A stretch of 32,874 bases of DNA from Deltaproteobacteria bacterium. GTDB taxonomy: Bacteria; Myxococcota; Kuafuiibacteriia; Kuafuiibacteriales; Kuafuiibacteriaceae. Position 1 is the stretch's first letter; the number at the start of each line of letters is the position of its first letter. The notes below the pieces were generated by a model. That model had not been told where the DNA came from and did no database searches. It saw only the letters and a list, made by a program, of their open reading frames with translations. Positions 1 to 32,874 of the stretch are shown here, one piece after another. The stretch lies in the NCBI GenBank assembly GCA_040218735.1, contig JAVJQW010000026.1, forward strand, positions 1 to 32,874, written 5' to 3'. The position numbers and the translations under genes were made by a program.

Positions 1-2
1 CG

Positions 3-20
3 TTCTGGGGGAACGCGTAA
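3..20 (+). CDS. Possible last codons (..FWGNA*) of the intron-encoded reverse transcriptase/maturase
   Basis: TAA at 18-20 lies just upstream of domain V, where an intron ORF in domain IV would end. Too short to verify. Confidence 0.3.
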   Translation, partial: FWGNA

Positions 21-125
21 TGCAGCAACTCAAGAGACCACCGGTAAGCCGTGTGCGGGAAATCCGCACGCACGGTTTGAAAGGGGGTCTTGATTCACTC
101 TTCCGCCGAACGGCGGCAAAGGAAT

Positions 126-130
126 AAGGA
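126..130 (+). promoter_or_regulatory. Shine-Dalgarno AAGGA inside intron domain VI, serving the ATG at 138
   Basis: AAGGA, 7-nt spacer, then the ATG that opens a signal-peptide ORF. Confidence 0.7.
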
Positions 131-137
131 TCTACCA

Positions 138-1757
138 ATGAAGTTAGCGCTGCGCATCCTCACGCTCTCCCTCGCACTCGCCAGCTGCGCCGCCTCGGCG
201 CAGACCCGGCCCGACCCCGAGGCGTCGCGGGTCGTCATCTTCAAGGACGGTCACGCGTTGATCGTTCGGACCTTCACCGCCGAGACGAACGAGCGCGGCG
301 AGGTGCACCTCGACGAGGTTCCGGAGGCCGCGATCCTCGGATCGTTCTGGGCGACCTCCGACGCCGGGGATCTGATCGGGATGCACGCCGGTTTCAGGGA
401 CGTCGAGGTGAAGAAGGAGCGCCGCGTCGTTGCGGGATCGCACCACGGGCTGCTCGCCGCCAACGTCGGCAAACGTGTCGAGCTGCGCTACGCGGACGGG
501 GCGACGTTCACCGGGAAGGTCGCCGAGGTGCTCGGACACGACGAGCCAGAGATCGGCTCGGTGTTCGTGCTCGAGACCGCGGACGGCGACGTGGTGCTCT
601 CTACGAAGGGCATCCGGTCGATCGTCACCGACGACATCACCACCGCGCACACCGAGAAGGTCGAGACCAAGGAGCGGAAGAAGCGACTGACGTTGCGCTT
701 CGCGGAGAAGAACGCGCGCCGCGAGATCACGCTGACGTACTTTCGACCGGGGGTGCGTTGGATCCCGACGTACCGACTCGATCTCGAGTCATCGAAGAAG
801 GCGAAGCTCACGCTGCAGGCGGAGATCATCAACGAGGCCGAGGATCTCAGCGGTCTGCCGATCGACGTGATCGTCGGCGTCCCGAACTTTCGCTTCAAGG
901 ACGCAGTGAGCCCGATGATCCTCGAAGCGCGCTTGAAGCAGACCCTCGCCGCCGTGGCGCCCTCGCTCTCCGCGCAGGTGCAGTCGTTCTCCAACGCGAG
1001 CTACGAGCGTCGGGCGCCCGAGGAGCGCGCGGCGGTCGCGGCGCTCCCGTCGGAGCTCGCCGGATCGCTGCAGGGGGATCTGTTCGTCTTCTCGCTCCCG
1101 GCGATGGAGCTGCGCCGCGGTGACCGCGCGGCGGTTCGGGTCTTCGAACGCAAGGTGTCGTACCGCCACGTGTACACCTGGGACCTCCAGCTGCGGACGG
1201 GCTCACTCGTCCGCACGCCCGCGCAGATCGGTTCGCCGCTCGACATCGCTAAGAACGAAGTCTGGCACCAGCTCGAGCTCACGAACGACACCGACACGGT
1301 GTGGACGACGGGCGCGGTGATGGTGATGAGCGACGGGCGTCCGCTCGCGCAGGAGCTGATGACGTACACGTCGCGCGGCGATCGCGTTCGAGTGCCGCTG
1401 ACGATCTCCGTCGAGACGCGCGGCACGGCGGACGAGGAGGAGACGGGACGCAAGCTCGACGCGCTGCGGTGGGACCACAAGGCGTACGCACGGGTGGATC
1501 GGAAGGCGAAGCTGTCGTTGTGCAATCACAAGCCGGAGGCGATCGACGTGGAGGTCACGCTGCACCTCGGCGGGCGGGCTACGAAGGCGAGCCACAAGGG
1601 CAAGGTCGTCCTCGGTCCGTATCGGTCGCAGGACTGGGCGCGGTACCGCGGCTCACCCGCGGTGAACAACAGCTCGACGGTGAAGTGGACGCGGCGGCTC
1701 GGTCCCGGCGAGACGTTCGAGCCCACCGTCGTGTACCGCTACTTCGACGTGCAGTAG
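138..1757 (+). CDS. Secreted DUF4139-like protein
   Basis: Signal peptide MKLALRILTLSLALASCAASA. Motifs SRVVIFKDGHALI, LTYFRPGVRWIPTYRLDL, GDLFVFSL and WHQLELTNDTDTVWTTG resemble DUF4139 proteins. Start moved from 90 to 138. Confidence 0.75.
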   Translation: MKLALRILTLSLALASCAASAQTRPDPEASRVVIFKDGHALIVRTFTAETNERGEVHLDEVPEAAILGSFWATSDAGDLIGMHAGFRDVEVKKERRVVAGSHHGLLAANVGKRVELRYADGATFTGKVAEVLGHDEPEIGSVFVLETADGDVVLSTKGIRSIVTDDITTAHTEKVETKERKKRLTLRFAEKNARREITLTYFRPGVRWIPTYRLDLESSKKAKLTLQAEIINEAEDLSGLPIDVIVGVPNFRFKDAVSPMILEARLKQTLAAVAPSLSAQVQSFSNASYERRAPEERAAVAALPSELAGSLQGDLFVFSLPAMELRRGDRAAVRVFERKVSYRHVYTWDLQLRTGSLVRTPAQIGSPLDIAKNEVWHQLELTNDTDTVWTTGAVMVMSDGRPLAQELMTYTSRGDRVRVPLTISVETRGTADEEETGRKLDALRWDHKAYARVDRKAKLSLCNHKPEAIDVEVTLHLGGRATKASHKGKVVLGPYRSQDWARYRGSPAVNNSSTVKWTRRLGPGETFEPTVVYRYFDVQ

Positions 1758-1758
1758 G

Positions 1759-2688
1759 TCAGGTGCCGTTCGAGACACCCCACACGAACCCGCACCGCAA
1801 GATGCGTTGCACGACGGTGTCGACGGGCGTCGGTTCGGGCGCGAGCTCGGCGGCGAGGGCGCGCGCGCGTTCGAAGTCGGGCAGGCCCGAGGTGGTCACC
1901 GCGTAGAGGACGAGCCGATGAACGCCGGCGAGCTGCGCCGCGACGAGCTGGAGCAGCGGCATCAAGACCCGATCGCCGCCGTACGCTCCGCAGCCCCAGA
2001 AGCCGGAGTGCACGACCGCTGGTCCCGCGGAGGACTCGACTGCCGCCGAGAAGCCGCTGAACGCGGTGTCGAGGATGAAGGTGAGCTGCGCTTCGGTGTA
2101 GGCGCCGACGTGGCCGAACGGCGCCTCCATCGCGAGCAGGTTCGACCGCGTGGGGGGATCGAGGTCCGTGAGGGCGCGTTCGATGACGTCGTCGGACGCG
2201 ACTGCGAATGCGTTGCCGTAGATCTCGCGAGTGTCGATCGCGACGCGCCGCTCGACGCCGCGCACCAGGACGGGGGTGGCGCGTCCGTCCTCGACGGTGA
2301 GCGGCGTGACGATCGGGTCCGCGAGCAACGCCTCGGTCAGCGAGGCGAGCGCGGGGTGCTCCGCGACTTGGATTTCGTCCTGCGCAAAGAGTCGGGTGCC
2401 GTAGCAGGAGAACAGCTCGTGGTGCGCGAAGTTCAGGTACCAGTCGGTGGCGCCTTCGGTCGTCGTGTACGCGAAGATGGTCGGGCGTAGCTCGAGGTCG
2501 AGCGCGCGTGGATCGAATGAACCCGTCGGGTGCTGCGAACCGAAGCGACGGACCTCGATCGTGCCGTGGTGATGAGTCCCGGCGGGGGCGATGCGTTCGA
2601 AGAGCGCGCGTTTCTTCGCCGAGCGGAACTCGGCGGGGTGCTCGGCGACGAGCCGAGGGGTTTCGAAGCGGGCCTCTTGGAGCAACAC
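1759..2688 (-). CDS. PARG-like (poly-ADP-ribose glycohydrolase) macrodomain protein
   Basis: YLNFAH...LFAQDEIQVAEHP parallels canonical PARG DFAN...VQEEIxFxIxPE. HSGFWGCGAYGGD parallels TGNWGCGAFGGD. Confidence 0.75.
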   Translation of the reverse strand: MLLQEARFETPRLVAEHPAEFRSAKKRALFERIAPAGTHHHGTIEVRRFGSQHPTGSFDPRALDLELRPTIFAYTTTEGATDWYLNFAHHELFSCYGTRLFAQDEIQVAEHPALASLTEALLADPIVTPLTVEDGRATPVLVRGVERRVAIDTREIYGNAFAVASDDVIERALTDLDPPTRSNLLAMEAPFGHVGAYTEAQLTFILDTAFSGFSAAVESSAGPAVVHSGFWGCGAYGGDRVLMPLLQLVAAQLAGVHRLVLYAVTTSGLPDFERARALAAELAPEPTPVDTVVQRILRCGFVWGVSNGT

Positions 2689-2810
2689 GTCGCCAGAGTC
2701 GCAGTGAGCGCCATAAAAGTCAACATGACCTTATTGTTGTCCTTGTGACTTTAAGGTCGGGTGCCGAAGTCTTCACCGGAACGGGCGCGAGCGCAGTATC
2801 GTGCGCCGCG

Positions 2811-3671
2811 GTGTCGGCGCTCGTCTGGTCCATGCTCCTCGTGAGCGTCACCGTCCCGAAGGTCACCGTCGAAGTCGATGGTTACTGCCTGCGGGAGGAG
2901 GTCGCGCCGCCGTTCGAAGGGTTGGCGTCGGCGTCCTGGATCCTGGTGCGGACGTCGACCCAAAGCCTCGCGGTCTCGGTCGTCACCCCGGCGCAGCAGC
3001 TCGAGCGGAGCGTCCCGTTGGACGGCGGGTGCGCGGTCGCCGCGGAGCGCGCCGCGCTGATGATCGAGCGTGCGCTCGAACCCATGTTCGCGGACGACAC
3101 CCACGCCGGCCTCACGCTGCCGGCGCCGCCGCCGTCGCCGCAGGCGGTGCCGTTCGCCGTGGGCGCGTCGTGGCTCCTCGACACCGGGCGCGTGCGTACC
3201 GGGCCGGGGGTGTTCGTTCGAGCGGGGTGGGGTGCTTGGTACGCCGAGGTCGCGGGCGGCGTGTTGTTGTCGCAGTCGCAGGACGTGGATCGCGGTGGTC
3301 GCACGATCGGCACGATCGCGGCGTGGTCGTTGTTCGCGGAGGCGCGCGCGGCGCGCTGCTTCGATCTCGACGTCGTGCAGACCTGCGGACGCGCGGGGAT
3401 CGGCGCGGAGCGGACAGCGGGGCGCGGGTCGGGAGATCTGGTGTTCGACGAACGGTCGGTCGCGGCGTGGGGCCTGCGGAGCTCCGCGACCGTGACGGTG
3501 GAGCTGCTCCCGCTGCGCCCGGTCTCGGCGGTGGTGTTCGGTGGTGTCGTCTGGCGTCCGAGCCCAGACTCCTTCGCGGTCGACGACGCGGGCCCGGATT
3601 GGCAAGTGCCCGAGATCGCGGCGCTGTTCGGCTTGGAGCTGGGTTTCTTTGGCGCCCTCGAGATTTTTTGA
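2811..3671 (+). CDS. Hypothetical exported/outer-membrane protein upstream of ECF sigma
   Basis: Hydrophobic N-terminus, Pro linker, amphipathic beta-strand-like C-terminal half ending in F. Start is GTG 2811 or ATG 2832. Confidence 0.6.
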   Translation: MSALVWSMLLVSVTVPKVTVEVDGYCLREEVAPPFEGLASASWILVRTSTQSLAVSVVTPAQQLERSVPLDGGCAVAAERAALMIERALEPMFADDTHAGLTLPAPPPSPQAVPFAVGASWLLDTGRVRTGPGVFVRAGWGAWYAEVAGGVLLSQSQDVDRGGRTIGTIAAWSLFAEARAARCFDLDVVQTCGRAGIGAERTAGRGSGDLVFDERSVAAWGLRSSATVTVELLPLRPVSAVVFGGVVWRPSPDSFAVDDAGPDWQVPEIAALFGLELGFFGALEIF

Positions 3672-3717
3672 AGGCGAGGAGCTGCTCGCCCCATTCACGG
3701 GTGTCGACGGCGGACCC

Positions 3718-4340
3718 GTGCATGCGAAGACGGCGGCGGCGCCCCTCGCGGGGCGCTCGGGAGGCGATGGCGCCGAGGTGGATTCGTCCGACCTCGAGCT
3801 GGTCGCGCGTGCGCGCTCCGGAGACCGAGCCGCCTGGAGGCTCATCTACGAGCGTCAGTTCGACTACGTGTTCCGGATCGCGCGTCGCCTCGGCACGCCC
3901 GACTCGGAGGCCGAAGACGTTGCGCAGGAGGTGTTCGAGATCATGCTGGCTCGACTCGATCGGTTCACCTACGGGCGCCTCACGACCTGGACGTTTCGCA
4001 TCACTTCGAACGTGGTCTCGGACCGTCACCGGCGGCGACGGGTGCGCCGGGCGTTCGAGAAGCTCGGCGTCGTCGCACCCGAGCGGCCCGCGCCGCCGAC
4101 GCCCGAGCGGGTGGCGGAGTCGAACAGCGCGAGTCGGGCGGTGCGGCAGATCCTCGAGCGCATGAGCCCCAAGAAACGCGAAGTCTTCGTGTTGTTCGAG
4201 CTGGAAGGGCTGTCGGGCGCCGAGGTCGCGCAGCACGTCGACTGTCCGGAGGGCACCGTCTGGACGCGCCTGCACCACGCCCGACGCGACTTCGTGCGCA
4301 TCGGTCGCAAGCTGGGTTGCATCGAACCGGAGGACGCACC

Positions 4341-4344
<4 letters not shown>
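3718..4344 (+). CDS. ECF (sigma-70 group 4) RNA polymerase sigma factor
   Basis: DLELVARARSGDRAAWRLIYER, AEDVAQEVF, TWTFRITSN (region 2); REVFVLFELEGLSGAEVA...GTVWTRLHHAR (region 4). Start uncertain (3718 or 3778). Confidence 0.93.
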
Positions 4345-6020
<1,676 letters not shown>

Positions 6021-6064
6021 AGGAACGAAACCGCCGCGCCATTCACCAGCGAAAGGACGACGTC

Positions 6065-7189
6065 ATGTCACAACACTCCAAACTCACACTCGTCTCCATC
6101 GCTCTACTCTTCGCCGCGTGCGGCGAGGCCGACACCCAACCCGTCGGCTCCGCCTACCTCGCGAAGCAGCTCGTCCGCGCCGGCAACGGCGGAACGCTCC
6201 AAGTCAGCGCCGACGCCCCCGCCACCTACGCAGGCGCACGCCTCGAAGTCCCCGCCAACGCGCTCGACGAGGACACCGTCCTCACGATGGCACCCGGCGG
6301 GAGCGACGTCCTCGTCGACGACGCCACCAGCGCCGGCCCCGCCATCGCGTTCGGCCCGGCCGGTACGACCTTCACGACGCCCGCGCGCGTGGTGCTCCCG
6401 TACGTCGGCGGCGTGACGCCGGAGCTCATCCGCGTCTACGTGCTCGAGGACGACGGCACCCGTTCGATGATCCTCCCCGACGCGATCACCGTCGACGAGG
6501 ACGCCGGGACGCTCACCTTCGAGGTCGAGCACTTCACCCAGTTCCAGGGCGGCTCCGCCGGCAACCCGTGCGCCGGGGTGATGTGTCCGCAGGGGCAGAC
6601 GTGTCAGCAGGGTCAGTGCGCGCCCGCGAGCTGCGGCGTCGGCTGCGCCTGCAGCACGAGCGCCGACTGTGACCGTGCGCTGGTGTGCACCGCCGGCGCG
6701 TGCGCCGCGCCCCCGTGCACCGCGGTGGGCTGTGCCTGCGCGAGCAACGCAGATTGCGCCACGGGCCTCGTGTGCTCCGCGGCCGGTCAGTGCGCGACGC
6801 CGCCGCCGCCGCCGCCCGTGTGTGGCAACGGCGTGGTCGAGTCCGGTGAGCAGTGCGACGACGGCAACACCACGAACGGCGACGGCTGCGACGACATGTG
6901 CCAGACCGAGGTGCCCCCGGGCTGCACGGTCCAGGTGATGTCGGGCCCGCTCCCGAACGGCACCGTTGGCGTGCGCTACGCCGCGCGGCTCCCGGCGACC
7001 GGCGCGCTCGGCGCCGCGGCGACCTGGACGATCATCAGCGGCTCGCTCCCCGCGGGGCTCGGCCTCGACATGGCGACCGGCGACATCTTCGGCGTCCCGA
7101 CCACGGCGGGGAACTCGCCGTTCGTCGCCGAGGCCAGCGTGCCCAACTGCACGCCGGGCTCGGGCCAGTTCCTCATCACGGTGCAGTAG
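6065..7189 (+). CDS. Cys-rich lipoprotein (ZU5-like N-domain, Cys-rich repeats, myxobacterial Cys-rich/DUF4215-like repeat, putative Ig domain)
   Basis: Lipobox FAAC; LEVPANAL...FGPAGTTFTTPARV...HFT (ZU5-like); CGNGVVESGEQCDDGNTTNGDGCDDMC; LPNGTVGVRY...GSLPAGLGLD..TGDIFGVPT (He_PIG-like). AAAGGA upstream. Confidence 0.85.
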   Translation: MSQHSKLTLVSIALLFAACGEADTQPVGSAYLAKQLVRAGNGGTLQVSADAPATYAGARLEVPANALDEDTVLTMAPGGSDVLVDDATSAGPAIAFGPAGTTFTTPARVVLPYVGGVTPELIRVYVLEDDGTRSMILPDAITVDEDAGTLTFEVEHFTQFQGGSAGNPCAGVMCPQGQTCQQGQCAPASCGVGCACSTSADCDRALVCTAGACAAPPCTAVGCACASNADCATGLVCSAAGQCATPPPPPPVCGNGVVESGEQCDDGNTTNGDGCDDMCQTEVPPGCTVQVMSGPLPNGTVGVRYAARLPATGALGAAATWTIISGSLPAGLGLDMATGDIFGVPTTAGNSPFVAEASVPNCTPGSGQFLITVQ

Positions 7190-7257
7190 TTCGAAGGAGG
7201 CGCAGCGCGCCGCTGTCCGCTGGGCACGGTGCGCTGCGTCCGCTAAGAAGGCGCGCG

Positions 7258-8208
7258 ATGACGCGTCATCTCCCGCTCCTGCTCCTCCTCGGCTGCGCGA
7301 CCGCGCCGACCCACGCCCCTCCGACGACCGCCCCCGCACCTGACGCCCACCGCATCGCGGCCGTGCAGTACGAGATCCGCGCGGGGCGCACTGCCGAGCA
7401 GGTCATCGCGACGCTCGACGCGCAGATCCAACAGGCCGCCGACCACCACGCCGAGCTGGTCCTCCTCCCCGAGCTGTTCCTGTTCGACGTGTGGGCCGAC
7501 GTCATCGAGGACGAATCCAAGTACGTGCGCGAGGTCGCCGCCGAGGTCACACCGAAGGTCAACGCAGCGGTCGCCGCGATGGCGAAGGAACGCGGCATCG
7601 CGATCCTCGTCGGCTCCGCGCCCGAGCTGCGCGACGGCAAGCTCTACAACACCGCGCGCCTCTTCTTCCCGGACGGGCGGGTCGTCGCGCAGGACAAGGT
7701 GTTCCTCACCGCGTGGGGCAAGAAGGTCGGCATGACCCCGGGCGCCGCCCTCGAGGTCTTCGACGCGCCGTGGGGCAAGAGCGTGATCCTCGTGTGTTAC
7801 GACGTCGAGATCCCCGCGCTGTCGAACGCGCTCGTGAAGACGCGCCCCGAGGTGTTCCTGGTCCCGTCCATGACCGAGTCGGAGCACGGCTTCTACCGGG
7901 TGCGCTGGGCCGCGCAGGCGAGGGCGATCGAGCACCACGCGTACGTCGTCGTCGCGGGCACGGTCGGCCGCCCGTCGAAGGAGTGGGCGCACTTCGGACA
8001 GGCCGCGTTCCTCACGCCGCACGACCGCGGCTTCGCGGGGACCCTCGCGGAGGGCCCGCGGGACACGGAGGCGATCGTGTACGGAGACCTCGACCTCGCC
8101 AAGCTCCGCGCGAGCCGCGAGGCGGTGACGTTCTACCCGGCGAAGGACCAGACGCGGACCGCGAGCGTTGCCGGGGCCGCCCCGCTGATCTACGACCGCT
8201 CGCGGTGA
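7258..8208 (+). CDS. Carbon-nitrogen hydrolase (nitrilase superfamily) lipoprotein
   Basis: Lipobox LLGC; catalytic E-K-C motifs LPELF, QDKVFL, VCYDVE; RAIEH. Confidence 0.88.
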   Translation: MTRHLPLLLLLGCATAPTHAPPTTAPAPDAHRIAAVQYEIRAGRTAEQVIATLDAQIQQAADHHAELVLLPELFLFDVWADVIEDESKYVREVAAEVTPKVNAAVAAMAKERGIAILVGSAPELRDGKLYNTARLFFPDGRVVAQDKVFLTAWGKKVGMTPGAALEVFDAPWGKSVILVCYDVEIPALSNALVKTRPEVFLVPSMTESEHGFYRVRWAAQARAIEHHAYVVVAGTVGRPSKEWAHFGQAAFLTPHDRGFAGTLAEGPRDTEAIVYGDLDLAKLRASREAVTFYPAKDQTRTASVAGAAPLIYDRSR

Positions 8209-8936
8209 CCCCCGTCGCGATCGTGGTGCAGGCGCGCATGAGCAGCCGCCGACTCCCGAACAAGGTGCTCATGCCGCTCGCGGGCGCGCCTTCGTTGGTG
8301 CAGATGATCCATCGCCTACGCATGGTGAAGAACGCCGACGCGCTGGTGGTCGCGACCTCGACGGAGGCCTCCGACGATCCGGTGGAAGCGACGTGCCGCG
8401 AACACGGCGTCGACGTCCACCGGGGCTCGCTCGACGACGTCCTCGCGCGGGTCCTCGACGCGGCGCCCGCCGGCCACGACGTCGTTCGCCTCACCGCGGA
8501 CTGCCCGTTGATCGATCCCGCGCTCGTCGACCTGTGTATCGAGCGCTTCTTCGCTTCGCCCGACGCGGGTTACGTGACGAACGCCGTCGAGCGCACGTAC
8601 CCGGACGGCTTCGACGTGGAGGTCGTCCGCCGCGCTTGGCTGGAGCGCGCGCGCGACGAAGCGACCGACACCTACGACCGCGAGCACGTCACGCCCTGGG
8701 TTCGCCGGAACGCTCCGCGCGTCGACGTCACGCAAGACGTCGACCTCGCGGCGATCCGCCTGACCCTCGACGAGCCCGAGGACTACGCGATCATCGCGGC
8801 GGTCTACGAGGCGCTGGGGCCCGACGCCACGACGCCGCAGATCTACGCGCTGCTCAAAAAGCGCCCCGAGCTCATTCGCCTCGCCACCGAGGAGGCCGTC
8901 GAGACCTACGTCGCGCGGCTGGAGACGTTGTCATGA
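8205..8936 (+). CDS. spsF: SpsF-type cytidylyltransferase (probable CMP-nonulosonic acid synthetase)
   Basis: IVVQARMSSRRLPNKVL, RGSLDDVLAR, VRLTADCPLIDP, YPDGFDVE, REHVTPW, RLTLDEPED. Confidence 0.88.
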   Translation: MTPVAIVVQARMSSRRLPNKVLMPLAGAPSLVQMIHRLRMVKNADALVVATSTEASDDPVEATCREHGVDVHRGSLDDVLARVLDAAPAGHDVVRLTADCPLIDPALVDLCIERFFASPDAGYVTNAVERTYPDGFDVEVVRRAWLERARDEATDTYDREHVTPWVRRNAPRVDVTQDVDLAAIRLTLDEPEDYAIIAAVYEALGPDATTPQIYALLKKRPELIRLATEEAVETYVARLETLS

Positions 8937-10222
8937 ACCTCTACGAACGCGCCAAACAGCTCATCCCCGGCGGAACGCAGCTGTTGAGCAAACGCCCCGA
9001 GCTGTTCCTGCCGGACCGATGGCCCGCCTACTACAAGAGCGCGAAGGGCACCGAGGTCGAGGCGCTCGACGGGCGGCGCTTCGTGGACGTCACGTTGTTC
9101 GGCGTCGGTGCGTGTCCGCTCGGGTACGCGGACCCCGACGTGGAGGCCGCGGTCGTCGACGCCGTGCGCGGCGGGTCGATGTGCACGCTCAACGCGCCCG
9201 AGGAGGTCGCGCTCGCGGAGCGGCTCGTCGGGTTGCATCCGTGGTCCGAGCAGGTGCGCTACGCGCGCTCGGGCGGGGAGGCGATGGCGATCGCGGTGCG
9301 CATCGCACGCGCCGCTTCGGGCAAGGACCGCGTCCTCTTTTGCGGCTACCACGGCTGGCACGACTGGTACCTCGCCGCGAACCTCGCCGACGACGCCGCG
9401 CTCGACGGCCACCTGCTGCCGGCGCTCGAACCCGGGGGGGTGCCGAAGGCGCTCGCGGGATCCGTCGTGCCGTTCTCGGACCGCGCTTCGTTCGACGCCG
9501 CGATCACCAAGTACGATGACGTCGGCGTGATCGTCATGGAGCCGGCGCGCTACGCGATGCCGGACGACGGGTACCTCGAACACGTCCGCGACGAGGCGGC
9601 GCGGGTCGGGGCGGTGCTGATCTTCGACGAGATCACCGCGGGCTTTCGGATGCACGTCGGCGGGTTGCACCAGCGGCTCGGCGTCGCACCCGACGTGGCG
9701 GTGTTCGCGAAGGCGATGAGCAATGGCTACGCGATGGCGGCGGTGATCGGGCGGCGTGAGGTGATGGAGGCGGTCCAAAGCACGTTCATCAGCAGCACGT
9801 ACTGGACGGAGCGCATCGGCCCGGCCGCCGCGCTCGCTACGATCGACAAACTCGAACGCGAAGACGGGCCCGCGCGCATGGCGGCCGCGGGGGATCGAAT
9901 GCGGGCCGGGTGGCTCGCGGCGGCGGAGACGGCGGGGTTGCCGATCGGTACGAAGGGCGTCGCGCCGTTGCCGTCGTTCACGATCGAACACGACGCCCGC
10001 GCGCCGCTCGCGACGCTCTACACTCAGTGGATGCTCGATGAGGGCTACCTCGCTTCGGGCGCGTTCTACGCGACGTGCGCGCACGACGACGCGACGATCG
10101 ACCGCGCGCTGGAGGCCTCCGCGAAGTGTTTCACGCGGATGAAAGAGGCGATCGACGAAGACAAGATCGAAGCCTCGCTCACCGGTCCGGTGGCGAGCGC
10201 CGGGTTGAGGAAGTCACGATGA
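8933..10222 (+). CDS. Class III PLP aminotransferase (glutamate-1-semialdehyde aminomutase-like)
   Basis: IPGGTQLLSKRP, GYHGWHDW, LIFDEITAGFR, PDVAVFAKAMSNG, ISSTYW. Confidence 0.9.
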   Translation: MNLYERAKQLIPGGTQLLSKRPELFLPDRWPAYYKSAKGTEVEALDGRRFVDVTLFGVGACPLGYADPDVEAAVVDAVRGGSMCTLNAPEEVALAERLVGLHPWSEQVRYARSGGEAMAIAVRIARAASGKDRVLFCGYHGWHDWYLAANLADDAALDGHLLPALEPGGVPKALAGSVVPFSDRASFDAAITKYDDVGVIVMEPARYAMPDDGYLEHVRDEAARVGAVLIFDEITAGFRMHVGGLHQRLGVAPDVAVFAKAMSNGYAMAAVIGRREVMEAVQSTFISSTYWTERIGPAAALATIDKLEREDGPARMAAAGDRMRAGWLAAAETAGLPIGTKGVAPLPSFTIEHDARAPLATLYTQWMLDEGYLASGAFYATCAHDDATIDRALEASAKCFTRMKEAIDEDKIEASLTGPVASAGLRKSR

Positions 10223-11343
10223 GCGACTTCCTGCCCTACGGCCGGCAAGCGATCGACGACGACGACGTCGAGGCCGTCGTCGCCGCGCTGCGGAGTGACT
10301 TCCTCACTACCGGCCCGCGCGTCACGGACTTCGAGGCTGCGGTCGCTGACGCCGTGGGCGCCGCGTGGGGTGTCGCGGTGAACAGCGGGACGGCAGCGCT
10401 GCACGCTGCATGTTTCGCGGTGGGGGTCGACGAAGGGGATCGCGTCATCGTCCCCGCCACGACGTTCCTCGCTACCGCGAACTGCGCGCGGTTCCTGGGC
10501 GCCGAGCCGATCTTCGCGGACGTCGATCCGCGCACCGGGTTGATGACCGCCGAGACCCTCGCCGCCGCAATGCAACCCGGGGTGAAGGCGGTGATCCCGG
10601 TGCACCTCAACGGCGCGGTCGTCGACGTGGAAGCGCTCCGCGACGCCGCCGCGGGCGCTGCGATCATCGAGGACGCGTGCCACGCGATCGGCGCCGACGG
10701 CGTGGCGAAGGGGGAGCTCGCGACGTTTTCGTTCCACCCCGTCAAACACATCACCACCGCGGAGGGCGGGATGGTCACCGGCAACGATCCCGAGCACCGT
10801 CGCCGCGCCGAGCTGCTCCGAAATCACGGCATGGTGCGCGACGCCGCGCACCTCGAGAACGCGTCGCCCGGACCTTGGTACTACGAGCAGCAGGCCCTCG
10901 GGTTGAACTACCGGCTGAGTGATCTGCAGGCCGCGCTGGGGTTGTCGCAGCTGTCGAAGCTGTCGCACTTCGTCGAGCGCCGCCGTGCGCTCGCCGCGCG
11001 GTACGACGCTGCATTCGCAGCAGTCGAAGGCGTCGACCCGGTGCCGCAGGGACCCGGCAGCGCCTACCACCTGTACCCGGTGCACATCGACTTTTCGCGG
11101 CACACGCGCGCGGCGCTGATGGCGGAGCTGCGGGAGGAGAAGATCGGCACCCAGGTGCACTACATCCCGGTGCCCGCGCAGCCCTACTACGCGCGCCGCG
11201 GGTGGCGCGCCGAGGACTTCCCGGGCGCGATGCACTACTACGAGCGCGTGCTTTCGCTGCCGCTGTACCCCGCGATGACGGACGCGGACGTCGACCGCGT
11301 GGTAGAGGCCCTGGCGCAGAGGTTGGAGGCGAGGAGCGAATGA
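10219..11343 (+). CDS. pseC: UDP-4-amino-4,6-dideoxy-N-acetyl-beta-L-altrosamine transaminase (DegT/DnrJ family)
   Basis: LPYGRQAID, SDFLTTGP, NSGTAALH, IIEDACHAIG, FSFHPVKHITTAEGG, WYYEQQALGLNYR, GTQVHYIP; pse gene context. Confidence 0.93.
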   Translation: MSDFLPYGRQAIDDDDVEAVVAALRSDFLTTGPRVTDFEAAVADAVGAAWGVAVNSGTAALHAACFAVGVDEGDRVIVPATTFLATANCARFLGAEPIFADVDPRTGLMTAETLAAAMQPGVKAVIPVHLNGAVVDVEALRDAAAGAAIIEDACHAIGADGVAKGELATFSFHPVKHITTAEGGMVTGNDPEHRRRAELLRNHGMVRDAAHLENASPGPWYYEQQALGLNYRLSDLQAALGLSQLSKLSHFVERRRALAARYDAAFAAVEGVDPVPQGPGSAYHLYPVHIDFSRHTRAALMAELREEKIGTQVHYIPVPAQPYYARRGWRAEDFPGAMHYYERVLSLPLYPAMTDADVDRVVEALAQRLEARSE

Positions 11344-12332
11344 GCGGACTGGACGAAATGAGCGCGACCTTCTTCGACGGCAAGTCGGTGTTGATCACCG
11401 GCGGCACCGGGTCGTTCGGCAAGGAGTTCGTGAAGACGATCCTCGCGACGAAAGTGCGGCGCGTCGTCGTCTTCAGCCGCGACGAGCTCAAACAGTGGGA
11501 GATGAAGCAGCTCTACCCCGACGAGGAGCGGCTGCGGTTCTTCATCGGCAACGTCCGCAACCCGACGCGGCTGCACCGCGCGTTCGACGGCGTCGACATC
11601 GTGGTGCACGCGGCCGCGCTCAAACACATCGCGGCGGCCGAGTACAACCCGTTCGAAGCGGTGCACACCAACATCATCGGCGCGGAGAACGTGATCAACG
11701 CGGCGATCGACCAGGGCGTCGAGCGCGTCATCGCGCTGTCCACCGACAAAGCCTCCGGTCCCGTGAACCTGTACGGCGCGACGAAACTCGTGGCCGACAA
11801 ACTCTTCGTCGCGGGCAACGCGTACGCGGGTGGGAAGCGCACGCGCATGGCGGTCGTTCGCTACGGCAACGTGCTCGGGAGCCGCGGGAGCGTCATCCCG
11901 TTGTTCAAAAAGCTCGCGTCGACGGGGCGCCTCCCGATCACCGACGCACGCATGACACGCTTCTGGATCTCGCTGCCGAACGCGGTGGATCTCGTGCGGG
12001 TCTGCGCGGCGCACATGGTCGGCGGGGAGATCTTCGTTCCGAAGCTACCGAGCATGCGCATCACGGATCTCGCGGAGGCCATCGCGCCCGGCGCACAGCA
12101 CGACATCATCGGCATCAAACCCGGCGAGAAGCTGCACGAGGAGCTCATCAGCGAGAGCGCCGCGCGCCACACCGTCGACATGGGTCCGCACTACGTCATC
12201 CAGCCGGACGTGGAGTGGTGGGAGCACGAGCTGGAGGGCGAGCCGCTCCCCGAAGGGTTCTCGTACACGAGTGACAACAACGAGGACTGGCTGTCCATCG
12301 AGCAGCTCCGCACGATGATCGAATCGCTTTGA
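11340..12332 (+). CDS. pseB: UDP-N-acetylglucosamine 4,6-dehydratase (inverting)
   Basis: ITGGTGSFG, FSRDELKQ, HAAALKH..AAEYNPFE, LSTDKA, NLYGATK, RYGNVLGSRGSVIP, MTRFWI, GEKLHE. Alternative start 11358. Confidence 0.95.
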   Translation: MSGLDEMSATFFDGKSVLITGGTGSFGKEFVKTILATKVRRVVVFSRDELKQWEMKQLYPDEERLRFFIGNVRNPTRLHRAFDGVDIVVHAAALKHIAAAEYNPFEAVHTNIIGAENVINAAIDQGVERVIALSTDKASGPVNLYGATKLVADKLFVAGNAYAGGKRTRMAVVRYGNVLGSRGSVIPLFKKLASTGRLPITDARMTRFWISLPNAVDLVRVCAAHMVGGEIFVPKLPSMRITDLAEAIAPGAQHDIIGIKPGEKLHEELISESAARHTVDMGPHYVIQPDVEWWEHELEGEPLPEGFSYTSDNNEDWLSIEQLRTMIESL

Positions 12333-13306
12333 CGTCGCCGATCGTCATCCGCGCCGACGGCGATCGCGCCATGGGCACCGGCCACGTGATGCGTATGTTC
12401 GCGCTCGCGGAGTCGGCGCCCTCGGTGTTCGTCGCCGCGCGGTTGGACGAGGCGCTGGCGCAGCGACTCGCGACGGTCGGAGCGCGCGTGGAGCGCATCG
12501 AAGTGGAGCCCGGGAGCGTCGAGGACGCCGCGCAGACCACCGCGATCGCGGAGCACGTCGGAGCGAAGTGGATCTGCTCGGACGGGTACGACTTCGGCGA
12601 GGCGTACCAGCTCGCGGTCGCGGCATCGTCGTCGCGTCACCTCCTCGTCGACGACTACGGGCACGCGGATTCTTACGCCGCGGATCTCGTGCTCAACGCC
12701 AACGCCTACGCGGACGCTTCGATATACGCGAATCGATCCGCCGGGACCCAGCTCCTCCTCGGACCGAAGTACACCCTCCTGCGCCGTGAGTTCCTCGCGA
12801 CGAAACCCACGCCCATCCCCGGCCGTGTCCTCGTCACGATGGGCGGAGCGGATCCGGTCGACGCGACCGCCTGGGTACTCGACGCCCTCGCGCGGATCGA
12901 CGTCGACGCCGAGGTGATCGTCGGGCCCGCGAACCGACGCACGTACGAGGGCGGAGACGGCGTGCGGATCGTCGGTCCGGTGCAGGACATGGCGCCGCGC
13001 ATGGCCGAAGCCTCCCTCGCGATCGCCGCCGCCGGCACCACGACCTACGAGCTGTGCCACCTCGGCGTCCCCACGATCCTGACCGTGCTCGCCGACAACC
13101 AGGTGCGCGTCGCGGAGGCGCTCGACGCGGGCGGCGCCGCGGTGAACGTGGGCTGGCACCGCGCCTACGACGCCGCGAGGCTCGCCGACACGGTACGGGC
13201 GCTGCTCGACGACGAAGCGAGGAGGAGCGCCCTCGGCGCCGCCGCGCGGGTATTGGTCGACGGGCGCGGCGTGGAACGTGTGATGATGGCGCTGAGCGAT
13301 GGCTGA
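12329..13306 (+). CDS. pseG: UDP-2,4-diacetamido-2,4,6-trideoxy-beta-L-altropyranose hydrolase
   Basis: IRADG...GTGHVMR, LLGPKYTLLRREF, VTMGGADP, AAGTTTYE, ADNQ, VDGRG. Confidence 0.9.
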   Translation: MTSPIVIRADGDRAMGTGHVMRMFALAESAPSVFVAARLDEALAQRLATVGARVERIEVEPGSVEDAAQTTAIAEHVGAKWICSDGYDFGEAYQLAVAASSSRHLLVDDYGHADSYAADLVLNANAYADASIYANRSAGTQLLLGPKYTLLRREFLATKPTPIPGRVLVTMGGADPVDATAWVLDALARIDVDAEVIVGPANRRTYEGGDGVRIVGPVQDMAPRMAEASLAIAAAGTTTYELCHLGVPTILTVLADNQVRVAEALDAGGAAVNVGWHRAYDAARLADTVRALLDDEARRSALGAAARVLVDGRGVERVMMALSDG

Positions 13307-14348
13307 CTTCGCGATCAACGACAGAGAGATCGGCCCGGGCCACCCGACCTACCTCATCGCCGAGCTGTCCGGAAACCACGGCGGCGACATCGAGCGCGCG
13401 AAGCGGCTCGTCCAAGCGGCGGCGGACGCGGGCGCCGACGCCGTGAAGCTCCAGACCTATACCGCCGACACGATCACGATCGACTGCGACACCGAGCCGT
13501 TCCGCATCCAGACCGGGACGCTGTGGGACGGCCGCGTTCTGCACGAGCTCTACCGCGAGGCGTACACGCCGTGGGATTGGCACGACCCGCTCGCGTCGCT
13601 CGCCGAGTCGCTCGGGATGCACTGCTTCTCTTCGCCGTTCGACCCGACCGCCGTCGACTTCCTCGAGACGAAGAACGTGCCGGCCTACAAGATCGCGTCG
13701 TTCGAGCTGGTCGACCTCCCGCTGCTTCGTTACGTCGCGGCGAAGGGCAAACCGATCATCCTCTCCACCGGGATGGCGACGGCGTCGGAGATCGAGGAAG
13801 CGGTCGCAGCGATCCGCGAGACCGCGCCGGTTCCGTTGGCGTTGCTCAAGACCAACAGCGGCTATCCCGCGAAGCCGGAGGAGATGAAGCTGCGACTCTT
13901 GCCCGAGCTCGCGACGCGCTTCGACGTCGTGGCCGGCCTCTCGGACCACACCCTTGGCAACACCGTCGCGGTCGCCGCCGTCGCGCTCGGTGCGTCGCTC
14001 ATCGAAAAACACCTCACGCTCGCGCGCGCCGACGGCGGGCCCGACGCCGCATTCTCGCTGGAGCCCGCCGAGCTCGCCGCGTTGGTCGAGGCCGTCCGCA
14101 CCACGGAGGCCGCGCTGCGCGAGGGGGACTTTGGCCCGACGGAGCGCGAGCAAGGCAGCTTGCCGTTTCGCCGCTCGCTGTTCGCGGTCGAGGACATCGC
14201 GGCCGGTGACGTCTTCACCGAGGAGAACGTGCGGAGCATCCGCCCCGCGCACGGCCTCCACCCGCGGCACTTCGACGAAGTGCTCGGGCGGCGCGCCAAG
14301 CAGGCCATCGAACGAGGGACCCCGCTGTCGTGGACGCTGATCGAGTGA
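13299..14348 (+). CDS. pseI: Pseudaminic acid synthase (NeuB family with SAF domain)
   Basis: IAELSGNHGG, AVKLQTYTADTIT, YTPWDWH, FSSPFD, YKIASFE, GLSDHT, IEKH, FRRSLF, VRSIRP. Confidence 0.95.
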   Translation: MADFAINDREIGPGHPTYLIAELSGNHGGDIERAKRLVQAAADAGADAVKLQTYTADTITIDCDTEPFRIQTGTLWDGRVLHELYREAYTPWDWHDPLASLAESLGMHCFSSPFDPTAVDFLETKNVPAYKIASFELVDLPLLRYVAAKGKPIILSTGMATASEIEEAVAAIRETAPVPLALLKTNSGYPAKPEEMKLRLLPELATRFDVVAGLSDHTLGNTVAVAAVALGASLIEKHLTLARADGGPDAAFSLEPAELAALVEAVRTTEAALREGDFGPTEREQGSLPFRRSLFAVEDIAAGDVFTEENVRSIRPAHGLHPRHFDEVLGRRAKQAIERGTPLSWTLIE

Positions 14349-14785
14349 CGCTGCGCCCCGCGACCGAGGACGACGCAAGACGCCTCTTCGACTGGACCAA
14401 CGATCCCAGCACCCGCGGCGTCTCGTTCAACGCCGACCCCATCCCGTGGGACACCCACGTCGCGTGGTTGCGAAAGAAGCTCGCGGATCGGGCGTGCCGC
14501 CTCTTCATCGCGGAGGTCGACGGCGCACCGGTGGGGCAGGTGCGGCTCGACGCCGCAGCCGACCGCGCGACGATCTCCGTCTCCATCGCCAAGGCGCACC
14601 GTGGCCGTGGCTTCGGGGTCGCGGCGATCCGCGCCGCGACCGCTCACGCCGAAGTGATCGACGCGTTCATCCTCGCCGACAACGCCGCCTCGGTGCGCGC
14701 CTTCGAGCGCGCCGGCTTCACGTTCGCGGAGGACGTCGAGATCGAGGGGCGCGCCGCGGTCCGCTTCGAGTGGACGAAGTCATAG
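14345..14785 (+). CDS. pseH: GNAT N-acetyltransferase, PseH-like
   Basis: LRPATEDD..LFDWTNDP, HVAW, PVGQVR, RGRGFG, NAASVRAFERAGF; last gene of the pse operon. Confidence 0.78.
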   Translation: MTLRPATEDDARRLFDWTNDPSTRGVSFNADPIPWDTHVAWLRKKLADRACRLFIAEVDGAPVGQVRLDAAADRATISVSIAKAHRGRGFGVAAIRAATAHAEVIDAFILADNAASVRAFERAGFTFAEDVEIEGRAAVRFEWTKS

Positions 14786-15634
14786 GCACCCGTCGGCGTC
14801 GCGGAACCTGAAACACAGGCTCGGGTCCGGCCGGTTCGCGACGACGACCGCGGTGAAGACCGCGCTCGCGACCACGACACCCGTGGCGCCCCACACGTAC
14901 GGCGACTTCCACCACACGAACTGCTCCTTCAGCGCGAGCTCGACGCGCGTCGTCTCGCCCCCCTTCACCACCGCGTCGGCGCCGCCGGGCTCCCAGCCCT
15001 CGGCCGTCGCGAGGACGCGGTAGGCGCCGGGCGGGAGCGTGAACACGCCCGCCGCGCCGGTGTCCGCCGCGCCGCCGCCCTCGAGCGCGACGGTGGCGCT
15101 CGGCGGGGTAACGTCCACCTCCAGCCGCCCGCTCTCCTCGAAACCCGCGGCGGCGAGGAGCTTCGCGGCTTCGTCGGTGAGGCGCGCGACGATCGCTTGC
15201 TCGCCAGGTTGCGTGAGCTCGCCGAGGTGCTCGCCGAGCTTCGACGACGCGTCGGTGTCGAGGAGCTGGATCGAGAGCAGCGGTGGCTCCAACTCGAAGT
15301 CGATCACGACGATCATCCCGTACCGCGCGTTGAACCGACGCAGTCGGGCGGCGATGCAGCCCTCGTTGGGGCCACAGTTGCGCACGCGCTCGACGAGCCC
15401 CTCTTGGCTCGCGATGAACATCTCCTCGTAGGTGATCACGCGCAGGTCGACGCGTCGCTGCACCGCCGCGGTAATCGCCCCGAAGATCGCGGAGAGCGAC
15501 GCCGAACCGTGCGGGCCGTCCTGGACGATCGGCAGGATCGCGAGGCGCTTGCCGTACCCTTCGGCGTCCGCCGCTCGCGCCTCCGTCGCCGCGAGCGTCG
15601 CGAGCACCACCCACCACGCGATCCCTTTCGCCAT
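14780..15634 (-). CDS. Secreted PEGA-domain protein with C-terminal membrane anchor
   Basis: Signal peptide MAKGIAWW...ARA; GRLEVDVTPPSATVAL...LPPGAYRVLATAEGW (PEGA-like); WWKSPYVWG plus TM segment. Confidence 0.78.
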   Translation of the reverse strand: MAKGIAWWVVLATLAATEARAADAEGYGKRLAILPIVQDGPHGSASLSAIFGAITAAVQRRVDLRVITYEEMFIASQEGLVERVRNCGPNEGCIAARLRRFNARYGMIVVIDFELEPPLLSIQLLDTDASSKLGEHLGELTQPGEQAIVARLTDEAAKLLAAAGFEESGRLEVDVTPPSATVALEGGGAADTGAAGVFTLPPGAYRVLATAEGWEPGGADAVVKGGETTRVELALKEQFVWWKSPYVWGATGVVVASAVFTAVVVANRPDPSLCFRFRDADGCL

Positions 15635-15740
15635 CGTCGCCCGTTCGAAGTTAAGGCCGTCCGCCCTCAGAAGCCAGCATGTGGCCCGATGTCCGCATCG
15701 TTGGTTCAGCGCGCGCGCGACGCGTAGACTGTCGACCGCG

Positions 15741-16409
15741 ATGGCCACCCCGGTCCTCTTGCTCTACGGGCTCACCTGCGTCGCGCCCTGTGAGGTCGGT
15801 GCGCAGGACCGCGCGCGGCTCGAGCAGCGCGCGGTGGACATTCTCGCGAAGAAGGGCTTCGAGGTTCGTCCGGCGGCGCCCGACGCGCCACGTCCGACCG
15901 GCGGGACCTCGACGATCGGCAACGACGACGTCGCGACGCTGATGACCTCCGACCGCGTCGTCGCGCTGGACCTCGAACGCGACGGACGCACGCTGTGGAT
16001 CACGCAGTTCGTCCGCGGCGTCGTGGGCCCGTGGGCGGTCGACAAGGTGTCTTGCGATGCCGGCGGCGAAACGTTTGCGTGCCCGACCTTCGAGCGACTG
16101 CTCGTCGCCGGGCTGAGGCCCAGGACCGCGCTCGACGTGGATCTCGTCGCCGCGCTCCGCGCGCGGAGCAAGGCCGTAGGCAAGTGCATCGCCGAAGAGG
16201 ACAAGGTCCCCGCGGCGGAGCGCATCTTCGGGCGCATCGAGATGGACCTGGAGGTCCAGCCGGAGGGCCCCGTGCGGGTACGCGCGATCGCGCCGGCGCG
16301 GGTGGCGAAGGCTCGTCTCGGTGAGTGTCTGCGCGCGGCGATGGAGGCGCTGGACGTCGGCCCCTACGAGGGCGCGCCGATCCCGTTCTCCGTACCGATC
16401 GATCTCTGA
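15741..16409 (+). CDS. Hypothetical exported protein with AgmX/PglI (TonB-C-like) C-terminal domain
   Basis: AVGKC...GRIEMDLEVQPEGPV...LGECL...FSVPIDL pattern with paired Cys. Confidence 0.6.
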   Translation: MATPVLLLYGLTCVAPCEVGAQDRARLEQRAVDILAKKGFEVRPAAPDAPRPTGGTSTIGNDDVATLMTSDRVVALDLERDGRTLWITQFVRGVVGPWAVDKVSCDAGGETFACPTFERLLVAGLRPRTALDVDLVAALRARSKAVGKCIAEEDKVPAAERIFGRIEMDLEVQPEGPVRVRAIAPARVAKARLGECLRAAMEALDVGPYEGAPIPFSVPIDL

Positions 16410-16445
16410 TTGCCTAGTGCACGACGCCCGCGCGACTGAAAGGTC

Positions 16446-17153
16446 GTGCTTCGGACGCTACCGATCGCGCTCCTCCTCCTCGCGACGCCGTCGCTCGCTT
16501 TGGCCGCCGACCGCTGGTTGCTCATGCCGGTCTACGCGGCGAACCCGCCTCCGCAGGATCCGACGCTCCTCCGCCTGAGCCAGCGCGTCGGCGCGGCCAT
16601 CGCCGAGCACAACGCGGCGGACGTCCACCTCGTCTCGCGCGCCGTGCGCGAAGAGCACTGCCAAGATCACGGGCACGAGTGCCCCGATGCGATCGCGCGC
16701 ATCCTGGAGGTGGATCGGGTCATCGCCGTCGAGCTCACCGAGGACTACGAGGCCCTCGTCGCGACCGTGTTCGATCCGCCCACGCGTCGCCGGGAGCTGA
16801 GGGTCGCGTGCCAGTGGCGCGGCGGTCCGGACTGCGACCTGGACGCGCTCGGGAAGCAGATCGCCGAGGGGACGAAGTCGACGTGGGATCCGGCGCAGGT
16901 GGACGCCGCCTTCGACGCGCTCCGCCCGCGGATCGACGCCTGCCTGACGAAGGCCAAGCCCACGAAGGCCGAGCCGCGCGTGACGTTTCGGGTTCGGGAG
17001 GATGGCCGCCCCATCGAGGTCCGCATCCAGCCGAAAGCGTTGCAGCGGAAGAAGGCGTACCGCTGCGCCGCCAGGGTCGTGGAATCGCTCAGGGTTGTCC
17101 CGTTCACCGCCGACCGGATGCCCTTCGTGAACAAGCCGCTCACGTCGCCTTGA
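16446..17153 (+). CDS. Hypothetical secreted protein, possible AgmX/PglI-like C-terminal domain
   Basis: Signal peptide ending ALA; RPRIDAC...VTFRVREDGRP...YRCAARVVESLRV; AAAGG upstream. Confidence 0.6.
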   Translation: MLRTLPIALLLLATPSLALAADRWLLMPVYAANPPPQDPTLLRLSQRVGAAIAEHNAADVHLVSRAVREEHCQDHGHECPDAIARILEVDRVIAVELTEDYEALVATVFDPPTRRRELRVACQWRGGPDCDLDALGKQIAEGTKSTWDPAQVDAAFDALRPRIDACLTKAKPTKAEPRVTFRVREDGRPIEVRIQPKALQRKKAYRCAARVVESLRVVPFTADRMPFVNKPLTSP

Positions 17154-17187
17154 TCCTGTCTTGCTGAATGCCTGGGGGTGTCCTTCA

Positions 17188-18816
17188 ATGCGCGCCGTGC
17201 AGCGGCGAGCGGCGGTCTTCCTCACCTGGGCGCTCGCCCTCCTCACGCTGATACCCCGCGTCGCCGAGGCCAAGACCCGACCCTCGCTGGTCGTCCTGGT
17301 CGTCGTCGACCAGCTCGGCCGCTACTACCTCGACCGCTACACCCCCTACCTCACCCGGGGCTTCGCGCGGCTGAAGCGGGGCGCCGCGTTCTACCCGAAC
17401 GTTCGGTACGACTACGCGAACACCGAGACCGCACCGGGACATGCGACCCTCTCCACCGGCGCCTGGCCATCGGTGCACGGCATCACCGGCAACGGCTGGT
17501 ACACCGCGGGCGGCGCAGAGCGGTACAGCTTCCACGACCCGGACGTCCGGCGCGGCCCGATGAACCTCCGCGTCCCCACGATGGCGGACGCCCTGCACCT
17601 CGCGACGAACGGGCGCGGGAAGGTCGTCTCGATCTCCATGAAGGACCGCGCCGCGATCGCCCTCGGCGGGCGCGCGCCCGAGCTCGCCGCCTGGTACGAC
17701 AAGCTGTCGGGCCGCTTCATCGCGGGGAGCTGGAAGGGGACCCAGGCGCCCCCCGCCTGGTTCAACGAGGTCGCGCTGCGGCACTTGCCGGCGGATGCGT
17801 TCGAGAAGACCTGGGATCACTTCGACGACAAGGTCGACTACGCCCAGGTCGTGGGCCCCGACGACCTCCCGTACGAGGAGTCGGTCTCGGGCTTCGGGCG
17901 CACGTTCCCGCGCAAGATGGGCGCCGGCCTCGAAGGCCCGACGTCCGCGCTGTGGAAGAAGCGGTTCATGCTCGCGCCGCAGTCCATGGACGGAATGGTC
18001 GACATCGCCCTCACCGCCGTGAACGAGGAGCGGCTCGGTCAGGACGACGTCCCGGATCTGTTGGCCATCAGCTTCTCGCACCTCGACTACGCCGGGCACT
18101 ACTGGGGCTCGCACTCGCAGGAGGCCTTCGACATGCTGCGGCGGATCGACGCCCAGCTCGAACGCGTCATGCTCGCGGTCGAGGAGTCGGTCGGCGGCGG
18201 GCGCGTGATGTGGGTCCTCACCGCGGACCACGGCGCGACGCCGACCGTCGAGGCGGCGGCGTCGTTGGGCCTGCCGGCGGGGCGCCTCGATCCGAAGGAG
18301 ATCCAGCAGCTCGTCGATGGCGTGCTCGCGAAGCGAAAGAGCGGGATGCGCCTCGTGGATCTCGACACCCCCCGCGTCTTCTTCTCGCCGAACGACGACC
18401 CCGTCGAGCGCGTCGCCGCGGCGCGCGCCGTCGCGCGTGCGCTCGCGCAGCACCCGATGATCGAGGAGGCGTACGCGACCGCCGACCTCGACCAGTGGCC
18501 GCCGCCCTACGGTGAGCGCTTCCGTCGCTCCCACTACCCGGGGCGCGGCGGCGAGGTCGCGTTCCGGATCGCCGCGCACCACTACCCGTCGGACCTCGAC
18601 GAGAACGGACAGGTCGTCGCCCTCGGGTCGGGCCACGGCTCGCCCTACGCCTACGACAGCGATGTCCCCGTGTTCGTGCGGGGGCCGGGTGTGACACCCG
18701 GCGAAGACCCCCGGCCCTACACGATGACGCAAGTGGCCCCCACGATCGCTGCGGCGCTCGGCATCCTGCCGCCCGCAGCGTCGACGGCGCCGCCGCTCCC
18801 CGCGGTCACGCGGTGA
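17188..18816 (+). CDS. Alkaline phosphatase superfamily protein, PafA-like (Thr nucleophile)
   Basis: Signal peptide; VVVDQL, TETAPGHATLSTG, SMKDRAAI, DYAGHYWG, LTADHG, GHGSPYAYD. Confidence 0.9.
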   Translation: MRAVQRRAAVFLTWALALLTLIPRVAEAKTRPSLVVLVVVDQLGRYYLDRYTPYLTRGFARLKRGAAFYPNVRYDYANTETAPGHATLSTGAWPSVHGITGNGWYTAGGAERYSFHDPDVRRGPMNLRVPTMADALHLATNGRGKVVSISMKDRAAIALGGRAPELAAWYDKLSGRFIAGSWKGTQAPPAWFNEVALRHLPADAFEKTWDHFDDKVDYAQVVGPDDLPYEESVSGFGRTFPRKMGAGLEGPTSALWKKRFMLAPQSMDGMVDIALTAVNEERLGQDDVPDLLAISFSHLDYAGHYWGSHSQEAFDMLRRIDAQLERVMLAVEESVGGGRVMWVLTADHGATPTVEAAASLGLPAGRLDPKEIQQLVDGVLAKRKSGMRLVDLDTPRVFFSPNDDPVERVAAARAVARALAQHPMIEEAYATADLDQWPPPYGERFRRSHYPGRGGEVAFRIAAHHYPSDLDENGQVVALGSGHGSPYAYDSDVPVFVRGPGVTPGEDPRPYTMTQVAPTIAAALGILPPAASTAPPLPAVTR

Positions 18817-18827
18817 TTGGAAATATC

Positions 18828-20546
18828 ATGCCCCGAACCACGTTCATGAAATCGAGCACACTGTTCCTCTTCGCGGCCGCGGTCGCGTACGCGCCGACGG
18901 CGTCGGCGCAGACGAAGACCGCGACGACCACCAAGATGAAGATGCCCGAAGACGGCGGCCCGCTCCCGCGCGCGACGATGCCGGAAGGCGGCGTCGGCGA
19001 CACCTCCGGCGGGACGCCGGACACGCTGCCGCGCGCGAAGATGCCGGAGGGCGGGGCGAACCTGCACTGCCACCTGCACGAGCACCACGGCGTCGAGCAC
19101 TCGCACTGCCACGAGCACGCCGAGAGCGAAGGTCACGATCACGACCACGCCGCGGACGAGCACTGCCACGAGCACGAACACGACGGCTCGGTGCATTCAC
19201 ACTGTCACGGTCACGCCGAGGGGCGCGCGCACGGACACGACCATCCGGACGGCGTGCACTGCCACGAGCATCAGCACGACGGCGGAACGCCGCACGAGCA
19301 CTGTCACGACGAAGGCGACCCGGAGCACGACCACCACGCCGACGCCGAGGACTGCCACGCGCACGACGGCGAGACGCACTGCCACGAGGGCAAGACGGGG
19401 CACGAGCACCCGACGGGTGAGGAGGACTGCCACGAGCACGACGGCGACACCCACTGCCACGACGGCGAGGACGGTCACGATCACGACATGAAGAAGCCGG
19501 TCGCCGGCGCGACCGCGGACATGTTGCTCGGCGGAACCGGGATGGCGCTGCGCTGGAACGGTTACCTGCGCGCGGTGACGGAGTTCATCGAGAACGACCC
19601 GCGCAGCACGTTCATCGGTCGTAACGACGGCTTCAAGCTGATCAACGCGCGACTCGGTGTGCGCGCCTCGAAGGGCAACTTCTTCTCGTACGTGTCGTTC
19701 GACGCGGCGGCCGGCGAGCGCGAGCGCTTCAACGATCCGAACGTGCGCTTCGGGATGCGGCTCCGCGACGCGTACCTCGCGTACGACCTGTCGCAGTACG
19801 CGGACATCTTCGCCGGGCGGTTCAAGACGCCGTACGACCTCGCCAGCCTCAAGGCGACAGGTGCGCTCACCTTCATCGATCGCCCGGTGTACTCGCGCGG
19901 CGTCCTGCCCGGGACGGGCTTCGAGGTCGAGGGCATGCAGCAGGGCCGTCAGCTCGGCGTCATGGTCGGCAAGACCCGGATCGGTCTGTCGGAGGACGGC
20001 TTCGACATCGGCTACGCGCTCGCGCTGACGAACGGCAACACCGGCGGCCTCGCGCTCAACGACAACGACCGCCCCGCGCTGTTCGGGCGCGTGTCGGCGC
20101 ACTACGGCGACCTCGTGAGCCTCAACGTCGGCGGCTTCACGGACGCGCGCACGGTGGGTGAGCTGCCCGACCTGTTCGACGAAGACGTGAGCGGCACGGA
20201 GGTCTCGGCGCACGCGAACGTGTTCGGCTTCGAGCTCGAGGCGCAGCTGTTGTTCATCACCACGAGCTTCGACGGCGCGCGCCCCAGCGTGAATTCGCTG
20301 GGACTCCACGCGCAGTGGGCCTACACGATCTGGGGCGTGACGTTTGCGTACCGGTTCGCGTGGTACGAGCCGAACACCACGGACCTCGACGACGCAGACC
20401 AGCGCACCGAGCACACCATCGGCGTCGCTTACGGCTTGGAAGGTCTGCCCCTCACGTTCATCCTGAACGGGACGGTGGCGGGTGAGCAGCAGGGCCGGCA
20501 GGTCGACAACAACCGGCTCGCGCTGCTCGCGCAGTTCATCTTCTGA
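18828..20546 (+). CDS. Outer-membrane porin (OprO/P-like) with N-terminal His/Cys-rich repeat domain
   Basis: Signal peptide ending ASA; DGFKLINARLG, LRDAYLAY, GRFKTPY, FIDR, GRQLGVM, ALTNG; ends LAQFIF (beta-barrel terminal Phe). Start 18828 or 18846. Confidence 0.82.
   Translation: MPRTTFMKSSTLFLFAAAVAYAPTASAQTKTATTTKMKMPEDGGPLPRATMPEGGVGDTSGGTPDTLPRAKMPEGGANLHCHLHEHHGVEHSHCHEHAESEGHDHDHAADEHCHEHEHDGSVHSHCHGHAEGRAHGHDHPDGVHCHEHQHDGGTPHEHCHDEGDPEHDHHADAEDCHAHDGETHCHEGKTGHEHPTGEEDCHEHDGDTHCHDGEDGHDHDMKKPVAGATADMLLGGTGMALRWNGYLRAVTEFIENDPRSTFIGRNDGFKLINARLGVRASKGNFFSYVSFDAAAGERERFNDPNVRFGMRLRDAYLAYDLSQYADIFAGRFKTPYDLASLKATGALTFIDRPVYSRGVLPGTGFEVEGMQQGRQLGVMVGKTRIGLSEDGFDIGYALALTNGNTGGLALNDNDRPALFGRVSAHYGDLVSLNVGGFTDARTVGELPDLFDEDVSGTEVSAHANVFGFELEAQLLFITTSFDGARPSVNSLGLHAQWAYTIWGVTFAYRFAWYEPNTTDLDDADQRTEHTIGVAYGLEGLPLTFILNGTVAGEQQGRQVDNNRLALLAQFIF
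19065..19487 (+). repeat. Five tandem His/Cys protein repeats (32, 32, 31, 25 and 21 aa), each with two CH motifs
   Basis: Counted from the translation: 141 aa with 45 His and 10 Cys. Confidence 0.92.
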
Positions 20547-20557
20547 TGGGAGCCGCG

Positions 20558-23500
20558 ATGCGACGTGTTCTGTGGATAGCCGCCGTGTTGGCGGTCGCGG
20601 GCTGCAAACAGGACGACATGAAGGTCGTCGCGAAGAAGGTGCAGAACCGCGCCGATCTGATCGGCGGTCCCGGCGCGCTCGGCGACGTCGGTGACTTCCT
20701 GCTCGCGAATGAACAGGCGCGGTTCATCATCCAGGACATCGGCCCGTCGCGCGGGTTCGGCGTCTACGGTGGCTCGCTGATCGACGCGGATCTCCAGCGA
20801 CCGGTCGTCGCGGGCGACAGCTCGGGCGGCATCGGCGCGGACAACTTCTCTGAGCTGTTCCCGGGGCTGTTCCTCAAGGCGATGAACCCGACGCGCATCG
20901 AGCCGGTCCAGAACGAGGACGGCTCGGCGTCGATCGTCGTGAACGGCGAAGCCGGCGACTTCATCTTCCTCGCGAAGACGATCAACGACGTCATCATCAC
21001 CGGCGCCGAGCAGCTCGTGTTCCGCAACGAGTACCGGCTGCGGCCGGGGAAGCGGTACGTGGAGATCACCACGACGATCCGCAATATCGGCGACACCTCC
21101 GTGGAGCTCCCGGACAGCGGCGTGAACTCGCTGATCGGCGACGACCTCTCGTTCCCGCTCCCCGTCGGCGATGTGATCCTGTTCGGCGCGGGCAACGACG
21201 TGTTCTCGGAGCAGGCCGGCTTCGACATGCGCTTCACGCTCGAGGACTCCTACGAGATCCCGGTGCAGCTCCCGCAGCTCCCCGGGTTGCGCACGCCGTT
21301 CCTCGCGACGCGCAGCCCCGACATCTCGTACGGCTTTCTGTCCGGCATCACCGACCCGAACCTCTCGTTCGTGCAGCGCGCCGAGTACGAAGACGCCAAC
21401 ACCGACGACCTCCTCGTGCCCTTCCTCGCGTCCGCGTTCACCGGCGCCTTCTACGGCGCGGCGCCGACGCGGCTGTCGTCGCGCGAGGACTCGTTCCCGT
21501 CGTGTTCGTCGCCGTCGGACTGCGGCTCGAACGGGACGTGCACGCCGCTCGGGTGTGAGATCGCGTGCGACGCCGACAACCTGTGCGACGCCGGATACCA
21601 GTGCGTCGAAGGCACCTGCACCGCGAGCGCGTTCTCGTACTCGAAGTACTTCGTCGTCGGGCGCGGCGACGTCGCGTCGATCCGCGACGTCGTGCACGAC
21701 ATCCGGCAGACGCCGGTCGGGACCGTGGAGGGCGTCGTGCTGGAGCGGTTCGGGCAGGCGCCCGAGGTGGGCGTCGACGTCCTGACCTTCGACGCCGACG
21801 GCTCGCCGTACTCGCAACACACCACGGACGGCGAAGGCCGGTTCCGCGGGACGTACGCACCCGGCACCTACTCGTACCGCGTCAGCGCGGACGGTCGGTT
21901 CCCGACGAAGGCCGTCGACTTCGAGGTCCGCACGAACGAAGGCACCTTCCTGCAGATCGATCTCGACTCCCCGGGCGAGGTCTCGGTGCGCATCGTCGAC
22001 CGCGACACCGGCGAGCTGATCCCCGGCAAGTGCTCCCTCGTCGCGACCTACGGCGCGGCCGCGACGGGCTTCGAGGGGCGCGAGTTCCTCTACGAGCTCC
22101 AGCTCGGCGAGCGGCTGCGTCCGATCGATCTCATCCCGGACGGCGTCGACCCGATGACCCGCCGCTACGTCGAGGAGGTCATCATCGCGCGCAACGGTCG
22201 GCAGAAGACCCGCATTCGTCCGGGCAAGTATCGCGCGTACTGCTCGCGCGGGATGGAGTACGACGTCTACGAAGAGGACATCGAGGTCGTGCCGCGCTCC
22301 GTCGTCACGGTGAACGCGGAGCTGTCGCGCGTCGTCGACACCACGGGCTGGGCGTCCGGTGACTTCCACCTGCACTCGATCAACTCGGTCGACTCGTTCA
22401 CGCCGCTGCGGGATCGCGTGGGGCACGTCGCCGCGGAGGGCGTCGACGTCGCGGTGTCGACGGACCACAACTTCGTCACCGACTACACACGCGCGATCTC
22501 CTCGCTGGGGATCGAGCGGTTCGTGCAGGGCATGGTCGGGTTGGAGATGAGCCCGCTGGAGATCGGGCACTTCAACGGCTTCCCGCTGAAGTACGAGCCG
22601 GAGGCGGTGGGGAACGGCTCCTTCCCGTGGTCCGGGCGGCGCCCCGACGAGCTGTTCGCGGAGTTCCGCGCGCTCGCGAAGTACGGCGAGGACAACGTCA
22701 TCATCCAGGTGAACCACCCGCGCGACACGATCCTCGGGTACTTCAACGACTACAACGTGAACCCGGACACCGGCGTGCCGGAGCCGTCGACGGACCTGCT
22801 GCTGTCGCCGCCGATCACGGACGACAACGAGTTCGGTCCGGAGAAGTTCTCGTGGGACTTCGACGCAATCGAGGTCTACAACGGCAAGCGCTACGAGCTG
22901 CTGAGGCACTACCGCGTGCCCGAGCAGCTCCCGCCGCCGCCGCTGCCCGCCGACATCCCGCCGGCCGGGACCATCCTGCGCGACGCCGACGGTCAGATCG
23001 CGTTCCCCGGGGGGCTCGAGGACTGGTTCCTGCTGCTCAACCAGGGCCGCATCTACACGGGCACCGGCAACAGCGACACGCACAGCCTCGCCGACGAGCC
23101 GGGCATCCCGCGCACGTTCGTGCCGGTGTCGGACGACACGCCGAGCACGATCGACGAGCTGGAGATCGTGGACGCGCTGAAGAACCAGCGGGCGTTCGCG
23201 ACGAGCGGTCCGTTCTCCTTGGTACGCGCCGAGAGCGAAGGTTGTTTCAACCGTCGCACGGGCGCCGACCTGTCGCGCACCGCGTGCGGGATGGGCGAGG
23301 TCGCGCGGGCGACGGACGGTCGGCTCACGCTGGTCGTCGACACGCAGACGGCGCCGTGGGTGAAGATCGATCGGGTTCGCTTCGTGGTGAACGGCGACAC
23401 CAACGCCACCGTCGAGGGGGACCGGGTCTCGCTCGCGAAGGTGACGCACGAGATCACCGGGATGGAGCGCGACGGGTGGGTGATCGTCGAGATCATCGGC

Positions 23501-23842
23501 GACGAGTCGATGTTCCCGATCATCGTCCCCAACGAGCTGCCCGCGATTCAGGTGAGTGACGCGCTGGGGTCGATCGGTGGTGCGTTCGGCTTCGACCTCA
23601 ACCCCTTCGGCAACCTGTCGCCGTCGCAAGTCACGTTGACGACGCCCTACGCGTTCTCGAACCCGATCTTCATCGACGTCGACGGCAACGGCGCCTACGA
23701 CGCGCCGATGGCCGGGATGCAGGCGCTCAGCGCTTCGATCGCGCGGCCGGGTGTGAACGCCAAGCGGTTCGATCCGCACGGGATGCCGGAGCTCATGAAG
23801 GTCTTCGCGTTGTTCGCGAGCGGGTGCGGGCATTCACATTAA
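20558..23842 (+). CDS. CehA/McbA-family PHP metallohydrolase lipoprotein
   Basis: Lipobox VAGC; DLIGGPGALGDVGDFLLAN; carboxypeptidase-regulatory-like domains; PHP motifs GDFHLHS, STDHN, GHFN, QVNHPR, IEVYNG, GNSDTH. Confidence 0.88.
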   Translation: MRRVLWIAAVLAVAGCKQDDMKVVAKKVQNRADLIGGPGALGDVGDFLLANEQARFIIQDIGPSRGFGVYGGSLIDADLQRPVVAGDSSGGIGADNFSELFPGLFLKAMNPTRIEPVQNEDGSASIVVNGEAGDFIFLAKTINDVIITGAEQLVFRNEYRLRPGKRYVEITTTIRNIGDTSVELPDSGVNSLIGDDLSFPLPVGDVILFGAGNDVFSEQAGFDMRFTLEDSYEIPVQLPQLPGLRTPFLATRSPDISYGFLSGITDPNLSFVQRAEYEDANTDDLLVPFLASAFTGAFYGAAPTRLSSREDSFPSCSSPSDCGSNGTCTPLGCEIACDADNLCDAGYQCVEGTCTASAFSYSKYFVVGRGDVASIRDVVHDIRQTPVGTVEGVVLERFGQAPEVGVDVLTFDADGSPYSQHTTDGEGRFRGTYAPGTYSYRVSADGRFPTKAVDFEVRTNEGTFLQIDLDSPGEVSVRIVDRDTGELIPGKCSLVATYGAAATGFEGREFLYELQLGERLRPIDLIPDGVDPMTRRYVEEVIIARNGRQKTRIRPGKYRAYCSRGMEYDVYEEDIEVVPRSVVTVNAELSRVVDTTGWASGDFHLHSINSVDSFTPLRDRVGHVAAEGVDVAVSTDHNFVTDYTRAISSLGIERFVQGMVGLEMSPLEIGHFNGFPLKYEPEAVGNGSFPWSGRRPDELFAEFRALAKYGEDNVIIQVNHPRDTILGYFNDYNVNPDTGVPEPSTDLLLSPPITDDNEFGPEKFSWDFDAIEVYNGKRYELLRHYRVPEQLPPPPLPADIPPAGTILRDADGQIAFPGGLEDWFLLLNQGRIYTGTGNSDTHSLADEPGIPRTFVPVSDDTPSTIDELEIVDALKNQRAFATSGPFSLVRAESEGCFNRRTGADLSRTACGMGEVARATDGRLTLVVDTQTAPWVKIDRVRFVVNGDTNATVEGDRVSLAKVTHEITGMERDGWVIVEIIGDESMFPIIVPNELPAIQVSDALGSIGGAFGFDLNPFGNLSPSQVTLTTPYAFSNPIFIDVDGNGAYDAPMAGMQALSASIARPGVNAKRFDPHGMPELMKVFALFASGCGHSH

Positions 23843-23861
23843 GCGCGCTTGGCTGGCGGTC

Positions 23862-24377
23862 GTGTTCACGCCCGCGCTCGCGTTCGCGCACACCGGCGGT
23901 GTCGAGCGTTCGCTCGCGCTGGAGGCTTCGAAGGATCGGTTGCACGTCCTCGCGCACGTCGAGGTCAGCGGGAAGCAGCGCATCGAGACCTGGGTGCGGC
24001 TGGTCGACGTGGACCACGACGGCCGGCTGTCGAAGGCGGAGCGCGCGGAGCTGGAGCGGCGGCTCGTCGCACAGGCGTTGGATGGCATCCGGGTGTTCGT
24101 GGGGTCGTCCACGGTGGCGATCGAGGGCGGGCAGAGCGCGCTGAGGCTCGAGACCGGGCAACCGATCGCGTTGATGGTCCACGGGTCGGCGCCGCTCCCG
24201 GGGGGACCGCGCCAGCTGGCGGTCACCACGCGCGCCGGTGGTGCGCCTCTGAAGCTGCTCGTGCGCCCGGGGACCCGCCCCGTGGTGAAGGCTTCGCGCG
24301 GAGCGCCGTCCAAGGGGGGGCTGTCGGTCGAGATGAAGGCCGCAGATCGTGTCTCCTGGCGGATCGCGGGGGAGTGA
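23862..24377 (+). CDS. Small exported protein with EF-hand-like loop; true start may be ATT at 23838
   Basis: ALAFA|H cleavage-like site; DVDHDGRLSKAE; fills the gap between two clear genes. Confidence 0.65.
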   Translation: MFTPALAFAHTGGVERSLALEASKDRLHVLAHVEVSGKQRIETWVRLVDVDHDGRLSKAERAELERRLVAQALDGIRVFVGSSTVAIEGGQSALRLETGQPIALMVHGSAPLPGGPRQLAVTTRAGGAPLKLLVRPGTRPVVKASRGAPSKGGLSVEMKAADRVSWRIAGE

Positions 24378-24430
24378 CGAATGCCAAAAGTGGCTTGTCG
24401 GTCCGGATATGGGAGACTAGTCTGAACGCG

Positions 24431-24826
24431 ATGGAAGCTACCGCAACCGCGACCCCTGAGCTCGACATCGGACACGTCGTCCTGAGCGCCGAGGAAGAGC
24501 CGCCGCTGGTCCTCACGGACAAGGCGATCGAAATGGTGAAGGAGGCGCTCGACGCCGAGAAGCTCGTGGGCCACGGCCTTCGCGTCTACGTGCAGGGCGG
24601 TGGTTGCTCCGGCTTCCAGTACGGCCTCGACTTCGACGACAAGCCGCGCGCCGGCGACTTCGAGATGACGTTCGGCGGGCTCACCGTCTACGTCGACCCG
24701 ATCTCTGCGATGCACCTCGAGGGCACGCAGATCGACTACGTCATGGGCATCTCGGGCGCGGGCTTCAAGTTCAACAACCCGGGCGCCGTCAGCACGTGTG
24801 GCTGCGGCTCCAGCTTCTCCACCTGA
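24431..24826 (+). CDS. erpA: A-type Fe-S cluster carrier (ErpA/IscA, HesB family)
   Basis: LRVYVQGGGCSGFQYGL, IDYV, GFKFNNP, TCGCGSSF. Confidence 0.93.
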   Translation: MEATATATPELDIGHVVLSAEEEPPLVLTDKAIEMVKEALDAEKLVGHGLRVYVQGGGCSGFQYGLDFDDKPRAGDFEMTFGGLTVYVDPISAMHLEGTQIDYVMGISGAGFKFNNPGAVSTCGCGSSFST

Positions 24827-24830
24827 TCTG

Positions 24831-25814
24831 GTGCCAGGCTCCGTCGGCATCGCGCTCCTCCTGGTCGCCGCCTCGGGCAGCGCGCCGGAGTGGACCGCCG
24901 ACGAGATGAAGCAACTCTTCGGCCTCGCGCAGGCATCCGCGCAGGCCCCCGTCGAACAGAAGGACGCGCAGCTGCTCATGATGGCGGCGCGCGCCTACCG
25001 CGTCACGCCGTCGGGGCCCCCGTCGGTCGAGCGGCACGCCGAGCAGATCCTGAAGCAGCGCCACCCGTCGCACCCCGCCGTGAAGGCGGGGCAGTGGCTG
25101 ACCGCGTTGATGCGCCAGTTCTACGCCGACGCCGCCGACCGCTCGGACGCGCTCGCGCGCTTCGAGCGCCACCGGCCGACGCGCAAGTACTTCGAGGACA
25201 TGGCGCAGCAGTCGCGCTCGGCGGCGGACTTCCTCGGCAAACAGATCCAGCTGGTCGTGGAGGGCTTCGAGGACGCGATCGGTGCGCTGCCGATGCTCGG
25301 CGGTGACGAGCCGTCGAAGCGGGGCGCGTTGGTGTTGGTGAAGGGCGACAAGATCGCGATCGAGAACCTCGACCGCACCACCTTCGTGAACGACCAGCCC
25401 AAGGACGCCGAGCCGCGCACGGCGCGGGGCGCGGTCAAGGAGCTGTACTCCGCGCAGAAGCAGTACAACATCCAGTCGAAGATGTTCGGCTCCTACGACC
25501 GCAAGTGGCGCGACAACGGCGGCCACGTGCAGGTCGCGATCCCGGGCGCGAAGCCGGCGATCTATCTGAACGAAGTCGTCAAGGCGGGCGTCCCGGCTGG
25601 GATGCACACGCTTCATTTGATGACGATGACCAAGTCCGGACAGCTGCGGGAGATCGCGATCGCGATCGACAAGGCCGGCCTGAAGAAGGCGCGCAAGCGG
25701 AAGGCGAAGGTCACCAAGGTCCGCTGCGACGATCAGATGCCGATGGACGCCTGCGCGCAGCGCATCAAACACGCGATGGCCCAGGGGCGCTCCGCGTTGT
25801 TCGAAGTGAAGTAG
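24831..25814 (+). CDS. Hypothetical exported protein (C-terminal part weakly ExbD/TolR-like)
   Basis: Hydrophobic N-terminus and normal amino-acid composition; VQVAIPGAKPAIYLNEVVKAGVPAG recalls an ExbD periplasmic fold (weak). Confidence 0.6.
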   Translation: MPGSVGIALLLVAASGSAPEWTADEMKQLFGLAQASAQAPVEQKDAQLLMMAARAYRVTPSGPPSVERHAEQILKQRHPSHPAVKAGQWLTALMRQFYADAADRSDALARFERHRPTRKYFEDMAQQSRSAADFLGKQIQLVVEGFEDAIGALPMLGGDEPSKRGALVLVKGDKIAIENLDRTTFVNDQPKDAEPRTARGAVKELYSAQKQYNIQSKMFGSYDRKWRDNGGHVQVAIPGAKPAIYLNEVVKAGVPAGMHTLHLMTMTKSGQLREIAIAIDKAGLKKARKRKAKVTKVRCDDQMPMDACAQRIKHAMAQGRSALFEVK

Positions 25815-25847
25815 GCCTGGGGCGACGCCTGCGCTAGGGTGAGCCTG

Positions 25848-27362
25848 ATGAGCGGCGACCGCTCGGACGAAGGTGCGCCCCTGGAGGTCACCGAGGAGAC
25901 CCGCGCGCTCGGGGCGGACGACGATGCGTCGTCCGGGTTCGTCGACACGTCCGACCTGTTGCCCGAGCCGGAGCCCGTCGTGGATCCGGTGGTCACCGCC
26001 GGTCAGCCGTGGGCGGAGACCACGCCCGCCAACGCCGAGGAGGAGCAGGTCCTCGTGGAGCGCGCGCCGTCGGCGCAGTGGCTCGACGTCGATGACGTCG
26101 AGGTGGTGAGCGCGCCGCCGAAGCGCGACATCCCGAGCATCGTGCCGAGCACTTCGTTCGAGGACGCGCCGAGCCTGAGCGCTTCGCTCGAGCTCGACGA
26201 CGGGTTCGCGGAGACGATCGCACGGGTGCCGGTCGTCGACGCGGACGCGGGCGCGTCGGCGTTCGACGCGCAGCTCGGCGAGGCGCTCGGGGAAGGTGTC
26301 CCGGCCGACGACCTCGTGATCGAGCCGGCGCCGTTCGATCCCTCGCCGCCGGATCCGGCGCCGTTCGATCCGACGCCCGACCTCGACGGGAGTGACTCGG
26401 TCGGGCTCGTGCCGACCAGCGACGCCGAGGTGTGGGCCGAAGAGGTCCCCGAGCCTTTGGAGGCCGAGTGGGCCGTCGATGCGTCGGCGGATGCCTCCGA
26501 GGACGCCACGTCGATCTTCGCGGCGGAGCTGTCGAACTGGAGTCCGCCGGTGGTGCAGGACGACCCGGCGCCGGAGATCACGCCGAGCTTCGCGCCGACG
26601 CCGCTGTCGCAGCTCGAGGTGACGCCGAGCTTCGCGCCGGAGCCGGCGGAGATCGAGCACATCGAGGAAGCCGAGGACGCGGACGCGTACCTCGGCGACG
26701 GTCCGTTCGCGGCGCCGGTGGACGCGCCGCCGCCGACCGCGGATCGTTTCGCGCGCGAGCTTCAGCAGCACCCGCCGATGGCGTCACGGCACGCGCCGCT
26801 CGGTCGTCTGCAGCGGGAGCGCTCCGTCGGTGTCGATCAGTCGATTCGTTTCGAGCGCCGCGCGCAGCAGCGTCGCGCGACCCCCGTCCCGTCTTCGCCC
26901 GCGAAGGCCAAGGTCGCGGCGAAGGTCGCGAGCAAGAAGGTCCCGCGGCGTTATCCGAAGATGCTCGCGCTGCTCCGCGATCCCGACACCGTGCCGATGG
27001 GGAACGCGGCGCCCGAGCCCGAGGTTCAGCCGCCCGTGCCGGGGACGTTCTTCCCGGCCGCCAAACCTCCGCGTCCGACGCCGGCGCCCGCGGATCTCGA
27101 TGGTCTCCTCGCGACGATGGCGGAGGGGCTGTTGATCGGCGAGACGCCGGAGGGGGAGACCGAGGTTCGGGTCACGCTGAAGGACGAGTTCTTCGCGGGG
27201 ACGGAGCTGCGCATCACGCTCGGCGCCGGCAAGCTCAAGGCGACACTCGTGCCGCCGGACCGTGAGATCTATTGGCAGCTCGCGGGCAACGTGGATGCGC
27301 TGCGCGATCGCCTCACCGGGCGTGGCCTGTCGGTCACCGAGATCACCGTCGCGGACCCATGA
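25848..27362 (+). CDS. Acidic Pro-rich protein with C-terminal FliK/YscP/HrpP-like (T3S4) domain
   Basis: Long D/E/P/A-rich, probably disordered region followed by EVRVTLKDEFFAGTELRITLGAGKLKATL...LRDRLTGRGLSVTEITV. Start 25839 or 25848. Confidence 0.68.
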   Translation: MSGDRSDEGAPLEVTEETRALGADDDASSGFVDTSDLLPEPEPVVDPVVTAGQPWAETTPANAEEEQVLVERAPSAQWLDVDDVEVVSAPPKRDIPSIVPSTSFEDAPSLSASLELDDGFAETIARVPVVDADAGASAFDAQLGEALGEGVPADDLVIEPAPFDPSPPDPAPFDPTPDLDGSDSVGLVPTSDAEVWAEEVPEPLEAEWAVDASADASEDATSIFAAELSNWSPPVVQDDPAPEITPSFAPTPLSQLEVTPSFAPEPAEIEHIEEAEDADAYLGDGPFAAPVDAPPPTADRFARELQQHPPMASRHAPLGRLQRERSVGVDQSIRFERRAQQRRATPVPSSPAKAKVAAKVASKKVPRRYPKMLALLRDPDTVPMGNAAPEPEVQPPVPGTFFPAAKPPRPTPAPADLDGLLATMAEGLLIGETPEGETEVRVTLKDEFFAGTELRITLGAGKLKATLVPPDREIYWQLAGNVDALRDRLTGRGLSVTEITVADP

Positions 27363-28204
27363 GCGAGAGCAAGCTCCCGTCCTGGCCGCCGTACCTCGTG
27401 GCCTTCCTCTCGTTCGTGGGGATCAACGTCATCGCCGCGATTGTCGTGGGCGGGTATCTGTTCGCGACGGCCGGGGACCCGTCGCTGCCGATGGACGCGC
27501 GCGTCGAGCAGCTCGCGAAGCTCTCCTCGACCCCGCAGGCGCTGGTGTTGTCGGTCGTGCTGACGAGTACGCTGTTCATCGTCATCGGAGCCTGGGCCTC
27601 GGCGCGTGGCGGTCGGCGCTCCGGCGCGGCGGTCGTGCGCCGGATGCGACTGTATCCGGTCGATGCGCGCGACGCGTTTGCGGCGAGCGTCGGTGTGTTG
27701 GGGACGAGCATGGTGCTCGACGTGTTCGTCGAGGTCCTGGGGCTCGGCGGTCAGGGGTCGCTCGGATCGATTCACGACGCGCTGAACGTGCTGCCCGGAC
27801 ACTTGCTCTTCGCGGCCGCGTTGGTGGTCGGGGTGTTTCCGGGCATCGGCGAGGAGGTGTTCTTCCGCGGCTTCCTCATGCGACGCATCGAGGCCGCGGA
27901 CGGGTGGAAGACGGCGTGGGTCGCGAGCTCGATCCTGTTCGGCATCTTCCACTTCGATCCGATCCACTCCCCCACCGCGGGGCTGATCGGGCTGTACCTC
28001 GGGTGGATGGTGTTGCGGTCGGGGTCGCTCTGGGTGGGCGTCGTGGCACACACGTTGAACAACTTCGTCGCGACGGTGACCGTCGGCCGCCCGATCCCGG
28101 ACGCGCTGGCGCCGCTCGTCGCGTTCGTGGGACTCGCGGCGGCGGGGTCGGCCGTTTGGTACGTGAAGGAGCGCCGGCCGACCGTGGTCGCCGGGGACTG
28201 GTGA
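27359..28204 (+). CDS. CPBP family intramembrane glutamic endopeptidase (CAAX/Abi)
   Basis: Multiple TM segments; GIGEEVFFRG, LFGIFH, AHTLNN. Confidence 0.92.
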   Translation: MSESKLPSWPPYLVAFLSFVGINVIAAIVVGGYLFATAGDPSLPMDARVEQLAKLSSTPQALVLSVVLTSTLFIVIGAWASARGGRRSGAAVVRRMRLYPVDARDAFAASVGVLGTSMVLDVFVEVLGLGGQGSLGSIHDALNVLPGHLLFAAALVVGVFPGIGEEVFFRGFLMRRIEAADGWKTAWVASSILFGIFHFDPIHSPTAGLIGLYLGWMVLRSGSLWVGVVAHTLNNFVATVTVGRPIPDALAPLVAFVGLAAAGSAVWYVKERRPTVVAGDW

Positions 28205-28208
28205 ACGA

Positions 28209-29699
28209 ATGACTTGGGAAGACTTCGAACGACGCATGCACGAGCTGTCCGATCTGAAGGGGGTCATCGGGCTCCTCGGGTGGGACGAAGAGACGTACAC
28301 GCCGAGCCAGGGCCGCGCTGCGCGCGGACGCCAGACCGGGACGCTGGAGGCGATCAAACACCGGTGGTTGGTGGACCCGGCGCTCGAAGACGCGATCGCC
28401 GGGCTGCTCGCGGACACCTCGCTCGAGGAGGAGCGTCGTGTGATGGTCGAGCGCGTCGACCGTGAGCGGCGGTTGGCGGCACGGGTGCCGGAGTCGTTGG
28501 TGAAGCGCTTCGCCGAGGCGCGTTCGGCGTCGTTGTCGGCGTGGCAGGCGGCGAAGACGGAGGACGACTTCGCTTCGTTTGCGCCGCACCTCGAGACGAT
28601 CGTCTCGATTCTGCGGGAGCGCGCAGATGCGCTCGGGAGCGAGACGGGCAACCGCTACGACGCGCTGCTCGAGGAGTACGAACCGGGCATGACGGAGGCG
28701 CGGCTGACGCCGGTGCTCGACGCGCTCGTGAAGGGGCTCGTGCCGATCGTGGAGGAGCTCGCGGAGGGGACGGCGCCGGACGCGTCGTTCCTCGCGAAGA
28801 AGTACGGCGACGCCGGGCAGTGGGACTTCACGATGCGGGTGCTCGCGGACCTCGGCTTCGCGTTGGACCGCGGCCGGCAGGATCGTTCGGCGCACCCGTT
28901 CACGGCGACGTCGAGCGAGGACGACGTACGGGTGACGACGAAGATCCTCGAGGACCACCTCACGACGTCGATCTTCTCGACGATCCACGAGTGCGGTCAT
29001 GGGCTGTACGAGCAAGGCTTCGACCCGGCGCACGCGCGGACTTCGTTGGCGGCGGCGCCGAGTATGGGGCTGCACGAGTCGCAGTCGCGGCTGTGGGAGA
29101 ACCAGATCGGACGGAGCCTCCCGTTCTGGCGTCGGTACCTCCCGGTGCTCGCGGAGCACTTCGGCGCGCAGCTCGAGGGCGTCACCCCCGAGCAGTTCTA
29201 CGGCGCGGTGAATCGCGTGGAGCGCTCGTTCATTCGCACCGAGGCGGACGAGGTGACGTACAACCTGCACATCGCGCTGCGCTACGAGTTGGAGCGCGCG
29301 CTGCTGTCGGGGGATCTGGCGCCGAAGGATTTGCCCGGCGCGTGGAACGAGAAGATGGAGAAGTACCTCGGCGTCACGCCGCCCGACGACGCACACGGGT
29401 GCCTCCAAGACATCCACTGGGCGTGGGGGGCGATCGGTTACTTCCCGACGTACTCGATCGGGAACCTCTACTCCGCGCAGCTGCTCGCGGCGTACGAGGC
29501 GGAGCGCCCCGAGCTGTGGGACGACGTGGAGGCGGGCGACTTCGCGCGGCTGCTGTCGTGGCTGCGCGAGAAGGTGCACCGGGTCGGTTATCGTTACGAC
29601 GCAGAGGAGATCGTACGTCGAGCGACGGGATCGGGGCTCCAGGTCGCGCCGTTGGTCGACGCGCTCCGCGCGAAGTACCGGCCGCTCTACGGCCTGTAG
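28209..29699 (+). CDS. Carboxypeptidase M32 (Taq type)
   Basis: LLGWD, YDALLEEYEPG, SAHPF, DVRVTT, IHECGHGLYEQ, HESQS, IRTEADE, QDIHW, GYFPTY. Confidence 0.96.
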   Translation: MTWEDFERRMHELSDLKGVIGLLGWDEETYTPSQGRAARGRQTGTLEAIKHRWLVDPALEDAIAGLLADTSLEEERRVMVERVDRERRLAARVPESLVKRFAEARSASLSAWQAAKTEDDFASFAPHLETIVSILRERADALGSETGNRYDALLEEYEPGMTEARLTPVLDALVKGLVPIVEELAEGTAPDASFLAKKYGDAGQWDFTMRVLADLGFALDRGRQDRSAHPFTATSSEDDVRVTTKILEDHLTTSIFSTIHECGHGLYEQGFDPAHARTSLAAAPSMGLHESQSRLWENQIGRSLPFWRRYLPVLAEHFGAQLEGVTPEQFYGAVNRVERSFIRTEADEVTYNLHIALRYELERALLSGDLAPKDLPGAWNEKMEKYLGVTPPDDAHGCLQDIHWAWGAIGYFPTYSIGNLYSAQLLAAYEAERPELWDDVEAGDFARLLSWLREKVHRVGYRYDAEEIVRRATGSGLQVAPLVDALRAKYRPLYGL

Positions 29700-29747
29700 A
29701 TCATCGGCCCATTGCGGGGGCCGCGGGGCGGTGGGAGCGTTTCGTTC

Positions 29748-31280
29748 GTGAAGAAGAGCGCGCCGGAGCTGCCGATCACCTCGCCGATCCCGTTCTGCCC
29801 GGGGTCGAACGGGGAGGTGGTGCCGCGGGTGCCGACGGCGCGGGACCGGCACGCGCAGGAGCTCTTTCTACGGCTCGTCGACGAGAAGTCGAAGCGCGTG
29901 GGGATGGACCGGCGTGCGTTTGCGCAGAGTGTGTTCGGGACGGCGACGGCGCTGTACGTGATCAACAACGTCTACGGGTGCGCGGGTGACGACGTCGGCG
30001 GCGGGCCGCGCGACGGAGGTTTCTCGGACGCCGGGTCGCCGGCACGTGACGGTGGTGAGGTGGCGGGGCGCGACGCGGGGTACGGCGTCGATGCGTCGAT
30101 GATGGAGGACGCGGGCGTCGCGTGTGACGCACTGGAGGGCAATGAGTTCATCTTCGACGTGCAGACGCACCACGTGAACCCGACGGGAGCGTGGCGCCAG
30201 AACAACGCGGCGTGGGCGCTGTTCCTTCAGAGCCTCCCGCAGGCGGCGTGCGGGGAGTCGATGCGGATCGACTGTTACGACACGCAGCACTACATCCGCG
30301 AGATGTTCCTGGAGAGTGATACGAGCGTCGCTGTGCTGTCCGCAGTGCCGGCGGATCCGGGGGAGAGCCCGCTCGAGATCCAGGAGGCGAACGAGACGCT
30401 CGCCGTGGTGGATCGGTTGAGCGATCAGTCGCACCGCCTGCTGCTACACGGGTTGGTGTTACCGGATCAGGGGCCGGGGCAGCTCGACGGGATGCAGCGG
30501 CTCGCGGAGGAGCTGAACGTCTCGGCGTGGAAGGTGTACACGCCGTACGGCGGGTGGCGGCTCGACGATCCGCAGATCGGCATCCCGTTCATCGAGCGGG
30601 CGAGGGCGGTCGGCGTGAAGCGGATCTGCGCGCACAAGGGGCTGCCGCTGGTGGGGTTCGATCGGAACTTCGCTTCGCCGGACGACATCGGCGTCGTCGC
30701 GGCGGCGTACCCGGACGTGGACTTCGTCGTCTATCACTCGGGTTACGAGCCGGATACGACGGAGGGGCCGTACGACGGGGCGAATCCGCAGGGCGTGGAT
30801 CGGCTGATCAAGTCGATGCAGGACAACGGGGTCGGTCCGAACGCCAACGTCTACGCTGAGCTCGGGACGACCTGGCGTGACGTGATGACTTCGCCGACGG
30901 AGGCGGGGCACGTGCTCGGCAAGTTGTTGCGGTACGTCGGCGAGGACAACGTGGTGTGGGGGACGGACTCGATCTGGTACGGGTCGCCGCAGGATCAGAT
31001 CATGGCCTTCCGGGCGTTCGAGATCTCGGCCGGGATGCAGATGATGTACGGCTACCCGGAGCTGACGCCCGAGATCAAAGCGAAGGTCTTCGGGCTGAAC
31101 GGCGCGCGCCTGTACGGACTCGACCCGCAGGCCACGCGCTGCGCGATCGACGAGGACGAGCTGAACATGCTCGGCATGGAGTACCGCGAGCAGCGCGGAC
31201 CCTCGTTCAAACGGTACGGGCCGCAGTCGAGGCGTGAGTTCTTCGCGTTCCTGAATTCACGGGGCGGACAGCCGGGATGA
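29748..31280 (+). CDS. Amidohydrolase_2-family metallohydrolase
   Basis: FDVQTHH, WKVYT, ICAHKG, YHSG, NVYAELG, WGTDSIWYG, KVFGLNGARLY; GGGAG upstream of GTG 29748. Confidence 0.9.
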   Translation: MKKSAPELPITSPIPFCPGSNGEVVPRVPTARDRHAQELFLRLVDEKSKRVGMDRRAFAQSVFGTATALYVINNVYGCAGDDVGGGPRDGGFSDAGSPARDGGEVAGRDAGYGVDASMMEDAGVACDALEGNEFIFDVQTHHVNPTGAWRQNNAAWALFLQSLPQAACGESMRIDCYDTQHYIREMFLESDTSVAVLSAVPADPGESPLEIQEANETLAVVDRLSDQSHRLLLHGLVLPDQGPGQLDGMQRLAEELNVSAWKVYTPYGGWRLDDPQIGIPFIERARAVGVKRICAHKGLPLVGFDRNFASPDDIGVVAAAYPDVDFVVYHSGYEPDTTEGPYDGANPQGVDRLIKSMQDNGVGPNANVYAELGTTWRDVMTSPTEAGHVLGKLLRYVGEDNVVWGTDSIWYGSPQDQIMAFRAFEISAGMQMMYGYPELTPEIKAKVFGLNGARLYGLDPQATRCAIDEDELNMLGMEYREQRGPSFKRYGPQSRREFFAFLNSRGGQPG

Positions 31281-32113
31281 TCCCGTCGTTTCTGTACGGC
31301 ACGGCCTGGAAGGAGGAGCGCACTGCCGCGCTCACCACGCTCGCGCTGCGCGCCGGCTTCGTGGGGATCGACACCGCGAACCAGCGCAAACACTACTTCG
31401 AAGCGGGCGTGGGGGAGGGCATCGCGGCGGCGATCGAGGCGGGCGTCGTCACGCGAGAGCAGCTCTTCTTGCAGACGAAGTTCACGTACCAGCGCGGGCA
31501 GGACCATCGGCTGCCGTACGACCCGGCCGCGCGCCCCGCGGAGCAGGTGCGGCAGTCGTTCGCGAAGTCACTCGAGCAACTGCGGACCACCTACCTCGAC
31601 TCCCTGGTGCTGCATGGGCCCGAGCTCCGCAGCGGCCTCACCGACACGGACCGCGAGGTGTGGGCGACGATGAGCGCGCTGGTCGACGAAGGATGCGTGC
31701 GCCACATCGGCGTGAGCAACGTCGCGCCGGATCAGCTCGCACTGCTCTTCGAAGCCGAAGGCCACGCGCCGAGGTTCGTGCAGAACCGCTGCTACGCGCG
31801 GCTGGGTTGGGACGCCGAGGTCCGCGCGCTCTGCGGCGAGCACGACGTGATCTACCAGGGCTTCTCGCTCCTCACCGCCAACACCAAGGCGCTGTCACAC
31901 CCCGACGTTCGAACGATCGCCCAACGCCACGGCGCGACGATCCCGCAGGTCGTCTTCGCCTTCGCCCGCGCGGTGGGGATGCTCCCGCTGACGGGCACCT
32001 CGGACCCGAAGCACATGGCGCAGGACCTGGAGGCGATGACGCTGACGCTCACGCCCGAGGAGGTCGAGCACATGGGGGACATCGCTATCTCCCCGCCTTC
32101 GCGCCACGCGTGA
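31277..32113 (+). CDS. Aldo/keto reductase
   Basis: YGTAWK, IDTAN..KHY, REQLFLQTKFT, YLDSLVLHGP, IGVSN, VQNR, YQGFS, PLTGT. Confidence 0.93.
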   Translation: MIPSFLYGTAWKEERTAALTTLALRAGFVGIDTANQRKHYFEAGVGEGIAAAIEAGVVTREQLFLQTKFTYQRGQDHRLPYDPAARPAEQVRQSFAKSLEQLRTTYLDSLVLHGPELRSGLTDTDREVWATMSALVDEGCVRHIGVSNVAPDQLALLFEAEGHAPRFVQNRCYARLGWDAEVRALCGEHDVIYQGFSLLTANTKALSHPDVRTIAQRHGATIPQVVFAFARAVGMLPLTGTSDPKHMAQDLEAMTLTLTPEEVEHMGDIAISPPSRHA

Positions 32114-32721
32114 GTCGGGCCAGCGGATACTGCTTTAGGCCCAATGCCGGTGAGTTAGCGGATCTGGCCACCTGGAAAGGCCGTAGGCGGGGCATGACGC
32201 GCCCGACGCACCTTGGAACGATCGCCCGACGCTGGTGCCCCCGCCGGCCCGCGCGGGCCGCGCTCCACGTCGGTAGGAGGACGGCGGTCGACTCCGCTCG
32301 ATGGCCGGCGCTCGCAGTGCTCCGTATGTTGCGGTCGCGGCGCGGCCATCCCCCTGATGGAGCTTCGCGGCCTCGCACGCGAGTGACCCACGCCGCCTTC
32401 GACGCGTTCACGAGACCACGGGGTTGAGCGTCGGATGATTGCGCCGGCGGCGGTCGAGGGCTGCGATGGACCGGTGAGGTTCGCCGGCTGGGTAGGGGGA
32501 ATGGGCGGTCGCGCAAGTTGAGTTGCGGAAGAATTTTCGTTCTCTTTTGGGGGTTGACGGAATTGGAGGCCCTGTCCGGGCCATCTGTTCGACGAACGCA
32601 GCGCATTTCGAAGTTTTTGGACTTGGACTCGTCTTCGGATGCTGACGGTCCGTATCGTGCGTCCTCGCACGTCTCGGGCCGTCATTCTCGGACCGCGCCA
32701 AATCGCGTTTCGAGGGCTCGA

Positions 32722-32739
32722 TGATATCTTCGTCGCATG
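32722..32739 (+). promoter_or_regulatory. Putative extended -10 (TG-A-TATCTT) 6 nt before an ATG (leaderless-type start)
   Basis: TGATATCTTcgtcgcATG; no Shine-Dalgarno close to the ATG. Confidence 0.4.
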
Positions 32740-32874
32740 GTGCGTCGTGACGCGGACGGATCCGGAGACGCGCAAGCGTCGACGGATCGGTGCGCTGGCT
32801 ACGCCTCTCCAACGGATGAGAGTTCCGTCCCGGTAAGCGCCGGAGCGCCGGGTAGCAGGCCCCAGGTCGAGAAG
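32740..32874 (+). mobile_element. Probable group II intron 5' end (start of domain I); truncated by window end
   Basis: Begins with the consensus GTGCG. Dense hairpins follow (GATCCG..GACGC-GCAA-GCGTC..CGGATC; CTCTC..GAGAG; CCCGG..CCGGG), then GTAGCAG. Similar in length to the intron fragment at the other end. Confidence 0.6.

Follow-up and report, generated by a model that had tools for sequence, protein, structure and literature searches.

Group II introns in bacteria are thought to persist mostly by avoiding genes, and group II introns usually end in AY. Reverse transcriptases (RTs) of the CL1 type usually carry D/En domains. The yeast cox1 introns aI1 and aI2 are mitochondrial group II introns in which the upstream exon and the RT ORF share one reading frame.

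A 2015 review lists homing sites, terminators and attC sites as target rules (PMC4424553). Group IIC introns lie behind terminators and attC sites (PMC4424553, PMC12584367), and IIC-attC introns with outward promoters have been described (PMC3001079). Insertion at start and stop codons, essential genes included, is known from a IIB1 clade (Michel 2007) that is reported from proteobacteria and whose members carry a 300-700-nt insertion in subdomain Ia near the 5' end, encode CL1-type RTs and are about 3.2 kb long (PMC12584367). The groEL intron of this clade swaps the host stop codon for one that the intron supplies. According to PMC12584367, it is not known how the introns of this clade locate translation signals. 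The RT lineages of class F and of the unclassified groups g1 and g2 consist of RT and maturase without an endonuclease domain (Toro and Martinez-Abarca 2013, PMC3552965).

Structure and copies of the intron

The window (the whole stretch of DNA that was analysed, 32,874 nt) begins within an intron and ends within another copy of it. Positions 1-140 are the final part of a mobile group II intron 2052 nt in length. The features are as follows.

1-20, forward strand: last codons and TAA stop (18-20) of the RT/maturase ORF; full copy at C20:286506-288557
45-79, forward strand: group II intron domain V (RF00029, fold, 10 covarying pairs in 58 sequences)
83-136, forward strand: domain VI with the bulged A134 as candidate branch point (fold, covariation, bulged A near-invariant across the family)
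126-130, forward strand: AAGGA, purine-rich, 7 nt 5' of the terminal AUG; a possible, if doubtful, Shine-Dalgarno sequence
138-140, forward strand: last three nucleotides of the intron (AUG), with the 3' splice site after G140 (copies, empty sites, EBS1-IBS1)
141-1757, forward strand: 3' exon, host gene from codon 2 to the stop
32725-32739, forward strand: end of the 5' exon of the second copy, with a -10-like TATCTT (32725-32730), a 6-nt spacer and ATG 32737-32739, the start of one copy of a multi-copy HNH-like element
32740-32874, forward strand: 5'-most 135 nt (GUGCG...) of a further copy of this intron, truncated by the contig end

The Rfam model RF00029 (Intron_gpII) matches positions 44-139 of the forward strand with 44.4 bits (E 9.3e-6; gathering score 40) and is the sole Rfam match in the window. 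Folded as a single sequence, the region forms domain V at 45-79 and domain VI at 83-136; A134 is the only bulged base, and the tail A137-G140 is unpaired (z -2.79; 1 of 200 shuffles was equally stable). Both helices covary in an alignment of 58 family members, in which 12 of the 22 predicted pairs show double changes and the domain VI pair 46-95 is altered on both sides in 28 sequences. The bulged A, the two C-G pairs after the bulge and the 4-nt tail AAUG are near-invariant in this alignment. Domains V and VI, which the initial annotation had recognised from the letters, are thus confirmed by the Rfam score, the fold and the covariation. Its coordinates for AAGGA and ATG 138-140, 7 nt apart, also agree with ours.

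The intron begins GTGCG at C20:286506 and at window position 32740, in accord with a GUGYG 5' end. Its ORF matches RVT_1 (2.1e-33) and GIIM (2.4e-18) in Pfam and nothing else, without an endonuclease domain; 40 residues follow the maturase domain of the encoded protein. The distance from the intron 5' end to the internal Met codon of the RT is about 570 nt.

The genome holds at least five copies of the intron. We located five 5' junctions (C20, C64, the end of C25, C24 and C23) and four 3' junctions (C25, C66, C38 and C60). The four 3' junctions match one another up to and including ...CUACCAAUG, as does a collapsed copy at the C20 end. They share ...CTACCAATG(A), after which the sequences part and run in frame into the ORFs of three different genes, so that the copies are identical to the intron end and continue in frame, as the initial annotation had anticipated. 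The several identical copies, together with the empty sites described below, mark the intron as recently mobile.

The ORF that starts at ATG 138 encodes 539 aa with a signal-peptide-like N-terminus; the product resembles an exported protein and has a weak DUF4139 match. This ORF is real, since a genome of the same genus has a 75% identical ortholog, and the early assignment of a signal-peptide protein to this start is upheld. An intron-free allele is present in the DNA runs X2, X4 and X5, from three studies, in which the C23 flank is joined directly to ATGAAG. Record 2 of X2 is 17.8 kb long and has 0 differences across positions 138-900. The intron-free alleles from the three metagenome runs and the same-genus genome, a comparison that had been proposed at the outset, carry a single ATG, and each of the two invaded genes has an ortholog in the same genus with one ATG.

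The splice-site register

Because an ATG stands on both sides of the intron, four boundary registers are equal at the DNA level. We set the register from the GUGYG 5' end, from covariation and from a branch distance of -7, all of which are sequence-derived. A domain I loop, 5'-CA(U/C)N-3', covaries with the exon N(A/G)UG. Positions -1 to -3 are paired in 37/37 members (U-A 32, C-G 3, U.G 2) and position -4 in 34/37 with five pair types, while position -5 is paired in just 18/37. There are three CAC loops, and all of them face GTG exons. This covariation identifies the loop as EBS1 and the exon N(A/G)UG as its 4-nt IBS1. The host start codon is therefore the IBS1, and the intron truly ends in AUG. 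The same covariation sets the 5' splice site behind the host ATG and therefore gives the intron end as ...CCAAUG with the branch A134 at -7, the arrangement that the initial annotation preferred.

In its hosts the intron directly follows the start codon and directly precedes codon 2. The terminal three nucleotides of the intron are AUG (consensus CUACCAAUG), and an in-frame start again precedes codon 2. The portable AUG proposed earlier is supported by copies that are identical to the end, by empty sites with a single ATG and by the EBS1-IBS1 register. Since covariation sets the 5' splice site, the 3' end reads UG rather than AY, which is a departure from the consensus and no bar to group II membership. 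That the host ATG persists at the 5' junction had been overlooked before.

One could instead take ATG 138-140 as the host's own start. The intron would then sit in the 5' UTR and end after A137 or U139, and the ATG before GUGCG would belong to the intron or be due to chance. DNA comparison by itself cannot separate the four registers, and an end at U139 would be the usual AY. However, the EBS1 loop varies in step with the triplet in front of GUGYG, as in the three CAC loops that all face GTG, and position -4 covaries too; moreover, the sequence upstream of this triplet is host-specific and also found in the empty sites. The U139 register also needs an intron start of GGUGCG and a branch A at -6, and a mixed register would cause a frameshift in the host. 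We regard this reading as very improbable.

We also looked for further exon contacts. Domain I was scanned at a constant offset from the EBS1 hairpin for 6-bp complements of the flank between -22 and -5, and no consistent peak for EBS2 emerged, although the scan is crude and a short or split EBS2 could escape it. For delta/EBS3, the base 5' of CAU does not follow the first base of the 3' exon when compared by eye.

Host context across the family

The family comprises 80 loci in many bacterial phyla, with isolates of Sorangium, Nannocystis, Embleya and Pelomonas among the carriers; its members are related, and the counts below are therefore non-independent. Close relatives within the same order have RTs that are only 40-49% identical. 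The terminal triplet is ATG in 54 of 58 relatives, GTG in 3 and ACG in 1, so that 57/58 end in AUG or GUG, and CTACCAATG is found in 52/58. An in-frame ORF of at least 80 codons follows in 45/49 loci, against 10 and 25 for the other two frames. The lone ACG copy is followed by a 75-codon ORF and has a decayed intron frame. All of the tested downstream ORFs (10/10) contain a Pfam domain that starts at residues 4-76, and the domains found among the invaded ORFs include MnmE, a class-I tRNA synthetase, and NadD-like and RsmI-like domains. At the other end of the intron, ATG or GTG stands immediately 5' of GUGYG in 40/42.

The 5' flanks have a common layout. In 40/41 of them a TAnnnT motif is followed after 6-8 nt by (A/G)TG and then GUGCG; the spacing is 6 nt in 25, 7 nt in 12 and 8 nt in 3. 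By chance, TAnnnT occurs at 6-8 nt in 0.9% of random positions (111/11800), and the rate in the long ORFs of this genome is 2.5-4.3%. A TAnnnT -10 box precedes the host start codon at a spacing of 6-8 nt. In mycobacteria, the -10 motif TANNNT is centred 7-12 bp upstream of transcription start sites, according to the excerpted text of PMC3898074, and the placement in the 40/41 flanks matches a transcription start at the start codon. Read from the -10 motif alone, the host genes look leaderless.

A search of sequencing runs yielded DNA metagenomes and one metatranscriptome (X20, share 0.05). The latter contains only the unspliced 3' junction of a related intron, possibly from DNA carry-over, and neither a transcription start nor a splice junction or lariat is seen in any of the runs. 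We also considered an outward leaderless promoter within domain VI. TAnnnT is found 5-8 nt before the terminal triplet in only 8/58, and such a promoter was rejected as a general feature.

The survey also bears on whether the intron simply homes to the multi-copy HNH-like element, with the two other insertions at sites that resemble it by chance and a start-codon position of no wider significance. Some 25 copies of the element lack the intron and have the sequence ...CTTCGATGCATG/AGCCCG, and both ectopic flanks are similar to the element (CTTCG.. / CTCCG..GCATG). The family contradicts this explanation: relatives in other phyla, with RTs 55-78% identical, sit in unrelated host genes at the same position and with the same -10 spacing. 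We give it hardly any credence.

Taken as a whole, the observations are probably best explained by a cross-phylum intron lineage that is specialised for the start codons of leaderless genes.

Possible translation through the intron and comparison with known systems

In 22/42 members, this intron included, frame 0 from the host AUG has 0 stops in 181 codons, while the other frames have 2-12 stops over the same stretch; the open frame is missing in 20/42 members. In this subfamily, the frame of the host AUG runs stop-free through domains I-III into the RT ORF. The EBS1 hairpin is found at 9 different distances from the 5' end, and all are 2 mod 3. Coding periodicity is absent from the 190-codon extension over domains I-III, where the three codon positions have an entropy of 0.68/0.76/0.79 and a GC of 0.73/0.65/0.65; for comparison, the RT has an entropy of 0.66/0.53/1.16 and a GC3 of 0.82. 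We read the open frame as stop-avoidance rather than a conserved peptide. The RT may start at its internal Met codon, because the Met before the RT is conserved. The fused RT frame and the leaderless-looking hosts are further observations that the initial annotation had overlooked.

Transcription would start at the host AUG, and the 5' exon of the RNA would then be only 3 nt long. Ribosomes that load on the leaderless AUG could translate on into the RT gene, and such translation would make the RT, keep the 2-kb insert covered by ribosomes, or both. The host protein could then come from the intron-borne AUG of the unspliced RNA, from a re-ligated leaderless mRNA of AUG and exon 2, or by both routes. 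Overall, such a 'start-codon swap' would allow the intron to reside in essential genes. We infer that translation could take place without splicing.

We propose the full mechanism tentatively, as possible rather than probable. The 4-nt EBS1 would read the start codon, and some cue, perhaps the melted or -10-bound promoter, would guide the intron to +3/+4 of promoters. The RT would be translated through the ribozyme from the host promoter and the 5'-terminal AUG, and the intron-borne AUG would keep essential genes expressed without splicing of a 3-nt exon.

A Shine-Dalgarno sequence carried along with the AUG, as the initial annotation had envisaged, is not supported. A127-A130 of AAGGA are paired in the 3' strand of domain VI, an SD-like tetramer is found in 18/60 relatives and in none of the other 42/60, and AGGA is absent from the actinobacterial-type subfamily. 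This lack of an SD-like motif, together with the pairing of AGGA here, would also fit an intron that sits behind leaderless start codons while its terminal AUG is simply the 3' consensus of the lineage with a role in the ribozyme, so that the host protein is made solely from spliced mRNA. Suggested roles are 3' splice-site geometry, a gamma' partner and IBS1 mimicry. ACCAAUG is a near-invariant block, and its invariance could reflect such a role, as in class-specific 3' ends like the IIC consensus in the excerpted text of PMC4028801. The intron is found in essential genes, which would normally imply efficient splicing. However, a long downstream ORF is retained only by those variants in which the triplet is still a start codon (GUG, 3), and the single ACG copy is the one with the 75-codon ORF and the decayed frame. 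If transcription starts at the AUG, the 3-nt 5' exon would also be a poor substrate for exon ligation, and other group II classes end in AY without a start codon. We consider this explanation unlikely, though far from negligible.

A widespread lineage lies inside mnmE-, trpS- and nadD-like genes at one precise site, directly after the AUG of genes that adjoin a promoter, and this suggests a little-known strategy by which a selfish intron can occupy essential genes. If the proposed mechanism is true, it would be the fourth rule of target choice, and bacteria would offer a case in which host initiation signals drive translation of an RT through a ribozyme. The intron would also be a naturally occurring cassette with a start codon of its own and a sequence-only marker of leaderless genes in uncultured phyla. 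A 4-nt guide combined with a context cue is of interest for targetron design, and the lineage supplies many natural insertion sites for studying how introns find translation signals.

Within the literature that was searched, with PMC12584367 as the source on IIB1, we found no description of the present lineage. Like group IIC, the intron lacks an endonuclease domain, has a very short IBS1 (here pairing is confined to -1 to -4), relies on specificity beyond long EBS-IBS pairing and is placed so that host genes are spared. Group IIC, however, recognises DNA hairpins and lies after genes, whereas the site here is a -10 box and start codon at the gene start; judged by the TAnnnT-6-8 nt-ATG flanks, it is not directly behind a terminator or attC hairpin. 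Nor does the 5' end GUGCGUCGUGAC agree with the consensus quoted for IIC boundaries in PMC4028801. Class F and the groups g1 and g2 are similar by description, with no endonuclease domain and overlapping hosts (Actinobacteria, Myxococcus, Sorangium, Burkholderia), and the excerpted text makes no mention of start codons (PMC3552965). As in cox1 aI1 and aI2, the RT frame is continuous with the upstream exon and host initiation signals would drive RT synthesis; the cox1 introns, however, lie deep within genes and have long exons, whereas here the upstream exon is a start codon and the host gets a replacement AUG.

Like the introns of the IIB1 clade, the present one is inserted in or beside a codon at which translation starts or stops. 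It differs in its size, with a length of 2052 nt and about 570 nt from the 5' end to the RT Met, and by these measures it lacks the 300-700-nt insertion. Its ORF has RVT_1 and GIIM as the only Pfam domains. The excerpted IIB1 text mentions no leaderless context, terminal AUG, 4-nt IBS1 or fused RT frame (PMC12584367). The Azotobacter groEL intron, named as a parallel in the initial annotation, belongs to a different lineage. The IIB1 groEL intron is the mirror image of the present one, with a stop codon there and a start codon here.

Intron 3' end and splice-site register

The start of the window is filled by the 3' end of a 2052-nt group II intron, with the following features.

18-20: TAA stop ending the reverse transcriptase (RT)/maturase ORF
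44-139: group II intron model (domains V and VI), Rfam, 44.4 bits
45-79: domain V, from the fold of 44-160
83-136: domain VI, from the fold of 44-160
126-130: AAGGA, 7 nt upstream of the ATG at 138-140
138-140: ATG opening a 539-aa ORF with a signal-peptide-like N-terminus

In the fold of 44-160, A134 alone is bulged, and the tail A137-G140 is left unpaired. The Rfam score, the fold and the bulged A134 confirm the initial annotation of domains V and VI here; no second Rfam match was found anywhere in the window. AAGGA had also been proposed as a portable Shine-Dalgarno sequence. This reading is weak. The domain VI helix includes A127-A130, and a Shine-Dalgarno-like tetramer is found 4-10 nt upstream in 18 of 60 family members. 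A ribosome-binding role of AAGGA is not established.

Four boundary registers are equivalent in the DNA because ATG flanks both sides of the intron. A GUGYG intron start is possible in one of them only. A hairpin loop approximately 250 nt into the intron, 5'-CA(U/C)N, covaries with the exon. Positions -1, -2 and -3 pair with it in 37/37 members (at -3: U-A in 32, C-G in 3, U.G in 2), and GTG exons stand opposite all three CAC loops. Position -4 is paired in 34/37 members by five pair types, and position -5 in only 18/37. This identifies the host start codon as IBS1 and sets the 5' splice site directly behind it. A 3' splice site after G140 lies six nucleotides past the bulged A, which places this A at -7, as in the Rfam consensus. 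Taken together, the GUGYG start, the IBS1 covariation and the branch spacing thus indicate that the intron ends in ...CCAAUG, as initially suggested. This deviates from the usual AY. The sequences compared support an intron that ends in AUG and thereby gives the host its start codon back.

Copies and empty sites

The 11.6 Mb assembly of the source genome (G000, GCA_040218735.1) has 70 contigs, of which the window is C25. The intron tail is also present at the starts of contigs C66, C38 and C60 and at the end of C20, where the full-length copy of 2052 nt begins with GTGCG at C20:286506. The window breaks off within intron copies at both ends (1-141 and 32740-32874). Several contigs have exactly 139-141 nt in common at their ends, which places the assembly breaks at the intron repeat; the shared 141 nt look like an assembler overlap. 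A sixth RF00029 match (C28:4906-4981, 41.7 bits) lacks the 141-nt tail and probably marks another group II intron.

The copies are identical through ...CTACCAATGA and diverge beyond it. C25 continues with AGTTAGCG, the gene of the 539-aa ORF, and C66 with CCTGGTTC, a 382-aa PLP-dependent enzyme (Pfam PALP, 1.1e-65). C38 and C60 continue with GCCCG[A/G]ACGC into a 330-aa ORF with an HNH-like C-terminus, for which a Pfam scan gave no match. The ATG frame is maintained into every one of these continuations; the expectation that aligned copies would match up to this point and then enter different genes in frame was borne out. The five 5' junctions (C20, C64, the window end at 32740-32874, C24 and C23) all read ...CATG/GTGCG, the slash marking the boundary. 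In three of the five the flank is the leader of the HNH-like element, which consists of a conserved leader, some 250-350 nt long, and the 330-aa ORF. The flanks on C23 and C24 are unique intergenic DNA.

The HNH-like element is itself multi-copy (window 32380-32874 and some 25-30 places in G000, for example C29:145127-145372). About 25 further copies lack the intron and read ...GATGCATG/AGCCCG. It is the main home of the intron; few copies are occupied, though the GCATG/A site is present in most.

The true upstream flank of the window's 539-aa ORF gene is on C23. In a genome of the same genus (G001), the ortholog of this gene (75% identity) has homologous upstream sequence, ...GTCGCCGGCATGAAGACC, and a single ATG. 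The upstream flank of the C66 gene is on C24, and its G001 ortholog (83% identity) reads ...CTCCCTCCGATGAGCTGGTTC. Contigs from DNA metagenomes of three studies (runs X2, X4 and X5) align to the window from 137/138 on; upstream of this they carry ...CGCTAACTTCGCCCGC, the C23 flank. One of them (X2 record 2, 17.8 kb) shows 0 differences to the window over 138-900. An empty-site junction of this gene was not found in the G000 assembly itself. Because intron-free sites exist in G001 and in these runs, the insertion is recent and polymorphic. Compared with the empty site, it adds the intron and one additional ATG.

Two further ORFs of the window were judged by eye from the translation. That at 3541-4344 (267 aa) resembles an ECF-type sigma factor. 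The long ORF after it (4317-6020) may be its anti-sigma partner and contains GAC GGC-type repeats at 4937-5116, translated as ADGADGADG...

The family at start codons

A scan of the RT against one genome per species gave 80 loci with RTs 47-78% identical. They span Myxococcota, Planctomycetota, Acidobacteriota, Actinomycetota, Beta- and Gammaproteobacteria, Gemmatimonadota, Chloroflexota and others. The intron end is CTACCAATG in 52 of the 58 members with a placeable 3' end, and the terminal triplet is ATG in 54, GTG in 3 and ACG in 1. More distant relatives, for example from Paenibacillus, have other 3' ends. Sequence of 150 codons or more past the intron is available at 49 loci; 45 of these have an in-frame ORF of at least 80 codons behind the terminal triplet (other two frames: 10 and 25); L033, L084, L091 and L105 do not. 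All ten downstream ORFs scanned contain Pfam domains starting at residues 4-76, including MnmE, a class I tRNA synthetase, a cytidylyltransferase (NadD-like), a TP_methylase (RsmI-like) and an MFS transporter. One of the ten, the DnaX-like ORF behind the intron at locus L048 (2987-3370), is truncated at 128 codons, while 451 codons are open in another frame; gene decay, a frameshift or a sequencing error could explain this.

Directly 5' of GUGYG, ATG is present in 35 and GTG in 5 of the 42 members with both ends placed (the G000 copy included). Neither triplet stands there in L107 and L110, the most distant members, whose boundary placement is doubtful. A TAnnnT hexamer precedes the start codon in 40 of 41 flanks, G000's five junctions included, at a spacing of 6 nt (25), 7 nt (12) or 8 nt (3); the remaining flank, at L051, reads GACAAT. 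The frequency is 111/11800 (0.94%) at random positions of the same loci, 197/7784 (2.5%) at the first ATG/GTG of G000 ORFs of at least 400 codons, and roughly 4.3% for any start among the first 100 codons, spurious ORFs included. In M. tuberculosis the -10 element is TANNNT, centred 7-12 bp upstream of the transcription start (PMC3898074), and leaderless mRNAs are common (PMC3898074; see also PMC3160421 and PMC12340547). Because of the hexamer 6-8 nt before the start codon, we take the host genes to be leaderless; their transcripts would start on the start codon itself, leaving AUG alone as the 5' exon of the RNA. In 8 of the 58 relatives (among them L038, L041, L044, L045, L047, L049 and L091) the domain VI 3' strand carries TAGGAT, and CTACCA separates this from the terminal ATG. 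TAGGAT fits TAnnnT perfectly, its spacing is 6 nt, and it might drive the host gene as an outward leaderless promoter.

All five G000 copies occupy a type of site found at a few percent of gene starts. Four paired bases cannot direct the intron to promoter-proximal start codons. An EBS2, sought by scanning domain I for complements of the 5' flank, was not found.

From the host ATG, a frame of 644 codons without a stop runs through domains I-III into the RT ORF. The fused frame is open in 22/42 members (0 stops in 181 codons in frame 0; 2-12 in the other frames) and is absent from the actinobacterial-type subfamily. Across the 22 fused members the distance between the 5' end and the EBS1 hairpin takes nine values in the range 203-269 nt, all of them 2 mod 3, so indels preserved the frame. 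No codon periodicity was found in the extension through domains I-III. Its entropy by codon position is 0.68/0.76/0.79 and its GC 0.73/0.65/0.65; for the RT the entropy is 0.66/0.53/1.16 and GC3 is 0.82. By these measures, what is conserved is the openness of the extension and not its peptide. A Met codon is conserved directly before the RT domain (Val in one of the eight members listed), so internal initiation of the RT there is possible.

Proposed working and comparison with known introns

The larger finding is a cross-phylum lineage apparently tied to leaderless start codons, with its RT frame fused to the host AUG. Around the observed position, four-nucleotide IBS1, terminal start codon, -10 context, open frame and recent mobility, we infer that the intron is served by the host promoter and a 5'-terminal AUG. 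Ribosomes from the host AUG would run into the RT gene and yield RT; this translation may also guard against polarity over 2 kb of RNA that would otherwise go untranslated. The host ORF would be expressed from the terminal AUG on unspliced RNA, from the AUG trinucleotide re-ligated to exon 2, or both. Host translation without splicing, as initially proposed, is not established by sequence comparison. A contig from a soil metatranscriptome (X20) aligns over window 38-152 and carries a relative's domains V-VI, the terminal ATG and different downstream sequence. The junction is unspliced, though it may stem from DNA carried over into the RNA library.

Titles and abstract openings retrieved for group II introns with leaderless genes contained nothing on such introns. 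Among papers retrieved for start codons only one from the Costa lab was relevant, and among those for initiation codons none was by title; the flanks of this lineage may have been described earlier. Three target specificities of group II introns are listed in a 2015 review (PMC4424553): homing sites, terminators and attC. For a clade at start and stop codons, how translation signals are found is stated as unknown in PMC12584367, which cites Michel et al. 2007; the large 5'-subterminal insertion described there is missing from our intron. A Pfam scan found no endonuclease domain in the intron RT. Excerpts of Toro and Martinez-Abarca 2013 (PMC3552965) do not mention start codons for lineages g1 and g2, which likewise have no endonuclease domain and overlap with this family in their hosts.

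Follow-up and report, generated by a model that had tools for sequence, protein, structure and literature searches.

The porin locus

The window analysed here is the whole 32,874-nt stretch of contig JAVJQW010000026.1 (GCA_040218735.1), whose host is an uncultured marine Myxococcota-type bacterium. Around the porin gene investigated in this work, the following genes were found:

15432..16409 (probably starting near 15738) and 16446..17153, + strand: two conserved upstream genes, syntenic in most related loci
17161..18816, + strand: exported PafA-like alkaline phosphatase/phosphodiesterase (Pfam Phosphodiest, E 2.5e-32), with a 4-nt overlap with the porin ORF
18828..20546, + strand: porin gene, 572 aa from the ATG at 18828, with 63 homologues, Pfam Porin_O_P and a GC3 of 0.92
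20546..23842, + strand: CehA/McbA (PHP-type) metallohydrolase, a putative lipoprotein of 1098 aa (NCBIfam NF038032, E 6.5e-33, above the cut-off), with a 1-nt overlap

The porin ORF opens at a GTG (18813) and extends on the + strand to 20546, encoding 577 aa, and the residue numbers below follow this longer version. The true start is likely the ATG at 18828, since the homologues and the Atlas record begin there. The ORF is also the sole frame with a high GC3 at the locus. The upstream phosphatase matches NCBIfam PafA with an E-value of 3e-85, but its 286.7 bits are below the equivalog cut-off of 650, and we treat it as a relative from the same superfamily and not as a proven PafA. The start of the downstream hydrolase is lipobox-like. 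No Pfam family was found for the two conserved upstream genes, which encode exported proteins and are likely in the same operon as the porin. Of the 17 loci that could be assessed, 15 have the PHP hydrolase downstream of the porin and 12 have the phosphatase upstream, with this synteny being independent of the presence of the His module described below. A downstream small protein with a DxDxDG loop is also syntenic.

Contigs from independent assemblies cover the region. In another study (X2, sponge metagenome), a contig of 22,864 nt aligns without gaps over 17100-23899 and differs by 34 substitutions; a third study (X5) supplies a contig of 764 nt that aligns over 18815-19578 with 3 substitutions, and further contigs (X3) reach across 19065-19743. 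No insertions or deletions relative to the window are listed in these contigs, and the misassembly that the initial annotation had named as a possible source of the repeats is ruled out, given that X2, X3 and X5 all reproduce the His/Cys region without indels. Within the porin CDS, 11 of the 12 strain differences are synonymous, one His and one Cys codon among them; the sole replacement, E104K, is sited in a linker. Because the independent contigs are free of indels and the differences are mostly synonymous, the His/Cys region is correctly assembled and under purifying selection.

An ordered histidine/cysteine array between signal peptide and barrel

The porin is composed of a leader, a Pro/Gly-rich segment, an array of five units rich in His and Cys, and a barrel:

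18828..18908, + strand: Sec-type signal peptide (aa 6-32, MPRTTFMKSSTLFLFAAAVAYAPTASA followed by Q), read by eye; AF2 helix 15-25
18909..19064, + strand: Pro/Gly-rich segment of 52 aa, with the motif TST..MPEDGGPLPRAxMPEGG twice
19065..19157, + strand: unit 1 (aa 85-115), HCHLHEHHGVEHSHCH plus HDHDH linker; 12 residues between Cys; AF2 hairpin 84-91/94-101
19158..19253, + strand: unit 2 (aa 116-147), HCHEHEHDGSVHSHCH plus HGHDH linker; 12 residues between Cys; AF2 hairpin 117-123/126-132
19254..19346, + strand: unit 3 (aa 148-178), HCHEHQHDGGTPHEHCH plus HDHH linker; 13 residues between Cys; AF2 hairpin 149-153/161-165
19347..19421, + strand: unit 4 (aa 179-203), short form DCHAHDGETHCH plus HEH; 8 residues between Cys; AF2 hairpin 181-184/187-190
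19422..19487, + strand: unit 5 (aa 204-225), short form DCHEHDGDTHCH plus HDHD; 8 residues between Cys; AF2 hairpin 206-209/212-215
19545..20543, + strand: 16-strand beta-barrel (aa 245-577), AF2 pLDDT about 90, with Foldseek matches

Translation of positions 19065-19487 (+ strand) yields 141 aa with 45 His, 10 Cys, 21 Glu, 20 Asp and 17 Gly, while the other 436 residues of the 577-aa ORF have 4 His and no Cys. The array thus is 32% His and 29% Asp+Glu, plus Gly, with 41 acidic residues (Asp+Glu) against 2 basic ones (Lys+Arg). All five units are of the CH...HC type, their Cys being separated by 12, 12, 13, 8 and 8 residues. The three long ones read HCHxHxH(D/H)GxxHxHCH and then G..HxHxH, the two short ones DCHxHDGxxHCH and then HxH, and a period of 96 nt with 76% matches was found over the first three units with TRF. 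The residue counts, Cys spacings and motif strings of the initial annotation were all correct on translation, and so was the location that it gave for the array, between a signal peptide (read by eye) and an OprO/P-like barrel (Pfam Porin_O_P and the AF2 barrel). The CxxCH and clustered Cys motifs of c-type cytochromes or Fe-S repeats are absent from the sequence, where paired Cys stand 8-13 residues apart; with no CxxCH, the identity as a c-type cytochrome or Fe-S binding repeat was ruled out.

Two AF2 runs were made, one of the full-length protein with 55 sequences and one of the His/Cys domain alone with 12 sequences. Both predict one two-strand beta-hairpin per unit around the D/G turn, five in all, and the strand ranges place the Cys pairs 86/99, 118/131, 150/164, 181/190 and 206/215 across the strands, face to face in all five units. 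The model agrees with the hairpins with a Gly turn and flanking Cys that had been proposed from the sequence. Considering the pLDDT of 50-77 in the hairpins and the domain pTM of 0.23, we take the hairpin fold as a prediction of moderate confidence. The linkers have a pLDDT below 50 and, together with the same pTM, this would make the units beads on a string, with no packing between units predicted. On such a hairpin, His 0, 2, 4, 6, 11, 13 and 15 would be on one face, and the opposite one would be shared by the variable residues and by Cys 1 and 14. A hairpin of 14-16 residues with a face of seven His would represent a compact natural metal-binding scaffold, unnamed in any database.

The Pfam Porin_O_P match (PF07396) has an E-value of 1.6e-8 and 34.7 bits, against a gathering cut-off of 20.9, and is partial, spanning aa 262-413 and profile positions 15-175 of 370; in the genome-wide scan, the porin scored 35.6 bits with the same family. 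No NCBIfam match was found for the porin. Foldseek of the AF2 barrel recovered 16-strand trimeric porins, with VhChiP and Omp-Pst1 first, OprP (2o4v) at rank 8 (E 1.3e-11) and OprO at rank 33; 4rjw was also matched. A PDB search with the sequence profile of the whole porin family found no chains. Many Arg residues are invariant in the family (R280, R379, R426, R514 and R568), and the Pro/Gly motif MPEDGGPLPRAxMPEGG is kept in nearly all members; in this genome, it is confined to the porin gene, save one chance-like match. In porins, an even number of strands leaves both termini on the periplasmic side. Since the predicted barrel has 16 strands, this established topology would place the N-terminal His/Cys extension in the periplasm, at the channel exit.

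Search for the unit in other proteins and genomes

Phmmer with the His/Cys domain against 1.84 billion representatives returned 2 matches, both of the same porin family. A profile of 12 sequences run against 5.8 billion clusters recovered 16 clusters of the family and one fragment of the same porin; its further matches, at E 0.07-0.88, are generic His-rich metal proteins (PF02492 CobW/HypB, PF10670 DUF4198, PF10986 ZrgA and PF02583, CsoR-type). As the non-porin matches did not go beyond this range, the named metal-binding domains considered (ZnuA, ZinT, ZrgA, HypB/CobW, DUF4198 and metallothionein) were discarded for lack of significant similarity. For aa 85-225, no Pfam family was found at E<=10, nor any PDB sequence for the His/Cys domain at the same threshold, and the ESM Atlas gave no usable match, with all structure rows at TM<0.3. 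This fits the initial impression that the segment is not a recognised named domain, and the search for other carriers proposed along with it found the unit only within this porin family.

At the genome level, 51 stretches in 185,579 species genomes fit the pattern and 2 passed, one of them being an orthologue. The second (L002) was discarded as an antisense-frame artefact. A degenerate DNA pattern had no matches in metagenome contigs, though carriers sourced from jgi exist, so that this negative carries no weight. Within the 11.6-Mb genome of the host, a regex search found the units confined to the porin gene, besides one chance CHAHDQAHC. Of the four Porin_O_P paralogues in this genome, just the one that belongs to the phosphatase operon has His/Cys units. 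The unit is likely absent outside the porin family, which falls short of proof since the composition correction of HMMER and the word pre-filter limit sensitivity. The literature searched, mostly titles and abstracts, contained no account of a porin with a His/Cys repeat. The repeat is real, conserved, lineage-restricted and unnamed.

Conservation and distribution of the units

We compiled 48 units from 14 proteins, 24 of them twelve-spaced. Among these 24, H0 is found in 23, H4 in 24, H6 in 23, G8 in 24, H11 in 23 and H15 in 24, all of them positions unconstrained by the search pattern, while positions 3, 5, 9, 10 and 12 vary (E/L/S/Q/D). In the 12-protein alignment of the array, the H, C and G columns are invariant. 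Such position-specific conservation of His, Cys and Gly across homologues bears out an ordered repeat rather than a random His tail, as first suggested.

Of the 63 relatives, 16 have 1-6 CH units, another 6 contain a His-rich stretch with 28-39 His but no Cys, and 41 have at most 5 His before the barrel, some of these 41 proteins being truncated. The number of units in orthologous porins therefore varies from 0 to 6, a variation that the initial annotation had proposed to look for. One protein (P0012) contains three near-identical units. The porin was found in 11 of 20 genomes of the order, which has one family, and CH units in 4 of these 11: the present genome (5 units), G011 (6), G004 (1) and G001 (1). 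In the G001 assembly, unit and barrel are in different reading frames. Carriers come from sponge, biofloc and aquaculture metagenomes.

The form without Cys reads HSHTHGGKEHSHTHSH, keeping the same alternation and the Gly turn, with Ser/Thr at the Cys positions. On the barrel-only tree, this group is one clade (98*). The CH group requires 4 changes on the barrel tree (quick method, unrooted), and starred branches force at least 2 of these, a pattern that would mean a history of repeated loss or transfer of the CH module. Since the sister clade without Cys retains the pattern with Ser/Thr, the His face may be the working part and the Cys structural.

Comparison with known systems

The closest comparison for the barrel is OprP/OprO of Pseudomonas aeruginosa (PF07396; 2o4v, 4rjw), with which the porin shares a family match above the cut-off and a 16-strand barrel, and its phosphatase gene context resembles that of starvation-induced porins. 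However, OprP and OprO do not have an N-terminal His/Cys array, and the present barrel is nearer to general porins than to OprP by Foldseek rank, has only a partial Pfam match and finds no PDB chain with the family profile.

Known His-rich segments are described as driven by composition and largely disordered, and those of ZnuA and ZinT are periplasmic. The array has in common with the ZnuA loop, the ZinT N-terminus, HypB, the SlyD tail, Hpn/Hpn-2 and the RcnA loop a composition of His with Asp/Glu/Gly and, presumably, multi-ion binding of moderate affinity. It differs from them in its fixed register, its turn at Gly, its Cys pairs and its predicted hairpins, and no sequence relationship with any of these segments was found (HypB/CobW profile matches at E>=0.07). 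It is unusual among His-rich metal-binding segments in being made of ordered, predicted hairpins bracketed by Cys and in being fused to the porin of a phosphatase operon. Carbonic anhydrase-type zinc sites combine HxH with a cross-strand His on a beta-sheet, and the predicted hairpins would offer this kind of His geometry, as a geometric analogy only and with no homology. Expansion of the RcnA loop is outlined in PMC11247825. For phosphorus stress, SmtA of Synechococcus WH8102 is presented in PMC3865332 as a Zn store co-regulated with P-stress proteins and a proposed supplier of alkaline phosphatase. SmtA is a cytoplasmic, Cys-rich protein that stands alone and shares no sequence relationship with the array, whereas a store in the present protein would lie in the periplasm, rely on His, be attached to a porin and come from the same operon.

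Possible function of the array

It is very likely that the array binds metal, because of its composition, its fixed His face and the fact that its sole weak sequence neighbours are metal proteins. Zn is favoured considering the His/Asp/Glu chemistry and the neighbouring enzymes, while the H-C-H arrangement, having Cys, could be just as suitable for Cu, Ni or Co. The Cys may also act as ligands if reduced. We favour structural disulfides, since the sister clade has Ser/Thr at these positions and VKOR is present; two VKOR homologues in the genome make the formation of periplasmic disulfides plausible in this host, in which DsbB was not found.

As a tentative interpretation, with a chance a little short of even, we suggest that the array is a porin-tethered periplasmic reservoir or buffer of divalent metal, most likely Zn, for the co-encoded exported metalloenzymes. 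We propose this because translational coupling links the porin gene to the genes of a PafA-like phosphatase with Sec-type export and of a large PHP-type metallohydrolase. The protein would be an outer-membrane porin of the trimeric 16-strand type, from the OprO/OprP Pfam family, with a periplasmic N-terminal extension consisting of a string of five small beta-hairpins. Each of them would expose up to seven His on one face and, on the other, two Cys opposite one another, probably as a disulfide staple, and would lead into a flexible, acidic linker with HxHxH at its end. Such an array would bind divalent transition-metal ions, most likely Zn2+, perhaps around 1-2 per hairpin and one per linker, which would amount to some tens per trimer. 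Tethered in this way, it could keep metal at hand for neighbouring enzymes that are metalated outside the cytoplasm. Exported zinc enzymes, such as the PhoA- and PafA-type phosphatases, must acquire their metal there, and the metal supply of exported enzymes in zinc-poor water is the question behind the idea of zinc-phosphorus co-limitation. PafA, like PhoA, is described in PMC12594817 as Sec-exported and dependent on external zinc.

On the other hand, the operon is equally conserved in many orthologues that do not have the His module. The neighbouring enzymes therefore do not need it, and a specific role in metal supply is weakened, since most orthologous operons are without the module. It is doubtful that the array goes further and acts as a dedicated zinc chaperone, a disulfide-stapled and self-folding "histidine-ladder hairpin" that would load the Sec-exported phosphatases of the operon, with the HTHSH form without Cys as an independent solution of the sister clade. 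If this were true, it would represent a built-in answer to zinc-phosphorus co-limitation in marine heterotrophs. The physical tie between an ordered His array and the porin of a phosphatase operon makes the question of metal supply in zinc-poor water directly amenable to experiment on a single small domain.

Another reading, with a limited chance, is that the array buffers metal in the periplasm generally or acts as a detoxification sponge (Zn, Ni, Co, Cu or Cd), carried by an abundant porin and with no functional tie to the phosphatases. This would account for a module that is optional in a conserved operon and patchy on the tree, for a composition like that of storage or buffer segments generally, for weak profile neighbours that are Ni/Co/Zn proteins, and perhaps for the kinds of metagenomes where carriers occur. 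A general sponge would not be expected, however, to appear among 5.8 billion clusters on one porin family only and never on another envelope protein or a free protein, nor to be limited, within the four paralogues of this genome, to the copy in the phosphatase operon. Besides, the porin of the same operon has, at the same position, a second His-rich form, without Cys, which either arose there or was retained.

Improbable, in our view, is a regulatory plug or anion-handling tail, where the protonated or metal-loaded array would gate the pore from its periplasmic end or bind phosphate or phosphoesters that emerge from it. The array is indeed tethered directly to a Porin_O_P-type barrel whose top Foldseek match is VhChiP, which is described as a porin with an N-terminal plug; the pKa of His is close to physiological pH and immobilised metal binds phosphate groups. 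But a domain so strongly acidic (41 Asp+Glu against 2 Lys+Arg) would repel phosphate unless loaded with metal, and a plug is hard to reconcile with an array of 141 aa and variable length, separated from the barrel by a linker of low confidence and missing from most orthologues.

The variation from 0 to 6 copies, the recent tandem duplication in P0012, the 96-nt period found by TRF in the window and the low pLDDT of the linkers could also be the signs of a low-complexity repeat that expands neutrally, serves no specific function and is tolerated within a disordered linker at the N-terminus. This has only a slim chance, as the His, Cys and Gly positions are strict across clades at 45-50% overall identity, with the residues between them free to change, the strain differences are mostly synonymous, and the clade without Cys retains the hairpin pattern. 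Capture of metal at the cell surface, with the N-terminal region threaded outside and scavenging seawater metal as the extracellular His/Cys loops of zinc TonB-dependent receptors might suggest, is highly improbable, given that a 16-strand barrel would leave the N-terminus on the periplasmic side and that no passenger-export architecture was detected with Pfam.

Regarding expression, the promoter region yielded no operator of the Pho or Zur type, and in the divergent promoter region of 8 loci no 12-mer beat shuffles as a shared operator. In the metatranscriptome run X21, only a few low-depth contigs of 151 nt map to the porin gene, which falls short of proof of transcription. A TAGAC(T/A) hexamer, similar to a -10 element, is present in 4 of the 8 promoter regions.

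Conserved gene order around the porin

The order of the genes around the porin is kept across positions 15432-24377 of the window and in the related loci L016-L031, as follows:

CarboxypepD_reg protein, - strand
two exported proteins without assigned function
PafA-like phosphatase
porin
1098-aa PHP-CehA lipoprotein
small protein with a DxDxDG EF-hand-like loop

This arrangement appears to be a so far undescribed operon for phosphorus scavenging in this Myxococcota-type family. A TAGAC(T/A) hexamer occurs in 4 of 8 loci, 10-25 nt 5' of the point where the first gene of the operon starts (about 15700-15730 in the window, with counterparts in L001, L018, and L024). The hexamer may be a -10 element, in which case the leader would be very short.

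Variation in the N-terminal region of the porins

The N-terminal motif TSTxxxMPEDGGPLPRAxMPxGGV(DDG) is family-wide, being present in the window porin (18909-19064) and in nearly all relatives (P0004-P0063), with 1 to 5 copies per protein. It occurs in porins both with and without the downstream His module and has no Pfam match; it may serve this porin family for docking or anchoring.

In a sister clade, a Cys-less His-rich array of the HSHTHGGKEHSHTHSH type, containing 28 to 39 His, occupies the same position as the His/Cys array. It was found in L024 (6154-6546) and in the proteins P0035, P0040, P0041, P0045, P0048, and P0049.

In locus L017 of G001, a genome of the same order, the N-terminal part of the porin, which includes one CH unit (about 7400-7900, - strand), is out of frame with the barrel in this assembly; the cause is a frameshift or else a misassembly within the repeat that encodes the His residues. 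The database protein P0037 (360 aa) spans the porin barrel only.

Other genes in the window

Two further regions were observed:

7491-14785, nonulosonic-acid (pseudaminic/legionaminic-type) sugar cluster: cytidylyltransferase, aminotransferases, Polysacc_synt_2 dehydratase, glycosyltransferase, NeuB synthase, and GNAT acetyltransferase
25839-27362, 507-aa protein whose C-terminal part has a FliK-like match to Flg_hook at 27.2 bits, short of the Pfam cut-off of 29.8 bits

The latter match is odd, this lineage not being known to have flagella.

What the first reader, a model, noticed from the sequence alone, without database searches (positions are those of the whole stretch)
32722..32874. Second intron copy apparently inserted immediately after an ATG (ATG|GTGCG): a start-codon-targeting retroelement flanking the window
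Seen: ...cgtcgcATG is followed directly by GTGCG and a hairpin-rich 135-nt stretch running to the window edge. The other edge carries 140 nt of intron 3' end finishing in ATG. Inference: the contig is broken at two copies of one multicopy intron with the structure ATG|GUGCG...AAGGA-7-AUG|codon 2. Insertion would duplicate the start codon, capture the host promoter and leave the host ORF usable whether or not it is spliced. This independently supports the AUG 3' end.
Basis: partly seen in the sequence, partly recalled or inferred. Interest (0 to 1): 0.82.

Follow-up and report, generated by a model that had tools for sequence, protein, structure and literature searches.

The report
Intron lineage living on start codons
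Both ends of this window are copies of one mobile self-splicing intron that always sits exactly between a gene's start codon and its second codon, apparently at genes whose messenger RNA begins at the start codon itself, and that carries a spare AUG at its own end.

Summary
Observation confirmed. Window 32740-32874 is the first 135 nt of a 2,052-nt group II intron placed right after an ATG. Window 1-140 is the last 140 nt of another copy, ending in the ATG that starts a 539-aa ORF.

The genome holds five identical 5' junctions, all CATG|GTGCG, and four 3' junctions plus a contig end, all CUACCAAUG|A.

- **Family-wide:** in relatives from many phyla, 61 of 62 determinable 5' junctions follow ATG, GTG or TTG, and 57 of 57 3' ends are (A/G)UG.
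- **Splice sites:** covariation places them directly after both triplets. EBS3 pairs with the first base of codon 2 in 50 of 56 introns. EBS1 reads only -4 to -1. No EBS2 signal was found.
60 of 61 upstream flanks carry TANNNT 6-8 nt before the start codon. That is the signature of leaderless genes, so the RNA 5' exon may be AUG alone.
- **Reading frame:** the frame opened by the host start codon has no stop up to the intron protein's ATG in 30 of 61 introns, against 0 of 61 in the other frames.

No transcript data exist. The lineage differs from the published IIB1 start/stop-codon clade. The scan met this lineage before on other DNA (e1-2078247, e1-2078248, e1-3609343).

The parts
1..140 (+). 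Last 140 nt of intron copy A: end of the intron protein gene (stop TAA at 18-20), domain V, domain VI, and the terminal AUG.
   Evidence: RF00029 at 44.4 bits, window 44-139. Identical to C20:288418-288557, the end of the full copy. Fold with DV and DVI, z-score -4.28.
134..134 (+). Bulged adenosine of domain VI, the presumed branch point, 7th nt from the intron end.
   Evidence: It is the only unpaired base inside the DVI helix in the minimum-free-energy fold. A is invariant at this position in 58 of 58 3' ends.
138..140 (+). The intron's invariant 3'-terminal AUG. It serves as the start codon of the downstream host ORF in the DNA as it stands.
   Evidence: Of 57 relatives' 3' ends, 53 read ACCAATG, 3 ACCAGTG and 1 ACCTATG. 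The EBS3 column covaries with the next base.
138..1757 (+). Host gene, 539 aa, with an N-terminal signal-peptide-like sequence. Codon 2 onward is the 3' exon.
   Evidence: ORF. Weak DUF4139 and MuiA-family matches, both below cut-off. The intron-less ortholog in same-genus genome G001 starts at the same ATG-AAG. Its upstream DNA matches the C23 flank, so the 5' junction of this copy lies on C23.
32722..32730 (+). Extended -10-like promoter element: TG-a-TATCTT, with the hexamer at 32725-32730, 6 nt upstream of the start codon.
   Evidence: Sequence. TANNNT lies 6-8 nt before the start codon in 60 of 61 flanks of related introns and own copies. The same element is present in 20 empty paralogous sites. 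The promoter function is inferred.
32737..32739 (+). Host start codon ATG of an HNH-like multicopy gene. It is the last 3 nt of the 5' exon and part of IBS1 (CATG, 32736-32739).
   Evidence: 23 family members, 3 occupied, 20 empty, all with a single ATG followed by AGC... Covariation of -3 and -4 with the EBS1 loop.
32740..32874 (+). First 135 nt of intron copy B: GUGCG, a variable about 35-nt hairpin, and the start of domain I.
   Evidence: 100% identical to C20:286506-286640. Partial RF02003 match. Fold energy -64.6 kcal/mol, z-score -2.28.

Best explanation
The finding is the 5' junction of a mobile group II intron. The intron is 2,052 nt long and encodes a 453-aa reverse transcriptase/maturase with no endonuclease domain. 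It belongs to a monophyletic, multi-phylum lineage that resides exactly between the start codon and codon 2 of diverse genes.

**Shown**
- The intron begins right after the host ATG, GTG or TTG, and it ends in its own invariant ...CUACCAAUG.
- Target recognition by base pairing is minimal. EBS1 (CAUG, intron nt 259-262) reads -4 to -1. EBS3 (U325) reads the first base of codon 2, which is A at all sites in this genome. No EBS2 partner is detectable.
- The sites lie 6-8 nt downstream of a TANNNT hexamer.
- The reading frame opened by the host start codon stays open through ribozyme domains I-III. In this clade it is in phase with the intron protein.

**Inferred**
- The hexamer is the -10 box of leaderless genes. 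The transcript then starts at the A of AUG, and the RNA 5' exon is only AUG.
- Ribosomes that load on this 5'-terminal AUG read into, or couple to, the intron protein gene.
- The terminal AUG is preceded in this clade by AGGA 7 nt upstream. It keeps the host ORF startable without splicing, while splicing restores the original leaderless mRNA.

My odds: intron copy at a start codon 0.97; lineage-wide start-codon residence 0.95; leaderless reading 0.7; intron protein translated from the host AUG 0.5.
For: **In this genome**
- There are 5 5' junctions, all CATG|GTGCG. There are 4 3' junctions plus one contig end, all CUACCAAUG|A.
- The terminal ATG opens ORFs of 539, 382, 330 and 330 aa.
- Empty sites carry a single ATG. 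This holds for 20 paralogous sites in this genome and for intron-less orthologs of both ectopic host genes in same-genus genome G001.

**Identity as an intron**
- RNA matches: RF00029; RF02003 at 72.9 bits and RF02005 at 55.1 bits.
- Protein matches: TIGR04416 at 419.7 bits against a cut-off of 300, plus RVT_1 and GIIM, with no nuclease domain.

**Relatives**
- Of 66 loci examined, 62 gave a determinable 5' junction: ATG 50, GTG 10, TTG 1, ATT 1. Of the same 66, 57 gave a 3' end: ACCAATG 53, ACCAGTG 3, ACCTATG 1.
- 44 of 50 informative junctions have an ORF of at least 100 codons starting at the terminal AUG.
- 9 of 10 sampled host ORFs carry full Pfam domains starting at residues 6-87, including MnmE, SDR, DegT, GntR and MFS.

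**Covariation**
- The column of own nt 325 against the base after AUG: 50 of 56 Watson-Crick, 53 of 56 counting G-U. The next best column scores 0.50, and 0 of 200 permutations reach the observed value.
- nt 262 against -4: 50 of 62 Watson-Crick, 58 of 62 paired, 0 of 200 permutations.
- nt 261 against -3: 55 of 62 Watson-Crick.
- No column rises above 0.52 for -5 to -8.

**The -10 box**
- TANNNT occurs at spacing 6 (38 flanks), 7 (19) or 8 (3) in 60 of 61 flanks. It occurs at no flank at spacings 0-5 or 9-15.
- In this genome only 75 of 13,862 unoccupied CATGA sites have the box at spacing 6-7. All 5 occupied sites have it.
- Genome-wide, the box peaks at 6-9 nt before the first start codon of long ORFs: 149, 94, 89 and 139 ORFs, against about 15-60 at other spacings and about 10 at internal codons.

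**Reading frame**
- The host-phase frame has zero stops up to the intron protein's ATG in 30 of 61 introns, against 0 of 61 in each other frame. The median open lengths are 162, 17 and 3 codons.
- In the clade with at least 62% protein identity, 21 of 23 are open and in phase. Their eight different lengths (531-588 nt) are all multiples of 3.
- In the own copy the frame is stop-free over 570 nt, against 0.7% of shuffles.

**Tree and branch point**
- The 63 start-codon rows plus 2 rows of undetermined junction form one group, SH-aLRT 95.
- The DVI bulged A is the 7th nt from the end.
Against: - **No transcript data.** No RNA run is listed for this organism. The transcription start at the A of ATG, splicing and translation are therefore all unobserved.
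- **One site is not a conserved leaderless gene.** This is the PALP gene, with its 5' flank on C24. In G001 its ortholog lies 20 nt after the upstream gene's stop and has no TANNNT at the right spacing. There the hexamer may be only a look-alike that the intron recognises or tolerates.
- **Unusual first base.** 16 of 62 introns start with U (UUGCG or UCGCG) instead of the near-universal G. Ending in UG rather than AY is also unusual by my recall of group II consensus. A one-base shift of both splice sites is therefore not fully excluded, and ligated exons would be identical either way.
- **Own protein start is conserved.** The intron protein's own ATG (GAGGG-N-ATG) is conserved in all clades, so translation from the host AUG is not needed to explain expression.
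- **Frame exceptions.** 31 of 61 introns have at least one stop in the host-phase frame. 5 of them stop within 57 codons (L012, L051, L062, L064, L070). Two close relatives are out of phase by 1 nt (L012, L024).
- **SD-like motif is not family-wide.** It precedes the terminal AUG in only 20 of 58.
- **Short downstream ORFs.** 6 of 50 informative 3' junctions have ORFs under 100 codons.
- **Non-independence.** The sequences are related, so counts across them overstate independence.
Confidence: 0.8

Rival explanations
1. The hexamer and start codon form a DNA target that the intron particle itself recognises, either through protein contacts or as single-stranded DNA in an open promoter complex. 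On this reading the association is mechanistic targeting, not a consequence of needing a promoter.
For: Base pairing covers only 5 nt, -4 to +1, which is too little to explain the specificity. All 5 occupied sites in this genome carry the box, against 75 of 13,862 unoccupied CATGA sites. The PALP site has the hexamer in this genome, yet its ortholog in G001 looks operonic and lacks it. The copies are 100% identical, so little time has passed for selection.
Against: No experiment or structural evidence exists. The hexamer is also what a leaderless promoter looks like, and it pre-exists in empty sites. Strongly harmful insertions vanish at once, so selection cannot be excluded. This reading is compatible with the best explanation: it concerns how the intron gets there, not what it is.
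Confidence: 0.3
2. Both splice sites lie one base upstream (AU|G-GUGCG ... CCAAU|G). The intron would then start with the G of the start codon and end in the canonical AU.
For: 16 of 62 introns have U, not G, right after the start codon, whereas the third base of the start codon is G in 61 of 62. An AU end would match the usual group II 3' end, by my recall. The ligated exons would be identical under either register.
Against: The EBS3 column covaries with the base after AUG, not with the invariant G. IBS1 positions -3 and -4 pair with the loop in a register that places -1, the G, opposite the loop C. The bulged A is then 6 nt rather than 7 nt from the end. GCG would sit at positions 4-6 instead of 3-5.
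Confidence: 0.08
3. [quoted passage not shown]
For: The behaviour is the same in kind: start-codon position, with the host gene left readable (Introduction and Discussion of PMC12584367).
Against: That clade is defined by a 300-700-nt subdomain Ia near the 5' end, and EcKTE56.groEL is 3,228 nt long. Here the whole stretch from the 5' end to the protein's ATG is 570 nt, and 482-588 nt in relatives, with only a hairpin of about 35 nt. The protein has 453 aa and no endonuclease domain. Hosts span many phyla. The nearest outgroup sits after hairpin plus T-run terminators.
Confidence: 0.04
4. The open frame from the host start codon is a by-product of G+C-rich, conserved ribozyme sequence and is never translated.
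For: The genome is 69% G+C, so long open frames are common: 32% of ordinary CATGA sites open at least 150 codons. The protein's own ATG is conserved. Half of the introns have at least one stop in that frame.
Against: 0 of 61 introns are stop-free in either other frame, against 30 of 61 in the host phase. Eight different lengths are all multiples of 3 in the close clade. In other clades the frame ends 6 nt before the protein's ATG or overlaps it (L058, L060, L061, L067, L068, L073, L075). Only 0.7% of shuffles of the own sequence are stop-free.
Confidence: 0.3

Closest known systems
Specialised IIB1 clade at initiation or termination codons (Avi.groEL, EcKTE56.groEL; Michel et al. 2007, as summarised in PMC12584367, whose Introduction and Discussion I read)
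   Same: Both are group II introns positioned exactly at a translation signal of a host gene, so that the host reading frame stays usable. Both are active retrotransposons and depend on host transcription.
   Different: The published clade carries a 300-700-nt subdomain Ia and is described from proteobacterial housekeeping genes. Its studied member is 3,228 nt long and is called IIB1/CL1. The present lineage has no such insertion, a 453-aa endonuclease-less protein, an RF02003-type domain I, an invariant 3' AUG, hosts in many phyla and a -10 hexamer at fixed spacing. I could not read Michel et al. 2007 itself.
Group IIC (class C) introns that insert after Rho-independent terminators or attC hairpins
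   Same: Both show very short exon pairing, here a 4-nt IBS1 plus IBS3 with no detectable EBS2. Both have an endonuclease-less RT/maturase and target a gene-boundary signal rather than a long unique sequence. The nearest outgroup in my tree (11 Bacillota rows at 46-54% protein identity, same RF02003 RNA type) sits after hairpin plus T-run sequences. PDB chains of IIC RTs are the best sequence matches, by a small margin.
   Different: The site is the other end of the gene: after the start codon and a promoter hexamer, not after a terminator hairpin. The IIC structural hallmarks were not tested, so membership is open.
Yeast mitochondrial group II introns whose protein frame continues from the upstream exon (recalled, not from a call)
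   Same: The intron protein frame is open through domains I-III and in phase with the upstream exon.
   Different: Here the upstream exon would be a single codon, the AUG. The host is bacterial, and the protein keeps its own conserved internal ATG.
Earlier notes of this scan on other genomes (e1-2078247, e1-2078248, e1-3609343)
   Same: They describe a widespread intron lineage that lands just after start codons, with a spare start codon (and ribosome-binding site) in its tail and an unbroken frame through its body.
   Different: Those were ORF-less copies of about 0.7 kb, placed 'one base after the start codon'. Here the copy is full-length with its RT. The splice sites are set by covariation directly after the AUG, and the promoter-hexamer (leaderless) association is added. 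Whether they belong to the same clade was not tested.

Membership tests
Group II intron (mobile, ORF-containing) | 5' end GUGYG and a conserved domain V/VI with a bulged A near the 3' end | tested here: met
   GUGCG at 32740-32744. RF00029 at 44.4 bits against a gathering score of 40. The bulged A is the 7th nt from the end.
Group II intron (mobile, ORF-containing) | Domain I architecture | tested here: met
   In the full copy, RF02003 scores 72.9 bits and RF02005 55.1 bits, both against gathering scores of 49.
Group II intron (mobile, ORF-containing) | Intron-encoded reverse transcriptase with a maturase (X) domain in domain IV | tested here: met
   TIGR04416 at 419.7 bits against a cut-off of 300. 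RVT_1 at E 9.6e-34 and GIIM at E 1.4e-18.
Group II intron (mobile, ORF-containing) | Exon recognition by EBS1-IBS1 and EBS3-IBS3 pairing | tested here: met
   Covariation across 56-62 introns, with 0 of 200 permutations reaching the observed values.
Group II intron (mobile, ORF-containing) | Self-splicing and retromobility | not testable with these tools
   The evidence is indirect only: at least 5 identical copies at different sites, and 20 empty paralogous sites.
Specialised IIB1 start/stop-codon clade (Michel 2007, via PMC12584367) | Insertion within or next to an initiation or termination codon | tested here: met
Specialised IIB1 start/stop-codon clade (Michel 2007, via PMC12584367) | Large (about 300-700 nt) 5'-subterminal insertion, subdomain Ia | tested here: not met
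   The 5' end to the protein's ATG spans 570 nt here and 482-588 nt in 61 relatives. The variable 5' hairpin is about 35 nt.
Specialised IIB1 start/stop-codon clade (Michel 2007, via PMC12584367) | IIB1 ribozyme with a CL1-lineage RT | not tested
   No reference sequences of that clade were on hand. The protein lacks any domain beyond RT and X.
Group IIC / class C | Short IBS1 plus IBS3, with no EBS2-IBS2 pairing | tested here: met
   Pairing is supported only for -4 to -1 and +1. No column rises above 0.52 for -5 to -8.
Group IIC / class C | Insertion just downstream of a terminator or attC hairpin | tested here: not met
   61 of 62 sites follow a start codon, and 60 of 61 lie 6-8 nt after TANNNT. 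Hairpin plus T-run contexts were seen, by eye, only in the Bacillota outgroup (L076, L078, L080, L089).
Group IIC / class C | IIC-specific ribozyme structure and class C RT phylogeny | not tested
   PDB IIC RTs are the best hits, but only marginally: E 3.5e-50 to 1.5e-48, against 3.3e-44 for LtrA.
Class F / groups g1-g4 of endonuclease-less intron ORFs (Toro and Martinez-Abarca 2013, PMC3552965) | Placement by the X-domain plus C-terminal extension phylogeny with named reference introns | not testable with these tools
   The reference sequences are in supplements that are closed. Passages of that paper retrieved by term search never mention ATG, start codon or initiation (0 occurrences each).

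The most novel reading that the evidence does not exclude
A monophyletic lineage of endonuclease-less group II introns, spread over at least nine phyla, is specialised for the first codon of leaderless genes.

- It lands 3 nt downstream of the transcription start, so that its RNA 5' exon is just pppAUG.
- It uses the host's 5'-terminal AUG to load ribosomes that read through the ribozyme into, or up to, its reverse-transcriptase gene.
- It compensates the host with an invariant AUG as its own last three nucleotides.
- Its targeting may read the promoter itself (the -10 hexamer or the open complex) rather than a long exon sequence.
Probability: 0.45. Interest if true: 0.9.

Novelty: new variant of a known kind. 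Interest (0 to 1): 0.8.

Why it matters
[quoted passage not shown] [is] currently unknown' (PMC12584367, Introduction). The present lineage is apparently independent and much more widespread. It shows the same behaviour, with sequence features that make a mechanism testable.
- **Testable features.** These are a 5-nt paired target, a promoter hexamer at fixed distance, an invariant terminal AUG, and a host-phased open frame.
- **If the leaderless reading holds.** This would be an intron whose 5' exon is a single codon. It would link retroelement expression to leaderless translation.
- **Annotation.** The annotated start codon of many genes would be intron RNA, and their real 5' ends would lie 2 kb upstream.
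- **Assembly.** These elements break contigs.
- **Engineering.** A short, rule-based target may be of use for intron-based gene targeting.

Tried and rejected
- **Chance GTGCG after ATG.** Rejected.
- **Second GGTGCG at intron nt 50-55 as the real 5' end.** Rejected. Relatives align from nt 1 (GUGCGUCGUGACG) and differ only in the hairpin that follows. EBS1 also matches CAUG, not the bases before nt 51.
- **EBS2.** I looked for it in the 13-nt internal loop (nt 229-241) and among GAAG motifs. The apparent conservation at -15 to -10 turned out to be TANNNT, and no covarying column exists.
- **Intron-borne -10 box before the terminal AUG.** Found in only 8 of 58, so dropped as a family feature.
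- **RNA evidence.** No RNA holder is listed for window 32300-32874.
- **First tblastn of the intron protein.** It used a mis-framed translation and is void. It was replaced, which found one match in the own genome at E <= 1e-60.
- **Relatives of the host.** No close copy of this intron was found in the 40 other genomes searched. The best protein identity was 40-49%, which belongs to other intron types. G001, the same-genus genome, is 75% complete.
- **First MAFFT alignment of upstream regions.** It misaligned the short-5' clade and was replaced by motif-anchored junction calls.
- **Literature.** 'Group II intron' with 'leaderless' gave 14 papers, none on this by title or abstract. Michel et al. 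2007 (Biochimie) and Simon et al. 2008 (RNA) are not held. Either may describe this lineage, and supplements were closed.
- **Class assignment.** It could not be settled.
Full report
**1. The observation**

The right end of the window reads ...gaTGaTATCTTcgtcgcATG|GTGCGTCGTGACG..., with ATG at 32737-32739 and GTGCG at 32740-32744. The left end reads ...CTACCAATG|AAGTTA..., with ATG at 138-140.

- Rfam finds a group II domain V/VI at 44-139: RF00029, 44.4 bits against a gathering score of 40.
- Rfam also finds a truncated domain I match at 32810-32874: RF02003, 30.4 bits, cut by the window end.
- The window is contig C25 of an 11.6-Mb, 70-contig genome.
- The 135-nt 5' piece occurs five times at 100% identity, and the 140-nt 3' piece five times. 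Nearly all of these lie at contig ends.
- C20:286506-288557 holds one complete 2,052-nt copy that joins the two pieces.

**2. The element**

- The full copy matches RF02003 (72.9 bits) and RF02005 (55.1 bits) in domain I.
- It encodes a 453-aa protein at intron nt 571-1932. The protein matches TIGR04416 group II RT/maturase at 419.7 bits against a cut-off of 300, and also RVT_1 and GIIM. It has no nuclease domain.
- Domain VI folds with a single bulged A that is the 7th nt from the end, counting the AUG as intron.
- Only one copy of the protein gene is assembled.
- None of the 40 related genomes searched has a close copy. The copies here are identical. Both facts point to a recent arrival.

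**3. The sites in this genome**

All five 5' junctions read CATG|GTGCG. All 3' junctions read CUACCAAUG|A. The terminal ATG opens ORFs of 539, 382, 330 and 330 aa.

- **HNH-like gene family.** Three 5' flanks, including the one in the finding, belong to a multicopy HNH-like gene family. Of 23 family sites, 3 are occupied and 20 are empty. The empty ones have a single ATG followed by AGC....
- **The window's left-end gene.** This gene (138-1757) has an intron-less ortholog in same-genus genome G001 that starts ...TATCGT-cgccggc-ATGAAG. Its upstream DNA matches the C23 flank, so C23 carries the 5' junction of the copy whose tail opens this window.
- **The fifth copy.** It lies between the C24 flank and the PALP-enzyme gene on C66, and G001 has the empty ortholog.

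Insertion thus duplicates the start codon: one copy is the host's and one is the intron's last three bases.

**4. The family**

A protein-based scan of one genome per species returned 591 confirmed relatives, of which the best 80 were kept (51-79% identity). I examined 66 of them for junctions: L011-L075 and L084.

The other 14 (L076-L083, L085-L090, at most 56% identity) were left out of the counts. They have neither junction motif and fall outside the clade in the tree.

- **5' junctions.** 62 of 66 could be determined. The triplet before the intron is ATG in 50, GTG in 10, TTG in 1 and ATT in 1.
- **First five intron bases.** GUGCG in 45, UUGCG in 12, UCGCG in 4 and GUGUG in 1.
- **3' ends.** 57 of 66 could be determined. 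They read ACCAAUG in 53, ACCAGUG in 3 and ACCUAUG in 1.
- **Last nine bases.** CUACCAAUG is essentially invariant in 58 3' ends, including the own copy.
- **Downstream ORFs.** 44 of 50 informative junctions have an ORF of at least 100 codons from the terminal AUG.
- **Host genes.** 9 of 10 sampled host ORFs carry ordinary, unrelated Pfam domains starting at residues 6-87: MnmE, amidohydrolase, MFS, GntR, esterase, SDR, DegT, an HTH/MarR-type regulator and class IV aminotransferase.
- **Tree.** I built a quick maximum-likelihood tree of 79 rows; 2 loci were left out for short matches. The 63 start-codon rows plus L018 and L054, whose 5' junctions are undetermined, form one group (SH-aLRT 95). 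This group is separate from 11 Bacillota rows and from L083, L086 and L088.
- **RNA type.** All 10 loci I scanned share the RF02003 RNA type: 4 from the start-codon clade and 6 from the outgroups.
- **Outgroup context.** The Bacillota relatives I looked at (L076, L078, L080, L089) sit after an inverted repeat plus a T-run, judged by eye. That is terminator-type behaviour.

**5. Where the splice sites are and what is read**

I scanned every column of a 62-row alignment of the 5' intron part for complementarity to flank positions.

| Flank position | Best column (own nt) | Watson-Crick | With G-U | Permutations reaching it |
|---|---|---|---|---|
| Base after terminal AUG | 325 (U here, facing the A at all own sites) | 50 of 56 | 53 of 56 | 0 of 200 |
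| -4 | 262 | 50 of 62 | 58 of 62 | 0 of 200 |
| -3 | 261 | 55 of 62 | 61 of 62 | not run |
| -5 to -8 | none | at most 0.52 | not applicable | not run |

- For the base after the AUG, the runner-up column reaches only 0.50.
- Nucleotides 259-262 lie in the terminal loop CUCAUGUCA of the hairpin that the RF02005 alignment draws.

The intron therefore pairs with N-A/G-U-G on one side and one base on the other. The 3' splice site is directly after the AUG, and there is no sign of an EBS2 partner.

A one-base shift of both sites remains a minor rival. It would give a canonical G...AU intron, and it would explain the 16 introns that start with U. It conflicts with the EBS3 result.

**6. The promoter hexamer**

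What first looked like an IBS2 is TANNNT.

- It ends 6 nt (38 flanks), 7 nt (19) or 8 nt (3) before the start codon in 60 of 61 flanks. It occurs at no flank at spacings 0-5 or 9-15, and at 0-1 flanks at other offsets.
- No purine-rich ribosome-binding signal is seen in that stretch.
- -4 is C in 44 of 62.
- The hexamer pre-exists in empty sites.
- In this genome, 75 of 13,862 unoccupied CATGA sites have it at spacing 6-7. All five occupied sites have it.
- Genome-wide, it peaks 6-9 nt before the first start codon of long ORFs.

From established knowledge of bacterial promoters and of leaderless transcripts, recalled and not from a call, a -10 hexamer ending 6-7 nt before a purine that is also the first base of the start codon is the signature of leaderless genes. 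I therefore infer that transcripts start at the A or G of the start codon, so the RNA 5' exon is the AUG alone.

This is not shown. No RNA run is available. At the PALP site, moreover, the G001 ortholog looks operonic and lacks the hexamer.

**7. The open frame**

- The frame set by the host start codon has no stop up to the intron protein's ATG in 30 of 61 introns, against 0 of 61 for each other frame. The median open lengths are 162, 17 and 3 codons.
- In the clade with at least 62% protein identity, which includes the own intron, 21 of 23 are open and in phase with the protein. Their eight different lengths, 531-588 nt, are all multiples of 3.
- In other clades the frame stops about 125 nt before the protein's ATG, 6 nt before it, or overlapping it.
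- The own 570-nt stretch is stop-free in 0.7% of shuffles.
- The protein's own ATG is conserved everywhere.

I read this as translation from the host AUG being tolerated and probably used, either to make an N-terminally extended protein or to couple ribosomes to the protein's own start. It remains inference.

**8. The spare AUG**

The terminal AUG is invariant.

The most economical role is to keep the host ORF startable on unspliced RNA, while splicing would restore AUG plus codon 2. Other roles cannot be excluded, for example pairing of the terminal AUG with EBS1.

**9. Comparison with what is known**

- **Published start/stop-codon clade.** It is IIB1 and has a 300-700-nt subdomain Ia. It is described from proteobacterial housekeeping genes, and its means of colonising these codons is stated to be unknown (PMC12584367; I read the Introduction and Discussion). 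The present lineage fails the subdomain Ia criterion, and its protein is short and lacks a nuclease domain.
- **Group IIC.** In exon recognition and in its nearest outgroup, the lineage resembles IIC. It sits at the opposite gene boundary, however.
- **Toro and Martinez-Abarca 2013.** This paper covers endonuclease-less classes. The passages I retrieved by term search never mention ATG, start codon or initiation.
- **Literature gaps.** No held paper links group II introns with leaderless genes, by the titles and abstracts of 14 hits. Michel et al. 2007 and Simon et al. 2008 could not be read, and supplements are closed. Prior description is therefore possible.
- **Earlier scan notes.** Notes on other genomes (e1-2078247, e1-2078248, e1-3609343) already describe a start-codon lineage with a spare start and an open frame. 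I found the phase result before reading them.

**10. Verdict**

The observation and the interpretation are sound. The element is a new variant of a known kind. One well-supported addition is the minimal paired target. Two further additions, the leaderless site and the host-AUG-driven translation, are strongly suggested by sequence statistics but untested.

Noticed in passing
window 32490-32739; also C60:210-1202, C38:121-1113 and about 20 other contigs: A repeat of at least 23 copies made of a conserved upstream region plus a 330-aa gene with a C-terminal HNH-like motif. The gene has no Pfam match and only a weak IscB-HNH match (E 0.0024, below cut-off). Many copies lie at contig ends, so this repeat also breaks the assembly. 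It is the intron's main homing site here.
   Followed up: partly
L040:1668-3001: This relative has about 830 extra nt between domain I and its protein gene. A second intron-like 5' motif (GUGUGUCCUGACGA) lies inside the extra stretch, so it may be a nested intron.
   Followed up: no
L049 and L050 (one metagenome-assembled genome): Two identical copies sit at two different GTG start codons. Both begin with UCGCG rather than GUGCG, so the unusual 5' end belongs to a mobile element.
   Followed up: no
L076, L078, L080, L089, L090 (Bacillota): More distant relatives (46-54% protein identity, same Rfam RF02003 type) lie just after an inverted repeat plus a T-run. This is terminator-type targeting, and they lack the terminal AUG.
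   Followed up: partly
own genome, 75 sites listed: Many unoccupied TANNNT-N6/7-CATG|A sites open long ORFs (38 of 75 have at least 150 codons). This suggests that the organism has many leaderless-type genes and many potential targets still free.
   Followed up: partly
C24:155470-155493 versus L109:1480-1500 (G001): The intergenic DNA before the PALP gene differs between the two same-genus genomes. This genome has TAACCT 2 nt after the upstream stop codon, and G001 has no such hexamer.
   Followed up: partly
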